Shown here: positions 1 to 64,000 of the stretch, one piece after another
Layout: every line of letters starts with the position of its first letter
How positions within the stretch are numbered: position 1 is the stretch's first letter
Source: Isurus oxyrinchus
Lineage: Eukaryota
Assembly (NCBI GenBank): GCA_026770705.1
Contig: JANJGN010000012.1
Span: forward strand, 108,810,001 to 108,874,000
Length of the DNA stretch: 64,000 nt
Direction: 5' to 3'
The notes under the pieces: model-generated
Databases searched by the model: none
What the model saw: the letters and a program-made list of their open reading frames with translations, nothing else
What the model was told of the DNA's origin: nothing
Translations under genes and position numbers: made by a program

Positions 1-321
1 TAACACCTATGTGTTCTTTTGTACCATTGTCGCTGACATCTTTTGATGATCTGTTTCTATCACTGCTTGTTTGTCTACACAAGCACCTCTCTCTCTCTCT
101 CTCTATCTCTCCGCCCCCCCCCCCCCCACACACACCTTAAACCAGCTTATATTTCAACTCTTTCTTGGACTCGAAATCAAGTTCTGTCGAAGGGTCATGA
201 GGACTCGAAACGTCAACTCTTTTCTTCTCCGCCGATGCTGCCAGACCTGCTGAGTTTTTCCAGGTAATTCTGTTTTTGTTTTGGATTTCCAGCATCCGCA
301 GTTTTGTTTTGTCTTTATCTC
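1..321 (+). mobile_element. Penelope-like element (PLE) 3' UTR/pLTR fragment, truncated by the window start
   Basis: Near-identical to 35660-35970 and to both arms at 45945-46323; contains a hammerhead motif; ends in the same tail (...ggatttccagcatccgcagttttgttttgtctttatctc). Confidence 0.85.
180..218 (+). ncRNA. Minimal type I hammerhead ribozyme motif (CUGUCGA core variant)
   Basis: AGTT-CTGTCGA-A-GGGTC-atgag-GACTC-GAAA-C-GTC-AACT: stem I AGTT/AACT, stem II GGGTC/GACTC, palindromic ACGT in place of stem III. Confidence 0.7.
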
Positions 322-959
322 AGGTCAGATAGTGTTGCACATGTGACATACACCGGTATTGCTGCTGAACACAGGGAAATTGAAATTTGCCTCAGACAGT
401 AGAAGAGCTGCTGTTGTCTGGGGCCATTTGGTTCTGACAATGGCCTTCTCCATTTCTTAATCAGATGACATGATGGTGGTTATCCTGTGTCATTGTTGTG
501 ATGTCTTAAATTCCAGTCTTTCTAATAGTATCGGTTCTGTTGTAGGCGGCACTATGATTGTAACATAATTAGAATAGTATATAGACTGCTTGAAGCTCTG
601 CATCATTGGAGAAGTCTCTTGGTTTACCAGTAGAGATTGTCTCCCCACCAGTGTAAAAAATAAAGGCTACTTGACGTTTGAACAAAAGACCCTGTGATGG
701 GTGTTGGTTTAAAATATTCCACAACAACTATCATAATGGGAGGCCTGTAAATTCACAGTTTGATTGACAGCTTCAAGTGCTTAAACAGAGATTAGCCATC
801 ATTCATGCAGGGCTTTGAATACAAATGTTTGTTTTTTTATAAGGGATAAAGTACTTGAAGTGATTTAAATGTATTGAGTGGGCTTTTATCAATGAGTTTT
901 TTTTTTAATATTGTGAAGTCTGTAATAGATACTTAGAACTTCATTTTATTTAATCTCGC

Positions 960-1504
960 ATGGGTCCTGAGTTCTGCCCATGGTGGATACTAGGTGAGTT
1001 GGCATGGAGGATGTAATGGCAAAGGGTGATGTGTAGGTTGGCATAAATTGGCATAGGGATTATAAGGGGCCATGGGGATGTGGGGAATGAGTTAGCATGG
1101 AGGAAGGGCCAACGGGGGTGGTTAGGTTAGCATGGAGGGTATATGGGGCCATGAGGGCTGGGTGGGGCATGAGATGTCATGAGTAGGCATGGGGAGTGTG
1201 GGGGGTGAGGGCGTGTGAAGAGTGACAGCTAGAGGGCCTTACTGTTTTTATTATGACTGGGACAAAGCCCCAGAGGCACTGAGGCAGGCGTTTTAAACAG
1301 CTCGCCTCGGCACTCATCAGCCTCTATAGCTGCCTCCTCAATGTTTCTGGGGGCTGGTCTCAACTGCAGTTAGCACCCGCTGCCCTCGACAGCCACCCCA
1401 AAACAAAAATCCAGTGGTTTGGTGGAGTTTCTCCCGAGTTGGGTTTGGGGAGTTGGGAATTTTCCCGACTCTGCACTCCTGGCTCAGGATCAAAATTTCG
1501 GGCC
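960..1504. mobile_element. Fragment of a non-autonomous Harbinger-type element
   Basis: GGCATGG-rich tract and following sequence resemble 29080-29376; ends in TIR-like aaaatttcgggcc; left boundary approximate. Confidence 0.45.
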
Positions 1505-4500
1505 AGAAAGCCTGCCCACAGTTAAGCCAGCTGCTCTTGCCTTTGTTTTCAGGTGTGAACTACAGTATGCACATTTGAATAGCCTCTCCTGGATCCCTCC
1601 TGTCCCCATGGTAACCAAGCCGCACAGGCTTGTTGTTGGGCAAAAAACATATCAGATCACAGGATCCTCTTCATTCCTCCATTTCATCCTGAGTTAAAGA
1701 GACAGCCCAAAACATAAGCACCTTATAATGCCTTGCATTCATGATACATCTGGCAGGATTCATATGGCCCAATTTGCCTACATGTCATGACCCCTGTCCG
1801 CTGCTGATTGAATACCAGTAGTGACAGGATGAAGCCCTTAAGTGGCCACCTTTGGGCAGGTAGTGTTGAGGACTTAACTGGGGAGAGTCGAGAAGGTGAT
1901 GGGGTCTCCACCCTGTACCTTCTCGCTCCATAATAGAGCCACAGCCCCCTCACCTCCCCCCGCCCCCTGAGAGTTAAATTCTACCCAACCTCTCTGAGAC
2001 TAAACATTTTACTTTATAAGTGTGCAATCTTATTCCTTGGAAATTTAATTATTGTTGGAGATTATTTTAAATTTTCTTTCTGTCTCTTATATCTCCTTTA
2101 TCTCTCTATTTTAATCCTGTCTTCCTTTCCCTCACTTTATTTATCTTTCTATGCATGCTTTTACAGTAAATTAAATGTTTTAGTTTATAATTCCTGGTTT
2201 AGACTGCATGTCTCAGTGAGGATTCCTGAATCTGACTGATTTAAGAGTCCTGCTCATACAGGCCACAGATTATCTGCAGAGGACACCAGGCTGGATCGGA
2301 CATCCGGGGAAAGCAAGTTACTGCTCAAAAGCTTGTGAAATGTCTGTAGGCAGCTGTTAGTGTAATGAATAGTGTAGTGAGTACCTTCACCACTGACCTC
2401 AATATCCGGACCAATGTCACCACAAATTCATCCTTATAAGTTGTACAGTATTAATCAGCACATAGTGAACCAAAGTTGTGTCAAATTATGGACTATTTAG
2501 CCACCTTAATTAAAATGCAATCTGGTCTGAGACAAACCCAACTTGCCTTCCAATGCTAGAATGTTACAGTATTGTTGTTCACTCACTTGTCTAATCAGTG
2601 GACAACAATAATTGCACAACAACAAGAATTGGCATCTTCCCAAGTTTTCTGATTTTTAAAAAATTTATTTGTTTGAATTTGTTCTTATTGACATAGTGCT
2701 TATCGTTTTTGCTAGTGTGGTTATGAGGGGAGTGCCCATAAGCATGTAGCTAGGACAAGTGATTACCTGGTACCATAAGCCTACTTGTGGTTTGCATGGT
2801 TTACTCTTTGCTACAATTAAGTCAATTAGATTTAGCACTCCATGCACGAAAGAGATAGAAAACAGTTTCCTCTGTTGAGGAAAATGGTGATGTTTTCTTT
2901 TCTCCTGCAGTTTTTTCTCTTACTAAAGGTTGTGACTCTTGCACCTTTCTGATTCCTAACCAAGTAGTCAATATTTTTCCATGAACCTAAACTATGAAAT
3001 TTTTAGGCTGTTCAACCACAAGGAAGATCACAGACAAACCCGAATTTTGTCCTTGAATGTGCACTCTTAGCAGTGGTTATTTGGTAAAGATCTGGAATGG
3101 GCATATTTTGGCAATTTTTGACCATTTTTAATACAGAATGTATTTGAAAATTCATTACATTGCATTTTAAATTGAAGATGTTTCACAGGTTTAGAAATCT
3201 CCTTACAGTCAATGTTCTAGAAGCTGAGATAAGGAGGAGTTTGTGTTATTTTACTGCCCAATTTTTGCTGTTAAGGCATGAAGCCAGATTTTTGTGGAGT
3301 TGGGTGCACTCTGGAGGCCTTTAAAAATGGTGGGCAGGGCCCGATTCCAGGATTTCAACCCCCATTCCTGGTGCAGAATAAGGGTGTGGGTGGTGAGCCT
3401 GCACCCTGCACTCCCAACCTGACTGGTTCCAGTGTGGGGGTGGGCATTTCATATCAGCCACAATTTTCATGAAGTCAGGCCAGCTTCTCGCAGACTCGTG
3501 GTTCAGGGTGCATCAGAGCAGTCATGAACCATAGTCCAGATTCGGTAACCTTCTGAAAGATATGCTTAAAAGGTCTTACCCATGACCCCTCCATGCACCC
3601 CATGAGGCCATCTGGGGAAACAGATGTCTGACTATTCCCAGATGGCCTCATTATGAATGCTTGTCTGAGCTCCAAGTCTCACTAAAGGATGAGCTCATCA
3701 GGGGTCAATTTAGGCAGGTGGAAGGGGAGTGTTTACTTTGATTGATTGACATCACTATGAGATTATAATAAGTTATTCTTTCTTTAATCTGCTTTTTCAA
3801 TGTAAGTTTATTTGGACACAATTAAGAGGTGTGAAGTGAGGGAAAGCTTCTGTTATTGATACCATAATGGCTCTTTCTGATTGACATTTTTATAGGGTTG
3901 TGAAAGCAGTAGTTTTTTCAAAGCAGATTTCTGAATGGGTGTTTTTCTCATGATCATTTCAAAAATTGCCACTGTTATTATATTGGTCATTGCTTCTGTT
4001 CATATTGCATACTGGATGAATGGGCATGGAGGGGGCAAGGGGAGCATAGAGAAGGCATGGGGAGTGGGTGGGGTGGATGAGGGAGTGTGAGGGCTGAGGG
4101 CCAGGGGGCCTAACAACTGGGCTAAAGCCCCAGAGAACCAAGGCAGACCTTCTAACCAGTCCTCATCAGCACTTGCCCACCTCCACGGCCACATTTGACC
4201 TGCTTCTGGGGTTGGCAGGCCTGACTTGATGCTGCCTCCGCTTCCTTGGAGGGAAAATAGTGGTGGTGGACATTTCTATGGCGACAGGTCTGCCAAGTTA
4301 GGAAATTTCCTGACTTGAGCTTCCTGCTTCATTAGTAGTGATATGATTCCCGCCATATTTGTGCTGAATCAGAATTACACCAGTATTAAATGGATTTTCT
4401 AAGTTCTACCTTTAATGAATGGCAAGTTTCCCAAAAAGCCAAGGAGCCACAATGTCATTTTAGTTCACTTAATGTATTCCCTTGGTTAACACCAGCACAT

Positions 4501-5077
4501 AAATCAGCATTCTTTCAATGTGCAACTCTATTGCAATGACACCAGCATACAATTGAATGCTTGTTTTTCTGGCAATTGTCAGATGATATATTAACCATTG
4601 AACCAAATCTGTTTTTTCTCCTAAGTGCTTTCTGAGTGGTAATATTACATCAACTCACTACTATCTTGCTACAGGAGTCTCTTTGGGCTAAAGTGATATG
4701 AACAGGCTGTATTTCTTGTGCAGCTGCATATGCCCTGTTTGCTTTCAGATACGTGTAGGCAGTGGAAGGGAGAGTACATGCCCCACATATGCTGTTATTT
4801 TGAGAGAGAGCAGTATCCATGCCCATTCCTGGCATGCCACTACTTTTGGGTATTGCCTCTTCATGGAAAGCAGATACCAATGATACTTCTTCTTTCAGCT
4901 TCTTCTTTCATTTTACTTGGGGTCATCTCAATACTGGTTGATCATCCTTCTTAGGGATTTTCCATACCCACCCACCGCCACGATCTTCTGGTCCAGCTGC
5001 AAGTCAATGGACTTCTGGCTGGGGTGCCAGCTCACCTGCAGCAAGTCCCACCCTCGACATTCCACCCGGAAAATCCC

Positions 5078-5555
5078 AGCCTTCATCTCCTCCTGTCAGT
5101 CACCCATTCATCTTCCAATCCCATTGTGTTTAAGTTTCTCACCACCGCATCTTTCCATCTGGTCTTAGGCCTTCCTCTTCTCCTTCTTCCTGGCAGTCCC
5201 ATTTCCATGACTCGCTTCATCACATTTCCTCTCTCTCTTCACAACACATGACCATATCAGTTTGATCTCTTCCTGGCTACTTTCTTCAATGCTTCACTGA
5301 CCCTCCTGATGTATTTGTTCCAGATGTTCTCCTTTTTCATTAGCCCACACATCCATCTCAGCATCTACGTCTCATTAGTATCCAATCATTGTTCTTCTCT
5401 TCTTGATGTTACCCAAGTTTCTTCACTATTTAGCAAGGTTGGTCTTATAGATTCTTCCTTTCAGTTTCAGCGATACTTTTCTGTCATACAACATTCCACT
5501 GCACTTCTTCCAATTACTCCAGCCAGAGTTAAACCGTTGCTTAATTTCCATTTCC
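5078..5555 (-). mobile_element. RTE-clade LINE, degenerate ORF C-terminus
   Basis: Minus-strand translation with stops and shifts: EIKQRFNSGWSNWKKCSGMLYDRKVSLKLKGRIYKT...MLRWMCG...YGHV...GRRRRGRPKTRWKD, typical RTE C-terminal motifs. Confidence 0.8.
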
Positions 5556-5675
5556 AACACACAGCCACTGGCGCAAGCAAGTCAGCCTGTGACAGTGCCG
5601 GTCCCAAGGCCAGATGATAAGGAAAAGGTTAGCGGCAAGAAGAGCATCCGGCTGTAAAACTACCTGCCAAATCCA
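5556..5675 (+). ncRNA. Degenerate twister-like motif / RTE 5' UTR fragment
   Basis: GCCGGTCCCAAGgCCaGAT...GGTTAGCGG...GCATCCGGCTGTAAAAC...CCTGCC resembles the twister P4/L4 signature GCCGGUCCCAAGCCCGGA and RTE leaders. Confidence 0.5.
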
Positions 5676-6359
5676 AGCGCTGGTTGAAATGATGGCTGAT
5701 ATGAATTATACTATTGAGATGAATGCAACTGTGTAAGGTACTTAACTGCAAGCCAACTCCACTTGTTTAGAGGTTGGATGAGATAGCTTCTTCAACTCTG
5801 GAATCTCAGGCCTCTATTGGAGTAGTGTGAGCCATGGAGGACAAGCAAATAGTTCCTTATCTTTGTAATGGAGGCTTCCACTGCAGATGTCTCTGGAGCT
5901 GCCATATATTCCAGACAGACAGAGTGAGTGATGGTATGTGCTATGAAATGCTGGTCAAACCCAACACAGCGGGAAGGTGGTAGTTTTTGATTGGGGTCAT
6001 CTAGAGTAAGAGAAGAAATTAAATACCATTTTGAGAAGAAAGGATTCACATAATTCAGTGGAAGGCATGAATATTTCATGAAGATTTTCTGACTGTTAAA
6101 GTGGAATATAGTAGAATTGGACAAGCAGAATGTCATCACAAACATACCAATAGCATTTACCCTCCAATTTTCCCGTGTTCACCTTCCACAGCTTCCATTC
6201 ACAGGATCTACAATGTTTCCTCTTCATTGCAGGTGAACATCATAGTTGGAGATCTGTACACTTGTCGCCAATCTTTCCAGGCTGTTATTGTCATTCAAAA
6301 TGCTGAAAGTAATAACTAATTCAATTGCCGTTGGATGCAATGAAACCCAGATTAAATGA

Positions 6360-6616
6360 AAACCCATAGGAACACCATCGCCTGCAAATTCCATTCCAAG
6401 CCACACACCATCCTGACTTGGAACTACATAGCCATTCCTTCGCAGTCACTGGGCCAAAATCCAATTCCTAACAGCCCACTGGGTGTTCTACAACACATGG
6501 ACTGCAGCAATTCAAGAAGGCAGCTCACCATCACTTTCTCAAGGGCAATTAAGGATGGGCAATAAATACTAGCTTAGCTAGAGATGCCTACATCCCATGA
6601 ATGAATATTAAAAAAA
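6360..6616 (+). mobile_element. 3' end of a CR1/L2-group LINE (here called family B)
   Basis: Tail ...ctcaagggcaattaaggatgggcaataaa...catcccatgaatgaat-A-rich, shared with 40020-40436, 41385-42637 and 55468-55963. Confidence 0.8.
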
Positions 6617-7728
6617 TATCCTGCAACCCACAATGGGGAAGTTCAGTGGTACATGACCAAACCATTAGTTCTATGTAAGGCTTTTAGAAGCATGTTTCCA
6701 TGAAGGTTGTGAATGAAAGAACATTTCCAGGGGATGTAAAAAGCATCTACTTTTTTCTTGGCATTTATCATGATTAATTCAAACACATTAACAGAGACTG
6801 GGACAGCAAGAAATGCTTAGTTCAGGTCATTCTTAGAAGATGTGGAGGATTTCAATTGAATTGCCTACACTAGCAAGGTCATTAAAACATTTTGTGGTAA
6901 GGAATTACCATGCATGAGTGATCCTAGTGGTCACCTCCTGCTACCGCTGCTGTTTGGCATTCCTTGGCCGCTTACATAATTCCTGACTTTATGTAGAAGC
7001 ACTTCTACAGATAATCTGGAAAGTTAGGAATTCTGCACTCCTGCAGCACTGACAGAAATTCCCTTATTTGAAAAATATTTTGCCAGTTGTATAAAATAAA
7101 TTGAAGTCTGGTGACCCCAGTAACCTTTTAAATTATACAGCAGCACTCTAGCTTCCCACCCCAAGTGCTGAACTCCCAATGAGTCACACTCATAGCATGG
7201 GGAGCTCAGCAATAGGATTAAAATTAGGTGAACTCAAGGGACTGCACCAGGATAAGCACAATTCTTGCCTGCAGGGCATGAATCACATTCTGTCACGCTT
7301 AGGTTTGCACTTTTGCAGGGAGAAAATTTCAACCTGGCTGAGAATAGCTAACAGCACAGGCTTGAGAGCTGAGAATGTCATACGTGTATACGTCGCTAGT
7401 CACTATCCTGTGACTCCCTGCTGGGAGTGCATGTGCTTGGATGTAAACTCTGCTACCTTGGAGCTCAAAAGTTTGAAGATAATTACTCTTGAGGCCCATG
7501 CATGAAGAACAGCTGCTTGGGTGAAGTGTAGGAGGATGACTGGTGTCCACAGAACCACAGCCCGGGTAACGTGACATCTTCAGGTGGAGACAATAAGATA
7601 CAAAACTTAAGAAATCAAAGGCGAAAATATGTTAACCAATGTTAACAACTTCACTGAAATAAATAACCATGGCGAAATAACAAACAGAAAATAAATTTAG
7701 TACAGGAACATGAGTTACCTGAAACCAT

Positions 7729-9058
7729 GGGTGGAATCGTCCACTCCAGTTTACAGCAAGTGTCGTAGCGGGCATGAGCGGAAAATATCAGGAGATCACA
7801 AAAATCGGTTTCATGTTATCGTATCACCTGTTTGAGATCGTCTGCTCCACCGGTCAATGGCAGGCTGTGTTTCCCACCACCGCATGTCAGGAACCTAATT
7901 CTAATACTTTAGCATCTCATTATAAGCCCTGCTCGCCAGAATCATCCCCCCCCCCCCACGCTGGATCATCCAGACATATGTTTCACAACTATCCATAAGC
8001 GACGTGCACCTGGTGAGCTGCACTTTGCTTGGGATTTTGAGGCTTGTTTGCCTACATTGCTTCAGGCAGCACTCACAGTCATCAGCACCAGGCTTAACAG
8101 GCAGCACCGCATCACTTTTAGGAGGGCTCACAAGCAGGTTTCTACCTACCAGACCAGCTGTAAGGCATGTGTGGCTTTCCAATGGCTGCAGGGCTAGGGC
8201 TTTCTTGGGGAAGGGGGAGAAGTGGCCTCAGGCAAGGGAAGAGGCTGCAGGATGAGAGCTGTACTGAGGAAGGAGGGTAACCTAAGGTGTGTGTAGGGGC
8301 ACATGTTGATCTGTGCAAGTGACCTCAAGATGGTGAGTGCTAAGGAGGCAGTCTCCAGAGGAGATGAGGCCAGATGGAGATGTGAAGGTGTGTGTGAGAG
8401 AGTGCGTGGTGATGTCCCTTAAGCTGGCAGTGGGTGAGATGCCAGTGAATGTGTGATGGTCTTGTGACTATGTGAGTTTGGAGTGATGAAATAATTGCTT
8501 TATCCTAAGAGCATAAGATATAGGAGCAGAAAATAGGCCATTCGGCCCATCGAAGCTTCTCTGCCATTCAATCATGGCTGCACAGATAAGATCATTCATC
8601 CTCTTTCTACACTGAATGGCCAACCTCTCTGTGCAGCACTGGCATTGGCCACCACTGCCACCGCTTCTCAAGCCAGAGTGGTGAGATTGCTGGACCTCCT
8701 GTGACCAGAACTGGGTTGGAGGACTTCACGGCAGCCTCTAAAAGACATTCCAGTGACAGGACACTGGATTGTTCCTGGTTTTCAGGGCCACGTCTTCACT
8801 AGAGCAGCCCTGAGCTCCAAGAATTGAGAACTGTGTGGGCAGCTGCAATTTAGGTATGGCACCCAGAGTGAGGAAAGGGTGAAGTAACAGCTTGGCGGGT
8901 GATTCAGAGGCTGCCGCCAGCGAGATGCTGTGTTTTCTCTGGCTGCATAATTAATGAGGCAGGAAGTGGATGATATGGCATGAAAACCCGTCATTGCAGC
9001 TGGTGGGTAAAACCTCGTTTCTCACAGCCACTACCGCAACTCTGGGATGACTCCACCC
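7729..9058 (-). mobile_element. Internally deleted PIF/Harbinger element with Myb/SANT relic
   Basis: Imperfect TIRs gggtggaatcgtcc / ggatgactccaccc; minus-strand QCRKRMNDL motif at ~8590-8620; small CR1 tail inserted at ~8506-8590. Confidence 0.6.
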
Positions 9059-10125
9059 TCTGTATGTGCATGCTGCTGAAAGAGAATCAGAATCTAATAG
9101 CCTAAGCCTTCAAATATATTGGTGGAGCAATGAAACTTCAAGCTAAATCAATCACAAATTAAGATTTAAAATTGGAAATGTCTGACAAGGAATTATAATT
9201 TCAAAGCTTACTAACAGTAAGAAGCCATATGTCAGTACTCTACATGTGTGGGCACTCATTAGCACAGAAAAGGCTTAAATCTTCCAACTGTTTCCAAAAT
9301 ATAATGAAAGAGGCAATGTTTAGTTCCATTTTAGCGAACTGATATACGGTGCCAAAAAGCGAGAGGATTTAGCTCCAAATTCTTACATTCTTCTCAGTTC
9401 CTCTTTTGAGTTGCACAGTGCAGTGAGGCATCACATGGAGACCAGACATTTGACTGTTGGAAGAGGGAGATTAGATGAGGAGCTCCTGTTGAGTGTTTCC
9501 TGGCAACCAGAGGAGCAGTAATGTTGATTTGGGTGCAGTCCATTACTTCTGGCCACCAAGCCCTTGGCAAGAAAACAAATGGTGTGGGAGGGCTTATGAT
9601 GAAGAAAAATATCTAAGACTAGATGTCCTTCATTAGAGCACTCATTAAAGAGTTTCCCATTTGCTTTGTAGTTTGTCAAACAGCTAGTAACATAATTATA
9701 ATCTCCTTAGGAAATTCAACCAGCAACCATGCCATCGGCTAACACCAACATAATTTTTTTTTTGCAACTGTCTTCACAGTATATAATCACAGATCAGTTA
9801 CAAGGTCTCTCTTACCAGTTTGTTTTACCTTTCTGTTCACGAGTCATCCACAGGCCACAATAGAAAATCTTTTGAGTTTTGATTGCCATTTTTAATTCAT
9901 TTTCATTATATTCAACATATTTTTGTAATAAGAGAGTTCCTTGTGTTGTGTTACAAATGCTTTTTTAAACTCCATGAGGTAAATTTCAACCTTCGGGGGT
10001 GTAGAAAACTAGCATTATTGAACTATGCACCTGTTATTCATCCCACCTGATTTGCATCTCTGCTAATTGCTCAGATACCACCAGTTTTCTACCCATTTTA
10101 ATTAGCCCTGTATATTATTCAGCCA

Positions 10126-11312
10126 TCTCAGCCATGGCTCAATGGATAGTACTTGGCCTAAATAGCCAAGTGGTTATGGTACTGGGTTTGTAACCCCAAG
10201 ATCGAGAGTTCAGATCTCACAATGGCAAACTATGAAACAATGTAACTTCATCTGAAACAGATGGAAACGGGTTTGTGCTCAAAAGAGTATCAAGAGTTCA
10301 AATCTCACAATGGCAAACTATGAAACAATGTAACTTCATCTGAAACAGATGGAAACGGATTTGTACTCAAAAGAGTTCCACATTCTTTGGCTTGACTTGA
10401 ATAGCCAAGTGGTTATGGTACTGGGTTTGTAACCCCAAGATCAAGAGTTCAAATCTCACAATGGCAAACTATGAAACAATGTAACTTCATCTGAAACAGA
10501 TGGAAACGGATTTGTACTCAAAAGAGTTCCACATTCTTTGGCTTGACTTGAATAGCCAAGTGGTTATGGTACTGGGTTTGTAACCCCAAGATCAAGAGTT
10601 CAAATCTCACAATGGCAAAACTATGAAACAATGTAACTTCATCTGAAACAGATGGAAACGGGTTTGTGCTCGAAAGAGTATCAAGAGTTCAAATCTCACA
10701 ATGGCAAACTATGCAACAATGTAACTTCATCTGAAACAGATGGAAACGGGTTTGTGCTCGAAAGCGTATCAAGAGTTCCAATCTCACCACGGCAAAACTA
10801 TCAAGAGTTCAAATCTCACAATGGCAAACTATGAAACAATGTAACTTCATCTGAAACAGATGGAAACGTGTTTGTACTCGAAAGAGTTACTTTCATCTGA
10901 GTCAGGAGGTTTTGGGTTCAAGTCCTACTTCTGCACAAAAATCAAGGCTGACCCACCAGTACAGTACTAAAGGGTGCTGCATTGTCAAAGATGCCATCTG
11001 TTAGATGAGACATTAAACCTCGGCCCCAACTGTCCTGTTAGGTAGACTTAAAATATCCCATGGCACTGTTTCGAAGAAACGTAGGAGAATTATCCCCAGT
11101 GTTCTGGCTAATATTTATCCCCCAAGTAACATCGCAAAAACAGATTATCTGGTCATTATCACATTGCTGTTTGCGTGAGCTAGTTGTTGCAAATTGGCTG
11201 CTGAGTTTCCTATAACACATCAGTGTCGACACTTCAAACGTACTTATTTGGCTGTAAAGCACTTTGGGACATCCTAAAGTTAAGAAAAGTGCCACATAAA
11301 TGCATGTTCTTT
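10126..11312 (+). mobile_element. DeuSINE (SacSINE1/AmnSINE-like) interrupted at 10155-10888
   Basis: tRNA-like head split by the insertion (tagtactt|tcatctgagtcaggaggttttgggttcaagtcc); Deu-like core gtgctgcattgtcaaagatgccatctgttagatgagacattaaac...tcccatggcactg; tail ...ataaatgcatgttctttt. Confidence 0.75.
10155..10888 (+). repeat. Modular tandem array of a tRNA-Thr(TGT)-derived unit (39-, 88- and 24-bp modules; 151-bp full unit)
   Basis: Order A-B-B-C-A-B-C-A-B-B-b-B; A box TAGCCAAGTGG, loop TT-TGT-AA, B box GTTCAAATC; flanked by (T)ACTT on both sides. Confidence 0.9.
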
Positions 11313-12199
11313 TTTTTCCCCTTTTCCAACACAAAATAATTCACAAAGCCGAGGACAATTCACTAAAATTGCATGGTATGGTGCACTAGAAACAAATTGA
11401 AGGCATCTCAATACATGGATGAGGAACTCATGTTAAGCAAAGTCCATCTATGAATAGGAAGATGCTAGAAAGATAAATACTGATGAGGTGGGACATTCAA
11501 ACTGTCTAGCTCATTGCATCACTAGAAACCTAGGCCCCTGCACACGAGGACAACTAAGTAGCTTTTAAATAGTTTTCAAACAGTTAAATAAGTTTTTATC
11601 TCCACTTTCATTGCATGCGTTCATCACTTTGTGTGAAAAGATGCTTCTTAACATCAGTCCTGAGCTTGCTTTTTACTAGTTTGCACCCATGCTGAATTTA
11701 ACTCTACCACTACAATTATATTCGTGCAAAGCACACAAAGTCATAAATCTAATCTCATTGGGTAATGCTAAGGAATAATCAGTTTACCGCAGAGAACACA
11801 ATTGGGCCCAATTTCAGCTTGGGCAGACATGGAACAGTCAGCAGGCAGTGCCCACCCCATGTCCTCAACAAGAGGACTGAGCCATTTTGATATTTTGATC
11901 TTGCCTGCATAATGCCAGCAAGCAGCAAGCACTCGACCAGCACTTACAGGTAGCTCAATGGTTGGGGTTTGGTGGGCAGATTTGGTGGGGAGAGACTGAG
12001 AAATCTAGTTTCCTCTGAGGATCCAAACTGGAAGTTTAATGTTAATAGGGGAAATGCAAATTGAATGGTGAGGAGAAGGAGGAAGGAAATGGGCAGATAG
12101 GCTTCCAGCAGTCTAGCTTCACAAAAATCTATGAAAATCAGAAACTTACCTGGTTTAAGCAGCCTGCAGGACACGGATCAGCTATATTGCTGCTATAGC

Positions 12200-12622
12200 T
12201 GGGGAGAGATATTGTCACTGGACTAGTATTCCAGGGACCCAGGGTAATGTTCTGGGGATCTGGGTTTGAATCCCACCATGGCAGATGGTGAAATTTGAAT
12301 TTAATAAAAATCTGGAATTAAAATTCTAATGATGACCTTGAAGCCACTGTCTGGTTCAATGCCATTTAGGAAAGGAAATCTGCTGTCTTTACCTGGTCTG
12401 GTCCACATGTGACTCCAGGTCCATGGCAATGTGATTGACTCTGAAATGGCCTAGCAAGCCACTCAGTTGTATCTAACCAATACAGAAAATTGGATACTGT
12501 GGGTGTATCTACAATACATGGGCTGCAGCAGTTCAAGAAGGCAGCTCTCATGGGCAATTAAGGATGGGCAATAAATGCTGGCCTAGCCAGCAAAGTCCAC
12601 ATCCCATGAATGAACTTAAAAA
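12200..12622 (+). mobile_element. tRNA-derived SINE sharing its 3' tail with LINE family B
   Basis: B-box-like gggtttgaatccc; body aggaaatctgctgtctttacctggtctgg; tail gggcaattaaggatgggcaataaatgctggcc; related copies at 46420-46760 and 60195-60465. Confidence 0.75.
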
Positions 12623-12985
12623 AGGGTTCACGGTAAAATTTCCTCTATTCTGCTTGAAGAACGAGCCTCAGTCCCAACCTTGGAAAAACACCGATACTGC
12701 ACCAGGTGGATATTTTTCTCCATTTCATATATCCCTGTGGTCTCTAAGTAAAACTGCCATATGAAGTAGGCCCATGCCCAATTGGGGTTGGATTGACATT
12801 ACCCAAACTCCTTTTAAATAGGAACGTGCAGCCATCAGACAGAAAATCACATACCATTAATGTGGCTGGATTTGAAACCTGACCACAGAGGTGAAAAGTT
12901 AATGTCTAACCTATCACCCAGTTCCTTTGGAATCAAAAGTCAAGTTTTTTTTTTAACAACATACTTTTTCGATCTAAAGCATTAC

Positions 12986-13090
12986 CTTCATTCCAGCTGC
13001 TGCCGCTGGACCACCTGGGTCTACTGCCTGAATATGACATGGTCTTCCTCCTCGCACCACGAAACCCCAGCCCACTGCATCACCCACAAT
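12986..13090 (-). CDS. DEPTOR: DEPTOR exon, PDZ domain N-part (105 bp)
   Basis: IVGDAVGWGFVVRGGRPCHIQAVDPGGPAAAAGMK; tttag acceptor, gtaat donor; phase 0-0. Confidence 0.93.
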
Positions 13091-16000
13091 CTAAAATGAA
13101 GAGAAATATACGAAAATAACTATTTTATCGGAACTGCTTTATATTCTTTTAAAGTGGATGAATTTCTTTTCTACAATGTTCTGCACATTATGTTAAGCAG
13201 ATTGTGCAAGGCCTTACTGTTGGCATGGAGCCTCACTCAATATGACCATGGGTCAGAGATAGGGCTACAGAGCATTGTAGGTCTGTGTTCCACACTCATG
13301 TTTATCAAGGCTCCTAGCTAGAAATTTCAGAGCTCCCATTTTCGGGTGCTCCCTCCAAGGAGTGAACTTACCCTGCGTACAAGTGGCGAGCTCTGAGGAG
13401 CCTTGTATATTGTCTCTCTTACCTCATTGCCATGCTAATGGCACCATGGGAGGAGCTCCATACAGCTAAGTACAGAAAATTCCGGCCTCAGCTATCTCAA
13501 AGGTTAAATGATGATCTTGGGGATCCAGTCAGAAGTATGTGCATGCTTCACGCCCGACATTTTGGTGAATTAGGAGGCTGCTAGGTGCCTGAAAAATGGA
13601 TACAACATGATGCAATTCCTCGACCTTCCCATCAGTGGTAGGACCTTGCAAGTCTGTCCTTGTATAAATATGTATTAAAATAAATGCCTGTGAAGTATTT
13701 AAACCATAATTATCATGGCTGCTAATGGTGTTTTTGTCTAAAAAGCACTTTTTTTGTTGTCCATGTTAAAGATTGGGTGCCCAGATAAGAAATGCTCCTG
13801 ACAACAAACATAAAGTATTGAGAGCTGTTGAAATTTATTAATAAGATTTGATTACAAATATATTTGTGCAGATGCTGTTTAACAATTGGAAATGCTTGTA
13901 ATGGAAAATTCCATCTGCTGATATACAGATCAGAGGAAATTAATGTTTTCAGTTGACTGTATAACAGTTCGGCGAAAGAAAATCACATTTGAAAGATATT
14001 AGGCATCTCAGTGATCCATGGATGCAGAAAAAATGTGAAAACTGAGTAGGTCAAAGATTGTAATGATAAAGTACTGAGTGTAGTTAAGAGCTGGAGCACT
14101 ATTGGTAAAGACTCAGCTTTCAGGCTAGAAGCCTGAAGGTCACACCAATGTCACAACAACACTTAACTACCAAAAGTACACAATTTGTTCACCAATAATA
14201 CAAGGTAGACAGACCTGAGAACTATGCAGATAAAACAAAAACTTTCAGGAATCAGCAAAATTTCTTTATTTTTCCAGTTGCAGTTCAAAATACTTTCATT
14301 GCAAAGTCCAGATTGAAATGTTAGTGCCAGTAAAATGGCTTTAGCTTGTTTTGTTTTTTGATCAATGCAGCTTACATTAAAAAAAACATTGTCAATATTA
14401 GCATGTCTCACGCAAGGTATTTGGCACAGGAGCATGTTCATAGCTTCTTCCACTTAGCTGAAGGAAAGCTGGTCCACCCACTAATGCAGATGGTTATTTC
14501 TTTAAATTACAAATTTTTGATGAGCTTATAAATTAAAAGAAATCGGATTAACATTTTTAGCAGGCGATTCACCCCAAGATGTAACTGGACCAGATAAAAT
14601 ATATAAAGCTTTTGAACAGTGTAATCTATGATGCATTTGATGCTGACTATTCAATTACCTAAAGATTAACAGTGCTATGCTGCTGCTACAAAAATATTTT
14701 TTAAATATACAATGATGAGCTCTTTATAACAAGCTTTACATGCTGCAGGGAAAAGTAGAGATAAATAAACTTGTGAATGGGCAAATGTTTAGTTTGTCCT
14801 TGCGATTTGGCTGAACTGCAACACAGCCAGGCATCCACAGTCAGTTTCAGAGTTCTGCTCATTCTTAAGAAAAATGGTTTTCATTAAGTAAAATTGAAAT
14901 TTTTTAAAAATGTCATAAACTTTGTCTAAGATTATGTGCTGCTAGCTTGCTAAGTTATGTTGGTGAAAAAATGCTCAATTGGTTGCTTCTCATCATTTGG
15001 TAACCTTTCTGGTTATTTGATTGATCACTGCTAACCATGAATAGGGGATCATTTTATATCATTTTATATATAGTACAGAAAGCTAATTTGAAATCAAACC
15101 CTTTTGCTCAACCAGACACTGTTACACTCCGTATCCAAAAGCTGCTCTTCCTGCTTTTGAAGAAAAATATAACAGCAACATAACTGCTAATCTTTAAATG
15201 TTTGCTGTTAGGTTGGGTGAACACATCACTTTTACAGCCCAAAAGTTTGGAGAAAGGGAAAAAACACAAGTAAGTAAAAGATTTGAAGTTTGGAAAAATT
15301 CTAAAACAAAAGGTTGGGGTAGAGTTTAGTAAATAAAAATGTCAAAGTTAAAAGTTTGTAAAAAAGAAACTGAAGAAGAAAAAGAGAATTTGAGGCAAAA
15401 GGGAGGTCACTGGGCAAGAACTGGTGAAGAATTAATTCTTATGGAAGATTGTGCTGCGGGCTCCATTTTTGTTGCCGTGTTATTATTACATTAATAAAGC
15501 TATTCCAAACAGATGAAAATCTTTATTGCTAAAACATTACTGTTCATTTCAGTGTTGTAATGCCTGAGTTGTACCAGGGAGGTTGCAATTGCCCTGAACT
15601 TAGCTAAATGTTAAAATTACTATTGACTAACATTCTGGTCTGAAGTGAAATTTGGCTCTGTAATATTGCTGTGGATTACTAATGTACACACATCTAGAAC
15701 ATACCTCTAAAATTCCTTTGTTCACTATTTCAACATGGCCATTAATTAATTTATTCAAGCAGATTAATGCCTCCTCTAAATTAGAGAAGGGAATTTTAGA
15801 TACATCTATTACGCATTTGCATACTTATTGCATGTCCTATTACAGGGCTGTTGTGTCTGAATAATTTAAACATTATTTTCTGTTAAATAATATCAATGAC
15901 AAGTTAAACATTTGCATAAAAACATAAAACACTTAGTCACAGCCACATAATCTAACTAAAGATTTAACAAAAGACTTTCATGTTTCCGCCATAAGCTGTT

Positions 16001-16446
16001 TCTGAGACTCCCCACTCAACTGGAACACTGCGATTGCCCAAGAAAGTTCCTGGAGCTTCTGGTGAACCCTTGCCACAACCCCAGCAGGAGTATGGCCAAA
16101 GGGCCAGAAAACAGGTTGAGTCCTGCCTGCCTGGCCAAGGAGCCAGGGTAGGAGGTTCCAACATCAGTTCTCACATTCCCAACCACTCAGTTGGCATGGA
16201 CAGGATCGGCAATCAGTGTGCCCAGTGAATGTGCTACTCAAGTGGCATAAATGGGTCTTATGGGTCCAGAGCTGGGATGCAGTCTGAACCCCAAACAAAA
16301 TGTATCTCATCATTTTATGATGCCCCCATTTTAAAATGGATGTTAAATTTTTCCAGGTTGGGGAGGGGAACCTGGCACCCTGCTCCCCACCTTTGGATTG
16401 ATCAGGTGGGCAATATTCTTGGTCTTTGGGAAAAGATGCACACATA

Positions 16447-17118
16447 GGACTGGATTTTATGCTCCCCTAGCAGCACATTTCAAGGCAGGGGGCATGTAAA
16501 ATCCAGCAGGTGGCCTTACCTATCCTCCTACCAGTCTCTGACCTGTCTGAAATTTTACAGGGGGTGGGGGATGCATCGGGTGGCCCGTCCAACTCTGAGT
16601 CCAATGAAGCCCTGAAGAAGCCAATTCATGGCCATTTAAATTCCTCATCCTGCCTCTGCTGCTAATTTACCTGTAGTGCACAAGCTGGTGTCGAGCAAGG
16701 GGCAACATCCTTTACAGACCCCCTGGGCCCCACCCCAACAATGTCATCTCCCTGCTTGAATTCTCCCCCGGCCTCGTGAACCCAGCTTCCCTGCTTCACC
16801 TCACCCCCTCGCTGTGACCTCCGGCCCCTGACATTCCTGCATTCATCAGTACAGTGGGACTACCTGTAGTCCCAGCAGTGGCCACTGCTCCTAGCTGCTG
16901 CTGCTGGAACATACAGAGCTGTTGGCAAATTGGATGGCTCCCCAAGGCAGGGCTTACACCCGAGATGGGGTGCAAGTCTCGCCCTGAAGCAGTTAAAACT
17001 GCTCTCAAGAGTTAGATTGATGCAGGGCAACCATGCATGGGGATCATAGGCAGGTTCCCCCACTACCCCCTGACTTTTTGGCTGGGGAGGTGGGGACTGC
17101 TGCGCCCTGTAAATCCTG
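16447..17118. mobile_element. Harbinger-type non-autonomous element (degenerate)
   Basis: TIR-like ggactggatttta ... taaatcctgcac; body resembles 29889-31112. Confidence 0.5.
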
Positions 17119-17465
17119 CACATGGTGCTAAGGTACTTGTGTGGGATGGAATTCAAATTAGGTTACTTGCTGACCTCTTACTCAAACAGCAGAGATCAAT
17201 CACCAGCAGGCACAATCCAAACTGGAATGCAGGGATCGCTGATTCCTGAGGTTTCCAGCTCAGTGAATTACACTGCAAGTTAACAGAAATGTTTCTGCAC
17301 TTTGATAACATTGGATCTTACACAAATTTCCATACAATTTGGGATAAAGGGTTCTTAACTCTCCTACGGCAGTACTGTAGTTGAATCAGTTTAAAACTTC
17401 CCATTTGGATTGTACCACAGCTCCACTGTAGTAACTGATTAAAGCGTCAAGGAATGCACACTTAC

Positions 17466-17536
17466 TGTTAATGTTTTCTTTAAGTAAGGTGCTCCAGGTG
17501 ACAGGAGTTCTTCATTAGTTACTGGTCTCTTCAACA
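17466..17536 (-). CDS. DEPTOR: DEPTOR exon, linker before PDZ (71 bp)
   Basis: (V)LKRPVTNEELLSPGAPYLKKTLT; tgtag acceptor, gtaagt donor; phase 1-0. Confidence 0.92.
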
Positions 17537-20116
17537 CTACAATGTTAAACACCAGTAAGTGCTTGCACACAGTATGTTAACATTTTAAAACCAATAAAAT
17601 GACTTTACATGAGAAACCTACCAAGGCCTATTCTAGGCAGGCTGTTACCAACTAGCAGGAGGGAATCATTTTTTGTTAGTACATTTAGAGAAAAGAGTTG
17701 AATTTATATATTGCCTTTTATATCTCATAGCATTTCAAGGTTTGTTACACAATGGATTATTTTGGAATGTTGTGACTGATACTTGGACAACTCCACAACT
17801 AAACGGGATAGGGAGGGGACGTGATTTTCAAGTTGTCTGTTTCTTGCCTGAAGGACAGGTGACCAGTGAAAGAAAACTTTAGAAATTCCTGAACACCCAG
17901 ATAACTATTTTGGAGGGAATTTTTGAGAGACCTGGAGAAGCAGGATCATACTGCCAGCAAAACCCCACCCCTCCCCCCTCCACTCCCTCCACTTCCCCCC
18001 AACCACCCAACTGCCCCAACAAGCCCAGCCTATCAGCTGGGTCCACGGTGAAGCTGACCATTTTTCCAAAGCCAGCAAGTGAAGTGCAGTGAAGTGCCCG
18101 TTTGTTCCTGCAGTCTGCCAGTTAGATTCAAATGAGTTCCAAACATGAAAATAGTCAGGCATCCCTGACACACACTGGCTACGCACTCATTCTGGGCTAA
18201 AACTAAAAAAATATATACCCCACCACCCCCTACAATCCCCACATCTCAGTTCAGCATTTGATTTAAAGGATAGTAATCCAACAATGTAATACCCTCAATG
18301 GAGTGTCAGTCATACTCTGATTTTGGAGTTAGGCTCAAACCCAAAGCATTCTAACATAAGGGCAGGAGTTTTACAAAATTAGTGATGAGCTTTTTCTGGC
18401 CTTGAGCTTTCTTTGGTAAGGAAAGCTCACGAGTTAGTTCTTCCAATTTTTGCAAATCCACTCACTCCTGATTGGCTTCTGCCAACACCATTTTCCTGTT
18501 GAAAAATCCTTGAGGCTCAATGTCCACGTATAAGTTGAATAAGCCCTTTTACATCATGATATTTACAATGCCAAAATACCGAAGACTATCTTTATCCACC
18601 AGGCAAAGGTATGTTTTGGTTTTCCCCCAAAAGATTTAAATGCTCTTATGTCTGTTATCTATTAAAACAATTAGCTTCCACAACAATTACAGAAAAAACC
18701 CCTAGTATTTCTTAAGTATTTAAATTTATTATTTCTGTTAATTGCCTTTGCATTAAATTGATGTAATGTAATTCAGAATCTTTGTTAATTAATAGGCATT
18801 GCGCTCCACTAAAGTTGTAGTTTTATTGCACACAGTAAATCTCAGAAACATGTGATCAGATTACAACCTGCAGCATGCCAAGCACAGCCTGTAGGTGGGA
18901 GAGCAGGAACAAGGACAGGGCTGTCTAATAAATAACTACTCACGACAATAGTCAACTACTTCGCTTCCAGAACAGCATGCAGGGCCTCATTAATGAGTAA
19001 AACAAAACTGGTTGTAACTTTGTTTTTATACAAAATAGGAAGTTTTTGAAACCTTATAGTTAATTAATACCAATGAAACAATGAATGGTCTAAAGAAACA
19101 CTTTTTTGACAGCGTGCGCAGCATTGGCTAGATCAACTGGAACCTATAAAACCAGAATAACTGAATACAAAATAAATGACATTGACCTCTGAGATTAGAA
19201 ATGATCACAAAAGTTCATAATGGATTGAGAAAAGTCTTCAAATGTGCAAAGCTTTGCTGTAGCTACTTTTACATAATGCCAAGAGAAGAAAAATTCCACA
19301 TTTGAAACTTGTATCCCCAAGCGCAAACATATTTTTCAAAGACCAGGGGCGCAATATTAATCCCTATGCACCCCTCCCTCACCCCATCACCCCCACCAAG
19401 TTAGATATGGGGAATGTGATCCTAACATGCTAATCACTTTGCTTTTTTAGTGGTGGTAATATCGGGGTACCTCAGTGTCCAGCTGTGGAATGGTGGGACA
19501 TTGAATCAACATTTCTAAAGCAAACTTCAACAGTATAACCCAGGGGTTGGGGAACTGGTTGGGGTTGAGTGCTGCAGGCTCCACCAAAGAATTGCCTTTT
19601 GCATTATCTGTTGGCCAGGAAGAGAGGGAGTACCCTCTCCAGGATACTCAGGGAGTCTTAGGCTGCCACCCAGCCCCGATTGTGGGCTCTCTTCCATCCC
19701 CCCATGTAGGTTTCTCTTCCTGCCCCATTTCTACAGATGTAGTCTCCCCTCTCTGGTATTCATTTGCACAGGGGCTGGCTGGTAAATGGGCTAAAATTTT
19801 TAGTAAGATCTGTGCCGTTAAGTTAGGCACCCCTGTTGAGCGTGCCAGAAGCGAAAATTGCGCTCGCTAAAATCAGGCAAATATCGAGGAACCGCAAACT
19901 TTGCATGCTGCTTGCTTCAACAGGGCCGGCTGCAGGTGGATCACAATCCCCACACCCCCCAAAACAGGTGCAAACCAATTATTAGCCCCTTTTAATAAAG
20001 AGCTTTGACAATAAATGATTTTGGCATCGAACATCACAGGTTACATAGACGGGGCAAGATTTTTCTTATTGAGAGGGAAAGATTCATCTGGGGGGGATTT
20101 TCCCAACCAGGACTAA

Positions 20117-20278
20117 GGCCAGAATTTTCCAGCACACCCGTGCCCCCCCAGCCACGGCCCCCCCCCCTCCCCACCCCACCCCAAACGCGGCAGGTTCCTT
20201 GGCAGCAAGGCCAACAAGCCATTGAAATCTATGTTTCCATCCATTCCGCCGGCATGGGGAGGCTGGAAAATTCTGGTC
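20117..20278. mobile_element. 162-bp Tourist/Harbinger-type MITE
   Basis: 17-bp TIRs ggccagaattttccagc / gctggaaaattctggtc with one mismatch; TAA TSD at 20114-20116 and 20279-20281. Confidence 0.88.
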
Positions 20279-22983
20279 TAAGTCTCTTGACGGGGGTGGG
20301 GAGGAAGGTGGGGAGTGTTTTCTGCTGCGGAGGCTACTGGGAATTCACGTGGTATCGTGTGACCACAGCCACATTAATTATGCAGTTGGGATTTTCCCAA
20401 TGTATTGTGTGGTGGGGCGGGCTGAATGGCGCACTCCCCGCCATCATATTCGGATGCCATATGTAAAAGGTGCCCAGACAGCAACTTACTAACAATGCTA
20501 ATTGAGGTGGCAAGAAGAGGACTGGAACCTCCGGCGCTAAGGCTGACTTAGCATGTTCCTCGACCAGGTGGAGGCCAGGAGGGATATGCTGTAGCCAGCT
20601 GATGGGAGAAGGAGGCTAAGCAGGGAGACCAACTCTGCATGGGAGCAGGATGCCACCACAGTCAGTACCCAGGGCCTCCAGCACAGGTCAGACCTCTAAT
20701 GGTGGAAGAGGATGAATGACCTCATCCGTGCAGCCAGGGTAAGTGAACCCACAGTCGCTCACATTAACCACAATGAATGGTAGAGAGGACATGGGTTCTG
20801 TGGCAGCACCATCAGGTCATGCTTCGTAACCCCACTGAAGTCCATCCACTCTGCAGGTGGAGAGGCCACTATGTGTCCCTCACCCTTCCACACAGAGAGC
20901 TCACAATGCAGTCTGGTAGGGAGGGGAGGGGGAAGTCAGGATATGGAGCTCAGGCATTGAGGGCACCAGCAAGCTCTGCAAATGACATGGCTCTCTGAAG
21001 CTCCTTGAGGGGAAGGGGCATCAGGAGGGAGATCGAGGTGCTCCACCCGCCTATCACATAGCCACGGCAGAAGCTCCGCTATGGCTCCCGCAGTGGAGTG
21101 CAGGTCTGCACACATCTTCAGCAGAATCTCCTGGACTAGGATCCACGGAGCCTGCCATCCTCCCCATGGAGACCTTGATGTGTGCACGTCAGCACCACTT
21201 CATCAGCCAGCAGGCCGTCAGCCTCCTCCACCTTGTGTGCCATCCATTGAGGACACCTGACATATCTACCTGATGTTCCCTCACCTCTTGCTGACTCTCC
21301 AGCATCATTTGGGAGGCCAATTCCAGAGGCCCGTCATCAGACTCGCACCTCGCAGATGCCTCTTCCCCAAACGTTGGCCCACAGCAGGACAGCCAAAATA
21401 AGCTGGGGCCTTCCAGGCCTCAGGTCTCCAGAGAACGGCCGCCAAGGTTATCCAAGACAACAGGGCCAACTGGTCAGCAGGCTGCCTCTACCCATGCTGC
21501 GGAATTCAGGGGAGCACTTAGAAGAAATGGTAGGGAGAGGAAAATTAAGAAATACTGAAATCACAATTGGTTGCACAAGTGCACTATTGAATGTCACAGA
21601 TAGCAAACTTTTGTATATATGTTGACTTTTACTTTAATCACATCCAATGTGTAGTTTAAGCTATAATCCTTAAGTCTGAGTGCTCCCCACCGTATCCTTG
21701 CATATTGATGGGCTCACCGCTCTGGAGGGTGGTGGCCTGAACCCTTCTGGACAACCTGCAGTACATTAATGAGATACCACACAATCCAGTGAGTTATCTC
21801 TAAGACTGGAAGCATGAGAAAGATACGTGAAATTGTTAGATGTAATCGGATGCTAAATACAATTCCTTCCAACCCTATCTTCTCTGTGCTCTTTGAGCTG
21901 GGCAAGTTAAGCCATAACCGGCGAGGGAGGGAGAAAACAGAAGGAGGTCGGTCACACACGAAAGAAGTGACAGAGTTCGAGAAGCAGGCAGCCCAGCTGG
22001 CAGGGCTAGGGCGGGTCCGGCCATTGGAGATGAAGAGACTGGATTTGGGCCTCCAACCAGGAAGAATAAATGCATGTCATAGAAACCACAGGGCCAAGGG
22101 TGCCTCCATGTTAGAGGCAGCTCATGCTGTCACTCACTCTCTCCTCTCTCAGTTATGCCTGCCGCCAGGAAGAAGGCAGGAAGCTCCGACACAAGCCCAA
22201 ATCCGGAGAAGAGCGAGGACATCATAGAAACCGTAGAGGCATCACGACAGACACCTCTACCCTCCACCAGCCCAGGGACACACACCTCGGTGGGTATTAG
22301 CTCTAATGTAAGAAGGGTCTCAGACCCTGGTGGTCACCACATAGACACGCGTCCGCAGCAGGAGGAGGCAGGATCAACCAAGATCATCGGTATTTGCCAG
22401 GACCCTTGCGAGCCTTATGCAAGTAGTCTCCAGTGCAAACTGAGCCTTTGGCCTTCAGGCTCCCAAGGCCCTAGCATTGCGAAGGCTACATGCTGGTGTT
22501 CCCCTTCAGTTGTCCAGTTGAAATGACCTGCATCGTTGCCCATCCCCGATGAACCAATTCGCATGCTCCCCATAGTTGCGACCAGTTGAGCCATAGTGAT
22601 AGTGATCTTCTATCTTCACTCCAACACCTTTTCCCTTCATTCAGTCACCACACTCTCCTCCCCATAACCATTGGCCCCCTGGTATAATGGCCAGAATTTT
22701 CTGTTTGACGGGCGGGCGGGCCCAACTGACTCAGCAGCAGGCAGGCAGCCGATTGCCGCCGCCGAAACGGGCTGCGCCGCCATTTTCCGTGGGCGAGCCA
22801 ATTAAGGCGGGTTAGCGACTCCCGTGGAGAACGGGAAAATAGTCACGGGGCGGGCGGCTTCAGACTGTCGGTTCCAATGGGGAGCCGGCAGCCTGTATAA
22901 AGAGTGGCCAGGCAGCCTGCTTGCAGCAGTGCACCATAGCCACTCGGAGAGAGAGGAAGGGAGCTGTGGTTTCAGAGGAACTT

Positions 22984-24515
22984 GAGCAGGAGGATGGGGG
23001 CAGGCTACAGGAGAGGCCAGCAGGGGGCCACTGTGCCCCTCGATTCTCCGATGCAAGCGTTGCTGTCCTCCTCCAAGTGGTTTCCAGCCGTCGGCATGTG
23101 TTGTATCTGGAGGATGGGAGGATGAAGGCCCCCCCCCCTGTCACCAGCCAGGCGTGGGAAGAGGTTGGTGATGCTGTGAGTGCCCATGAAGATGTGCGGC
23201 GCACTGGCACCCAGTGCAGAAAAAGATTCTATGATTTGCTGCGCTCTGGAAGGGTGAGTTCCATGTCGGCCTTGGGCATTTGACCCAGAAGATAGCCTTA
23301 GCTTTTGAGCACACCCCACTCCCCCCACCATGTCTTGCTGTCATTACTGCATTGGGCATTTGGTGCACACTGGGTGGGCAACGGGTACTGACCATGCTTA
23401 CATCAGCCTTAGTGGTTGAGGAGAAGATGGGTTCTCCCCGCAGCATATGTTGGTGTTTGTGGCATTTGAGTAGTCTGGGGGCAACCTGCAGGGGAGGCAG
23501 CTAGACACATACTCAGAACTCCAACACATTGTCATATTGATGGTGATGAGATGGTAGAAGGGGAGCCTCAAGGTGTTTTGGCCAAATGCCATCTGCTGAC
23601 ATCGGCGCCGCACCTAGTTGTGCCTCGTTGCCATGGACGCTAAGACCCGTGTGTTATTCAAATTGATGGACGACGAATGTGTCCAAGGCGGCCATTGGGA
23701 GAGGGGGTTGGGAGCAGCTGTACTATCTTCTGGGGACTGATCACCAGCAGTGTCGACAGGTGCCGCTGGAGGCCTCAGATCAGCCACTGTGGATGGAGTG
23801 CGGTGTGCGCGTGCAGAGTACATGAGCGATCAGCCTCAATAAATGGTCTCTGTTCTGCAGGCAAAAAGTCAACACAATATGCAGGAGCACCAGAGGACTG
23901 GAGGTGCAAGTGGCAGGAAGCGCGTTTGCATCTGGCTGGGTTGCATGAGGGTGTGCTTCAGTTGGTCTCTCCAGTGGAGGAGTCCAGGCAGAGTGCACGT
24001 GAAGGCATGAACGGCATGAACCTCAGGGCAAAGCTTCACACTTCCCTCTACTGAGAGATTGGTGACTCTCATGGAGAGGGGGTTCAATCGGATGGAAAAT
24101 CTTCTGATTGGGTTACGCTCTGACCTGCAAGCCCTCAGTGGTAATAACCACGGGTGGTCATTCCCAATGTGGGAGATGTTATGGGCACCAAGCGTCAGCG
24201 CTCGGTTCCCCTGCATCTGTGTTGAGCAGGGAGGTCGAAAGGGACCTCACGACGCAGCAGGTGCCTGTCGTCGCTGCCAGTTCTTCTCAGGGCACTCTGG
24301 ATGAGGGCAGCAGCTCCTCCGCCCCTCTGCCAGTCAGCGTTGCTTCCGTTGAGGCTGCGACAACTGGGGAGGTGCCAGTTCAGGCCAGAGGACGCCCGCC
24401 AAGGTCACTGGTGCCAACAGGACAGCAGAGTCAGCAGGCTGTCTCACAAGCCACTCTGACCTATGGGGCAGCACCTAGACGTAGCACCCGAAAACGTACG
24501 CATAAGGCACGTTAG
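22984..24515 (+). pseudogene. Harbinger Myb/SANT-like DNA-binding protein gene (disrupted)
   Basis: PRFSD...AWEEV...RTGTQCRKRFYDL; donor after 23253 (gtgagt), acceptor before 23861 (ctgcag) continuing AKSQHNMQEHQRTGG; basic C-terminus RRSTRKRTHKAR; frameshifts in between. Confidence 0.82.
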
Positions 24516-24826
24516 GCACTCAATGGGTTTGTCACTGGTGATTTTGTGTTGGCCTTAGAATACGGTACAAAATTCTTCTTATTGCAATGGAGCAGTCTCT
24601 GTTATTTTTTTGGACGTAATAAAGTCCACTTTTCTAACCATGGCTGAGGGTGTTTCCTTTGTGTTGCATTTTTCTTTTTCACAGATGTATCATGAGTGTT
24701 TGAGTGGACATTGATGTTTCTGTACTAAGCCCTTAGTTGCAGCTGATAAGGTGGAAGATGTCATAACTAAGTGCCACGTGTGGAAGTTCCAGGCAATGCT
24801 GTTCCTGCTGATCCATGTGTGTGGAG

Positions 24827-26062
24827 CTAGCTGAAGGTTCTTTGGATTAAACTGTCCCGGATGTCCCTGCCTCCCTGGTGTAACAGCGGGTCGGCATGCT
24901 GCCCCTCATCATCGCCCTGTGCTTCCTCATCCTCTGAGGCACTTCTGGATTCATCATGTGCAGCTTCATCCAGGGCGTCAAGGTCTTCATCATCAACTGC
25001 ATCCCCCCCTTTCCAATGCAAGATTGTGCAGGGCGAAGCAGGCTACCACTATCAGAGAGACGCGATCTGGGGGGTACTAGAGTGCGCCCCTTGAGCAGCC
25101 CAGGCAACGGAACTGCATCTTGAAAAGACCGATGGCTCTCTCCACCACAGCCCTTGTGGAGGCCTGGCTCCTATTGTAGCGCTCCTCAGCTTCTGTTCTT
25201 GGATGGTGTACTGGCGTCATGAGCCACCTTCGCAGGGGATAGCCCTTGTCACCCAGCAGCCAACCATCCAGTCAAGCCGGAGCACTGAAGAGCCCCAGCA
25301 CCTGGGAGTATCTGAGGATATAGGCGTCTTGGGAGCTGCCTGGGTACCTTGCACAGACTTGTAGAATCAGCATCCTGTGATCTCACACTATCCGCACATC
25401 CATGGAGTGGAAGCCCTTCCTGTTGACAAAGGCACCAGGCTCACCTGCTGGCGCCTTGATGGCCACATGTGTACAGTCTATTGCACCCTGGTGCGGGGGA
25501 AGCCAGTAATCGCCACGAAGCCTCTGGCTCGCTGTATCTGACTTGCCTGGTCGCAGCGGAAGTGGATGAAGGTCAATGCCTGTCTGAACAGAGTGTCTGT
25601 AACCTGCTTGACACAAGTGTGGACAGCTGATTGGGAGTCACAGCAAAGATCAACCACTGAGCCCTGGAAGGAGCAAGAGGCATAGAAGTGGAGGGCAACT
25701 GTGAGCTTCAGAGCCGCTGGCATGGGGTGTCAACCCACACAGTTAGGAGATAGCTCAGGGCCAGTCATCTGATAGATATAGTTGACTGTTTCCCTTGAGA
25801 CTCGGAGCCTCCTTCGGCACTGTACCACAGTCATATTGAGGTAGCTGCTTCGCCGCCTGTATACCCTGGCAACAGGATAGTGGCGTCTTCTGCGGCCCCT
25901 TCCACCTTGGACAACCTCTTGGCCCTGTGCCCCTTGTGCCTGTGCCTGGCCTCCCAAAGGTGGCTCCCCTGGAGATTGATTGTGCACTCCTGGCCTCCTC
26001 CTTATTCTATCCCTCCCTTCCTCCTCAGAGGAGTTGCCTCCAGTGGAGATGTCAGAACCCAT
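24827..26062 (-). pseudogene. Harbinger (HARBI1-like) DDE transposase, frameshifted
   Basis: [61 protein letters not shown] spread over several frames. Confidence 0.9.
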
Positions 26063-26899
26063 ACCCAGGGTAAATGGAGGCCTCCGGAAAGCTGCAGGTC
26101 CAAGAAAGATTACTGTCTGCAGACTGGTTTCAATGTACACAAAAAGGTCTTGGAAATCGACGTGAACTGCTAACAATCAAACAGACAACTTTTAAACACT
26201 TTCAGCAATTAAAACTTTGTGTAAAACATGAACAACACCTCTGAGTCCACTTATCCCGCCAGTGCATGACTTTTATTAAAAAATCTCCTACCCACCTGCC
26301 CGTTGGGCCCGTGTGCTGACCCGAAGTTCGCACGGGCCCCTCAAAATCCTGGACAATTGGCAAGTTAAGGGCCTTAACAAGGCCTTTAATTAATGGTGGG
26401 TGAGCGTCCACTGCTGAGCGCGCCCGCCGACCGAAATATCGTGATGCCGCACGCTGACGCTGGGACGCTCACGCGACATTTTAAGCGCTGACGTGTAGGC
26501 TCCGCCACCTACACGCCAGCCGGAAAATTCTGCCAATGTTTGACATCCCCACTGTCACCCTTCAACCTTCCCCCAACACCTTCAGAACGTTCTGATTAAT
26601 GTTGAAGTCCCCTTCCTCCCAGAGAATCCCATACTCCTCATCCTGCCCACCTGCCGAATCTGTGCCCATCTACATAACCCCAACAACAAGCCTCAGCACC
26701 CCTTCATGCGAAATCATCGTACCCTCACCCTCCGACCCTACCGGCTCTCACTGCCCCTTTTAACTCTCACCATACTCTTCTACCATGGTTACCCTCAGTT
26801 TGCATTCTAGGAATCCATCATTGACTCCACTGACTGCTCCCTGTGAACCCCTTCACATCTCTATGTCCCCCACTCCTCTTGAGACCACTACACCCCCGC

Positions 26900-27080
26900 A
26901 TATCCCTTCAGACCTCTATAATCTCCCATGCCATTTCAGACCTCCACACCCCCTCATATCCCTTCTACCTCTATGCCCCTCATGCCCCTTCAGACCTTTA
27001 AACGCTCATGCAACTTCAGACCTCTACAACCTCCACACCACTTCAGACATCTTCACATCCCCATGCGACTTCAGACCTGC
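26900..27080. repeat. Imperfect C-rich minisatellite (cttcagacctcta...)
   Basis: About six ttcagac motifs at irregular 20-55 bp spacing. Confidence 0.55.
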
Positions 27081-28299
27081 ATAAGACCCACCCCCACCAC
27101 CCACAACCCAACACGATCTTCCCACCCTCCCACTCACTTCCAGCTGACCCATTGAAGGACCCTCTCTGATTCCCTCTTCCTCCAGCACTCCCAACCTCCC
27201 TCGGCCCCCTCTAGGCTTGAAACCCCGCTCCACCTCTTCATTCCTCTCCTACTGCCTTTCACCCCCTCACCCCGCCCCCCACCCCCCACAACAACAACAG
27301 ATCCTTGCCGCCCAACAATACCGCCTGACGTCTTCCACCTGCAACTGGGAGATCTGATTATTGGGCAAATTCTCTGAATGAAGATCCAATCCCTAGGCAA
27401 AGTCTCCGAATGAAGGTCCAATCCCCTGGTGAAGTCTCTGCATGAAGATCCGATCCCTGGGCAAAGCTGCTGTTCCAAGAATAACCACCACCTGGATGCT
27501 ACTTCATGGAGATGATCCATGTGGTTGATGCTCCACCCATGCCGTGCTGCACATGGTGTTCCAGGGTCCAGTTGCTGGAGGCCTTCACCTTGTCCTCATC
27601 TCCGCGAGTTGCCCAAGGCTTTCTTAAGGTAAGGCCCAACTTTGACACATTGTGTTGGTCCAGACATGTTCTGGACCGGTGTGGTTTCCCACTGGCATCA
27701 CAGAGAATCGGGCATGGGGATGATTCCAGTTGGGACTTCATCTGCATCTCATTAGCAGGATGCAAATCGGTACCACGCCAGCCTCTGGTGGGAAATATAA
27801 CCCGCCATAGTGGGCAGTAGCAGAAGATCCCACCGTCATTTTATACCTGTGTGAAACCAATTTTTGGACCTCCCCCACTGCCCACCATTAAGCCAGCTGA
27901 GTGGGGGCAAGGGGAAATTCCATCCATTGTCCATGCCCAGGACAAGATTTTGATAGACTCATCCAAAATAAGGTTGTGGAGAAGGGTGGAATTTTTCTGG
28001 ATAAATTATGGAAATATCTAGACTGTGGAAATGTCTAGAGTGGAGATTGGGAAGCTGTGGACATGAGGCTGGACCAACAATTGAAAAGCAAAGCAAAGGA
28101 GTGGAGAAGCATCCATTGGGCAGGAAACAATTAAGGGCAAGTTGCAGAAGATAAAAGGAAGGGGGAAATTCTGGAGAATGGGGAACAAGAAGCCAGGGGA
28201 GATGAAGGATGAAGTTGGAATAGAGTGGGCAACAAATGGCCAACAATGGGCAAGAGGAGCTCAGGTCTGAGAGTACCAGAATGCGCACAGAGAGATAGA

Positions 28300-29376
28300 G
28301 GGCTGGATTTTCACCAAGTCAGGATGACTCGGGGGTCCTTTAAAAATGATAGGCAAATTCCAATTCCAGGATTCCCGACCCCATTCCCAAGTTGTCTGCT
28401 TTTCAGGAGTGGCTTTAAAGGGTGCGGGCTGGTTTATGTCAAATGCCTGCACTTGGCACTCCTGACCTGGCTGATTCCATTGAAGAGATAGGCATGCTCT
28501 ATACCTTCGCAATTTTCATGGAGTTGGGCCAGGTTTTTAAAGAGTCATGGTTCACAGCCCCTTAGAGGAGTCATGAACCCAAGAGGGGACTTTTTAAAAG
28601 GTAAGTTCAAAAAGTTGTCCTTATGTACCCATGCCAACCTGTGCCCCCATCCACTCTCCATGGTACCTCATGCCCCCTATGCCAAGCTATGGCACTTCCA
28701 AGCCCATTGATATACACTGTATAGAAACAATGAATCCTATAGGATTAATTGTAGGTTGTGTAAAAAATGCTTTAAAAATCATTTATTACTTTCCACCTCG
28801 TTTTAAAAATGTAATTCATTCATTACTTTCCACCATATTTAAAAAAAGGTCATTTCACCACAAGACAATAAAAGTGACAATCATCCAGACCCTTTAAAGT
28901 ATCAATAGCAGAAACCATAAGCTCTTTGAAACCATTTAACCTGTATAAATAAGCATTGTGAAATGGATCGCAGAAATCAGAGAGCCAGAGCGCCTTAAGC
29001 AGTGTTTTCCCTGCGAAGCCGCTGTTTCAACAAGAGTAACGGATATCTGGACTCTCAGCCAAGCAGAGTGAAATGACTTTTATGACATGGCATAGGGGCA
29101 TGAGGAGACATGGAGAATATGTGAGAAGTGAGGGCTAGAGTGCTTTCAGTTTTTATTTTGACTGGGGCGTGGTCCATGGCACTGAGGTGGGCCTTGTAAA
29201 CAGCCCACCTCCGCAGGGGCTGCCTCCCACCAATTTCCTAGGTCAGCTGGTCCAACTCCAGCCCAAACCCACCCCTGACAATGTCCCCTTTGTGGGCACA
29301 TTCTCTTCAGGGAGGTGGGCCGAGCCAGGAATTTTCCCAGCTCCCAGTACCCGCCTCAGTGATGAAAATCCAGACC
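28300..29376. mobile_element. ~1.08-kb non-autonomous Harbinger-type element
   Basis: TIRs gggctggattttcacc / gatgaaaatccagacc; 3-bp AGA flanks at 28297-28299 and 29377-29379. Confidence 0.75.
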
Positions 29377-29888
29377 AGAAGCTTTTGTTGGATAAAACAC
29401 AGGAGAAACTAAACATGGCTACGGAAATCCTAAAAATAGAGGCCTAGGAAATAGCGGTTGGGAGCTTAGGCCAGACTGAGTGCAATGAGTGAATTAAAGT
29501 TGCTGAACTGAGGTCCACAGTAGTTTATTGTCCAGGGAAGATCAGCAGAGGTACTGGAGAGGCACCTGGCAATAGTAGGCTGATATTCATCGTCTTTATA
29601 GACAATCTGTTGAGCTTTTAGTGCTGTGATCCTGAAGAGTGACTTCCACCTTCAGTAGGGTTTTAACCACTATCCTTAATAGCTGTTGTGCTCCTGACTG
29701 TTTCCTACAACTTTCACCTTCCACTGTGCGAAGGGAGAATGAGCTACTCCCCTCCTGGAATTAATTAAACATATTTTAGTCTGCAGTAGAGTTGTCACCA
29801 TTATGAGTATTATCAGCTGTGCAGTAGGTAACCACCAGTAATATTTTCAAACTCTATTATAGAATAATCCAATTTAATTGAACTTCAT

Positions 29889-31112
29889 GGGCAGAATTTT
29901 ACAGTCCCCAGCTGGCGGGTTTGAAGGCAGGGTGGGCTCATAAAATGCAGCGTGTGGCCTGCCCGACACCTACCTGCCACTTCTGACCTGTATTCCAGGA
30001 GGCATCAGGCACCCACCCGCCCTTGGGCCTATTAATGGCAACTTAAATGTCTCGCCCCACCCCTGCCACTATTTTACCCATGGAAGACCCATGCCATGTA
30101 GGTAGCCTGGCAACTTAAACTGTGTGGGCTGGTGTCTGTTCATATAAGACACTAGTTAGATCTCATCTGGAGCACTCTGTCCAGTTCTGGGCGCCATACT
30201 TGAGGAAGAATGTGAAGGCATTGGGGAGCGTGCAGAGGATATTCACAAGAATAATTCCTGGGATAAAGAACTGTAGCTATGAGAATAGATTGGGGAGTTT
30301 GGGACTGTTTTCCTTGGAGAAAAGAAGGCTGAGAGGAGAGTTGATAGAGGTATTCAAGATCCTGAGGGGTATGGACAGGGTAAATAGTGAGAAACTGTTC
30401 CCACAAAGAGAACATCAAGAACTAGAGGGCATAGATTCAAAATAATTGGCAAAAAGAGTAAATGTGATGTAAGGAAAAATTTTTTCACCCAGAGGGTGGT
30501 TGGAGTCTGGAATAAACTTCCTGAAAGGGTGGTGGAGGCAGGTTTGATCAAGATATTCAGAAGGGAATTGGATTGCTACCCGAAAAGCGAGAATGTGCAA
30601 GGTTACAGGGATAAGGCAGGGAAGTGGACTAGGTGAAATGCTTCTTCAGAGAACCGGTGCAGGCACAATGGACCAAATAGCCATATTCTGCGCTATAAAA
30701 ATACTGTGATAAAGTTAAATATTGAAGGCACCTCCCCCAAGTCATACACCCTTAACCCTCCCACTGGCCCCCAATCCCCTAATTTCCCTCGCCTGGGCCT
30801 GCCAGCCAGGCCCTGCCAATACCTTACCTTCTGCCCAGCCTCCATTAGCTTCTCTTCTTCAGGGGCTGGCTATAGTCACAGCATGACCACTGCTCTAACC
30901 TGATGTTGCTGGGACAATAGAGCTGCTGGTCATCCAACTGGCCAGCAGCTCGCTAAGGCAGGACTTCTCCCATGGGGGTAGAAGTCTCACCCTTAGCCAA
31001 TTAACACTCGGCTGAATGTGAAATGGCTGCGGGACAGCCAGTATCAGAAAGGATGCATTTCCTGCCAACTCTTCAGGTGACAAGAAACTCCACTGTCCAA
31101 AAAATCCTGCCC
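29889..31112. mobile_element. Harbinger-type MITE split by a CR1 insertion
   Basis: TIRs gggcagaatttt / aaaatcctgccc. Confidence 0.6.
30140..30707 (+). mobile_element. 5'-truncated CR1 LINE
   Basis: YKTLVRSHLEHSVQFWAP...LGLFSLEKRRLRGELIEVFKIL...FFTQRVVGVWNKLP. Confidence 0.9.
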
Positions 31113-31525
31113 TATGTTCTTTTCACAGAACAATATTGACCATCCAGACTTCTAACCACAATTCTATCGCACCAGGAGACATCGATACTACCATCACTGT
31201 AGCAGTCACCAACACAAAGACTGAACCACCTAGACCCCCACAACCTTTGAGCATAGAAACACTGCCAGAGCATGAAGAAGGTACAACCTCCACTAGTTGA
31301 TGGTGGTTTGGTAAGGCCAATTAGCAGTTGATGGTTGTAAGTGTGAATATGGTAGGTAGAGTTCAGTAGTCTGACTTCAAACTGAAGTTAATAGAATATC
31401 ATTGTCACCTACACACAATGAATGGGAGCAAGGTTGGGCAAGATAGAGAATTCTGTATCAGAAAGGTCCATGTGATTTGGACACTGATCTGGGCAGACTC
31501 TGGGTGCACAATATGGTAAAATGAA

Positions 31526-31743
31526 CCAAAAACAAAAATAGCTGGAAAAACTCAGCAGGTCCGACAGCATCTGCGGAGAGGAAGACAGTTAATGTTTCGA
31601 GTCCGTATGACTTTGAGTTCTAATGGAGAGTCATACGGACTTGAAACGTTAACAGTCTTCCTCTCTGGATCTGCTGAGTTTTTCCAGCTATTTTTGTTCT
31701 TGTTTCAGATTTCCAGCATCCACAGTATTTTGCTTTTATCTTA
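31526..31743. mobile_element. Small palindromic PLE-derived insertion (older subfamily)
   Basis: Inverted arms about ~31613-31628; 13-bp TSD atggtaaaatgaa at 31513-31525 and 31744-31756; hammerhead stem II gagtc-atacg-gactt-gaaac-gtt. Confidence 0.8.
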
Positions 31744-32884
31744 ATGGTAAAATGAATGACCCACTGCTGCCAGGTCTGAGGAAAGGTTACTGATCTCTAA
31801 CCAAGTGACTATTCAGCCTCCTTCGTAAAAGGGCTGGGATAACAAATTTTTTTTAAAAAACGTAACATTTTTCTTTAGGACATGATCCAGCCCTTCTTTC
31901 ACAGAGCAGACCGGCTTCTAAAGATCCACTGGGCCTCGAGGGATGTAGGATCTCACAGGTTGGGGGACTCCAGCCTTAGTCTGACTACCTCCACACTAAT
32001 GGCCTTGTTTGGGGCTTTTGGGAGGACCAACCCCATTAAAGAGTTAGAGGAAACCCCTGGGCAAGGCCAAGTTTGACACATCAGAGTTCCAATCTAGATT
32101 GTGGCACTTCTACTGTATATTCACTTGAGTTACGGCAGGAAGACATCAACAGAGCCATGGATCTTTGGTCTCAGTATATAAATAGGGTTAATGGGAAATC
32201 AAACAGGTTTCCAAATCCTACTGTAAAAGCTCCAGCAGCTGCACCTTTCAGACCTGATCTGTATATCTCAAACCACAGTGGGGAGTTTTTACTTACCCGA
32301 CCTGCAGGGAACTGGTTGGTGAAAAAGTCTTGGGGAGCCCCCAATTTGGGATTCCCTTGCACGTCATGGATGTCTTTAACCCAAAGCGTGTCAGTGAGTT
32401 GCTGATCAGTTCCCTGACCAGAGGCCAGACTGATTGTGGAGAGGAGTGGGACGTTCCCCATGCTGCGGAGACAAGGCTGACAAGTTGCAAAGCTGAATTA
32501 CAATCAGGTTCACATTATCACGTTAACTTCCAATCTGCCTCCTTGGAGCGGGTTGGCTGCCCAGGCTTAGTTAAAGCTGGAAGGAGATGGGTTGGAGAAA
32601 GATTTGTGTTGGGAATTATATTTTTCAGAACTTAAACCCACCCAACCCAAAACCCAACCCTTTGTGTAGGTTAAATTCAGCCCATAGACCTCTATAGTTT
32701 GGTTCTCAACAAACCAAGTTCAGCAGTTATTGAGAAGGATTCAATATCTTGTTAACTATTTAATTTTCTAAACTTATGCCACAGTCATTTGCCCCTCCTG
32801 GAAAAAATATTAAAAACTATTTTAGTAGGTTGATTGGATTTGACAGGGCAGTCACTCAGCAACATTGTTGTAAAAGTTTGACTT

Positions 32885-33410
32885 AGGGACAGGAGTAGGT
32901 CTTTCAGCCCCTCAACTCTATTCTGCTGTTAGATTAAATCAGAGCTAACCTGTACCTCAATCCTATTTTACTGCCTTTGATCCACATCCCTTGAGACCTT
33001 TATTCAACAAGAATCTATCAAGTTCAGTCTGGAAAATATCTATTGGCCCAGCATCCAGAGCTCTTTGGGTGGTGATGGTGGTGGGTGGGAAGGTGCAATG
33101 GAGAAAGAGTTCCAGGTTTTTACTCACCTTCATGTGAAGAAATGCTGACTGCACTGGTCTGACTCTAATTTTTAATTTATGCACAATTATCCTGAATTCC
33201 CCACCAGTGGAAATAGTTTTTCTTCATCTGCCCTATCGAATCCTTTCATTATTTAAACAATTCAATTAAATCACCCCAAATCTTTTATACTCAAGGGAAT
33301 ACAAGCTTAGTTTATGCAACATGTTTTCAATACTCAAATCTTAAACCTGGTATCATTCTGGTGAATCTGCATAGTAGCTTCTTCGAGGCCATTATATCCT
33401 TAAGCCTTCT
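32885..33410 (-). mobile_element. Degenerate CR1 3' fragment
   Basis: Minus ORF IFQTELDRFLLNKGLKG; terminus caggagtaggtctttcagccc. Confidence 0.7.
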
Positions 33411-33617
33411 GGGCTGAAGCTAGTACTTAATAAAATTATGCACTGACAGTCTGTCATTTTTTACCCATCAAATTTAATGCACAAAAACAGGCCAAGGCTA
33501 GAGGTTCCTAATTTTGCAATGTGCTTTCCCAGTATGTATGTGATGTGCTGTAATTAAATTTTTGCACCCAAGTACTTACATTTCTGTCACTGTATATTTA
33601 GATTGTGCTGCTCTCAC

Positions 33618-33758
33618 CTGATTTAGGGTTACACTCCACTGTAGGCAAGCAGGCAAGACTGGGAGACGTATTGTAAAAGGCTGTACTTCCTGTGACAGCA
33701 GAGGTAATGCTGCTCCGGCGCACAGCCGACACCACCTTTATCTCTTTGTTGGTTTGCA
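33618..33758 (-). CDS. DEPTOR: DEPTOR exon, Ser/Thr-rich linker (141 bp)
   Basis: (V)QTNKEIKVVSAVRRSSITSAVTGSTAFYNTSPSLACLPTVECNPKS; ttctag acceptor, gtgag donor; phase 1-1. Confidence 0.9.
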
Positions 33759-34958
33759 CTAGAAATAAGTAACAGGAAACAAGTTAGGCGTCCCTTGCAT
33801 TGGCTGCCTATAATCAGATTTATTCCCATCAATGGTAACACAGCCATGACCTTAAGATCTAACCTGAATGATAAAATCTAGGAATATATCTGAACAACTG
33901 AGGCAAGAAGTGTTTTTCAAAGGTTGAAGAATGTCTGTGTGTGTACCCCTGACTAACTCACCCCCTCACTCTTATTATACTTGGGCTTTCAGTCCACACT
34001 GATACATTTGACAGTAATGTTGGCATTCTGGAGGGATGAAATCAAATGGGCCAAAGATCTTTTTTCATTCTTTCATGATGGAATTGCTGACTAGGCCAGC
34101 ATTTATTCTCCATCCCTAATTGCCCTTGAGAAGGCGGTGGTGAGCTGCCTACTTGAATTGCTGCAATTTAAAAAATTATAGAGGAGATTATTCAATCCAT
34201 TTTCCTGCACCTGCTTTCTAAAAGAGCTCTCCTGTTAATGCCATTCCTGTGGACTTTCCCCAAACTCTTTTACAGTTCACTTTTTACAAATATTTATCCA
34301 TTTCCTTTTTAAACATTATTATGGATTCACTACAGAAGTGTCTCTAATAGGACATTGTATGTCCCCACAATCCTCTGTACAAAAAAGAAATGGTCCTAAC
34401 CTCTCTTAAGAATCCAACCATTTGTCTTTGACATTCAGTGGCACTGCTGAATCCTCCACTATCAGCATCCTGGGAATTACCATTGACTATTAAATGAACT
34501 GGGCCAGCCATATAAATACTGTGGCTACAAGAGCAGGTGAGAGGCTGGGAATTCTGCAGAGAGTAGCTCATCTCCTGATTCCCCAAAGCCTGACCACCAC
34601 ATACAAGTCAGGAATGTGATAGAATACTCTCCACTCACTTGGATGAGTGCAGTCCAGCAACACTCAAGAAGCTTGAAGCCATCAAGCAGCTTGCTTGATT
34701 AGCACCCCATCCATCACCTTCAACATCCATTCCCTCCATCACCAATGCACAGTGGCAGCAGTGTGTACCATCTGCAAGATGAACTGCAGCAACTAACCTA
34801 GGCTCCTTTGACAGCATCTTCCAAACCCATGACCTCTACAACACCACCACCTGAAAGTTCCGCTCCAAGCCACAACCATCCTCACTAGGAACTAAAACAA
34901 AAAACAGAATTACCTGGAAAAACTCAGCAGGTCTGGCAGCATCGGCGGAGAAGAAAAG

Positions 34959-34997
34959 AGTTGACGTTTCGAGTCCTCATGACCCTTCGACAGAACT
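34959..34997 (-). ncRNA. Minimal hammerhead motif (CUGUCGA variant)
   Basis: Exact reverse complement of 180-218. Confidence 0.7.
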
Positions 34998-35833
34998 TGA
35001 TTTCGAGTCCAGGAAAGAGTTGAAATATAAGCTGGTTTAAGGTGTGTGTGTGGGGGGGGGGAGGAGAGAGAGAGAGAGACAGAGGTGATTGTGTAGACAA
35101 ACAAGCAGTGATAGAAGCAGATCATCAAAAGATGTCAGTAACAATGGTACAGAAGAACACATAGGTGTTAAAGTTAAAGTTGGTGATATTATCTAAACGA
35201 ATGTGCTAATTAAGAATGGATGGTAGGGCACTCAAGGTACAGCTCTAGTGGGGGTGGGGGGAGCATAAAAGATTTTAAAATATTTAAAAATAATGGAGAT
35301 AGGTGGGAAAAGAAAAATCTATAAAATTTATAGGGAAAGAAAAAGGGGGAAAAAAGGGGGAAACAGAAAGGGGGTGGGGATGGGGGAGGGAGCTCACGAC
35401 CTAAAGTTATTGAATTCAATAACTTTAGGTCGTGAGCTCCCTCCCCCATCCCCACCCCCTTTCTGTTTCCCCCTTTTTTCCCCCTTTTTTTTTTCCCTAT
35501 AAATTTTATAGATTTTTCTTTTCCCACCTATCTCCATTATTTTTAAATATTTTAAAATCTTTTATGCTCCCCCCACCCCCACTAGAGCTGTACCTTGAGT
35601 GCCCTACCATCCATTCTTAATTAGCACATTCGTTTAGATAATATCACCAACTTTAACTTTAACACCTATGTGTTCTTCTGTACCATTGTTACTGACATCT
35701 TTTGATGATCTGCTTCTATCACTGCTTGTTTGTCTACACAAGCACCTCTGTCTCTCTCTCTCTCTCCTCCCCCCCCCCCACACACACACCTTAAACCAGC
35801 TTATATTTCAACTCTTTCCTGGACTCGAAATCA

Positions 35834-35872
35834 AGTTCTGTCGAAGGGTCATGAGGACTCGAAACGTCAACT
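35834..35872 (+). ncRNA. Minimal hammerhead motif (CUGUCGA variant)
   Basis: Identical to 180-218. Confidence 0.7.
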
Positions 35873-36572
35873 CTTTTCTTCTCCGCCGATGCTGCCAGAC
35901 CTGCTGAGTTTTTCCAGGTAATTCTGTTTTTTGTTTTGGATTTCCAGCATCCGCAGTTTTCTTTGTTTTCAACTCACTAGGAACTATATCACTGTGCCTT
36001 CAACGTCGCTGGTCAAAATCCAGGAACTCCCTTCCTAACAGCACTGTGTGTGTCCCTACAACACATGGACTGCAGTGGTTCAAGAAGACAGCTCTCCACC
36101 ACCTTTCCAAGGGGACTTAGGGATGGGCAATAAATGCTGGCCTAGCCAGTGATGCCCACTTCCCATTAAAGAATAAGAACAACTCACTCCTAATCCTTTT
36201 TTTGATCATTTTAAACTCATATTCTTACTGATCAGTGGAACTCACTTTGAGCTATCCATTGTTGGATGAACACTTAACTAATAGGCTGCTAACATGAATC
36301 CTATATTTCTATAAACCAGGCCAAAATCAGTTACTAACTGAATGTATTGGAAAATCTTGAATTTAAAGCATTAGAAAATTAAAGCATCATATGGTAAATG
36401 AATTAATCAACATCAGGGCAAACTATAAATGGGAAAAGATTTCCAGAACATTGATTTTGAAAAATGCTGTGTTTTCACATTCAAGCAATGAAGCAAACAA
36501 CATTTTTTACACAAGTGTAAGCAGACACCCAAGTACATTTTAAACAAGTATACTACTCAGAAATCCTTCTAC

Positions 36573-36755
36573 CTGAGAGAAAACTTGAGCCATCTTGTTC
36601 TGGATTCAGCTTTCGCAGGCAGAATGGGCTGTCGTGAGATTCCAGTGCTGTCCCTGAGTTTTCACTCAATAGTTCAGTGAGTCGTCGTCTTCGGCGAAAG
36701 TTTATGCGGAACTGGTACAGTAAGTTACCGTCAAAGAAATGGTGACGGTTGGAGA
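36573..36755 (-). CDS. DEPTOR: DEPTOR exon, DEP2 C-part and linker start (183 bp)
   Basis: (V)SNRHHFFDGNLLYQFRINFRRRRRLTELLSENSGTALESHDSPFCLRKLNPEQDGSSFLS; tgcag acceptor, gtagaa donor; phase 1-1. Confidence 0.92.
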
Positions 36756-39700
36756 CTGCAAAACAGCAATTTGCTTAGTCAAAACAGTCTGGTCACTTTG
36801 TGCTGTTCCACTTCTAGAATTATATTAGTATTCCACAATTGGAGATGCTGGAGCACTGACTAGCACGGTGAAGCACACGCTGGTCTTTCACTTCTTAAAC
36901 CTGGATAGCAATCCAACCCAGACCAACAGAATGAAAGTCTCATTGCTTTAGTGTTTGTAAGCGTCATATCTGAAATGAATTTAGGTTTGAGCTCCTAGTG
37001 GATAAGCCCTGAGATGGTGTCTTAGTTATGCTGCATCAAATTGCATTCTAATTGCCTGACCTGGAAATGTTCCACAGAGGCAAATATATATGTCCAACTA
37101 TTTTCCTTTATAATCATATTTAATGACTCCACATTTCATATTTACATCAGCTTTTTCATGAGCACTGATTGGAGGGAAATATAGCACTCTAAAAATAAGT
37201 TCTTCAGGGTTGCATGGGAGTTAAAATATTAAAAATCGCAAACCCAAATCCAACCCTTTGCAAACTTAAAGCCTGTTTTATTGGAGGTGAGACGAGGCCC
37301 GAATAACCAACTGTTAAATTTGGCATGACCTGAGAGATATCCGTTCACCCAGAAACCCGTTCTTCCAGATTTCCTGACTGCAAAACAACACCCTGCTGCC
37401 ACCACACCACCACCACCCCCCCACCACCCCCCACCCCCACCCCCACCCCCACCCGCCCAATGCCCTGCAACTCTCTTTTCAACTCCAAGCTATTATCAAG
37501 GCCATACATTCTGCAGAAAATGTACTTTTCTTATATAGGATCAGAAAGGCTACTGGTCTCTTCAACGTTTTACTTAAAGGATACATTTTTTCTAGTTGAT
37601 CGTCAGCCCTTAAACCTTTTTGTACCAGAAATCAGGAAAGTTGACAGCACCATATCCTACAATGAAGCTATCGAACTAGTTTATCAAATACTTATGCTTG
37701 GCCCTTAGCCAATAAATCATATATGTTTAAACTTGTCACAAGAGCATTTGCGTGTTATAGAGAACTGATCCCTAATGAACATTCTGGTTCAGGCAGGAAA
37801 ACATTAATTGTTGCCAGATTTAAAGGGAGGAGAGAGAAATAGAGAGCCCAAAGGGTTTAGGGTAGGAGCACCAGCAGTGGAGCCAAGGTGGCTGAAAACT
37901 GCCACTAAGGAATTTAGTGAAAACAGTGCAGCTCCCAAGGTTGGGACCAGAAGTGGGCCCCACTTCCACATGCATCTTGGTGGCAGAGGGGGCAGACATT
38001 TCCTGTCTGCCCCCACCATCACCAGATTCAACTGTAGATCGGGTGAGCTAGAAAAGGCTTGCCCCTCCAAGCGTCCAATTGCTGTAGGCAGGAAGGAGCA
38101 GGAGGCAGCTGGGGGGCAAGATATTCCAATTGCAATGCCTCTAAAGCATTGTTTCTGAAACCACAGACTGCACCCCCCCCTTTGCAGCTTTTGTCAATTA
38201 AGCTCCCTCGCTCCTCCCCTCTTCCCCCCGCTCCATCCCTTCTCTAAAACAACAATAGCAAGCATCTTCCGGGACCCCTTTCACTCCACTCTCTCCTCTG
38301 CAGCAGTCATCTTCTGGCATAAACATCAGTACCCCCATCCCCAGCAGCACCATGTCGGGTTCCAAGGCTCCCTGAAGATTCCACTCCAAGCTGTCCGGGA
38401 ACAGTGGGAGGTGCTCTTCCCAAAGGATGGCAATAGAAGATCCTCCCACTTTGACCAAGGCAGGCCTGAGCGGAGATTGTGGAGGAGATGAGCATCTGTG
38501 AGGTCCAGCAGTGGACATGGGTGCAGCGTCACAAAAGGGTCAACAACCTCCTCCAATCCGCCAGAGTAAATGGCAACGTGGTGTTGCATCAAAAGGCCTC
38601 TTGTGAACGTATCAAGCAATGGAACTTTGCAGGTGAGGAGAGAGAGGATAGGCTGGAAAATGCATGGTCATCCTCAGGATCGCATAGCACTTTAGACCAT
38701 GTGACAGTTGTGCTTGATAAGGTGATTGGGTACCAGTTAGAATGTGGGAAACGTATGTGGCAAGGGAATGCATGGGGACAAAGGAATTAGATGTCTCTTG
38801 ACATGCCACAAAGTCTCCACTTTGCTCATGCAGGATAAGATCAGCTTCAACTCCAATGGAAGGACCAAGGTGGGGAGAAGTGTTCCAAAGTTGAAAGTTT
38901 TGATGGCATGTAAGGAGGAAGTTTCAGAGGATCGAGGGGATGCAGGGCAGCTGTTCCACTGCGGACAGTGAGGCTAGATTAGCCAGGCAGTTGAGTGAGA
39001 ATGCCTCCAACCTGGTGTTAAGATATGGGCACACAAGGGACATGTATGAAACTGTGGTGTCCTGATAGACTGTCCTTCTCCTTAATGTCCTTCTTTCTGT
39101 TCGTCACTTCAGGTCATTGCCATAGGGTGCAAAGGTCCCCGCCCATTGAACAAAGTGACGACTCCAATTCTGGGGATGGTGACCAACAATATTTAGATGA
39201 TGCACTGTCATCTGCCCCTCCGTCATCATTTAGTCACACGGATCTCAGATGGTGCATGTGTAGAATCAGGGTCACAGACATGTGTCAGCAGCTGAGGAAG
39301 GTTGTGTCAGCTGAGGTCACTAACAGTGGGATAACTGATGGATTAGGCCCATGATAAACCCCAGGCTGATAATGGTCCTCTGATCTCAGCCAAAATAAGT
39401 CTATGGGAGATGCAGAGACAAGCAGGGGAAACTCTGGCAGAGGTGCCAGAGGCTAAGCAGAACCTTGGGCAGAGAGTGAAGGAGTTCAGCCAAGCCTCGA
39501 GTTCTGCCATGGCTCCGGCATGTGAGCTTCCTCCATGGAGTGGTTGCCGACTGCCATAGAGAGCCAGGTCTAACATACGACTCATATACACTCAGACCTA
39601 CATTCTGTCACTCAGACACCATGGACTCTATACATCAGTGGCTAGGCGAGAGGAGCATGAGGCACCTGGACCTCCCACCAGGCACCCCTTCTGCTCAGGG

Positions 39701-40019
39701 TTACAGAGAGGTGCCATTGCACACCGAGAGCGAGGGGGAGCACCAGCCAGCCACACCGAGATTGTTCTCTCAGGGCGCTCGCAGGTTGAGCGGCTGCTCC
39801 AGTAGGCAGGGCCAAAGGGGGTGCCTTTACACCCGTGCAGGAGACCCCAAGTAGGCTGGAGCCCTCAAGGCCTCGGCTGCTAAGGTGATCGCATGCAATG
39901 GGGCTTTGTTCACAGCAGGCTGCCCTCAGCTGTGGATGTTGGGGTTGCACACCAAGGCAGAAAAGGAAAGTTAAAACATTTTTAGGGCATAATGGTGGCA
40001 CAGGTATTCAGACAATGTA

Positions 40020-40436
40020 CAAGGGCACCACATCCACAAACATTCACTCCCTCCACCACTGATGCACAGTAGCAGCAGTGTGTACCATCTATAAGGTGCA
40101 CTGCAGGAATTCATCAAGGCTCCTTAGACAGCACCTTCCAAACCCACGACCACTACAATCTAGAAGGACAAGGGCAGCAGATAGATGGGAACACCATCAC
40201 CTGGAAGTTCCCCTTCAAGTCACTCACTATCCTGACTTGGAAATATATCACCGTTCCTTCACTGTCGCTGGGTCAAAATCCTGGAACTCCCTTCCTAATA
40301 GCACTGTGTGTGTACCTACACCACATGGACTGCAGCAGTTCAAGAAGGCAACTCACCACCACCTTCTCAAGGGCAACTAGGGATGGGCAATAAATGCTGT
40401 CCCAGCCAGCGAAGCCCAAATCCCATGAATAAAAAG
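40020..40436 (+). mobile_element. LINE family B 3' fragment
   Basis: CTIYKVHCRNSSRLLRQHLPNPRPL...SFTVAGSKSWNSLP...FKKATHHHLLKGN plus tail. Confidence 0.85.
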
Positions 40437-41384
40437 AAGTTCTTCACATATGTAAAGGTTCATATCATATTTGTTTCACTTGATCATGTGCATTTTTTAG
40501 TATGTATGAATTCAGACGGAATATTGTACTATCATGTTTCATGGTTGGCAATCATTGATAAATGAAAGCTACTGAGAGAAATCTCACATGTAGTGGCAAC
40601 ATTGTCGCAATGTGTTCACATTCAGTGTTTATTGCATGGTCAAATGTGCAACTTCATTTGTATTCTCAAGGCATTGCAATATGACTGAATATGCTACCTG
40701 TGGTGGTCCTTCCAAATATGCCGTGCTAAGGAGAGTGGCTGAAGTTACTTGCTGCTATGATAAGATATGTGCTGTTTGTGTACTCATGGCCATGTCACTG
40801 TGGGCAAGGATCAAGAAACTCACTCATAATAGCTTCAGTGACTTACTTGCAAGTGCAAAACCTACATCCTGGAGTCAGTCTTATCTTTTGATTTTGTGCA
40901 ATAAACATCCACTTCCCTTGACTTTTTAGGGGGTAGAGGACAAGGGTAGTGAGGTAGCTCTTGGTGGAGGGTGACAGAGATGGATGCACATTCAAAGCAT
41001 GCAATGATTTGCAGACCATGTACTGCTGATCAGGTAGGTGCCTCATTCCTGTACAAATCAATTAAATAAGAGCAGATCTCTGATAGCACTGGCACTTCTC
41101 TCCATTGCCCTGGCACCTTGGAAAGGGTGATTTCTTGAGCCTCTTCCTCATATTTCTCTCTGTTATCCCCATCTGAGGAGGAGAGCAGCTCCTCCATGTC
41201 CTTGTCCGGTAATTCCTCTCCTCATTGCAATGCCACATTGTGCAACACACAGCAGACCACGACAATTCTGGATACGCTAGGTCTGCAGCACGTATTGCAA
41301 TGCTCCGCTAGATTGTGCAGGCAGCAGAAGCACATTTTCAGCAAGCCAATGGTCTGCTCTACAATTGTTCTGGTCAGGAGCTGA

Positions 41385-42637
41385 GTGGTCTGCCAAGGCC
41401 ACTCAGCTCCTGACCTCATTACAGCCTTGGTTCAAACATGGGCAAAAGAGCTGAGCTCCAGAAGGGTCATGAGAATGACTGCCCTTGACATCAAGGCCGA
41501 TTTTGACCAAGTGTTGCATCAAGGAGCCCTATCAAAACTGGAGCCAATGGGAATCAGGGGAAAGCTCTCTGCTGGTTGGAGTCATACATACACAAAAGAA
41601 GATGGTTGTGGTTGTTGGAGGTCAATCATCTCAGTTCCAGGATATCACTGCTGGAGTTCCTCAGGGTAGTGTCCTAGGCCCAACCATCTTCAGCTGCTTC
41701 ATCAATGATCTTCCTTCCATCATAAGGTTAGAAGTGGGGAAGTTCACTGATGATTGCAGAATGTTCAGAACCATTTGTGACTTGTCAGATACTGAAGCAG
41801 TCCCATGTCTAAATACAGCAAGACTTGGACAATATCCAGGCTTGGACTGACAAGTGGCAAATAACATTCACACCACACAAGTGACAGGCAATGACCATCT
41901 TCAACAAGAGAGAATCTAACCATCGCTCCTTGACATTCAATGGCATTGTCATCCCTGAATCCCTCACTATCAACATCCTCGGGATTACAGTTGACCATAA
42001 ACTGAACTAGACTAGCCATATAAATACTGTGGCTACAAGAGCTGGTCAGAGACTAGGAATCCTGCAGCGAGTAACTCACCTCCTGACTCCCCAAAGCTTG
42101 TCCACCATCTACAAGGCACAAGTCAGGAATATGATGGAATACTCTCCACTGACCTGGATGAGTGCAGCTCCAAAATCACTAAGAAGCTTGACAGCATCCA
42201 GGACAAAGCAGCCAGCTTGATTGGCACCCCATCCACAAAGATTCACTGCATCCAGCACTGTCGCACAGTTACAGCAGTGTGTACCATCTACAAGATGCAG
42301 TTCAGCAACTCATCAGACTCCTTAGACAGCACCTTCCAAACCCACGACAGCTACCATCTAGGACAAGGGCAGCAGACACATGGGAACAACACCACGTGGA
42401 AGTTCCTCTCCAAGCCATTCACTATCTTGACTTGGAAATATATCACCTTTCCTTTACTGTCACTGGGTCAAAATCCTGGAACTCCCTTCATAACAGCACT
42501 GTGAGTGTACCTACACCAAATGGACTGCAGCCGTTCAAGAAGGCAGCTCACCACCATCTTCTCAAGGGCAACTAGGGATGGACAATAAATGCTGGCCCAA
42601 CCAGCAATGCCACATCCAATGAATGAATAAAAGAAAA
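41385..42637 (+). mobile_element. LINE family B (CR1/L2 group), RT to 3' end
   Basis: RT motifs ALDIKADFD, GVPQGSVLGPTIFSCFINDL, FTDD; IYKAQVRNMMEYSP. Confidence 0.9.
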
Positions 42638-43816
42638 TCCATGTGCTGCCTTCCAACACTCCCCCACAAGGCTGTGGGGATGATGGAGGGAATAGCCCTT
42701 GTCACCCAGGAGGGGCCTCATGTGGCTCTCGGAGCTAGGAGTTGCGTAAATGAAAACTCCCTGGGAAAAAAGCAAAGACCTGAGTAATTTATTTCTGTGG
42801 TTGCAGGCTATTTAAGGGAGTGAAAGTTCTTGTTTCACAAATGCAGCTGGTTGTTCCCAGGGAGTTCAAATGGCCACACAAGTGCAGTCAATCACCCTCT
42901 GACTCCCCAAACTTGTCCACTATCTACAAGGCACAAGTCAGGATTGTGATGGAATACTCTCCAATGGCCTGGATGAGTGCAGCTCCAAAATCACTCAAGA
43001 AGCTTGACCCTGTGGGAATCACACTGCTCTTGTGACTTGGCATTGGTTGTGAACTGAATGCCCCTTCTGAATGAGTCACTGGCACAGAAATTCAATGCCA
43101 CAGTCACCTTGAGGGCAACTGGCAAAGGGTTCTCTCCAAATCCATGGAGCTGCAGGGTTTATTGAAGGAGCGTGCACTGGTCAGTGACTGCCTCCCAGGA
43201 AAGCCTGAGCCATCTCCGGCACTACCTGTCAGACATTTGAAGGTAGTTGGTACGCGGTCTGAGCATGCGCTGACACGCCAATGCTCATCGATGATGATGA
43301 CAGCTGTGGTTACCTCCGTCCTGACCTCCTCTCCCTTGGCTGGTGTCAGCTGATGGTCTTGTGGCTTATTTTGTTGTTTGGTGACAGCTCTCCTCTGACT
43401 TTATTTCAAGAGCTTTCAACATGGGGAAACCCAAATTTTGGCTCCCACCTAATTAAGTCCTCCCCCCAACCTGCCTCGTTTCCAACTCCCAGAGGCCCCA
43501 TTAAATTCCAATCTAAGGGTGAGGAGTGGTGGGGGGACCTAAGGAGGAGAGGGACAACACAAAAAGTCAAGGTTAAATAACTAAATTACGTGGGTGTGGG
43601 GGCAGGGGTAGATATAAAGCTGGAGGAGACAGTGGAGATGGGTAGAGATGCAATGTTTCAGCTTAATAAATTGGAGGATTCAGTGTGAGGATGGGGAATG
43701 ATGGAACTGTGTGGAACAGGATATGTGTGGCTCCATTTATAAATGTAAAAGACATAAGTAAAGGTCCCTATTAAAAAGATAGGTTTAATGAAAATCTGTT
43801 GTCGCAGTTTCCTCAC

Positions 43817-43995
43817 CATGTTGAATGATTCCATGTTCAAGCTCTCTACAGCAGAGCTCCACTGCTTCCGTCCTCGATGAAGCTTCCCCCTCTTTTATTA
43901 GCCAGTCAATGATGTCACAGCTAACCATGGCACGCTGGTACTTCACTCCATTTTCTTCTTGTATTTTCATGATTGCATCCTCAGAATTTATAAGT
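43817..43995 (-). CDS. DEPTOR: DEPTOR exon, DEP2 N-part (179 bp)
   Basis: LINSEDAIMKIQEENGVKYQRAMVSCDIIDWLIKEGEASSRTEAVELCCRELEHGIIQH; gacag acceptor, gtgag donor; phase 2-1. Confidence 0.92.
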
Positions 43996-46047
43996 CTGTC
44001 AATGTGTAGAGATATAAAAATCCTGAAATGAATATAGTTTGGAAGCTAGGACATTCTAGACCACTCTACTAATGGGCATCAACATCACCTTGTGCTAACC
44101 TGATAGAAAGCATGAATTCAACAAGCACAATAGGCAGGCCCATTAATCGTTGCTCTTCTGGCTGGGCTTCAAATACCACCAAGCCCAAAACATATTAAGC
44201 AATCTCCTGCAATCTGGAATGTGTGTGCCCATAAAAAATAAACCCACTTATCAGTCTGAGCTAGCTTCTGCGTATCTGCAATACATAAAAGATGAAGGGA
44301 CACCATTAATCGCCCTTCATGCAAACATAAACGTCACCAAATAAAGAAATAAATGGATATATCAGCAGTATTTACTGTGATTTTACAAGCCTCCAAAGTA
44401 CTGACTTTATTATTTGGTAGTTAGAATTATAGAATGATACAACACAGGAGGAGGCCATTCAGCTCATTATGCCTGCGGCAGATTTTGGTAGAGCTTTCCC
44501 TCAACCCTGCTCTTTCTGCATGGCCTTGAATATTTTTCCTTCAAATATTTACCCAATTCTCTTTTGAATGTTACTATTGAATTGGCTTTCACCACATTTT
44601 CAAGCAGTGCATTCCAGATCACAGCAAATCGCTGTGTAAAAAAATGCTTCCTCATGGTTCTTTTGCTCATTAATTGTGTGTCCTCTGGTTACTGGAAACC
44701 ATTTCTCCTTCTTTATTCCTATCAAAAATGTTCATGAATTTGAGCACCTCAGATTAACTCTTAACCTTCTTTGCTATAAGGATAATAAACACAGCTTCTC
44801 CAATCTCTCCACATAACTGAAATCCCTCATCTCTGGTACCATTCCAGTAAATCTTTCTTGTACCCTTGGCAGGTCCTTGACATCCTTCCTAAAGTGTGGT
44901 GCCCAGAAATGAACATAAAACTCCAAAAGAGACTAAACAGTTATTTCATAAATGTTTAGCATAGCTTCCTTGCTTTTGTACTCTATTCCTCTAGTAATAA
45001 AACCAAGGATCTATAGGCTATTTCTGGCAGCCTTCTCACCTTGTCCTGCCATCTTCAAAGATTTGTGTACATATATCCCTAAGACCACTTTGTTCTTGCG
45101 CCCCCTTTAACATCGTACCATTTAGTTTATATTGCTTCTCCTCATTCTTCCTACCAAAATGCAACACTTCACATTTCCCAGTGTTAAATTTCATCTGCTT
45201 TGTCTGCTATCTGCTATCCATTTCACCAATTTATGTCCTTCCATAGTCCTTTACTATCTTACAGATAGATTTTTGGTCTCTCAGGGAATGAGCAGGGAGG
45301 TGGAACTGATCAAGCCCAAGATTAGCTATAATCATACTGAATGGCAGAGCAGGCTTGACAGACCATATGGTCTACTCCTGCGCCTACTTCTTGTGCTCTT
45401 GTGTTCCTCATCACTTATTACATTTCCCACTCACAAGGAAAAAACATTCAGACCATCGCTCTTATTTCCCAGTTTTTACTGGTCTTCTGTTTTAAGTTAT
45501 ACAAGACCAGTTCAGACCAGTATTATTTCCCTTTTTTTACTGTTTTTTTCATTCTGGGCAGTTTTGTATCATTTGCAAATTTTTGAAATTATGCTATGAA
45601 AACCCAGTCTAAGCCATTAATAAATAGCAAAGAGATCAGTGGTCCTTCCGATTCCTGGGGAACATCACTGTATATTTCCCTGCAGTCTTGAAAACAATTG
45701 TTCAGCACTGCTCTTTTTTCTGTCCCTTAGCCAATTTTGTACTCCTGCAGCCATTGTCCCTTTAATCCCATGGACTTTCATTGTACTAATAAGTCTATGC
45801 TGTGGTACGTTGTCAAAGTGCCTCAAACGCCTTTTGAAAGTGCATATAGACAACGTGAACCACATGATGTTCATCAACCTTTCCACCACTTCACCAAAGA
45901 ACATAATCAAGGTAGTCAAACATGATTAGACTTTAATAAAACCAGAGATAAAAACAAGACAAAACTGCGGATGCTGGAAATCCAAAACAAAAACAGAATT
46001 ACCTGGAAAAACTCAGCAGGTCTGGCAGCATCGGCGGAGAAGAAAAG

Positions 46048-46086
46048 AGTTGACGTTTCGAGTCCTCATGACCCTTCGACAGAACT
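46048..46086 (-). ncRNA. Minimal hammerhead motif (CUGUCGA variant)
   Basis: Exact reverse complement of 180-218. Confidence 0.7.
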
Positions 46087-46223
46087 TGATTTCGAGTCCA
46101 AGAAAGAGTTGAAATATAAGCTGGTTTAAGGTGTGTGTGTGGGGCGGAGAGATAGGGACTCTCCGCCCCACACACACACCTTAAACCAGCTTATATTTCA
46201 ACTCTTTCTTGGACTCGAAATCA

Positions 46224-46262
46224 AGTTCTGTCGAAGGGTCATGAGGACTCGAAACGTCAACT
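46224..46262 (+). ncRNA. Minimal hammerhead motif (CUGUCGA variant)
   Basis: Identical to 180-218. Confidence 0.7.
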
Positions 46263-46419
46263 CTTTTCTTCTCCGCCGATGCTGCCAGACCTGCTGAGTT
46301 TTTCCAGGTAATTCTGTTTTTGTTTTAATAAAACCATGCTGGCTTTCATTTCTTAGCTAATACATTTCTAAATGACAATTAATTTTGTTCCCAATTTTTG
46401 GCTCTAAAAAGATTGTGCA

Positions 46420-46760
46420 GGGAAGATGGTGGCATAGTGGTAATTTCACTGGACTAGTAATCCAGAGGCCCAGGTCTATGCTCTGGGGACTTGTGTTCAA
46501 ATCCCACTATAGTAGCTGGTGAAATTTAAATTCAATTAATAACTCTGGAATACAAAGCTAGCCGCAGTCATGGTGGCCATAACATTGATTGTTGTAAAAA
46601 CCCATCTGGTTCACGGGTGCCCTTTAGGGAAGGAAATCTGCCATCCTTACCCAGTCTGGCCTACATGTGACTCAAGGCCCATAGCAAAGTGGTTGACTCA
46701 ACTGTTGCCTGCAATGGCCTAGCAAGCCACTCAGTTCAAGGGCAATTAGGGATGAGCAAG
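46420..46760 (+). mobile_element. tRNA-derived SINE (family B partner)
   Basis: A box tggcatagtgg, B box gttcaaatc; homologous to 12200-12622. Confidence 0.78.
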
Positions 46761-46786
46761 CTTGGCAGCAGCACACAAAGAATAAA

Positions 46787-46903
46787 GGGTGGAATTTTAC
46801 GCTGGCAGGATTTTACAATCCCACCAAAGGCAGTGGACTTTTGAATGGCTCACCACATTTAACGGCTTTGCCTCCAGTGCAAAGGGGCCATAAAATTCTG
46901 CTC
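46787..46903. mobile_element. 117-bp Harbinger-type MITE
   Basis: TIRs gggtggaatttta / taaaattctgctc followed by TAA. Confidence 0.6.
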
Positions 46904-47594
46904 TAAGAAAGTTTCCCCACCCACAACACCAGGCAGTAGTTCCAGGTTTTATCCTTTTTTTAGTCAGGTGTGCAACAGTTACAATCCTCTAATCCTGTGG
47001 CACCACTCCAATATCCAAGGAAGATTAATTGTCACATTGCAGTCAGAGCATCTGTAATTTCCACCGTTACTTCCCTCAATAACCGAGGATGTTTCCTATT
47101 CAGACTATTCATACCTTTTCTACTTGGAGGACTGCCAACATTTAAGTATCTCCTCTATCTATTTTTATAATATTTAATATTGCTACTGCTTCCTCTTTGA
47201 CAGCTACACTGGTGGCATTCTCTTCTTTAGTGAAGTTGGATGCAAAGTACTCATTTAGTACCTCAGCCATGTACTCTACCTCCACAAGATCATCTCCTTT
47301 TTGGTCCTTAATTGGCCTCACCCTTCTTTTGTCTACCCTTTTCCTATTTATGTGCTTATAAAGGTCTTTTGTGTTTCCTTTTACGTTAGCCATTTAACCT
47401 ACTCATACTTTCTCTATGTCCCTCTCAATCCCTTTTCTTAGATCTCCCCTGCACTTTCTATATTCAGCTTGATTGCCTACTGCATTATTAGCTTTGCAAT
47501 GGTCATAAGCCTCATTTCCGAGTCTCATTTTAATTGCTGTATCTTTAGTCATCCACGGAGCTCTGGCTTTGGATACCTTTCCTTTCCCAAAATT

Positions 47595-48026
47595 AAGAAA
47601 GAACTTGCAGTTATAGAGTATCTTTCACAAACTCTGGATGTCACAAAGCATTTTACAGCTAATGAGGTAACTTTCAAGTGTAGTTACTGATTTGATGTAG
47701 GAAAATGCAACAGCCAAGTTACATCCAGCAAGATCTGAGAAAACAGCAATGAGATAATAATCAGATGATCTGTTTTAGCAATATTGGTTGAGGAATAAAT
47801 ATTGGCAAGACACCTGGAGAACTCCCCTGTTCTTCATTGAATAGTGCCACGGGATCTTTTACATGCAACGAGGAGGCAGAGAAGCCTTAGTTCAACATCT
47901 CATAAATAAGCCAGCACCTCTGACAGTGCAGCACTCACTTCATACTACATTTTGAGGTGCAACATGAACCCATTATCTTCTGATTAAGAAGTTAGAGTGC
48001 TATCACTGAGTCAAGGCTGACACCAT
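47595..48026 (-). mobile_element. DeuSINE copy
   Basis: Reverse-complement similarity to 10890-11312. Confidence 0.72.
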
Positions 48027-48564
48027 TAAGGGAACATTTGCTTTCATCTTTTAATGGTGATAGGGTTCTGAGGAAATTTCAATCTGTCTTTTTTACAAGT
48101 GGTAATGGACTACCGTGTACTTCTAACATTTCAGTTTTAATTTCAGATCTCCAGCATTTGAAATTTTCTCTTCAATAATTACTAAATGTAAAATTCTTCA
48201 TGGGCATTGAGCACATACATGAGGATGCTTAGAAGAAAATTTGTTATAACATTTTTATTTATTAAGTATCAAGAGGCAAAGTTACTTTGTAATATTTTCA
48301 AGTAAGGCTGATATTTTTTCATGAATTGCAATATCTGAATTTGAAAAATGAACATTCTCCCAAATTAGGAAGCTAAAGAAGGCACTAGACTGGACCAATC
48401 TAACTGGAATCAGTTTGTCTCATCTAGTTAGGGTTGACATTCAGCCACTACCTTGCAAAATAACTACTGTAATTGTAAAGCTCATTGACCTGACACTGAA
48501 GGATATCAAAATGAGATAGACAGATTGCAGAGGCAGATATGTAAGGGCTTTGTAAGCAACTCAC

Positions 48565-48688
48565 TTTTCATATAAACTTTGGCCCCTCATAAACACCTTC
48601 ACTTCCTTATTTAATGGGAATGTTCCATCATCTTTTCGGAATCTGTACAGCAGTTTTGCATCCTTAAACTCTGAATGTCCATCACAAA
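48565..48688 (-). CDS. DEPTOR: DEPTOR exon, DEP1 C-part (124 bp)
   Basis: (V)CDGHSEFKDAKLLYRFRKDDGTFPLNKEVKVFMRGQSLYE(K); tttag acceptor, gtgagt donor; phase 1-2. Confidence 0.94.
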
Positions 48689-51600
48689 CTAAAATGAAAA
48701 AAATGTTTTCTAGTGATTAATTTAATTTTATAACAGTGCCATTCCAATGCAATTAATAATCTTCCAATGAGGCAAGATTCATTTTGACATTGTAATAATG
48801 CATTGATCAGAAGGAAAGTTTTGCATTTATATAGCAGTCAAAATTGCAGAGGAAACACATGGAAACTCGAGCTCTCAAATAGACAGAACTTTAATATATC
48901 AAACATCCAAGAATTGATTCCACTTCCATCATTTCCATATGGAATGAAGCTCCAGAAGTTTTTTTTTAAAAAGCAAATTTTCACTTGAGATCAAGGAAAG
49001 TGACTGCAGAAGTAATCATACAGAAGTGAAAACGTGGAACTCCCTACCACAGCAAGTTGTTGAGTAGTATAGATACATTTAAGAGGCAGCCAGATAAGGG
49101 TATGAGGGGGGAAGGAATAGACGATTGTGCTGATAACTGTACGAGGAAGGATGGGAGGGAGCTCAATTGTAGCATCAATGCGGCATGGACTGGCTGGGCC
49201 TAATAAGGAAGTTCAAATATCTGCATGCAGGTGATTCATTGTGGAAGAGGATCTGGTGTCATATCATCATTCAAACATCATCCATTTTATAAGAAAACTG
49301 GTTTATTCTGAAATAAATAGGCCTTTCAAACCACTTTCCAAAATGGAAAGATTTTCTTTCAAACTTCATTTGCAAACTAGATTTTAACTATTGTTGTTTC
49401 AATCCCATTGATACCATTTGGTCATTTCTTAAACTTAGTCTTATTCAAACATTTGATCAGGATTGTTTCTTTGAAACTTTTCACATCATAAATATTACGG
49501 AACCATGGAGGAGGTCATGAGTGCTCCTGTGTTGGATAACCCTAAACTAGCCTCTAAGAATTCCTGTAAGTGTACAAGGGTAGAGGAAATTTGCAGAAAT
49601 GGCTTAGTGGATAAATGCAGCATGTAGCCGGATACAGAAATTTACAGACCAAAATGGGTTCTAGGTTTAATCCCTGTCTCTGAGGATTTAGCTGGTCTCA
49701 AGGGTGACTGGAATACTGATACAATTGGTCTAAGCTGGAGAGAGAAAGGCAAAGGTTAATCAGTAGTTGATCTCCTGAGCATTATTCAGGGATTATTGTT
49801 GGAAAAGTATACACATGTCGAGGGGGTCAAGTTCAGCTACAATGCCACCATAGCCATGATCTTGCCTATGAAGCACTACATGAATCCTACAGCAAGTAGA
49901 ATTGCCCTGTACCTAAGTCACCTTCTTTATGACAGCAGCGAACATTATATGGAAGTTATTGTAGTTTAAGGCTAATCCTAGACAGTCCTTCAGAGAAAAA
50001 GATAGAATGAAACATGGAGTATAATGAAGTTCTTAAAATAGCCATGTACTTAAGACTGGACACATTATGGTCTTGGCTGCCTTGTGTAGTTACCCCAGCT
50101 AAGATATGTTTTCCTAATTAAGGAAACACCTTTATCCCTTGGGGTTTAATGGTGCTGCAGTTTAGCTCAGGTTATTCAACAAATGATCTCACCCTTTTAC
50201 ATTTGGATAATTGAATGCACACAAGGTTAACATTTAACTTGAGAGAAAACACTGAAGCTGTATATGTAGACAAAATACTAGGATTACTTTTTTCTATCAC
50301 CATATGATTTTATGATTCTATTAGCATGCAATATTCCCATTTCAAAGGATGAAATGATTAACAAAAAGATATCGTAACCTATGTTATTAGCATTATATAT
50401 AAATGTTGTGGAAGACATAAGCCAGTACATATTTTAAATCAATACTTACTGAGGTCTCCAGTCACATTTTTCATTTATTAGCACTATCATTTATGGCAGT
50501 AACTTTGTTGCTCAGTAGACAAAATATTAAAGATTTCTTTCTCTTTACTGAAAGCTTATTATAATTAAAAGCTTACAGTTTGCAGTGATTACATAGGGTA
50601 TATGGGACAGAAACAGGCCATTCAGCCCAACCAGTCCTTGCCAGTGTTTATGAAAGACTGCATAATGAAGTCTAGGAAACCATTAGACTGAAGTTAAAAA
50701 TAGTTCTAAATAATAACTTGCATTGAGTTTTATTCAATCCAAATTACAGTGTAACTTTCACAGTTGAATTCCCCAATACAAAGCTTCATGTAAATGGATC
50801 GTAAATATGGAATTTGGCTACAGAGGCCAGAGTAGCTGATTCTCAGCTCACACAATTTTCCATCCATTAATTTCAATAGACAGAAATCATAAAGGACTTG
50901 AATCAGGCATCATGGCCTCCACTTTTAAATTCTTAATGTGTATGCCTGTTGTGCAAATATATATTTGGGGGCACCAAATTGTCAAACCTACCCCAATATT
51001 CTTATATTTCTTGTGAGCAATGGAGAGGAACCTCTAATACATGCATCACATTTGCTCCATTAACCTTTGTGTAAGGTCAGGTTCAATTGCAATCTTGATA
51101 ATTACCATGCTGCAAAAAGTAAGCACACCTACTAGTGAAGAGTATTGAAATCTTGTTCAATAATCGTACATAGTGCTTTAAGTCTTTAAACTATTAAAGT
51201 TTTTAACAAGATATATGCCAATATTCAGACATTTTATGTAATTACAGTACTGCTTATTCCAGCACAAGTTATTATTAGAATCTTCATACAAGCAAATATC
51301 ACAGAGACACTGAACAGAGAAATAAACAGCACAAGAGAATTTAATTTCAAACAAAGCTGTTTGCTGTAAATCTGGGAAAGTACAAAATGTGTGCACAATC
51401 TGACTGTGCAGTATTGGTCATTTTTGTCAAAATAATCGCAATACAAGAGTCAGCAAGATGTCAAGACAGGTTCACAGATTTCATGGTGTTAATGGCTGAA
51501 TAAGTTTGTTATGAGCAAGTGTAGAATTGTACTACAGTTTGTGCAATACAATGAACCATTAACCAGCCAGTCAATGTGCAGTGCTTTAGGGAATTCAAGT

Positions 51601-51699
51601 TTGCATGTAACTATTGGCAGTAGGTTGCTTTTTTTATATATACAAAAGGTTGTGTTTTCCCTCCTTCCTTCCACATAAATTTTCTCCCCTCCAGCAGAC

Positions 51700-53775
51700 A
51701 TTGGGCTAAAAATGAGATAAGGCCTATTGGTGGGCAATAGGATCGCAAATTCACAAAGCACAATTACCCTGGCCCTGATCAAAGTCATGCAGCTGGCATG
51801 CAAACTTCATGCTGCCTTATTATTATTAATCTCCACTATTGCAAAATGCAGTCCAGCACCAAATGTGCTGTTGACTGGCTGCACACTCTGCAGGGGACCC
51901 AGGTTCATGTGAGGCTAGCACTAACTAAAGCTCGCCTGTACATAAAACCAGCCTACAACTATTAAAGGGAGGTGCATCTGGGCAGCAGCAAGTGCTGGAA
52001 GCGGATGGCAGAGGCTTTGTGAATAGGAAAATACATGAGAAATGGTGCAGCAGGAAAGAAAGAAGCCCCAGGTTCTCGATGCAAGACAGGAGATCTTAGT
52101 GCAGGACACGGAAAGCAAGACACAGTGTCTGTCTTTCTGCAGGGGACCAGGAGCCCTCCAGACAAGCACTTCAAAGGGAATGGGAGCAGTTAACCATGGA
52201 GATAAATGCCAGAAGTTTGGTCCTGAAGACCTGGCCAGAAAAAGTTCAATGGCCTCACAAGCGATTAAGAGCAATGAATTCATCTTCAAACGTCAACAAT
52301 ATCCTAACAACTGGACCACCAACCTTACACTGCTCAATAAGCTACACTCCCATCACTGATCCACTAACAACCTCTGGCAAACAGGATTCATGCCTAACAT
52401 GCAAATGCTTCACTTCACCCACTTACCATTGTTACAAGTTCCACACCCATATCTTGCAGCTTTCACATACTAACATCTATGACAGACACATCCTCAAAGC
52501 ACATTCCAACACATGCATGCACTTCCCTGCCTTTTTGCATAACAGGAAGCAGCAACAAAGAACTGATTGAAGACAGGCACAGCTGCATATCCTCACCCCG
52601 CTGGAGGAGACAGTACTCCATATTATTTGCCTACTGTTACAACTGGTGTTGCTGAAGTCATCCAAGATGATGCTGTGTTTCTGCCTTATTCACCCTCCCA
52701 GGTCCCACTTTACCCTCATCCTGCAATCTGTTATGAAGTACAAGCTGCAGATGGTTTAACCATGTACCACATGCTTTCCACCCACCACCCGCCTTATACA
52801 TTTATGCTTTCTGATGCCCGAGACTTGCTGCCTGGCCAGCTAGCGGTGCACAATGATAAAGGGCAAGGAGAAGAGCACACCACTGAGGATGAAGCACTGT
52901 CACTTGATCTGAAACTTGCAGCCACCAGCTCCAATATTTGGTGCCTCACTTAACGGGTAGTATAGAGGCAGGATCTGCATGTGGTGAGTCACTGGGCATG
53001 AGAGGGCTGCAGCAAGGCCAGGGAAAAAGGATAGCATGTGTGCCAGCTCCCCGGAGTGCAAGGCTGCAGGTGAGTCTGCAGCAGAGGACTCAAATGATGG
53101 CTTTGATTGGGGCAGCATACAGGAAAAGGCTGAGCGGCATGCACACCTGATACCTAACCCAGGCCCGCCAGCAACCTTGTTGTCAATGTAGATGGTAGGA
53201 GTCCAGTTCGGACTTGGTTCTGACTTCACACAGAGCTTGGAGTCTGCCCTTTCCTGCATGGAAACTCCATGTTAGAAAAGGCAGACCCAGCTCTGATGCA
53301 GCATGTGGTGACCAATGTCACAGCTTCCATTGCAGCACAGACTGAAGCCATTCAACATCTCAATGCTGCATTGGAAGCTTAGATTGGGGTCATGAGATCT
53401 ACGCTTGATGCCATGCAGACTCGGACTGCTGCCATCATGGCTGCAGATACCAGGAGCTTGGGTCTCTCCAGCAATCTCTGCTCCAACACATTACTTGGAT
53501 TGCTGAGACACCAAGAAGTGGCAGTGATTATGTGGTACGCAACCTCTCATAGGATGACACCATTTGTACACCCACAACTGCCATTCCACCAGTGCTGTTG
53601 TCCATATATCAAAGTGCTGTAGCTTGAAGCCAGAACCTCAAGGCCCAGTGCTGCTCAAGCATTCTGCAAGACCACCTGCAGTCTCCTTCACTGAGTGTCA
53701 GCAGCCTTCCAGATGCCATGCTGTAGTTGGGGCACTGGACAGACAAATGCACCTGCAAGACACAAAGGGATGAAT
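51700..53775 (+). mobile_element. Highly degenerate Harbinger Myb/SANT-type relic
   Basis: agccccaggttctcgatgc resembles the APRFSD start at 23035-23055; GC-richer block like other Myb relics; boundaries uncertain. Confidence 0.4.
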
Positions 53776-55467
53776 TCATCCTGAGAATATGGCCACTTGT
53801 GTGGACAGAAATACCTTCTAACACAACAAAAGAAACCTAACAGAAACTCAATTTGTATGGGGCAAAATCTGAACTTGAAATTTCATGATCTTTTGCACTG
53901 GTTTGGTGAATCTCAGGGGAATTGTGCAGAAAAAACCCTCAACCTAGCAGAAACTCCAAGCCAATACACATAGAAACAGAAACACTTCCAATACTTGTTT
54001 ATGTGAGTGTGCTGTACATTTCGCTGTTCTATTATTTGGGTGTAGTCGAGCTAGAAATTAGATGGTTAAAAACGGTTCAGAAAATGTTCACATGAAAAAA
54101 CTGAACTCACAAAAATAAACAATTTATGACTGTATATAACAAACACTGCAAGAGTCACTCCCAGGATCCTAATCCTCGGGTGCAATCCTCTGATGGACAC
54201 TCTACACTTCAAATACATTTACAAAGTGTAGTCACACAATCAAGTCTATAACTAAATTAAAGAATGAGGACTGCAATAAATTCTCTGCATAAATGTAAGG
54301 TTCATACCTCACCACTGACCTCTTAAAAATCAGATTAACATATAAAGCAATTTGCTTTAATTGGGCCCTCTTCCATTGATCTTGTTCAAATATTACATCC
54401 TAATTAACCAATCAACATAGGTGGCAGTTTGAAAGAGCAACAAGGACCAAGCACGTGAGGAAGCTGAATTAGTATTAGCAGAGATAGACTCAAGAGAGCT
54501 TTAGCATTACCAGTACAAGGAAATTTAGTTCCTTTAAGCAGTCTTGAACTTACACATGGAATACTATAACAAAATGATTAACATATTGAAATAATTCCTT
54601 CTTGTTGCTTTTTTAAGGGGGCTACTTTTAGGTGACTTGACACTATCCCAGTGATTACAGTTTAAACTGAACTATTGGAAAAGATGATGCTCCTCTGATG
54701 TCCCAGTGTGTCAGTGAACTAGTTGTTATGGGTACTGAGGTATTCTTAGCAGACAGTACAGTCAGTACCCGGTATATGCTGTGAGGTTGGGGAGTCGGAC
54801 AGGGAAAGATGAGTCCTAAAATTGTGTCAGCCTTTACAGTTTAGAAAAGGGTTTCTATTTCTAATCACTATCTAGTGATCCATGCTAGAAAATCAGGCTT
54901 AAATATGTTGGTAAAATTATTGCCTAGGCTCAGATGTGACCACTCAGGCAAGGAGACATAGACCACGGCCATCAGGGAAATACATCTTCAAGAAAGGAAA
55001 AATTGTATAGAGAAACAAGAGGATATTATATCAATTATAATTCTTTGTAATAATTTATTTTTTGAAAGATCTTATAATATTTTCATCTTTATTGCACTTT
55101 CTTCAAATATTTTGAATAAATTTATATTTTTTAGTATAATTAGTGAAATTGCTATAGGTTTGCAACTAAACTAAAATGTTCTTCATTATTTAGCAAGTCA
55201 TTCTAATTCTATTTTTAAAATTATTAATAATTAATACAGATGAAAATTCACATTCATTATTCACTTGTCAGCCACAGTAGTATTTTAAGTCTTGAGAGCT
55301 GAAGAACAAAATACAAACTGTGCCATTATAGAAGGACTAGCTATGACAGAAGTAGTATTCAATAACCTTGGGCAGAATTACAGGGCAATAAGAGAAGTTA
55401 TGCATTAAGGTGTGCTAAAGGCCATCAAAAGATCAATGGAAGGCTAATACTAATATTGGGAGAGATA

Positions 55468-55963
55468 CTTGCCTGGATGAGTGCAGCGCCAACAACACTC
55501 AAGAAGCTTGGCATCATCCAGGACAAAGCTGTCCATTTGATTGGCACCCCTTCCATAAACATTCACCCCCTCCACTACCAACGATCAGTGGCAGCACTGT
55601 GTACCATCTACAAAATGCACTGCAGAAACTCACCAAGGCTCCTTAGGCAGCACCTTCCAAATCCACGACTTCTACCATTTGGAAGGACACGGGCAGTAGG
55701 TACATGGGAATACCGCCACCTGGCAGTTGCCCTCCAAGCCACTCAGCATCCTGACTTGGAAATAAATTGTTGTTCCTTCACTGTCGCTGGGTCAAAATCC
55801 TGGAACTCCCTTCCTAACAGCACTGTGGGTGTACTTATACCACAAGGGCTGCAGCAGCTCAAGAAGGTAGCTCACCACCACCTTGTCAAAGGCAATTAGG
55901 GGTTGGCAATAAAAGTTGGCCTAACCACAACACCCACATCCCGTAAATGAATTTAAAAAAAAA
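55468..55963 (+). mobile_element. LINE family B 3' fragment
   Basis: ORF 55456-55899 LAWMSAAPTTLKKL...SWNSLPNSTVG...HHHLVKGN plus poly-A tail. Confidence 0.88.
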
Positions 55964-56731
55964 TATTTACGAGATGACTGTCAGGTCTCCAGCAGTAATC
56001 CTGTGGTTTCAATTTTCCTCATATGGACTGAAGTGGAAGAAAAAGAAAGAATTGCAGTTATATAACCTTTCATGACATCAGGTGTCCCAATGTCCTTTAC
56101 AGCCAATGAAGTGTAGTACTGCAATGTACAGAATTTAGGATAAAAGGGTCATATTTATAAATTAAGGACAACAAAAGACAAAATGAAGTAATGGAGGACC
56201 AATTTTCGAAAAGGGTGTTAAGTATATGAAACAGATTACTGGCACAGATGACACAGAAACCTTAATGGATTTCCAGAAAAAGCTAAATAGTTCTTGTTAA
56301 GAAATGGGTTCAGGTTATTAGCAATACATAAAGAGCTTCTCCTGATAAGACTGTTACTATCTTACTATGTTCATATTTCCTAGCATTTTATATGAATGAC
56401 ACATACACAGAGCAACACAAGATCAATATTCAGTTTTTCATTACTCTATTAATTCTGTTTTTTATTACTCTATTAATTATGTTGCATCATTATACTTAGA
56501 TTTATTTACTTGAAATCCTTGGCCACTTGATCCAAAGTTTTCCATTATTCCTTCCACTGATTAGGATTAGGAAGCTTGCTGGGTGGGAGCTGACTTGATC
56601 AATGACATTCAACCCAAATTCACTCTCCATTAGATTTATCAGTCTTAATGATACAGCTGAGAAGGGATTTAGTCCTTTTTCATTATGGAATTAAAGACAT
56701 ATGGTGTAAATGGACTGTGACAGTAACATAC

Positions 56732-56910
56732 CATGATGAATGATGTTATGATCCATTAACTTTTGCATTAGTTTTATGGCTGTCTCCCTGTCAGGTGCCT
56801 CTTTATGGTCTATCAACCAATCAATTAGCTCTTTAGCAACAAAGCAGTTTGGATAGGTTCGCAGATTATAGCGACGGTCTTTGATTAATTTTCCATCATG
56901 CAGTCGGAGC
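56732..56910 (-). CDS. DEPTOR: DEPTOR exon, DEP1 N-part (179 bp)
   Basis: (R)LRLHDGKLIKDRRYNLRTYPNCFVAKELIDWLIDHKEAPDRETAIKLMQKLMDHNIIHH; atcag acceptor, gtatgt donor; phase 2-1. Confidence 0.95.
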
Positions 56911-57916
56911 CTGATAAATAAAACAAAGCTATATTACAATTTTCATCAACAAAATATTTCTTTGTTAAACAACTAATTTTTCAAAAGCTCCATTTGCAAA
57001 TGCCAGTCAAATTCTGTTCAACAATTTTAAATTCAAACTCAAACCAGTCATGGTCCTCCTACATGTAGTAGGCCAAAGTTATCAAAAATAATTAGAGTAA
57101 CTGCTGTGGAGTTTCATCAAAAAGAAATCAGATAACCTGCTTGGATTGAGTTATTGAAGAGCAAGTCAGAGAAAAAAATATAATTTCAAATTTGTGACAG
57201 ATCTCAGAATTGGCCTCCAAACAACCAAAAGAATCCTGCAACTCTAAAATAGCCAATGTAAATCTATCAGTTCAATATTTCGTTACATTGTCAATTTTTG
57301 AAAAGCTTTACTTAAACAGTGAAGACTAACGGGGTAATGGCTTGGAAAAGTTAATAGGATAGATTTTCCAAAACAGTGCAGTTTGAAGGTGCAAAGTTCA
57401 CCAAAAGTGACGTGTGCTGATTGCACACAATATTTGTGGCCCACTTATCATAATTGTGCATAGCTCCAAGCGTGGATTTGGCTATGTCCGAGGAACAAGC
57501 AAGCGGGGGAAGAAAATTGCACGTCAGGAAAATTTAAAGTAGGCAATTAAAGAGCAGTGGCAGAATAGAGGACAGAATTCGTGCGGCTTCAGAAAAGACT
57601 CAAAAGGCTTTGCAATCTATCTGCCAAGAGTGAAGGAAAAAGAAGGAATTAAGAAGTGAAAGGAAAAAAAAAAGAAAAAGGAAACCCAGCAGGCTTGAAT
57701 GAATTTACATGAAAGTGAAGAAGCAGCCTAACACATAACTCCTTGCCTGAAGTTTCTGCCAATGCATTTATCACCACACGTTTATTTCGCATAATTATAA
57801 TCTGCGAACATGATACAGGTTTCAAGTGCATTGTTAAAACAAAGTAATCCCTTTAATCTGGACCTCTGCTCACTGTGGAACACTAGAAAATTAACTAATT
57901 AACCAATGGGTGACAA

Positions 57917-58000
57917 AGTTCTGATGAAAGGTGCGGAAAAAAATTTAACCTTCCCTTTCTCTCCACAAATCTTGCGTTTCCAGCATTTTTTGTGTTTATT
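57917..58000 (+). mobile_element. Decayed PLE tail with hammerhead remnant
   Basis: agtt-CTGATGA-aaggt...gaaa...ttaac then tttctctccaca...tttccagcatttt, like the other PLE tails. Confidence 0.45.
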
Positions 58001-58399
58001 GCCAACAATGTAGGGAATGATAGATAGAAAAGTCTATACAGGCTCTTCAGGACACTGCTCAGAACAGCCTTGTATAAACAGGCTTGTCCTAGTACAGAGA
58101 AGGTAATGTTATTTTACACAACAGTAATGAAACAGGAATCGAGGTATAACCATTGCAAACTGGTAATATCTTGCACAATGTATACTTCATCTGGATTTGA
58201 AATATCCTGCCCCCTATTAATTCTATTTGGACTTAGCCCATTTTAATTGGGCAGAAAAGCTGGCAGATAAAAGGGCAGCCCAGAAAATAGGTACAGCCCA
58301 AAAACATTTTAACCAAGTATAAGGAAGTTGCAGAAACAGCCAGAGTTTCCTGAATGAAGAAGATTAGGACAACTATGAAGTTTTAAAAGGTGGCCTCCA

Positions 58400-60900
58400 G
58401 TAAAAGAAAGGCTAAAAGTAAAGAAGTAAACAGGAAGCAATCTCAAAAGATGAGAAACAAACAAATAGGGAAATAGGAAAGATTAAATAGAGAGTGTGAT
58501 AAAAGAATAGATGTTTATATTAAGGACAAAGGCAAGAACTTTGTCAAAGAATAGGTAAGACCACTGAAGGAAAGAAGGCACCCTGATTGTACAGGCTGAA
58601 AGAACAGCAGAATTATTTAACTTGCATTTTATTTCTGTCTTTACAAAGAGAGTAAAGGAAGGATGGCAGCAATAAAGGAGGAGACAGGAATAAATGGTAA
58701 ATCGAAATATTAACAAAGTGGCATTCAAAGGGTCAATGGACTTTAAAGTTGATACGTCAAACAGCCTGGATAGTCTATTCCAAAATACTGAAGATTAGTT
58801 ACTAAATATAGTCGGAGCACTAACAATTATTACCTCAAGTTATTTGGAAACAAGCACAGAACCAAAAGGACTGAGCACTGAGGCAAATGTTCTCCTATTA
58901 AAATAAGGAGAAATAAATAAGCCACATAACCATGGACCAGTTAACCTCGAACTGGTAAGTAGGGAATCTGCCAGTGATCATAATAAGGGAAATATGGGTG
59001 AATACTTCGAAAGGTGTAGGTTCATAATGGACAGTTACATGGGTTTATAAAGCACAGATCATGCCATAAAACATTCTTTTCAGGAAAATTACTGAGCAGA
59101 TAAATAAATGAAATGGACGTAATATGCTTAAACTTCCAGGGGGCATTTGATGAAGTGCCATTCGAGAAATTTATCAAGGAGATTAATTAAAAGTATTAAA
59201 AGAAAGTATTAAAAGTAAAGTGTCAGCATGCACAAAGGAGTAGCTAAAAGAAAGAAGGGAGTAAGCAACAAAAAGATGATACTTGGATTGGTCAGATGTG
59301 ACTGTGATCTGACTGAAGAATGTGTGTCGGGACTTCTTGTTCTTTATCTATTTTATAAATTGAAAATCCTTTATCTGAGCACACCTGTACCAACAAAACC
59401 TTACTTCCTGCTGTCAACATCCCCCTCCTCAATACAAATTCCTATCTCTACATTAATAATGTAATAAGCTGTAATTATAACCTCCTGTCAATGGTGGTGC
59501 TGTAGCACCTGAAATTAATGTTTCTCACCTCCTCAACCTGCACTACAGAAGAACTTGCATGTTGCAACCAACACTACTTCTCTGCCTCCCAGATTTTACT
59601 ATATAATTATAAATGATCATACTGGGGTATTCAAAATGATAGAATGTATAACTTTAAAAAAAGTACAGAGTTGCATCTGCACACCTTAGTCCTCTAACCC
59701 CTGCTTCACCTTAGGACGATATTTGGTCTCAAATTCACAAATACAATGGTGGAGGAGGAAAAATACAGTATGCTGAACTGATACTGGACACAGATATTGA
59801 GGATATCAAATTTGCTGACAGCACCAAACTACAGAGAATGGCAAACTATCAGCTGGAATGTGAGGTAGAACAGTGTCATAGACAGGTTAGGGGAAAAGCT
59901 AGATTTGCGACAAATGCAGATCAACGTAGATGACTGCAAAGTAATAGCTTAGAAAAAAAAACAAAGAATGGAAACATATTGTAAATGGCAGAATTCTCAA
60001 TGTAGTGGAACAACTGAAAGATCTTTAAAACTAGAATAACATAGAAATGGAAAAGAGCTTGTAAATTTTATGTATGTGTGTTACAGAAGCAGGAGGTGAG
60101 TAATTTCAACAAGACTTTGATTAGTACACAATTTGAAGTACTGTTTAGTTCCACATTCCCAGATTTAAATGGGTTATTGCCAGAAATAGTTTCTTTATTC
60201 TTTCATGGGATGTGGGTGTCACTGCCAGCATTTGTTGCCCATCCCTACTTCCCCTTAAACTGATTGGCTTGCTAGGCCTTTTCAGAGGGCAGTTAAGAGT
60301 CAACCACATTGCTGTTGATTTGGAGTCACATGTTGGCCAGACCAGGTAAGGACAGCAAATTTCCTTCCCTAAAGGAATTAGTGAACCAGATGGGTTTTTA
60401 CAACAATTGACAATGGTTTCATGGTTGCTTTTACTGAGACTAGCTTTATATTCCAGATTGATTTATTTATACTGGGTATAGTTATCAGGAAAGGTTTAAA
60501 AAATAAAGTTGTATACAGTGAGGATCAATGGGAATCTGAAAAGTGTTCAAATTTTGAAAAATATTGAGAGGGTAATTGGTAAAAGATTATTTCCACAGAT
60601 CAGTGAATCAGTAACAAATTGAGGATTAATACTAGAAACATGGATGGGCATGAAGGATATTTTTTTCCCACACAAAAGGTTTATTAGTGTACAGAATGCA
60701 TTAACACTAGTAGATATTGAAGCTAAATCAACCTGGAAGTTTAAAGGGGTCTAAATAAACACGAAGAAGAAAAATATTAAAAGTTACAAGGGAAGAAATT
60801 AAGAAAATACAATTAAAATAGATAGCTCGAATGAGGGGGTAGTATTTTCACAAATAGATTGAACTAAATGACCTCTTTTAGAGTTGAAGTTTCTATGGTA
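58400..60900 (+). mobile_element. Old, heavily decayed CR1 LINE
   Basis: Residual motifs gaattatttaacttgcattttatttctgtctttac, cttccagggggcatttgatgaagtgcc, aaatttgctgacagcaccaaact (KFAD-TKL). Confidence 0.6.
60195..60465 (-). mobile_element. tRNA-SINE (family B partner), 3' part
   Basis: Reverse complement of the body and tail of 46420-46760. Confidence 0.75.
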
Positions 60901-61914
60901 TCACTGATCTTGTCATTGTATCATCTTATGAATAAATAGAGCCTTCTATGAACTTTACCAAAGCAACGTCATTCTTTTCACTTCAATATCATGGAAATGC
61001 AAATGTGTCAACTCATCCACATGGTTATTATTTTCACTGGCTAAAAGACAGATTGGAACCTGATGCTTTCATCTGCACAGTGTTTGGTTAATAACAACAT
61101 AAACCATGGTAGTCCATAATGTTTTTGTTTAACAGCACAGTTCAATAGGACCCATTACCCCCTTCTCAATGTAACTGGGGATGAGCTTTACTGGCATCAT
61201 CCACATACCAAGGACAAATAAAATAAAATTCTAGCTGACTTAAAGCTCATGATTGTGCTTCACCTTTTCTAGGTGTGTTCCCTGTGGAATGATCTTTGCC
61301 AGAAATGAGTGTTCCTTGGGTAGAGGGTAAGTAGATGATGTGGAAGAGAAATCCAAGATGGAATAGTTATATATGGATTCCAGACAAAGTAAACTTATGA
61401 ATTGCATGCTCTTTCTTCACTGAATTATTTCACATTCTTATACATTCCTAGCCTGGTATCATATTCACCATAAATATTCCTAGTTACAACCTATTTGTAA
61501 AATGTCTACAACTATCAAAAGTTGCTAAGGCCCCATAATTATTGATTATAAGTCCTGCATTATTCTTACCATTCCCTTTTGTAAATACTAATTAAAAAGA
61601 AATTATCAAAATTTATCCTTTGGCTTCCTACATTAGTTTAATCTTTGGATCGTTTTACGAATTTGTTTGTTCTTGTATATTGGTACAACACCACATTTAA
61701 AAAAAAAACTGCTGCATCAATAAATAGCAAACAAGCCAGTACAATGGCACTATAGAACACCAATGTCATAATGCCAGCTTCTCCTCCTGGCCAGCTATCT
61801 TCAGCAGCTGGATGTTGTCACTATCAGAAACAATTTGAGTTCTTCCAAAAATAATGGGATTAAGTTTGAAAAGCTTTGTTATCAGTGTGATGTCTTCTAG
61901 CAACAAGCATCAGT

Positions 61915-62590
61915 TGTAGAAACATAGAAACATCGAAACTAGGAGCAGGAGTAGGCCATTCAGCCCTTCAAGCCTACTCTGCCATTCATCATAATCATGG
62001 CTGATCATCCAACTCAATAGCCTGCTCCCACTTTCTCCCCATGTCCTTTGATCCCTTTCACCCCAAGGGCTATATCTAACTCCTTCTTGAAAACATACAA
62101 CATTTTGGCCTCTACTACTTTCTGTGGTAATGAATTCCACAGGCTCAACACTCTCTGGGTAAAGAAATTTCTCATCACAGTCCTAAATGGACTACTCTGT
62201 ATCCTCAGACTGTGATCCCTGGTTCTAGACCTCCCCACCATTGGGTACATCCTTCCTGCATCTACCCTGTATAGTCCTGTTAGAATTTTATAGGTTTCTA
62301 TGAGATCCTCCCTCATTCTTCTGAACTCCAGTGAATATAATCCTAACTGACTCAATCTCTCCTCATATGTCAGTCCCGTCATCCCAGGAATCAGTCTGGT
62401 AAATCTTCGCTGCATTCCCTCTATAGCAAGAACATCCTTCCTCAGATAAGGAGACCAAAACTGCACACAATATTCCAGGTGTGGTCTCACAATCACTGGT
62501 TCCCCCTCATCAACTCTACTAGTTACATCCTCAAAAAATTCCAGTAGATTTGTCAAGCATGATTTCCCTTTTGTAAATCCATGCAGACTC
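61915..62590 (-). mobile_element. CR1 LINE with an internal deletion
   Basis: ORF 62014-62556 TNLLEFFEDVTSRVDEGEPV|IVRPHLEYCVQFWSP; TTTCTATG-type tail repeats at 61915-61940. Confidence 0.9.
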
Positions 62591-62904
62591 TGCTAAATAA
62601 GAGCTACAACACTATAACCCAATTTCCCACCCATTTCCACAGCCAGCAAGGCTTCATCTGGCACTAGGACTTTGCAAAATGACCATACATATATGCAAGT
62701 CCAGCATATTTTAGACACTTTGTTATAGATGCAAAACAATCTTTTTTAAAAAAAGTCAGTCAGTATCTCCTGCTAGAGAAACAGTTAGCCTTTAAGTTAT
62801 CTCAAGACATGCCCAATGCAGCAATTAGGCTATGTTCCAATGGTTATATACAGCTGTACCATGGTAACAGCATGATGCTCCTATCTTTATAAAACAGTGT
62901 ATTA

Positions 62905-63466
62905 AGAACAACAACTTGTATTTTTTTAGCACCTTTAATATAGTAAAATGTCAAAAGACTTTTCACAAGGAGCATTATCAAATGAAATTTAACACTAATG
63001 GAGATATTAAGACAGATGACTAAAAGCTTGGTAAAAGTGATAGGTTTTAAGAGCCATCTTAAAGGAGGAGAGGTAGGGAGGTATAGAGAGGGAATTCATG
63101 AGCTTAAGGCCTAGGCAACTGAAGGCACACCAGTGGTAGAATGATTAAAATCAGGGATGCACAAGAGGCCAGAATGGGAGAAGTGCAGAGACCTTAGAAG
63201 ATGGTAGGGCTGGAGGAGGTAACAGAATTAGAGAAGGGTGAGGTCATTGATGGATTTGAAAAAGCTGGGAATTATAAAATGTAGGTCAGCAAGCACATGG
63301 GCAATGGTTGAAAAAGTCTTGGACACAGCTAGTAGAGTTTTGTACAAGCTTGAGTTTATGAAGTGTGGGAAATAGGACGCTCACCAGGAGAGCTTTGGAA
63401 TAGTCAAGTTTAGAAATAACAGAGGAATGGGTGAGTGTTTCAGCAGATGAGCTGCAGCAAGGGCCA
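62905..63466 (-). mobile_element. L2-clade LINE 3' fragment
   Basis: AETLTHSSVISKLDYSKALL...LHKLKLVQNS resembles the L2 motif LVHAFVTSRLDYCN...LQLVQN. Confidence 0.75.
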
Positions 63467-63473
63467 AGTTGAT

Positions 63474-64000
63474 CGATGTAGAGGAAACCACCATTGGGGA
63501 GACCATACACAGACTGGGTGTGACTGCTTTGCAGAACACCTCCAGTCTGTCCACAAGCATGATCCAGACCTCCCGGTCACTTGCCATTTTAACAGGCTAT
63601 CCTGCTCTCATGGCCACATGTCCGTCCTTGGCCTGCTGCAATGTTCCAGTGAAGCGCAACACAAACTGGAGGAAGAGCACCTCATCTTCCGACTAAGCAT
63701 TTTACAGCCTTCCAGACTTAACATTGAGTTCAACAATTTTAGACCATGAACTCTCTCCTCCATCCTCACCCCCTTTTTTATCCCCTTTTTTTCTACATTC
63801 ATTTTTACTTTTGATCCACTTATTTTTATTTTCATTTGTATTCATTCATCCCATTGTTGTATCCCCTTTTTTATCCCCCTTCTATTCCATTTTCTATCCT
63901 TTTTTCCCCACCACTGCCCCTCCCCCATCAGATCCCCAAAACGGCCATCTGTCACTTATTCCATGGTGTTCCTTCACACAATGCCACCCTTGTTCTGCTA
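63474..64000 (+). mobile_element. Penelope-like element: GIY-YIG endonuclease C-part and 3' UTR
   Basis: IGETIHRLG then (frameshift) DCFAEHL...LPVTCHFN...HKLEEEHLIFRL...PSRLNIEFNNF; UTR similar to 35415-35480. Confidence 0.88.

Follow-up and report, generated by a model that had tools for sequence, protein, structure and literature searches.

Architectures intermediate between SINE and satellite have already been described, since squamate sSat repeats, bivalve SINE multimers, Dip multimers and amphibian Pol III repeats are published. The snake satellite sSat3 has a unit of 67 nt that corresponds to SINE positions 42-108 and includes box B, both SINE termini are retained in a minor sSat variant, subvariants can alternate, and in some units there are 14-44 nt whose origin is unknown (PMC10702118); that paper makes no claim of block retroposition. 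The amphibian repeats PolIII/TAN, OAX, Rana/polIII and Hy/polIII, as summarised in the same source, have long been known; they are head-to-tail arrays whose Pol III promoter resembles that of a tRNA and for which no parent SINE is known, with units of about 200-360 nt or longer and in some cases very high abundance. In bivalves, tandem SINE multimers take the forms TSD1-(SINE)n-TSD1 and TSD1-(SINE-TSD1)n, the former being described in the blood clam (PMC11481361). Dip forms head-to-tail multimers of up to eight units, and B2, Dip and Ves carry internal moderate terminators of the TCTTT type together with AATAAA signals and A-tails (PMC8466645). Helenus TRIMs have a tRNA-like promoter in a direct repeat, occur in tandem arrays and produce 4-bp TSDs in animals (PMC10886601), and non-LTR retrozymes consist of short tandem units of low GC content, each defined by a type I hammerhead (PMC7229834, 10.64898/2026.07.22.740005).

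The locus described here lies in a 64-kb window of Isurus oxyrinchus DNA, sequenced without N, and consists of a 733-base tRNA-derived tandem array (10155-10887) nested in an older mobile element. Like squamate sSat it is a tandem of part of a tRNA-derived SINE-like sequence, with a leading unit that extends to tRNA position 1; its module B, like sSat3, starts in the 3' part of the head and includes box B, and its module C resembles the sSat segments of unknown origin. Unlike sSat, the array mixes two unit types, keeps three full promoters, lacks a LINE-derived region or tail, is nested in a SINE and has no identified parent SINE. In the bivalve multimers, as here, the first unit has the whole tRNA head, the internal units begin at a constant point within the head, and a single flanking repeat encloses the block. 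Their last unit ends in a full tail, which the array lacks, and no conserved central domain was identified in the array. It differs from the amphibian repeats in being short, mixed, bounded by defined ends and placed inside another element. The array has the internal terminator motif of B2, Dip and Ves without their AATAAA signals and A-tails, and the promoter-in-repeat arrangement of Helenus without TG...CA ends, primer-binding site or polypurine tract. It has the unit size and base composition of non-LTR retrozymes without their hammerhead. No named family matched the array in the collections searched, its architecture is a known one, and it would work like a SINE multimer that lacks the typical tail. 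It most likely adds one more example to the SINE-to-satellite continuum, with no report for this clade found in the literature searched, and would help in annotating repeats and serve as a presence/absence marker.

All modules lie on the plus strand, in the order 7-nt head, A1, B1, B2, C1, A2, B3, C2, A3, B4, B5, partial b6 and B7. Module A (39 bp) starts at 10162, 10401 and 10552 with three identical copies, and module C (24 bp) at 10377 and 10528 with two. Module B starts at 10201, 10289, 10440, 10591, 10680 and 10800, the last copy ending at 10887, and a 32-bp partial stands at 10768. The copy at 10591 is 89 bp long through one extra A; B2 and B3 are identical, and the remaining 14 of the 15 B pairs differ at 3-5 positions. 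These coordinates and the near-identity of the modules were given in an initial annotation of this DNA, and all of them check. Tandem Repeats Finder (TRF) reports periods of 88, 151, 88 and 32 with scores of 324, 752, 380 and 102. Other arrays in the window score at most 161, which places this array far beyond chance.

The first unit opens with the 5' strand of a tRNA acceptor stem (10155-10161, by Rfam tRNA mapping), followed in A1 (10162-10200) by the A box, the D arm and an anticodon arm that is Thr-like in its loop centre UGU. B1 (10201-10288) supplies the B box, the acceptor 3' strand and a 60-nt body with two hairpins, one of 8 bp and a terminal 4-bp tetraloop hairpin. B2 (10289-10376) is an internal repeat that starts from about tRNA position 47 and has an intact B box. 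C1 (10377-10400) consists of a 17-nt trailer with TCTTT at 10384-10388, then a 7-nt variant head, and C2 (10528-10551) is the same, with TCTTT at 10535-10539. Between them, A2 and B3 (10401-10527) form the complete head and body of unit 2. A3 and the 89-bp B4 (10552-10679) form the head and body of unit 3, followed by the 120 additional bases of B5 and b6 (10680-10799) and by B7 (10800-10887), where the array stops at the terminal hairpin. The first head differs from the internal heads (10394-10400 and 10545-10551) at three of seven positions.

Positions 1-71 of the Rfam tRNA model align to 10156-10227 with 24.9 bits (E 0.011), and positions 8-63 align to the two internal heads with 22.6 bits each (E up to 0.048), all below the cut-off of 29. 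The left end of the array corresponds to tRNA position 1; module A spans tRNA positions of about 7-46, and module B begins near position 47. The A and B boxes stand at tRNA spacing, with a T8-G53 span of 46 nt, and the B-box pattern is matched by five of the seven B starts. Four of the seven acceptor-stem pairs are non-standard and the head escapes ARAGORN even when the threshold is lowered to 70%, and we therefore regard the head as a promoter-bearing relic rather than a tRNA gene. The earlier description as a tRNA-Thr-derived Pol III unit holds for the tRNA-derived head and its first base, and 'Thr-like' is a fair term that comes from the UGU loop centre alone. The three A+B promoter sets of that description likewise have their boxes, but in the first set the invariant tRNA A58 of the B box has become G (B1 position 13). 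We also observed a short inverted repeat over the A box, of 7 bp at the left junction (10151-10171), where it includes bases of the supposed TSD, and of 6 bp at each of the C-A junctions (as at 10387-10408). A second tRNA-like fold over B-C was rejected, as calling it took a threshold reduced to 80% or less, and at that level 14 of 200 shuffles were called too; a scan for bacterial promoters, irrelevant here, returned chance levels.

In both C modules TCTTT starts 8 nt past the end of B, and the C trailer folds back on that end. In B2 SINE constructs in HeLa cells, TCTTT stopped 50% and TTTT 65% of Pol III transcripts (PMC8466645). Because every C holds a TCTTT, each unit is likely a self-contained leaky gene, and by analogy A-B-C is likely a complete leaky Pol III unit that would yield monomers of about 145 nt and partial read-through, the efficiency figure being one from mammalian cells. 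At 50% termination, monomers and read-through multimers would both be expected. The initial annotation had noted that the plus strand has no TTTT before 10910; this is true (it is the only one within 10100-11000), although TTCTTT precedes it at 10383 and 10534, inside both C modules. Free read-through into multimeric RNA, as then proposed, becomes doubtful with a stop in every C, and the idea is reduced rather than removed, since a leaky stop still permits multimers. The last unit lacks the C trailer and its terminator, which would be expected at the 3' end of an RNA, and the right array end (10887) has neither poly(A) nor a simple-repeat tail. Plus-strand folding is no better than that of shuffled sequences (z -1.28 and -1.53); a 302-nt minus-strand dimer gives z -2.35 (reached by 1 of 100 shuffles), a value to be read with the reservation that a tandem dimer is not comparable to its own shuffles.

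The host is a SINE with a tRNA head and a Deu domain, and by these features and its length it is probably SacSINE1. Its 5' piece (10128-10154, plus strand) was recognised by an A-box pattern at 10135-10145 and by alignment to the head of a second copy at 48020 (minus strand). The remainder (10890-11315, plus strand) holds the anticodon arm, a B box core at 10916, the Deu domain from about 10991 and the tail. The Deu domain matches the AmnSINE1 row of the alignment in PMC7245038, compared by eye, at 22 of 29 positions in 10991-11019 and 13 of 13 in 11055-11067, so that a Deu central domain stands behind a small-RNA head, as in DeuSINEs. Without the insert the host is about 450 bp long, against 463 bp for SacSINE1 (PMC2746220), with which it also has in common the tRNA head and Deu domain (PMC5499810, PMC2746220, PMC7245038); no host consensus was found in the one supplement searched. 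The uninterrupted second copy (47595-48020, minus strand) serves as a proxy for the empty site and aligns with 302 matches, 121 substitutions and 11 gaps. As first described, then, the insertion splits an older DeuSINE between its A and B boxes. CpG observed/expected is 0.43 in the array and 0.25 in the window, and the host is 71% identical to its second copy, which together indicate an old host and a young insert, in agreement with the youth already read from the near-identical modules. We further note that the insertion site is the short gap between the host promoter boxes and that these boxes (10135-10145 and 10915-10925) still fit the consensus, so that the host A box could pair with the B boxes of the insert.

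TACTT occurs at 10150-10154 and at 10888-10892, bracketing the array. The repeat at both ends is as previously observed, but its reading as a target-site duplication is doubtful: once the insert and a single TACTT are taken out, 29 nt separate host position 22 from G53, compared with 31 in the second copy, and with the host left 2 nt short the 5-bp flanking repeat cannot safely be called a TSD. A 4-bp TSD reading is possible and has the same shortfall. A blunt cut that assigns 10154-10889 to the element restores the 31 nt and gives the best alignment (score 71 versus 64); 10888-10889 then count as element sequence, and host sequence starts again at 10890. The last three bases of the left TACTT are also the three bases that precede the internal heads in C. 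By rough arithmetic a 2-nt host deletion at this place has a probability of about 2%, as has a chance 3-base match, and with each coincidence of that order the two readings are about even. The left TACTT is a candidate for either target duplication or junction microhomology, and the right one a candidate duplication. The left junction has 3 bp of identity to C, and the right one 1 bp and a loose match. The end of the terminal hairpin is followed in the array by three different sequences, namely B, C and host, which identifies it as a real module boundary. At the blunt site, the eight bases across the cut (10151-10153 and 10890-10894) are the exact reverse complement of the last eight of the element (10880-10887), a match of at least eight that occurs at 0.4% of 20000 random window sites and at about 2% over the six registers tried. 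A 6/7 copy of this terminal motif lies in C and might have been left over from a previous target.

Patterns of variation within the array bear on how it grew. Positions 10289-10468 and 10440-10619, within which A2 and B3 fall, match perfectly over 180 bp at a period of 151, which suggests a recent local duplication of B-C-A. Without this 151-bp addition and the 120-bp one of B5 and b6, what is left is a pair of 222-bp blocks, each made of head, B and B, with C between them; the blocks differ at 10 of 223 columns (eight transitions, one transversion and one indel). B copies with G77 (B1, B4 and B5) are followed by another B start in all three cases, and those with A77 (B2, B3 and B7) by C or the array end, again in all three. 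This sorting by the following module suggests that the B-B junction was inherited rather than re-made and that it is older than the divergence of the two blocks. At site 81, a CpG, the variants follow position rather than type, a pattern that would need decay or conversion to have occurred repeatedly. Five changes set B5 and b6 apart, each of them to C, and they become denser towards 10799, after which the sequence restarts at a module boundary. A>C accounts for four of these five and for none of the nine substitutions between blocks (Fisher P 0.005, post hoc). The five substitutions to C and one extra A fall within 81 bp (10714-10794), and transitions prevail elsewhere in the array. A low-quality read tail or an error-prone patch is a possible source of this segment, and that the segment alone is an assembly artefact we regard as a minor though real possibility.

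From this anatomy we infer transcription, an RNA intermediate, an enzyme, a source locus and an order of events, in the scenario that we favour and to which we give about an even chance: a SINE-like element of the Pol III type came in as a small multimer, through reverse transcription of a read-through RNA, and then grew locally. Its basic unit of about 145 nt would comprise the tRNA-like head with A and B boxes, the 60-nt hairpin-ended body and the leaky TCTTT trailer. A tandem source locus would have given a read-through RNA that a LINE-type enzyme reverse transcribed, and a pre-formed multimer of two 222-bp blocks joined by a C trailer would have landed between the A and B boxes of the old DeuSINE copy. 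Ordinary DNA duplication would later have inserted one more B-C-A unit of 151 bp, and the 120 bp of B5 and b6 would stem from a further duplication or from an error of assembly. A left end at tRNA position 1 fits a Pol III transcript, and import of a multimer is plausible because the 17-nt C linker is not host sequence, and neither the host nor the rest of the window contains another copy of the trailer. Import is favoured by the start at tRNA position 1, by the foreign origin of the trailer and by the inheritance of the B-B junction. A plain target-primed insertion is harder to reconcile with an array that has no tail and no trailer after its last unit. The doubtful TSD and the lack of a second copy in the window and the collections searched also speak against the scenario, and the short homology to C at both junctions also fits DNA-level capture. 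The B body matched none of the LINE and SINE tails in the window (best score 58, with a shuffled maximum of 50-54 on one strand). The element is short and non-coding with a tRNA head and A/B boxes, as SINE2 elements are, and we file it as SINE-like rather than as a member of a SINE family because the array ends at a hairpin without the tail of those elements.

Several other histories can be weighed against arrival as a multimer. It is conceivable, though in our judgement rather unlikely, that a single SINE monomer of about 134 bp (head and B) inserted and that all multimerisation took place on the spot by slippage, unequal exchange and repair. C would then be a scar assembled at the junction from nearby templates, and the array an incipient SINE-derived satellite. 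The perfect 180-bp identity at period 151 is what such growth would leave, and C may be interpreted as the B end folded back on itself (7-bp stem) and joined to left-junction-like sequence; short sSat loci are also variable, which is attributed to unequal recombination (PMC10702118). Growth in place would nonetheless have to accumulate a block divergence of about 4.5% while A stayed identical in all three copies and one CpG remained intact in all six B copies, the B-B junction does not look like a simple microhomology slip, and recombination between TSDs would give a junction of 12 nt where 24 nt are seen. Growth by local slippage had been named as the case that would overturn a multimeric origin; part of the array does look locally duplicated, and import of a multimer stays plausible. 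Capture as DNA, by templated repair or from a circle and with no RNA step, of a fragment of a tRNA-derived satellite comparable to newt PolIII/TAN, Xenopus OAX or Rana/polIII we consider improbable. Such satellites exist in amphibians (as PMC10702118 reports), and three head+B units with two C modules and no tail, the short homologies to C at the junctions (3 bp on the left, 1 bp and a loose match on the right) and a blunt empty site that restores the 31-nt host spacing are all in keeping with capture, which would leave the left end at tRNA position 1 as a coincidence and the three differences in seven between first and internal heads to be explained.

A topology of n repeats and n-1 spacers, with TG in the same register at three unit starts, also suits a terminal-repeat element, whether a tandem Helenus-type TRIM (LTR of head and B, internal part C) or one with tyrosine-recombinase or Penelope-like mobility, and young terminal repeats that we take to be Penelope-type are present in the window. 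The possible 4-bp flanking repeat and the tandem arrangement agree with animal Helenus (PMC10886601). Its vertebrate entries examined in that source have TG...CA ends and internal parts of at least 43 bp, whereas the right end of the array is not CA and the spacer is 14-17 nt, pyrimidine-rich and, by eye, devoid of a TGG primer site at its start and of a polypurine tract. Three array motifs gave no match in the Helenus supplement, nor did the chondrichthyan class name (PMC10886601). We accordingly give this reading a slim chance. Retrozyme-like propagation, in which a self-cleaving ribozyme would release 151-nt or 88-nt circles for rolling-circle reverse transcription, has in its favour tandem units of suitable size and low GC, unit ends that can pair, and the report of retrozymes in one chondrichthyan genome (10.64898/2026.07.22.740005). 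It is highly improbable here, as Rfam returns no ribozyme family to E 10, no exact hammerhead core exists on either strand, and six one-mismatch cores on the minus strand come without a proper stem II and GAAA. Twister, HDV and pistol motifs are absent as well. The initial annotation had seen no ribozyme, which these searches bear out, and had called the element retrozyme-like, a label that does not survive the defining hammerhead test. We consider it equally far-fetched that the whole array is an assembly artefact: the changes to C in B5 and b6 and the restart at a module boundary have that appearance, whereas the remaining variants are shared between copies, follow module type and consist mostly of transitions, and the host is intact on both sides in a window without N.

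The array would gain in importance if the same B-B and B-C-A junctions occurred at other loci in new flanks, as direct evidence that multimeric Pol III RNAs retropose as blocks without ribozyme or tail, and one route of satellite dispersal would become testable. Selection of the target by the 3' end of the element itself would be unexpected, should it recur at other loci. The fullest version, an undescribed elasmobranch family of tail-less and ribozyme-less Pol III multimers that move as blocks, with TCTTT setting the monomer:multimer ratio and the site chosen by base-pairing of the 3' end, we consider a long shot.

Searches for relatives covered the window, proteins, prokaryotic genomes, plasmids and literature text; they were negative and, with this scope, carry little weight. 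BLAST and local alignment found no second copy of the array beyond chance in the window, and a 27-bp match at 52889 was taken as chance. With a 19-mer, prokaryotic genomes gave five loci against 4.3 expected by chance, none of which extends beyond 22 bp, and plasmids gave no array match. A 56-aa minus-strand stretch had no candidate among proteins of near length and no match in 1.84 billion representatives; a 65-aa plus-strand stretch had two candidates among longer proteins, neither scoring, and Pfam returned no family for the two longest open stretches of the array. These protein negatives are weak, because module B has stops in all six frames. Three motifs searched in literature text matched once, in a ryanodine receptor paper, taken as chance, and the nurse shark NSRE1 and NSRE2 probe sequences showed no resemblance by eye. 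No description of the repeat family was found in the literature, within a coverage that leaves out most subscription journals; the family may already stand in Repbase, Dfam or supplements (those of PMC5499810, the sSat paper or the retrozyme preprint). Descent from an older tRNA-headed SINE (12190 and 46418) looked good when aligned and was rejected, as 788-1723 of 2000 shuffles reached the body scores and 1303 of 2000 the joint body score. Only for the anticodon arm was the outcome marginal, with 20 and 107 of 2000 shuffles, and nhmmer gives E 0.03 at best.

To judge from the host SINE and the other repeats, the window looks like elasmobranch DNA of a non-coding kind. ARAGORN makes a single call in it, a tRNA-Thr (AGT) at 12187-12285, which is not a tRNA gene but the head, with a long extra arm, of that older SINE. 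Copies related to it are found at 46418-46760 and 60235-60467 (minus strand). Among ten long frames, Pfam finds a reverse transcriptase fragment at 41479 (E 3.1e-06) and a Myb/SANT domain at 22843 (E 1.7e-06), and 68 open frames of at least 70 aa that start before 22 kb contain no Pfam-supported gene, in a search that would miss short exons. The Myb/SANT-like region (22843-23280) is presumably of the kind found in Harbinger-type transposons, and a frame at 52100-53300 looks similar without a Pfam match. A very young repeat with 94-99% identity occurs at 1-322, 34894-35170 (minus strand), 35660-35976, 45941-46158 (minus strand) and 46163-46326, the last two forming an inverted pair (45941-46326). 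All five copies hold an identical hammerhead-like core one base off the consensus, and Rfam gives no hammerhead match in 1-400. We assume from its resemblance that this repeat is a Penelope-type terminal repeat; inverted truncated copies have been described for Penelope-type elements. Decayed LINE fragments, presumably CR1-like, lie at 39400-42640 (which includes the reverse transcriptase match), 55366-55965 and 61940-62592, and their common 3' tail recurs in at least eight places of the window. C-rich minisatellites with units of 28/56 bp and 32 bp are located at 26849-26997 and 27364-27466, in a GC-rich block at about 20-28 kb.

Follow-up and report, generated by a model that had tools for sequence, protein, structure and literature searches.

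Truncated, tailed copies in inverted orientation have been reported as a typical feature of Penelope-like elements (PLEs) (PMC8557442). Insertions of endonuclease-bearing (EN+) PLEs combine a head-to-head inverted copy, a one-sided tail of 30-40 nt, a target-site duplication (TSD) and a palindrome at the junction (Arkhipova et al. 2013, PMC3846280; Craig et al. 2021, PMC8557442), and both the junction palindromes of head-to-head copies and a self-priming proposal for them have already been published (PMC3846280). In the rotifer element Pen2a the inverted pseudo-LTR (pLTR) and its direct counterpart share a 15-bp overlap, and the pLTRs of Pen2 and Pen3a start with 18- and 38-bp palindromes, respectively (PMC3846280). 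For an anole PLE, Poseidon PAc, both target strands were cut and extended in vitro, two internal starts of reverse transcription (RT) set the tail and a dimer was predicted; the later steps, including the joining of the cDNAs, are left unvalidated there (Frangieh et al. 2024, PMC11167929). Pairs of hammerhead motifs on opposite strands, 100-700 bp apart, have been linked to truncated PLEs (Cervera and De la Pena 2014, PMC4209133).

An insertion of this general pattern was examined in a stretch of 64,000 nucleotides of Isurus oxyrinchus DNA, referred to here as the window. The palindrome of about 1 kb at 34895-35972 was confirmed as a real feature of this locus and has the following parts.

34600..36180, + strand: host repeat interrupted by the insertion, a LINE-type 3' end (four uninterrupted paralogues in the window)
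34881..34894, + strand: left TSD, 14 bp, its last A possibly common to the element end (alignment, empty-site comparison)
34895..35414, - strand: left arm, inverted tail-less PLE 3' end (arm-to-arm alignment)
34959..34997, - strand: minimal hammerhead-like motif of the left arm (motif scan)
35409..35420, no strand assigned: self-complementary 12-mer ATTGAATTCAAT, which holds the axis and reads I-E-F-N (alignment, translation, symmetry count)
35409..35435, + strand: final 8 codons of the PLE ORF with its stop, IEFNNFRS-stop (translation; homologous ends in relatives)
35415..35937, + strand: right arm, with the end of the PLE ORF and its 3' UTR/pseudo-LTR (alignment)
35834..35872, + strand: minimal hammerhead-like motif, core CUGUCGA...GAAAC-GUC (motif scan; helix II recovered in folding)
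35938..35972, + strand: one-sided 35-nt tail (alignment; two loose-end peaks in reads)
35973..35986, + strand: right TSD, 14 bp (alignment, empty-site comparison)

Alignment of the left arm with the reverse complement of the right arm gave 519 matched columns, two substitutions (at 35088 and 35339) and two one-base gaps, which fall in homopolymer runs (G and A). Around the centre, 75+75 nt pair perfectly, and the axis falls at 35414/35415 (GAA/TTC) with no spacer. Arms of ~520 bp with few substitutions and differences in homopolymer length, and a zero-spacer axis at GAA/TTC, had been put forward in a preliminary description of this DNA, and the alignment agrees on both points. As the arms differ by just 2 substitutions in 521, the palindrome suggests a recent insertion, i.e. 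one that is simply young. The tail extends the right arm only, the left arm being without one.

The TSD, CTCACTAGGAACTA, is present exactly twice in the window (34881-34894 and 35973-35986). When the left and right flanks were aligned separately to the four paralogous empty copies of the host repeat, they overlapped by exactly 14 nt in every case, indicating that the 14-bp TSD, as first proposed, is a true duplication and that nothing was lost at the target. The host repeat, which we take to be CR1/L2, has an RVT_1 remnant upstream of one of its paralogues. The unique right flank (36137-36400) was found in contigs of two organisms with 0 and 5 differences, and hence an orthologous site exists in the relative.

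The flanks also bear on whether the palindrome is a fold-back artefact of sequencing or assembly. Library fold-backs favour small native palindromes, which speaks for such an origin, as does the failure to see a spanning read among reads aligned to 35400-36400, where the low-complexity stretch on the axis side was skipped. However, a read-level fold-back would mirror the flank and not resume the host repeat in register, whereas the two flanks of this insertion differ and are in register, with the 14-nt overlap, with all four empty paralogues. The one-sided tail, the differences between the arms, the same layout in an old, decayed hairpin (copy D, below) and opposite-strand joints of the family in all four sequencing runs aligned likewise speak against an artefact, which is considered very improbable.

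Each arm carries the putative last endonuclease codons, the 3' UTR and the minimal hammerhead motif of a PLE, which on the + strand of the right arm are ordered as IEFNNFRS-stop, a pyrimidine-rich UTR and the hammerhead-like motif. A PLE fragment at 63.5-63.75 kb belongs to a different subfamily and is 69-78% identical around the stop. Its 77-aa frame had no match in Pfam and retrieved 143 relatives. Relatives of the fragment terminate in G[LM]N-x-[ED]-F-like words. Among 20 relatives scanned, GIY-YIG matches were obtained for seven (all weak and below the Pfam cut-off) and RT matches for three (P0086 and P0140, both weak, and P0005, which is apparently chimeric with a LINE RT). A Cys linker (CX2-5CxxC) is visible in P0086, P0140, P0015 and P0025; the window copy stops short of the linker. 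Such a linker between RT and EN is assigned to Neptune and Nematis in PMC8557442. The parent was probably an endonuclease-bearing, Neptune-like PLE. The ORF-end codons and the relatives with GIY-YIG or RT matches support the PLE origin given in the preliminary description; the inverted arm with tail and TSD is likewise supported, and the hammerhead motifs were overlooked there.

Hammerhead motif matches were found at five places in the window by motif scan, all in arms of the young subfamily and with 4/4 pairs in stem I. Their activity is uncertain because U replaces A at core position 6. An Rfam search of the window reported no hammerhead; its 76 matches all scored below the gathering score, were mostly generic miRNA hairpins and were rejected. 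When folded, the hammerhead and tail regions did no better than shuffles (z 1.1 and -0.9). The insertion has no coding capacity and is probably a dead end.

Other copies of the family lie in the same window.

1..320, + strand: copy C, same subfamily; arm and tail, cut by the window edge (alignments)
31513..31756, no strand assigned: hairpin D, older, of a related subfamily; arms of ~90-100 bp with ~85-88% complementarity around a ~16-nt loop, right arm tailed, TSD of 13 bp (alignments)
45932..46336, no strand assigned: hairpin B, of the focal subfamily; arms of 168 bp with 100% complementarity around a 7-nt loop, left arm tailed, TSD of 13 bp (alignments)
63483..64000, + strand: copy E, other subfamily, a 5'-truncated PLE with the putative endonuclease C-terminus, cut by the window edge (translation, alignments)

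The focal copy, B and D are complete hairpins. Their TSDs of 14, 13 and 13 bp have the variable length of EN+ PLE insertions, and each shows a one-sided tail and an adjacent inverted, 5'-truncated head-to-head copy. In all three, the ends of the two arms lie about 0-16 nt apart, with an offset of 12-16 nt where the arms of D abut. B and D fold 350-430 nt nearer the 3' end than the focal copy and do so with little or no microhomology, that at the fold of B amounting to about 1 nt at most. The 7-nt loop of B matches native sequence at 6/7 positions, and the loop is templated by the longer, tail-bearing arm in both looped copies.

Several unrelated features were recorded elsewhere in the window. 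A GC-rich segment at 22843-23280 (+ strand) has a frame that matches Pfam Myb_DNA-bind_5 above the cut-off (28.3 bits) and ends near a likely splice donor; it is probably the remnant of a Harbinger-type transposon or else an MSANTD-like exon. A young compound tandem repeat occupies 10201-10832 (periods 88, 151 and 32 bp; 88-98% match). Short inverted repeats (34 bp, 82%; 25 bp, 80%) surround a GC-rich stretch at 20111-20317, possibly a small DNA-transposon remnant, and 20-bp arms that are 95% complementary around a 4-nt loop lie at 41372-41415. LINE reverse-transcriptase remnants were seen at 41479-41847 (a weak RVT_1 match) and at 62014-62592, where the frame is open on the minus strand and is assumed by us to be CR1-like.

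The state of the family as a whole was read from raw sequencing data. Reads from 4 of 24 listed runs were aligned to the right half of the insertion (35400-36400), the low-complexity stretch by the axis being skipped and having zero depth. Two raw WGS runs from a related organism showed a depth near the 3' end of ~44,000 in 1,887 Mb, i.e. roughly 23,000 arm copies per Gb, dropping to ~8,000 at 35604-35637 (about 4,300 per Gb). Most arms of the family are therefore short or diverged further up, and an arm of 521 bp is among the long ones. Behind 35931 and 35960, loose ends stood at 15,012:17,013 in run X19 and 14,491:16,070 in run X23, a near 1:1 ratio of tail and tail-less ends. The 35931 peak adjoins a T-run difference of one base, and clipped reads may contribute to it. 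Near-equal peaks are as expected if most insertions carry one end of each type.

The five opposite-strand joints listed, to which 551 further joints are additional, fall at 35834-35843 with 18-135 reads each. These were not adopted as exact axes, since older subfamilies also stop aligning there (4,153 and 4,608 loose ends). The base that most reads carry at 35830 gives the family a small inverted repeat of its own at 35827-35838, at hammerhead stem I and by the strongest of the listed joints; it is only a lead, either a candidate second hot spot for joining or an effect of clipping.

The copies and the read depth together bear on the idea of a non-autonomous hairpin element, spreading ready-made in the manner of a MITE or retrozyme. 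The insertion is non-coding, hammerhead-bearing and highly abundant, as such a unit would be, and retrozymes have been proposed as PLE derivatives (10.64898/2026.07.22.740005). Against this, no two of the three complete copies agree in axis or arm length, and the fall in depth away from the 3' end resembles variable 5' truncation. Retrozymes are, moreover, described as tandem direct arrays in the same source; no tandem array of the unit, the mark of a non-LTR retrozyme, was present in the window, where the copies are inverted pairs of differing lengths. Spread as a unit is thus rated as quite improbable. A MITE or foldback DNA transposon was rejected, the termini being asymmetric (i.e. bearing a tail at one end) and the axes differing in 3/3 copies.

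The position of the focal axis was analysed with respect to the end of the PLE ORF. A self-complementary word had been reported at the axis with a length of 10 nt; the word is present, with a length of 12 nt. In local alignment, homology to the PLE fragment begins at 63723, equivalent to 35409, six bases to the left of the axis. These six bases match the paralogue at 5/6 positions (GAA against GAG in the paralogue) and give I-E when read in frame; that ~75%-identical paralogue is the sole source for the upstream bases native to this subfamily. The match of the axis to the IEFNNF end at 63723-63740, as initially drawn, is accordingly right about where homology starts, but the fragment is of a different subfamily and its own word at 63.7 kb, ATTGAGTTCAAC, pairs at just 4/6 positions.

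The symmetry of the 12-mer is partly circular, the left half being the mirror of the right half by construction; its first rank among 505 arm windows for self-pairing is circular for this reason and was set aside as evidence of preference. Symmetry of at least 5/6 pairs was found at 338 of the 63,989 positions in the window and at 7 of the 541 in the arm (about 0.5-1.3%), and the chance of such an axis placement is a few percent, with three hairpins examined. Together with the 5/6 match to the paralogue, these counts support a non-chance position of the axis on the I-E-F-N word in this copy, and the axis probably formed on a native 12-nt palindrome at the ORF end. Because such symmetry is rare, joining through ATTGAATTCAAT is plausible for this copy. 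The proposal that folding at the ORF-end word is a rule of the family was not sustained, with one of the three complete hairpins in the window conforming.

The reading that we favour, at slightly less than even confidence, is of a young non-coding insertion in which two head-to-head PLE 3' ends within a 14-bp TSD arose in one event, both cut strands being extended from one RNA and the cDNA ends being joined via the 12-mer. The element endonuclease would nick both strands 14 bp apart, as the TSD implies, and each 3' end would prime reverse transcription at one of two internal starts ~35 nt apart, so that one arm has the tail and the other lacks it. Priming of both strands leads by geometry to a head-to-head product with one tail. 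Both cDNAs would then stop at about the same place, most simply at one broken RNA end. At this locus they would have stopped within ATTGAATTCAAT, such that the ends could anneal and prime each other, leaving no spacer; elsewhere the ends would be joined with a short templated loop, as seen in B and D.

Equal arm lengths call for coupling, i.e. one RNA end for both cDNAs or one cDNA that copies itself. A single template is favoured by the arms of B, which differ at 0/168 positions, by variants shared between the two focal arms and not found in B or C, and by a C at 35532 that is common to both focal arms although 97-99% of family reads have T; in the two young hairpins the arms are closer to each other than to other copies. 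Predicted pairing leans towards two cDNAs, with -11.3 kcal/mol for two 12-mer ends versus -0.3 kcal/mol for a snap-back hairpin. Twin priming through the 12-mer is weakened by the use of such a word in only 1/3 hairpins, by the absence of a detectable inverted arm upstream of copy E, and by the loop bias (2/2), which fits a fold-back equally well.

In the second form of coupling, a single cDNA begun at the tail start would fold back or switch template at the 12-mer and copy itself, after which the second target strand would prime on the copy at the tail-less site. Identical arms of equal length are directly accounted for, the loops supplied by the tail-bearing arm in B and D are a weak lean in the same direction, and self-priming is the published proposal for PLE junction palindromes (PMC3846280). 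Yet the intramolecular hairpin would be worth so little at the 12-mer, B has almost no microhomology to fold on, and the in-vitro system extends both strands from start sites on the RNA (PMC11167929). A fold-back is judged the less likely form of coupling.

A third route starts from the fact that a palindromic word, once carried by both arms of an inverted pair, doubles as a direct repeat, so that a centre could be deleted between two 12-mers. A longer inverted structure reaching into the ORF would have lost its centre in this way, which predicts exactly the observed axis; microhomology-mediated deletions have been reported in Penelope copies (PMC3846280), and long inverted repeats are fragile (PMC7999016). 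Two substitutions in 521 leave little time for such a deletion, however, its product is a perfect palindrome with a stability no better than that of the precursor, and B and D reached near-zero spacers without any such word. Deletion of the centre is regarded as improbable. The preliminary description had named two routes, two cDNAs and one fold-back, both of which are retained as readings, and had missed this third one.

The favoured reading, twin priming on one RNA, can be extended from this copy to the family. Native micro-palindromes (the ORF-end 12-mer and possibly GAACT-CA-AGTTC at stem I) would then be recurrent hot spots for joining, and a symmetric hairpin would be the usual PLE product in this lineage, with both strands primed on one RNA and running off the same end. 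This extension is speculative and its truth doubtful. If true, the genome holds thousands of tolerated near-perfect palindromes, the centres of which record the second-strand or joining step of PLE transposition.

The focal copy by itself is one data point of a described pattern and is of modest value on PLE end-joining. The wider value comes from the family. The joining of two new strands during PLE integration is the step still unvalidated in PMC11167929, and the abundance of the arms (given above), their equal lengths and their readable centres make it testable from assemblies alone, through the arm that supplies the loop, the covariation of arm lengths and any preference of axes for native palindromes. 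Long spacer-less palindromes are described as the most fragile kind (PMC7999016); because such fragility is expected at this size, the age profile of these palindromes would measure the rate of removal in this genome.

A literature search found no paper on shark PLE hairpins, and subscription journals, Repbase, supplements or figures may show such elements. Pattern searches of metagenome contigs gave 0 matches, and a single pattern match in a viral contig (L001) lacked any PLE context when inspected and was put down to chance.

Set beside the known systems, the animal non-LTR retrozymes (10.64898/2026.07.22.740005) resemble this insertion in being non-coding, hammerhead-bearing and PLE-derived, and differ in having a fixed unit in tandem direct arrays, where the present copies are inverted pairs of varying length. 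The minimal type I hammerheads without helix III of metazoan PLEs (PMC4209133) are matched here, although the two motifs are about 840 bp apart and core position 6 in this subfamily has U in place of A. With anole PAc the insertion has in common a hammerhead upstream of the RT starts and, on the favoured reading, two such starts that define the tail and the cutting and extension of both strands; the relatives of the window PLE fragment carry a Neptune/Nematis-type linker as against the Poseidon layout of PAc, and the available sections of PMC11167929 contain no discussion of inverted products or cDNA joining. From the EN+ PLE insertions, whose layout it shares, this copy differs in that both arms are truncated at the same point with nothing between them and 8 codons left, and in an arm length of 521 bp versus about 180-220 bp in the rotifer examples (PMC3846280, PMC8557442). 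The insertion is a long, clean example of a PLE insertion pattern already described, and what is less ordinary about it is the arm length, the zero spacer and the legible junction.
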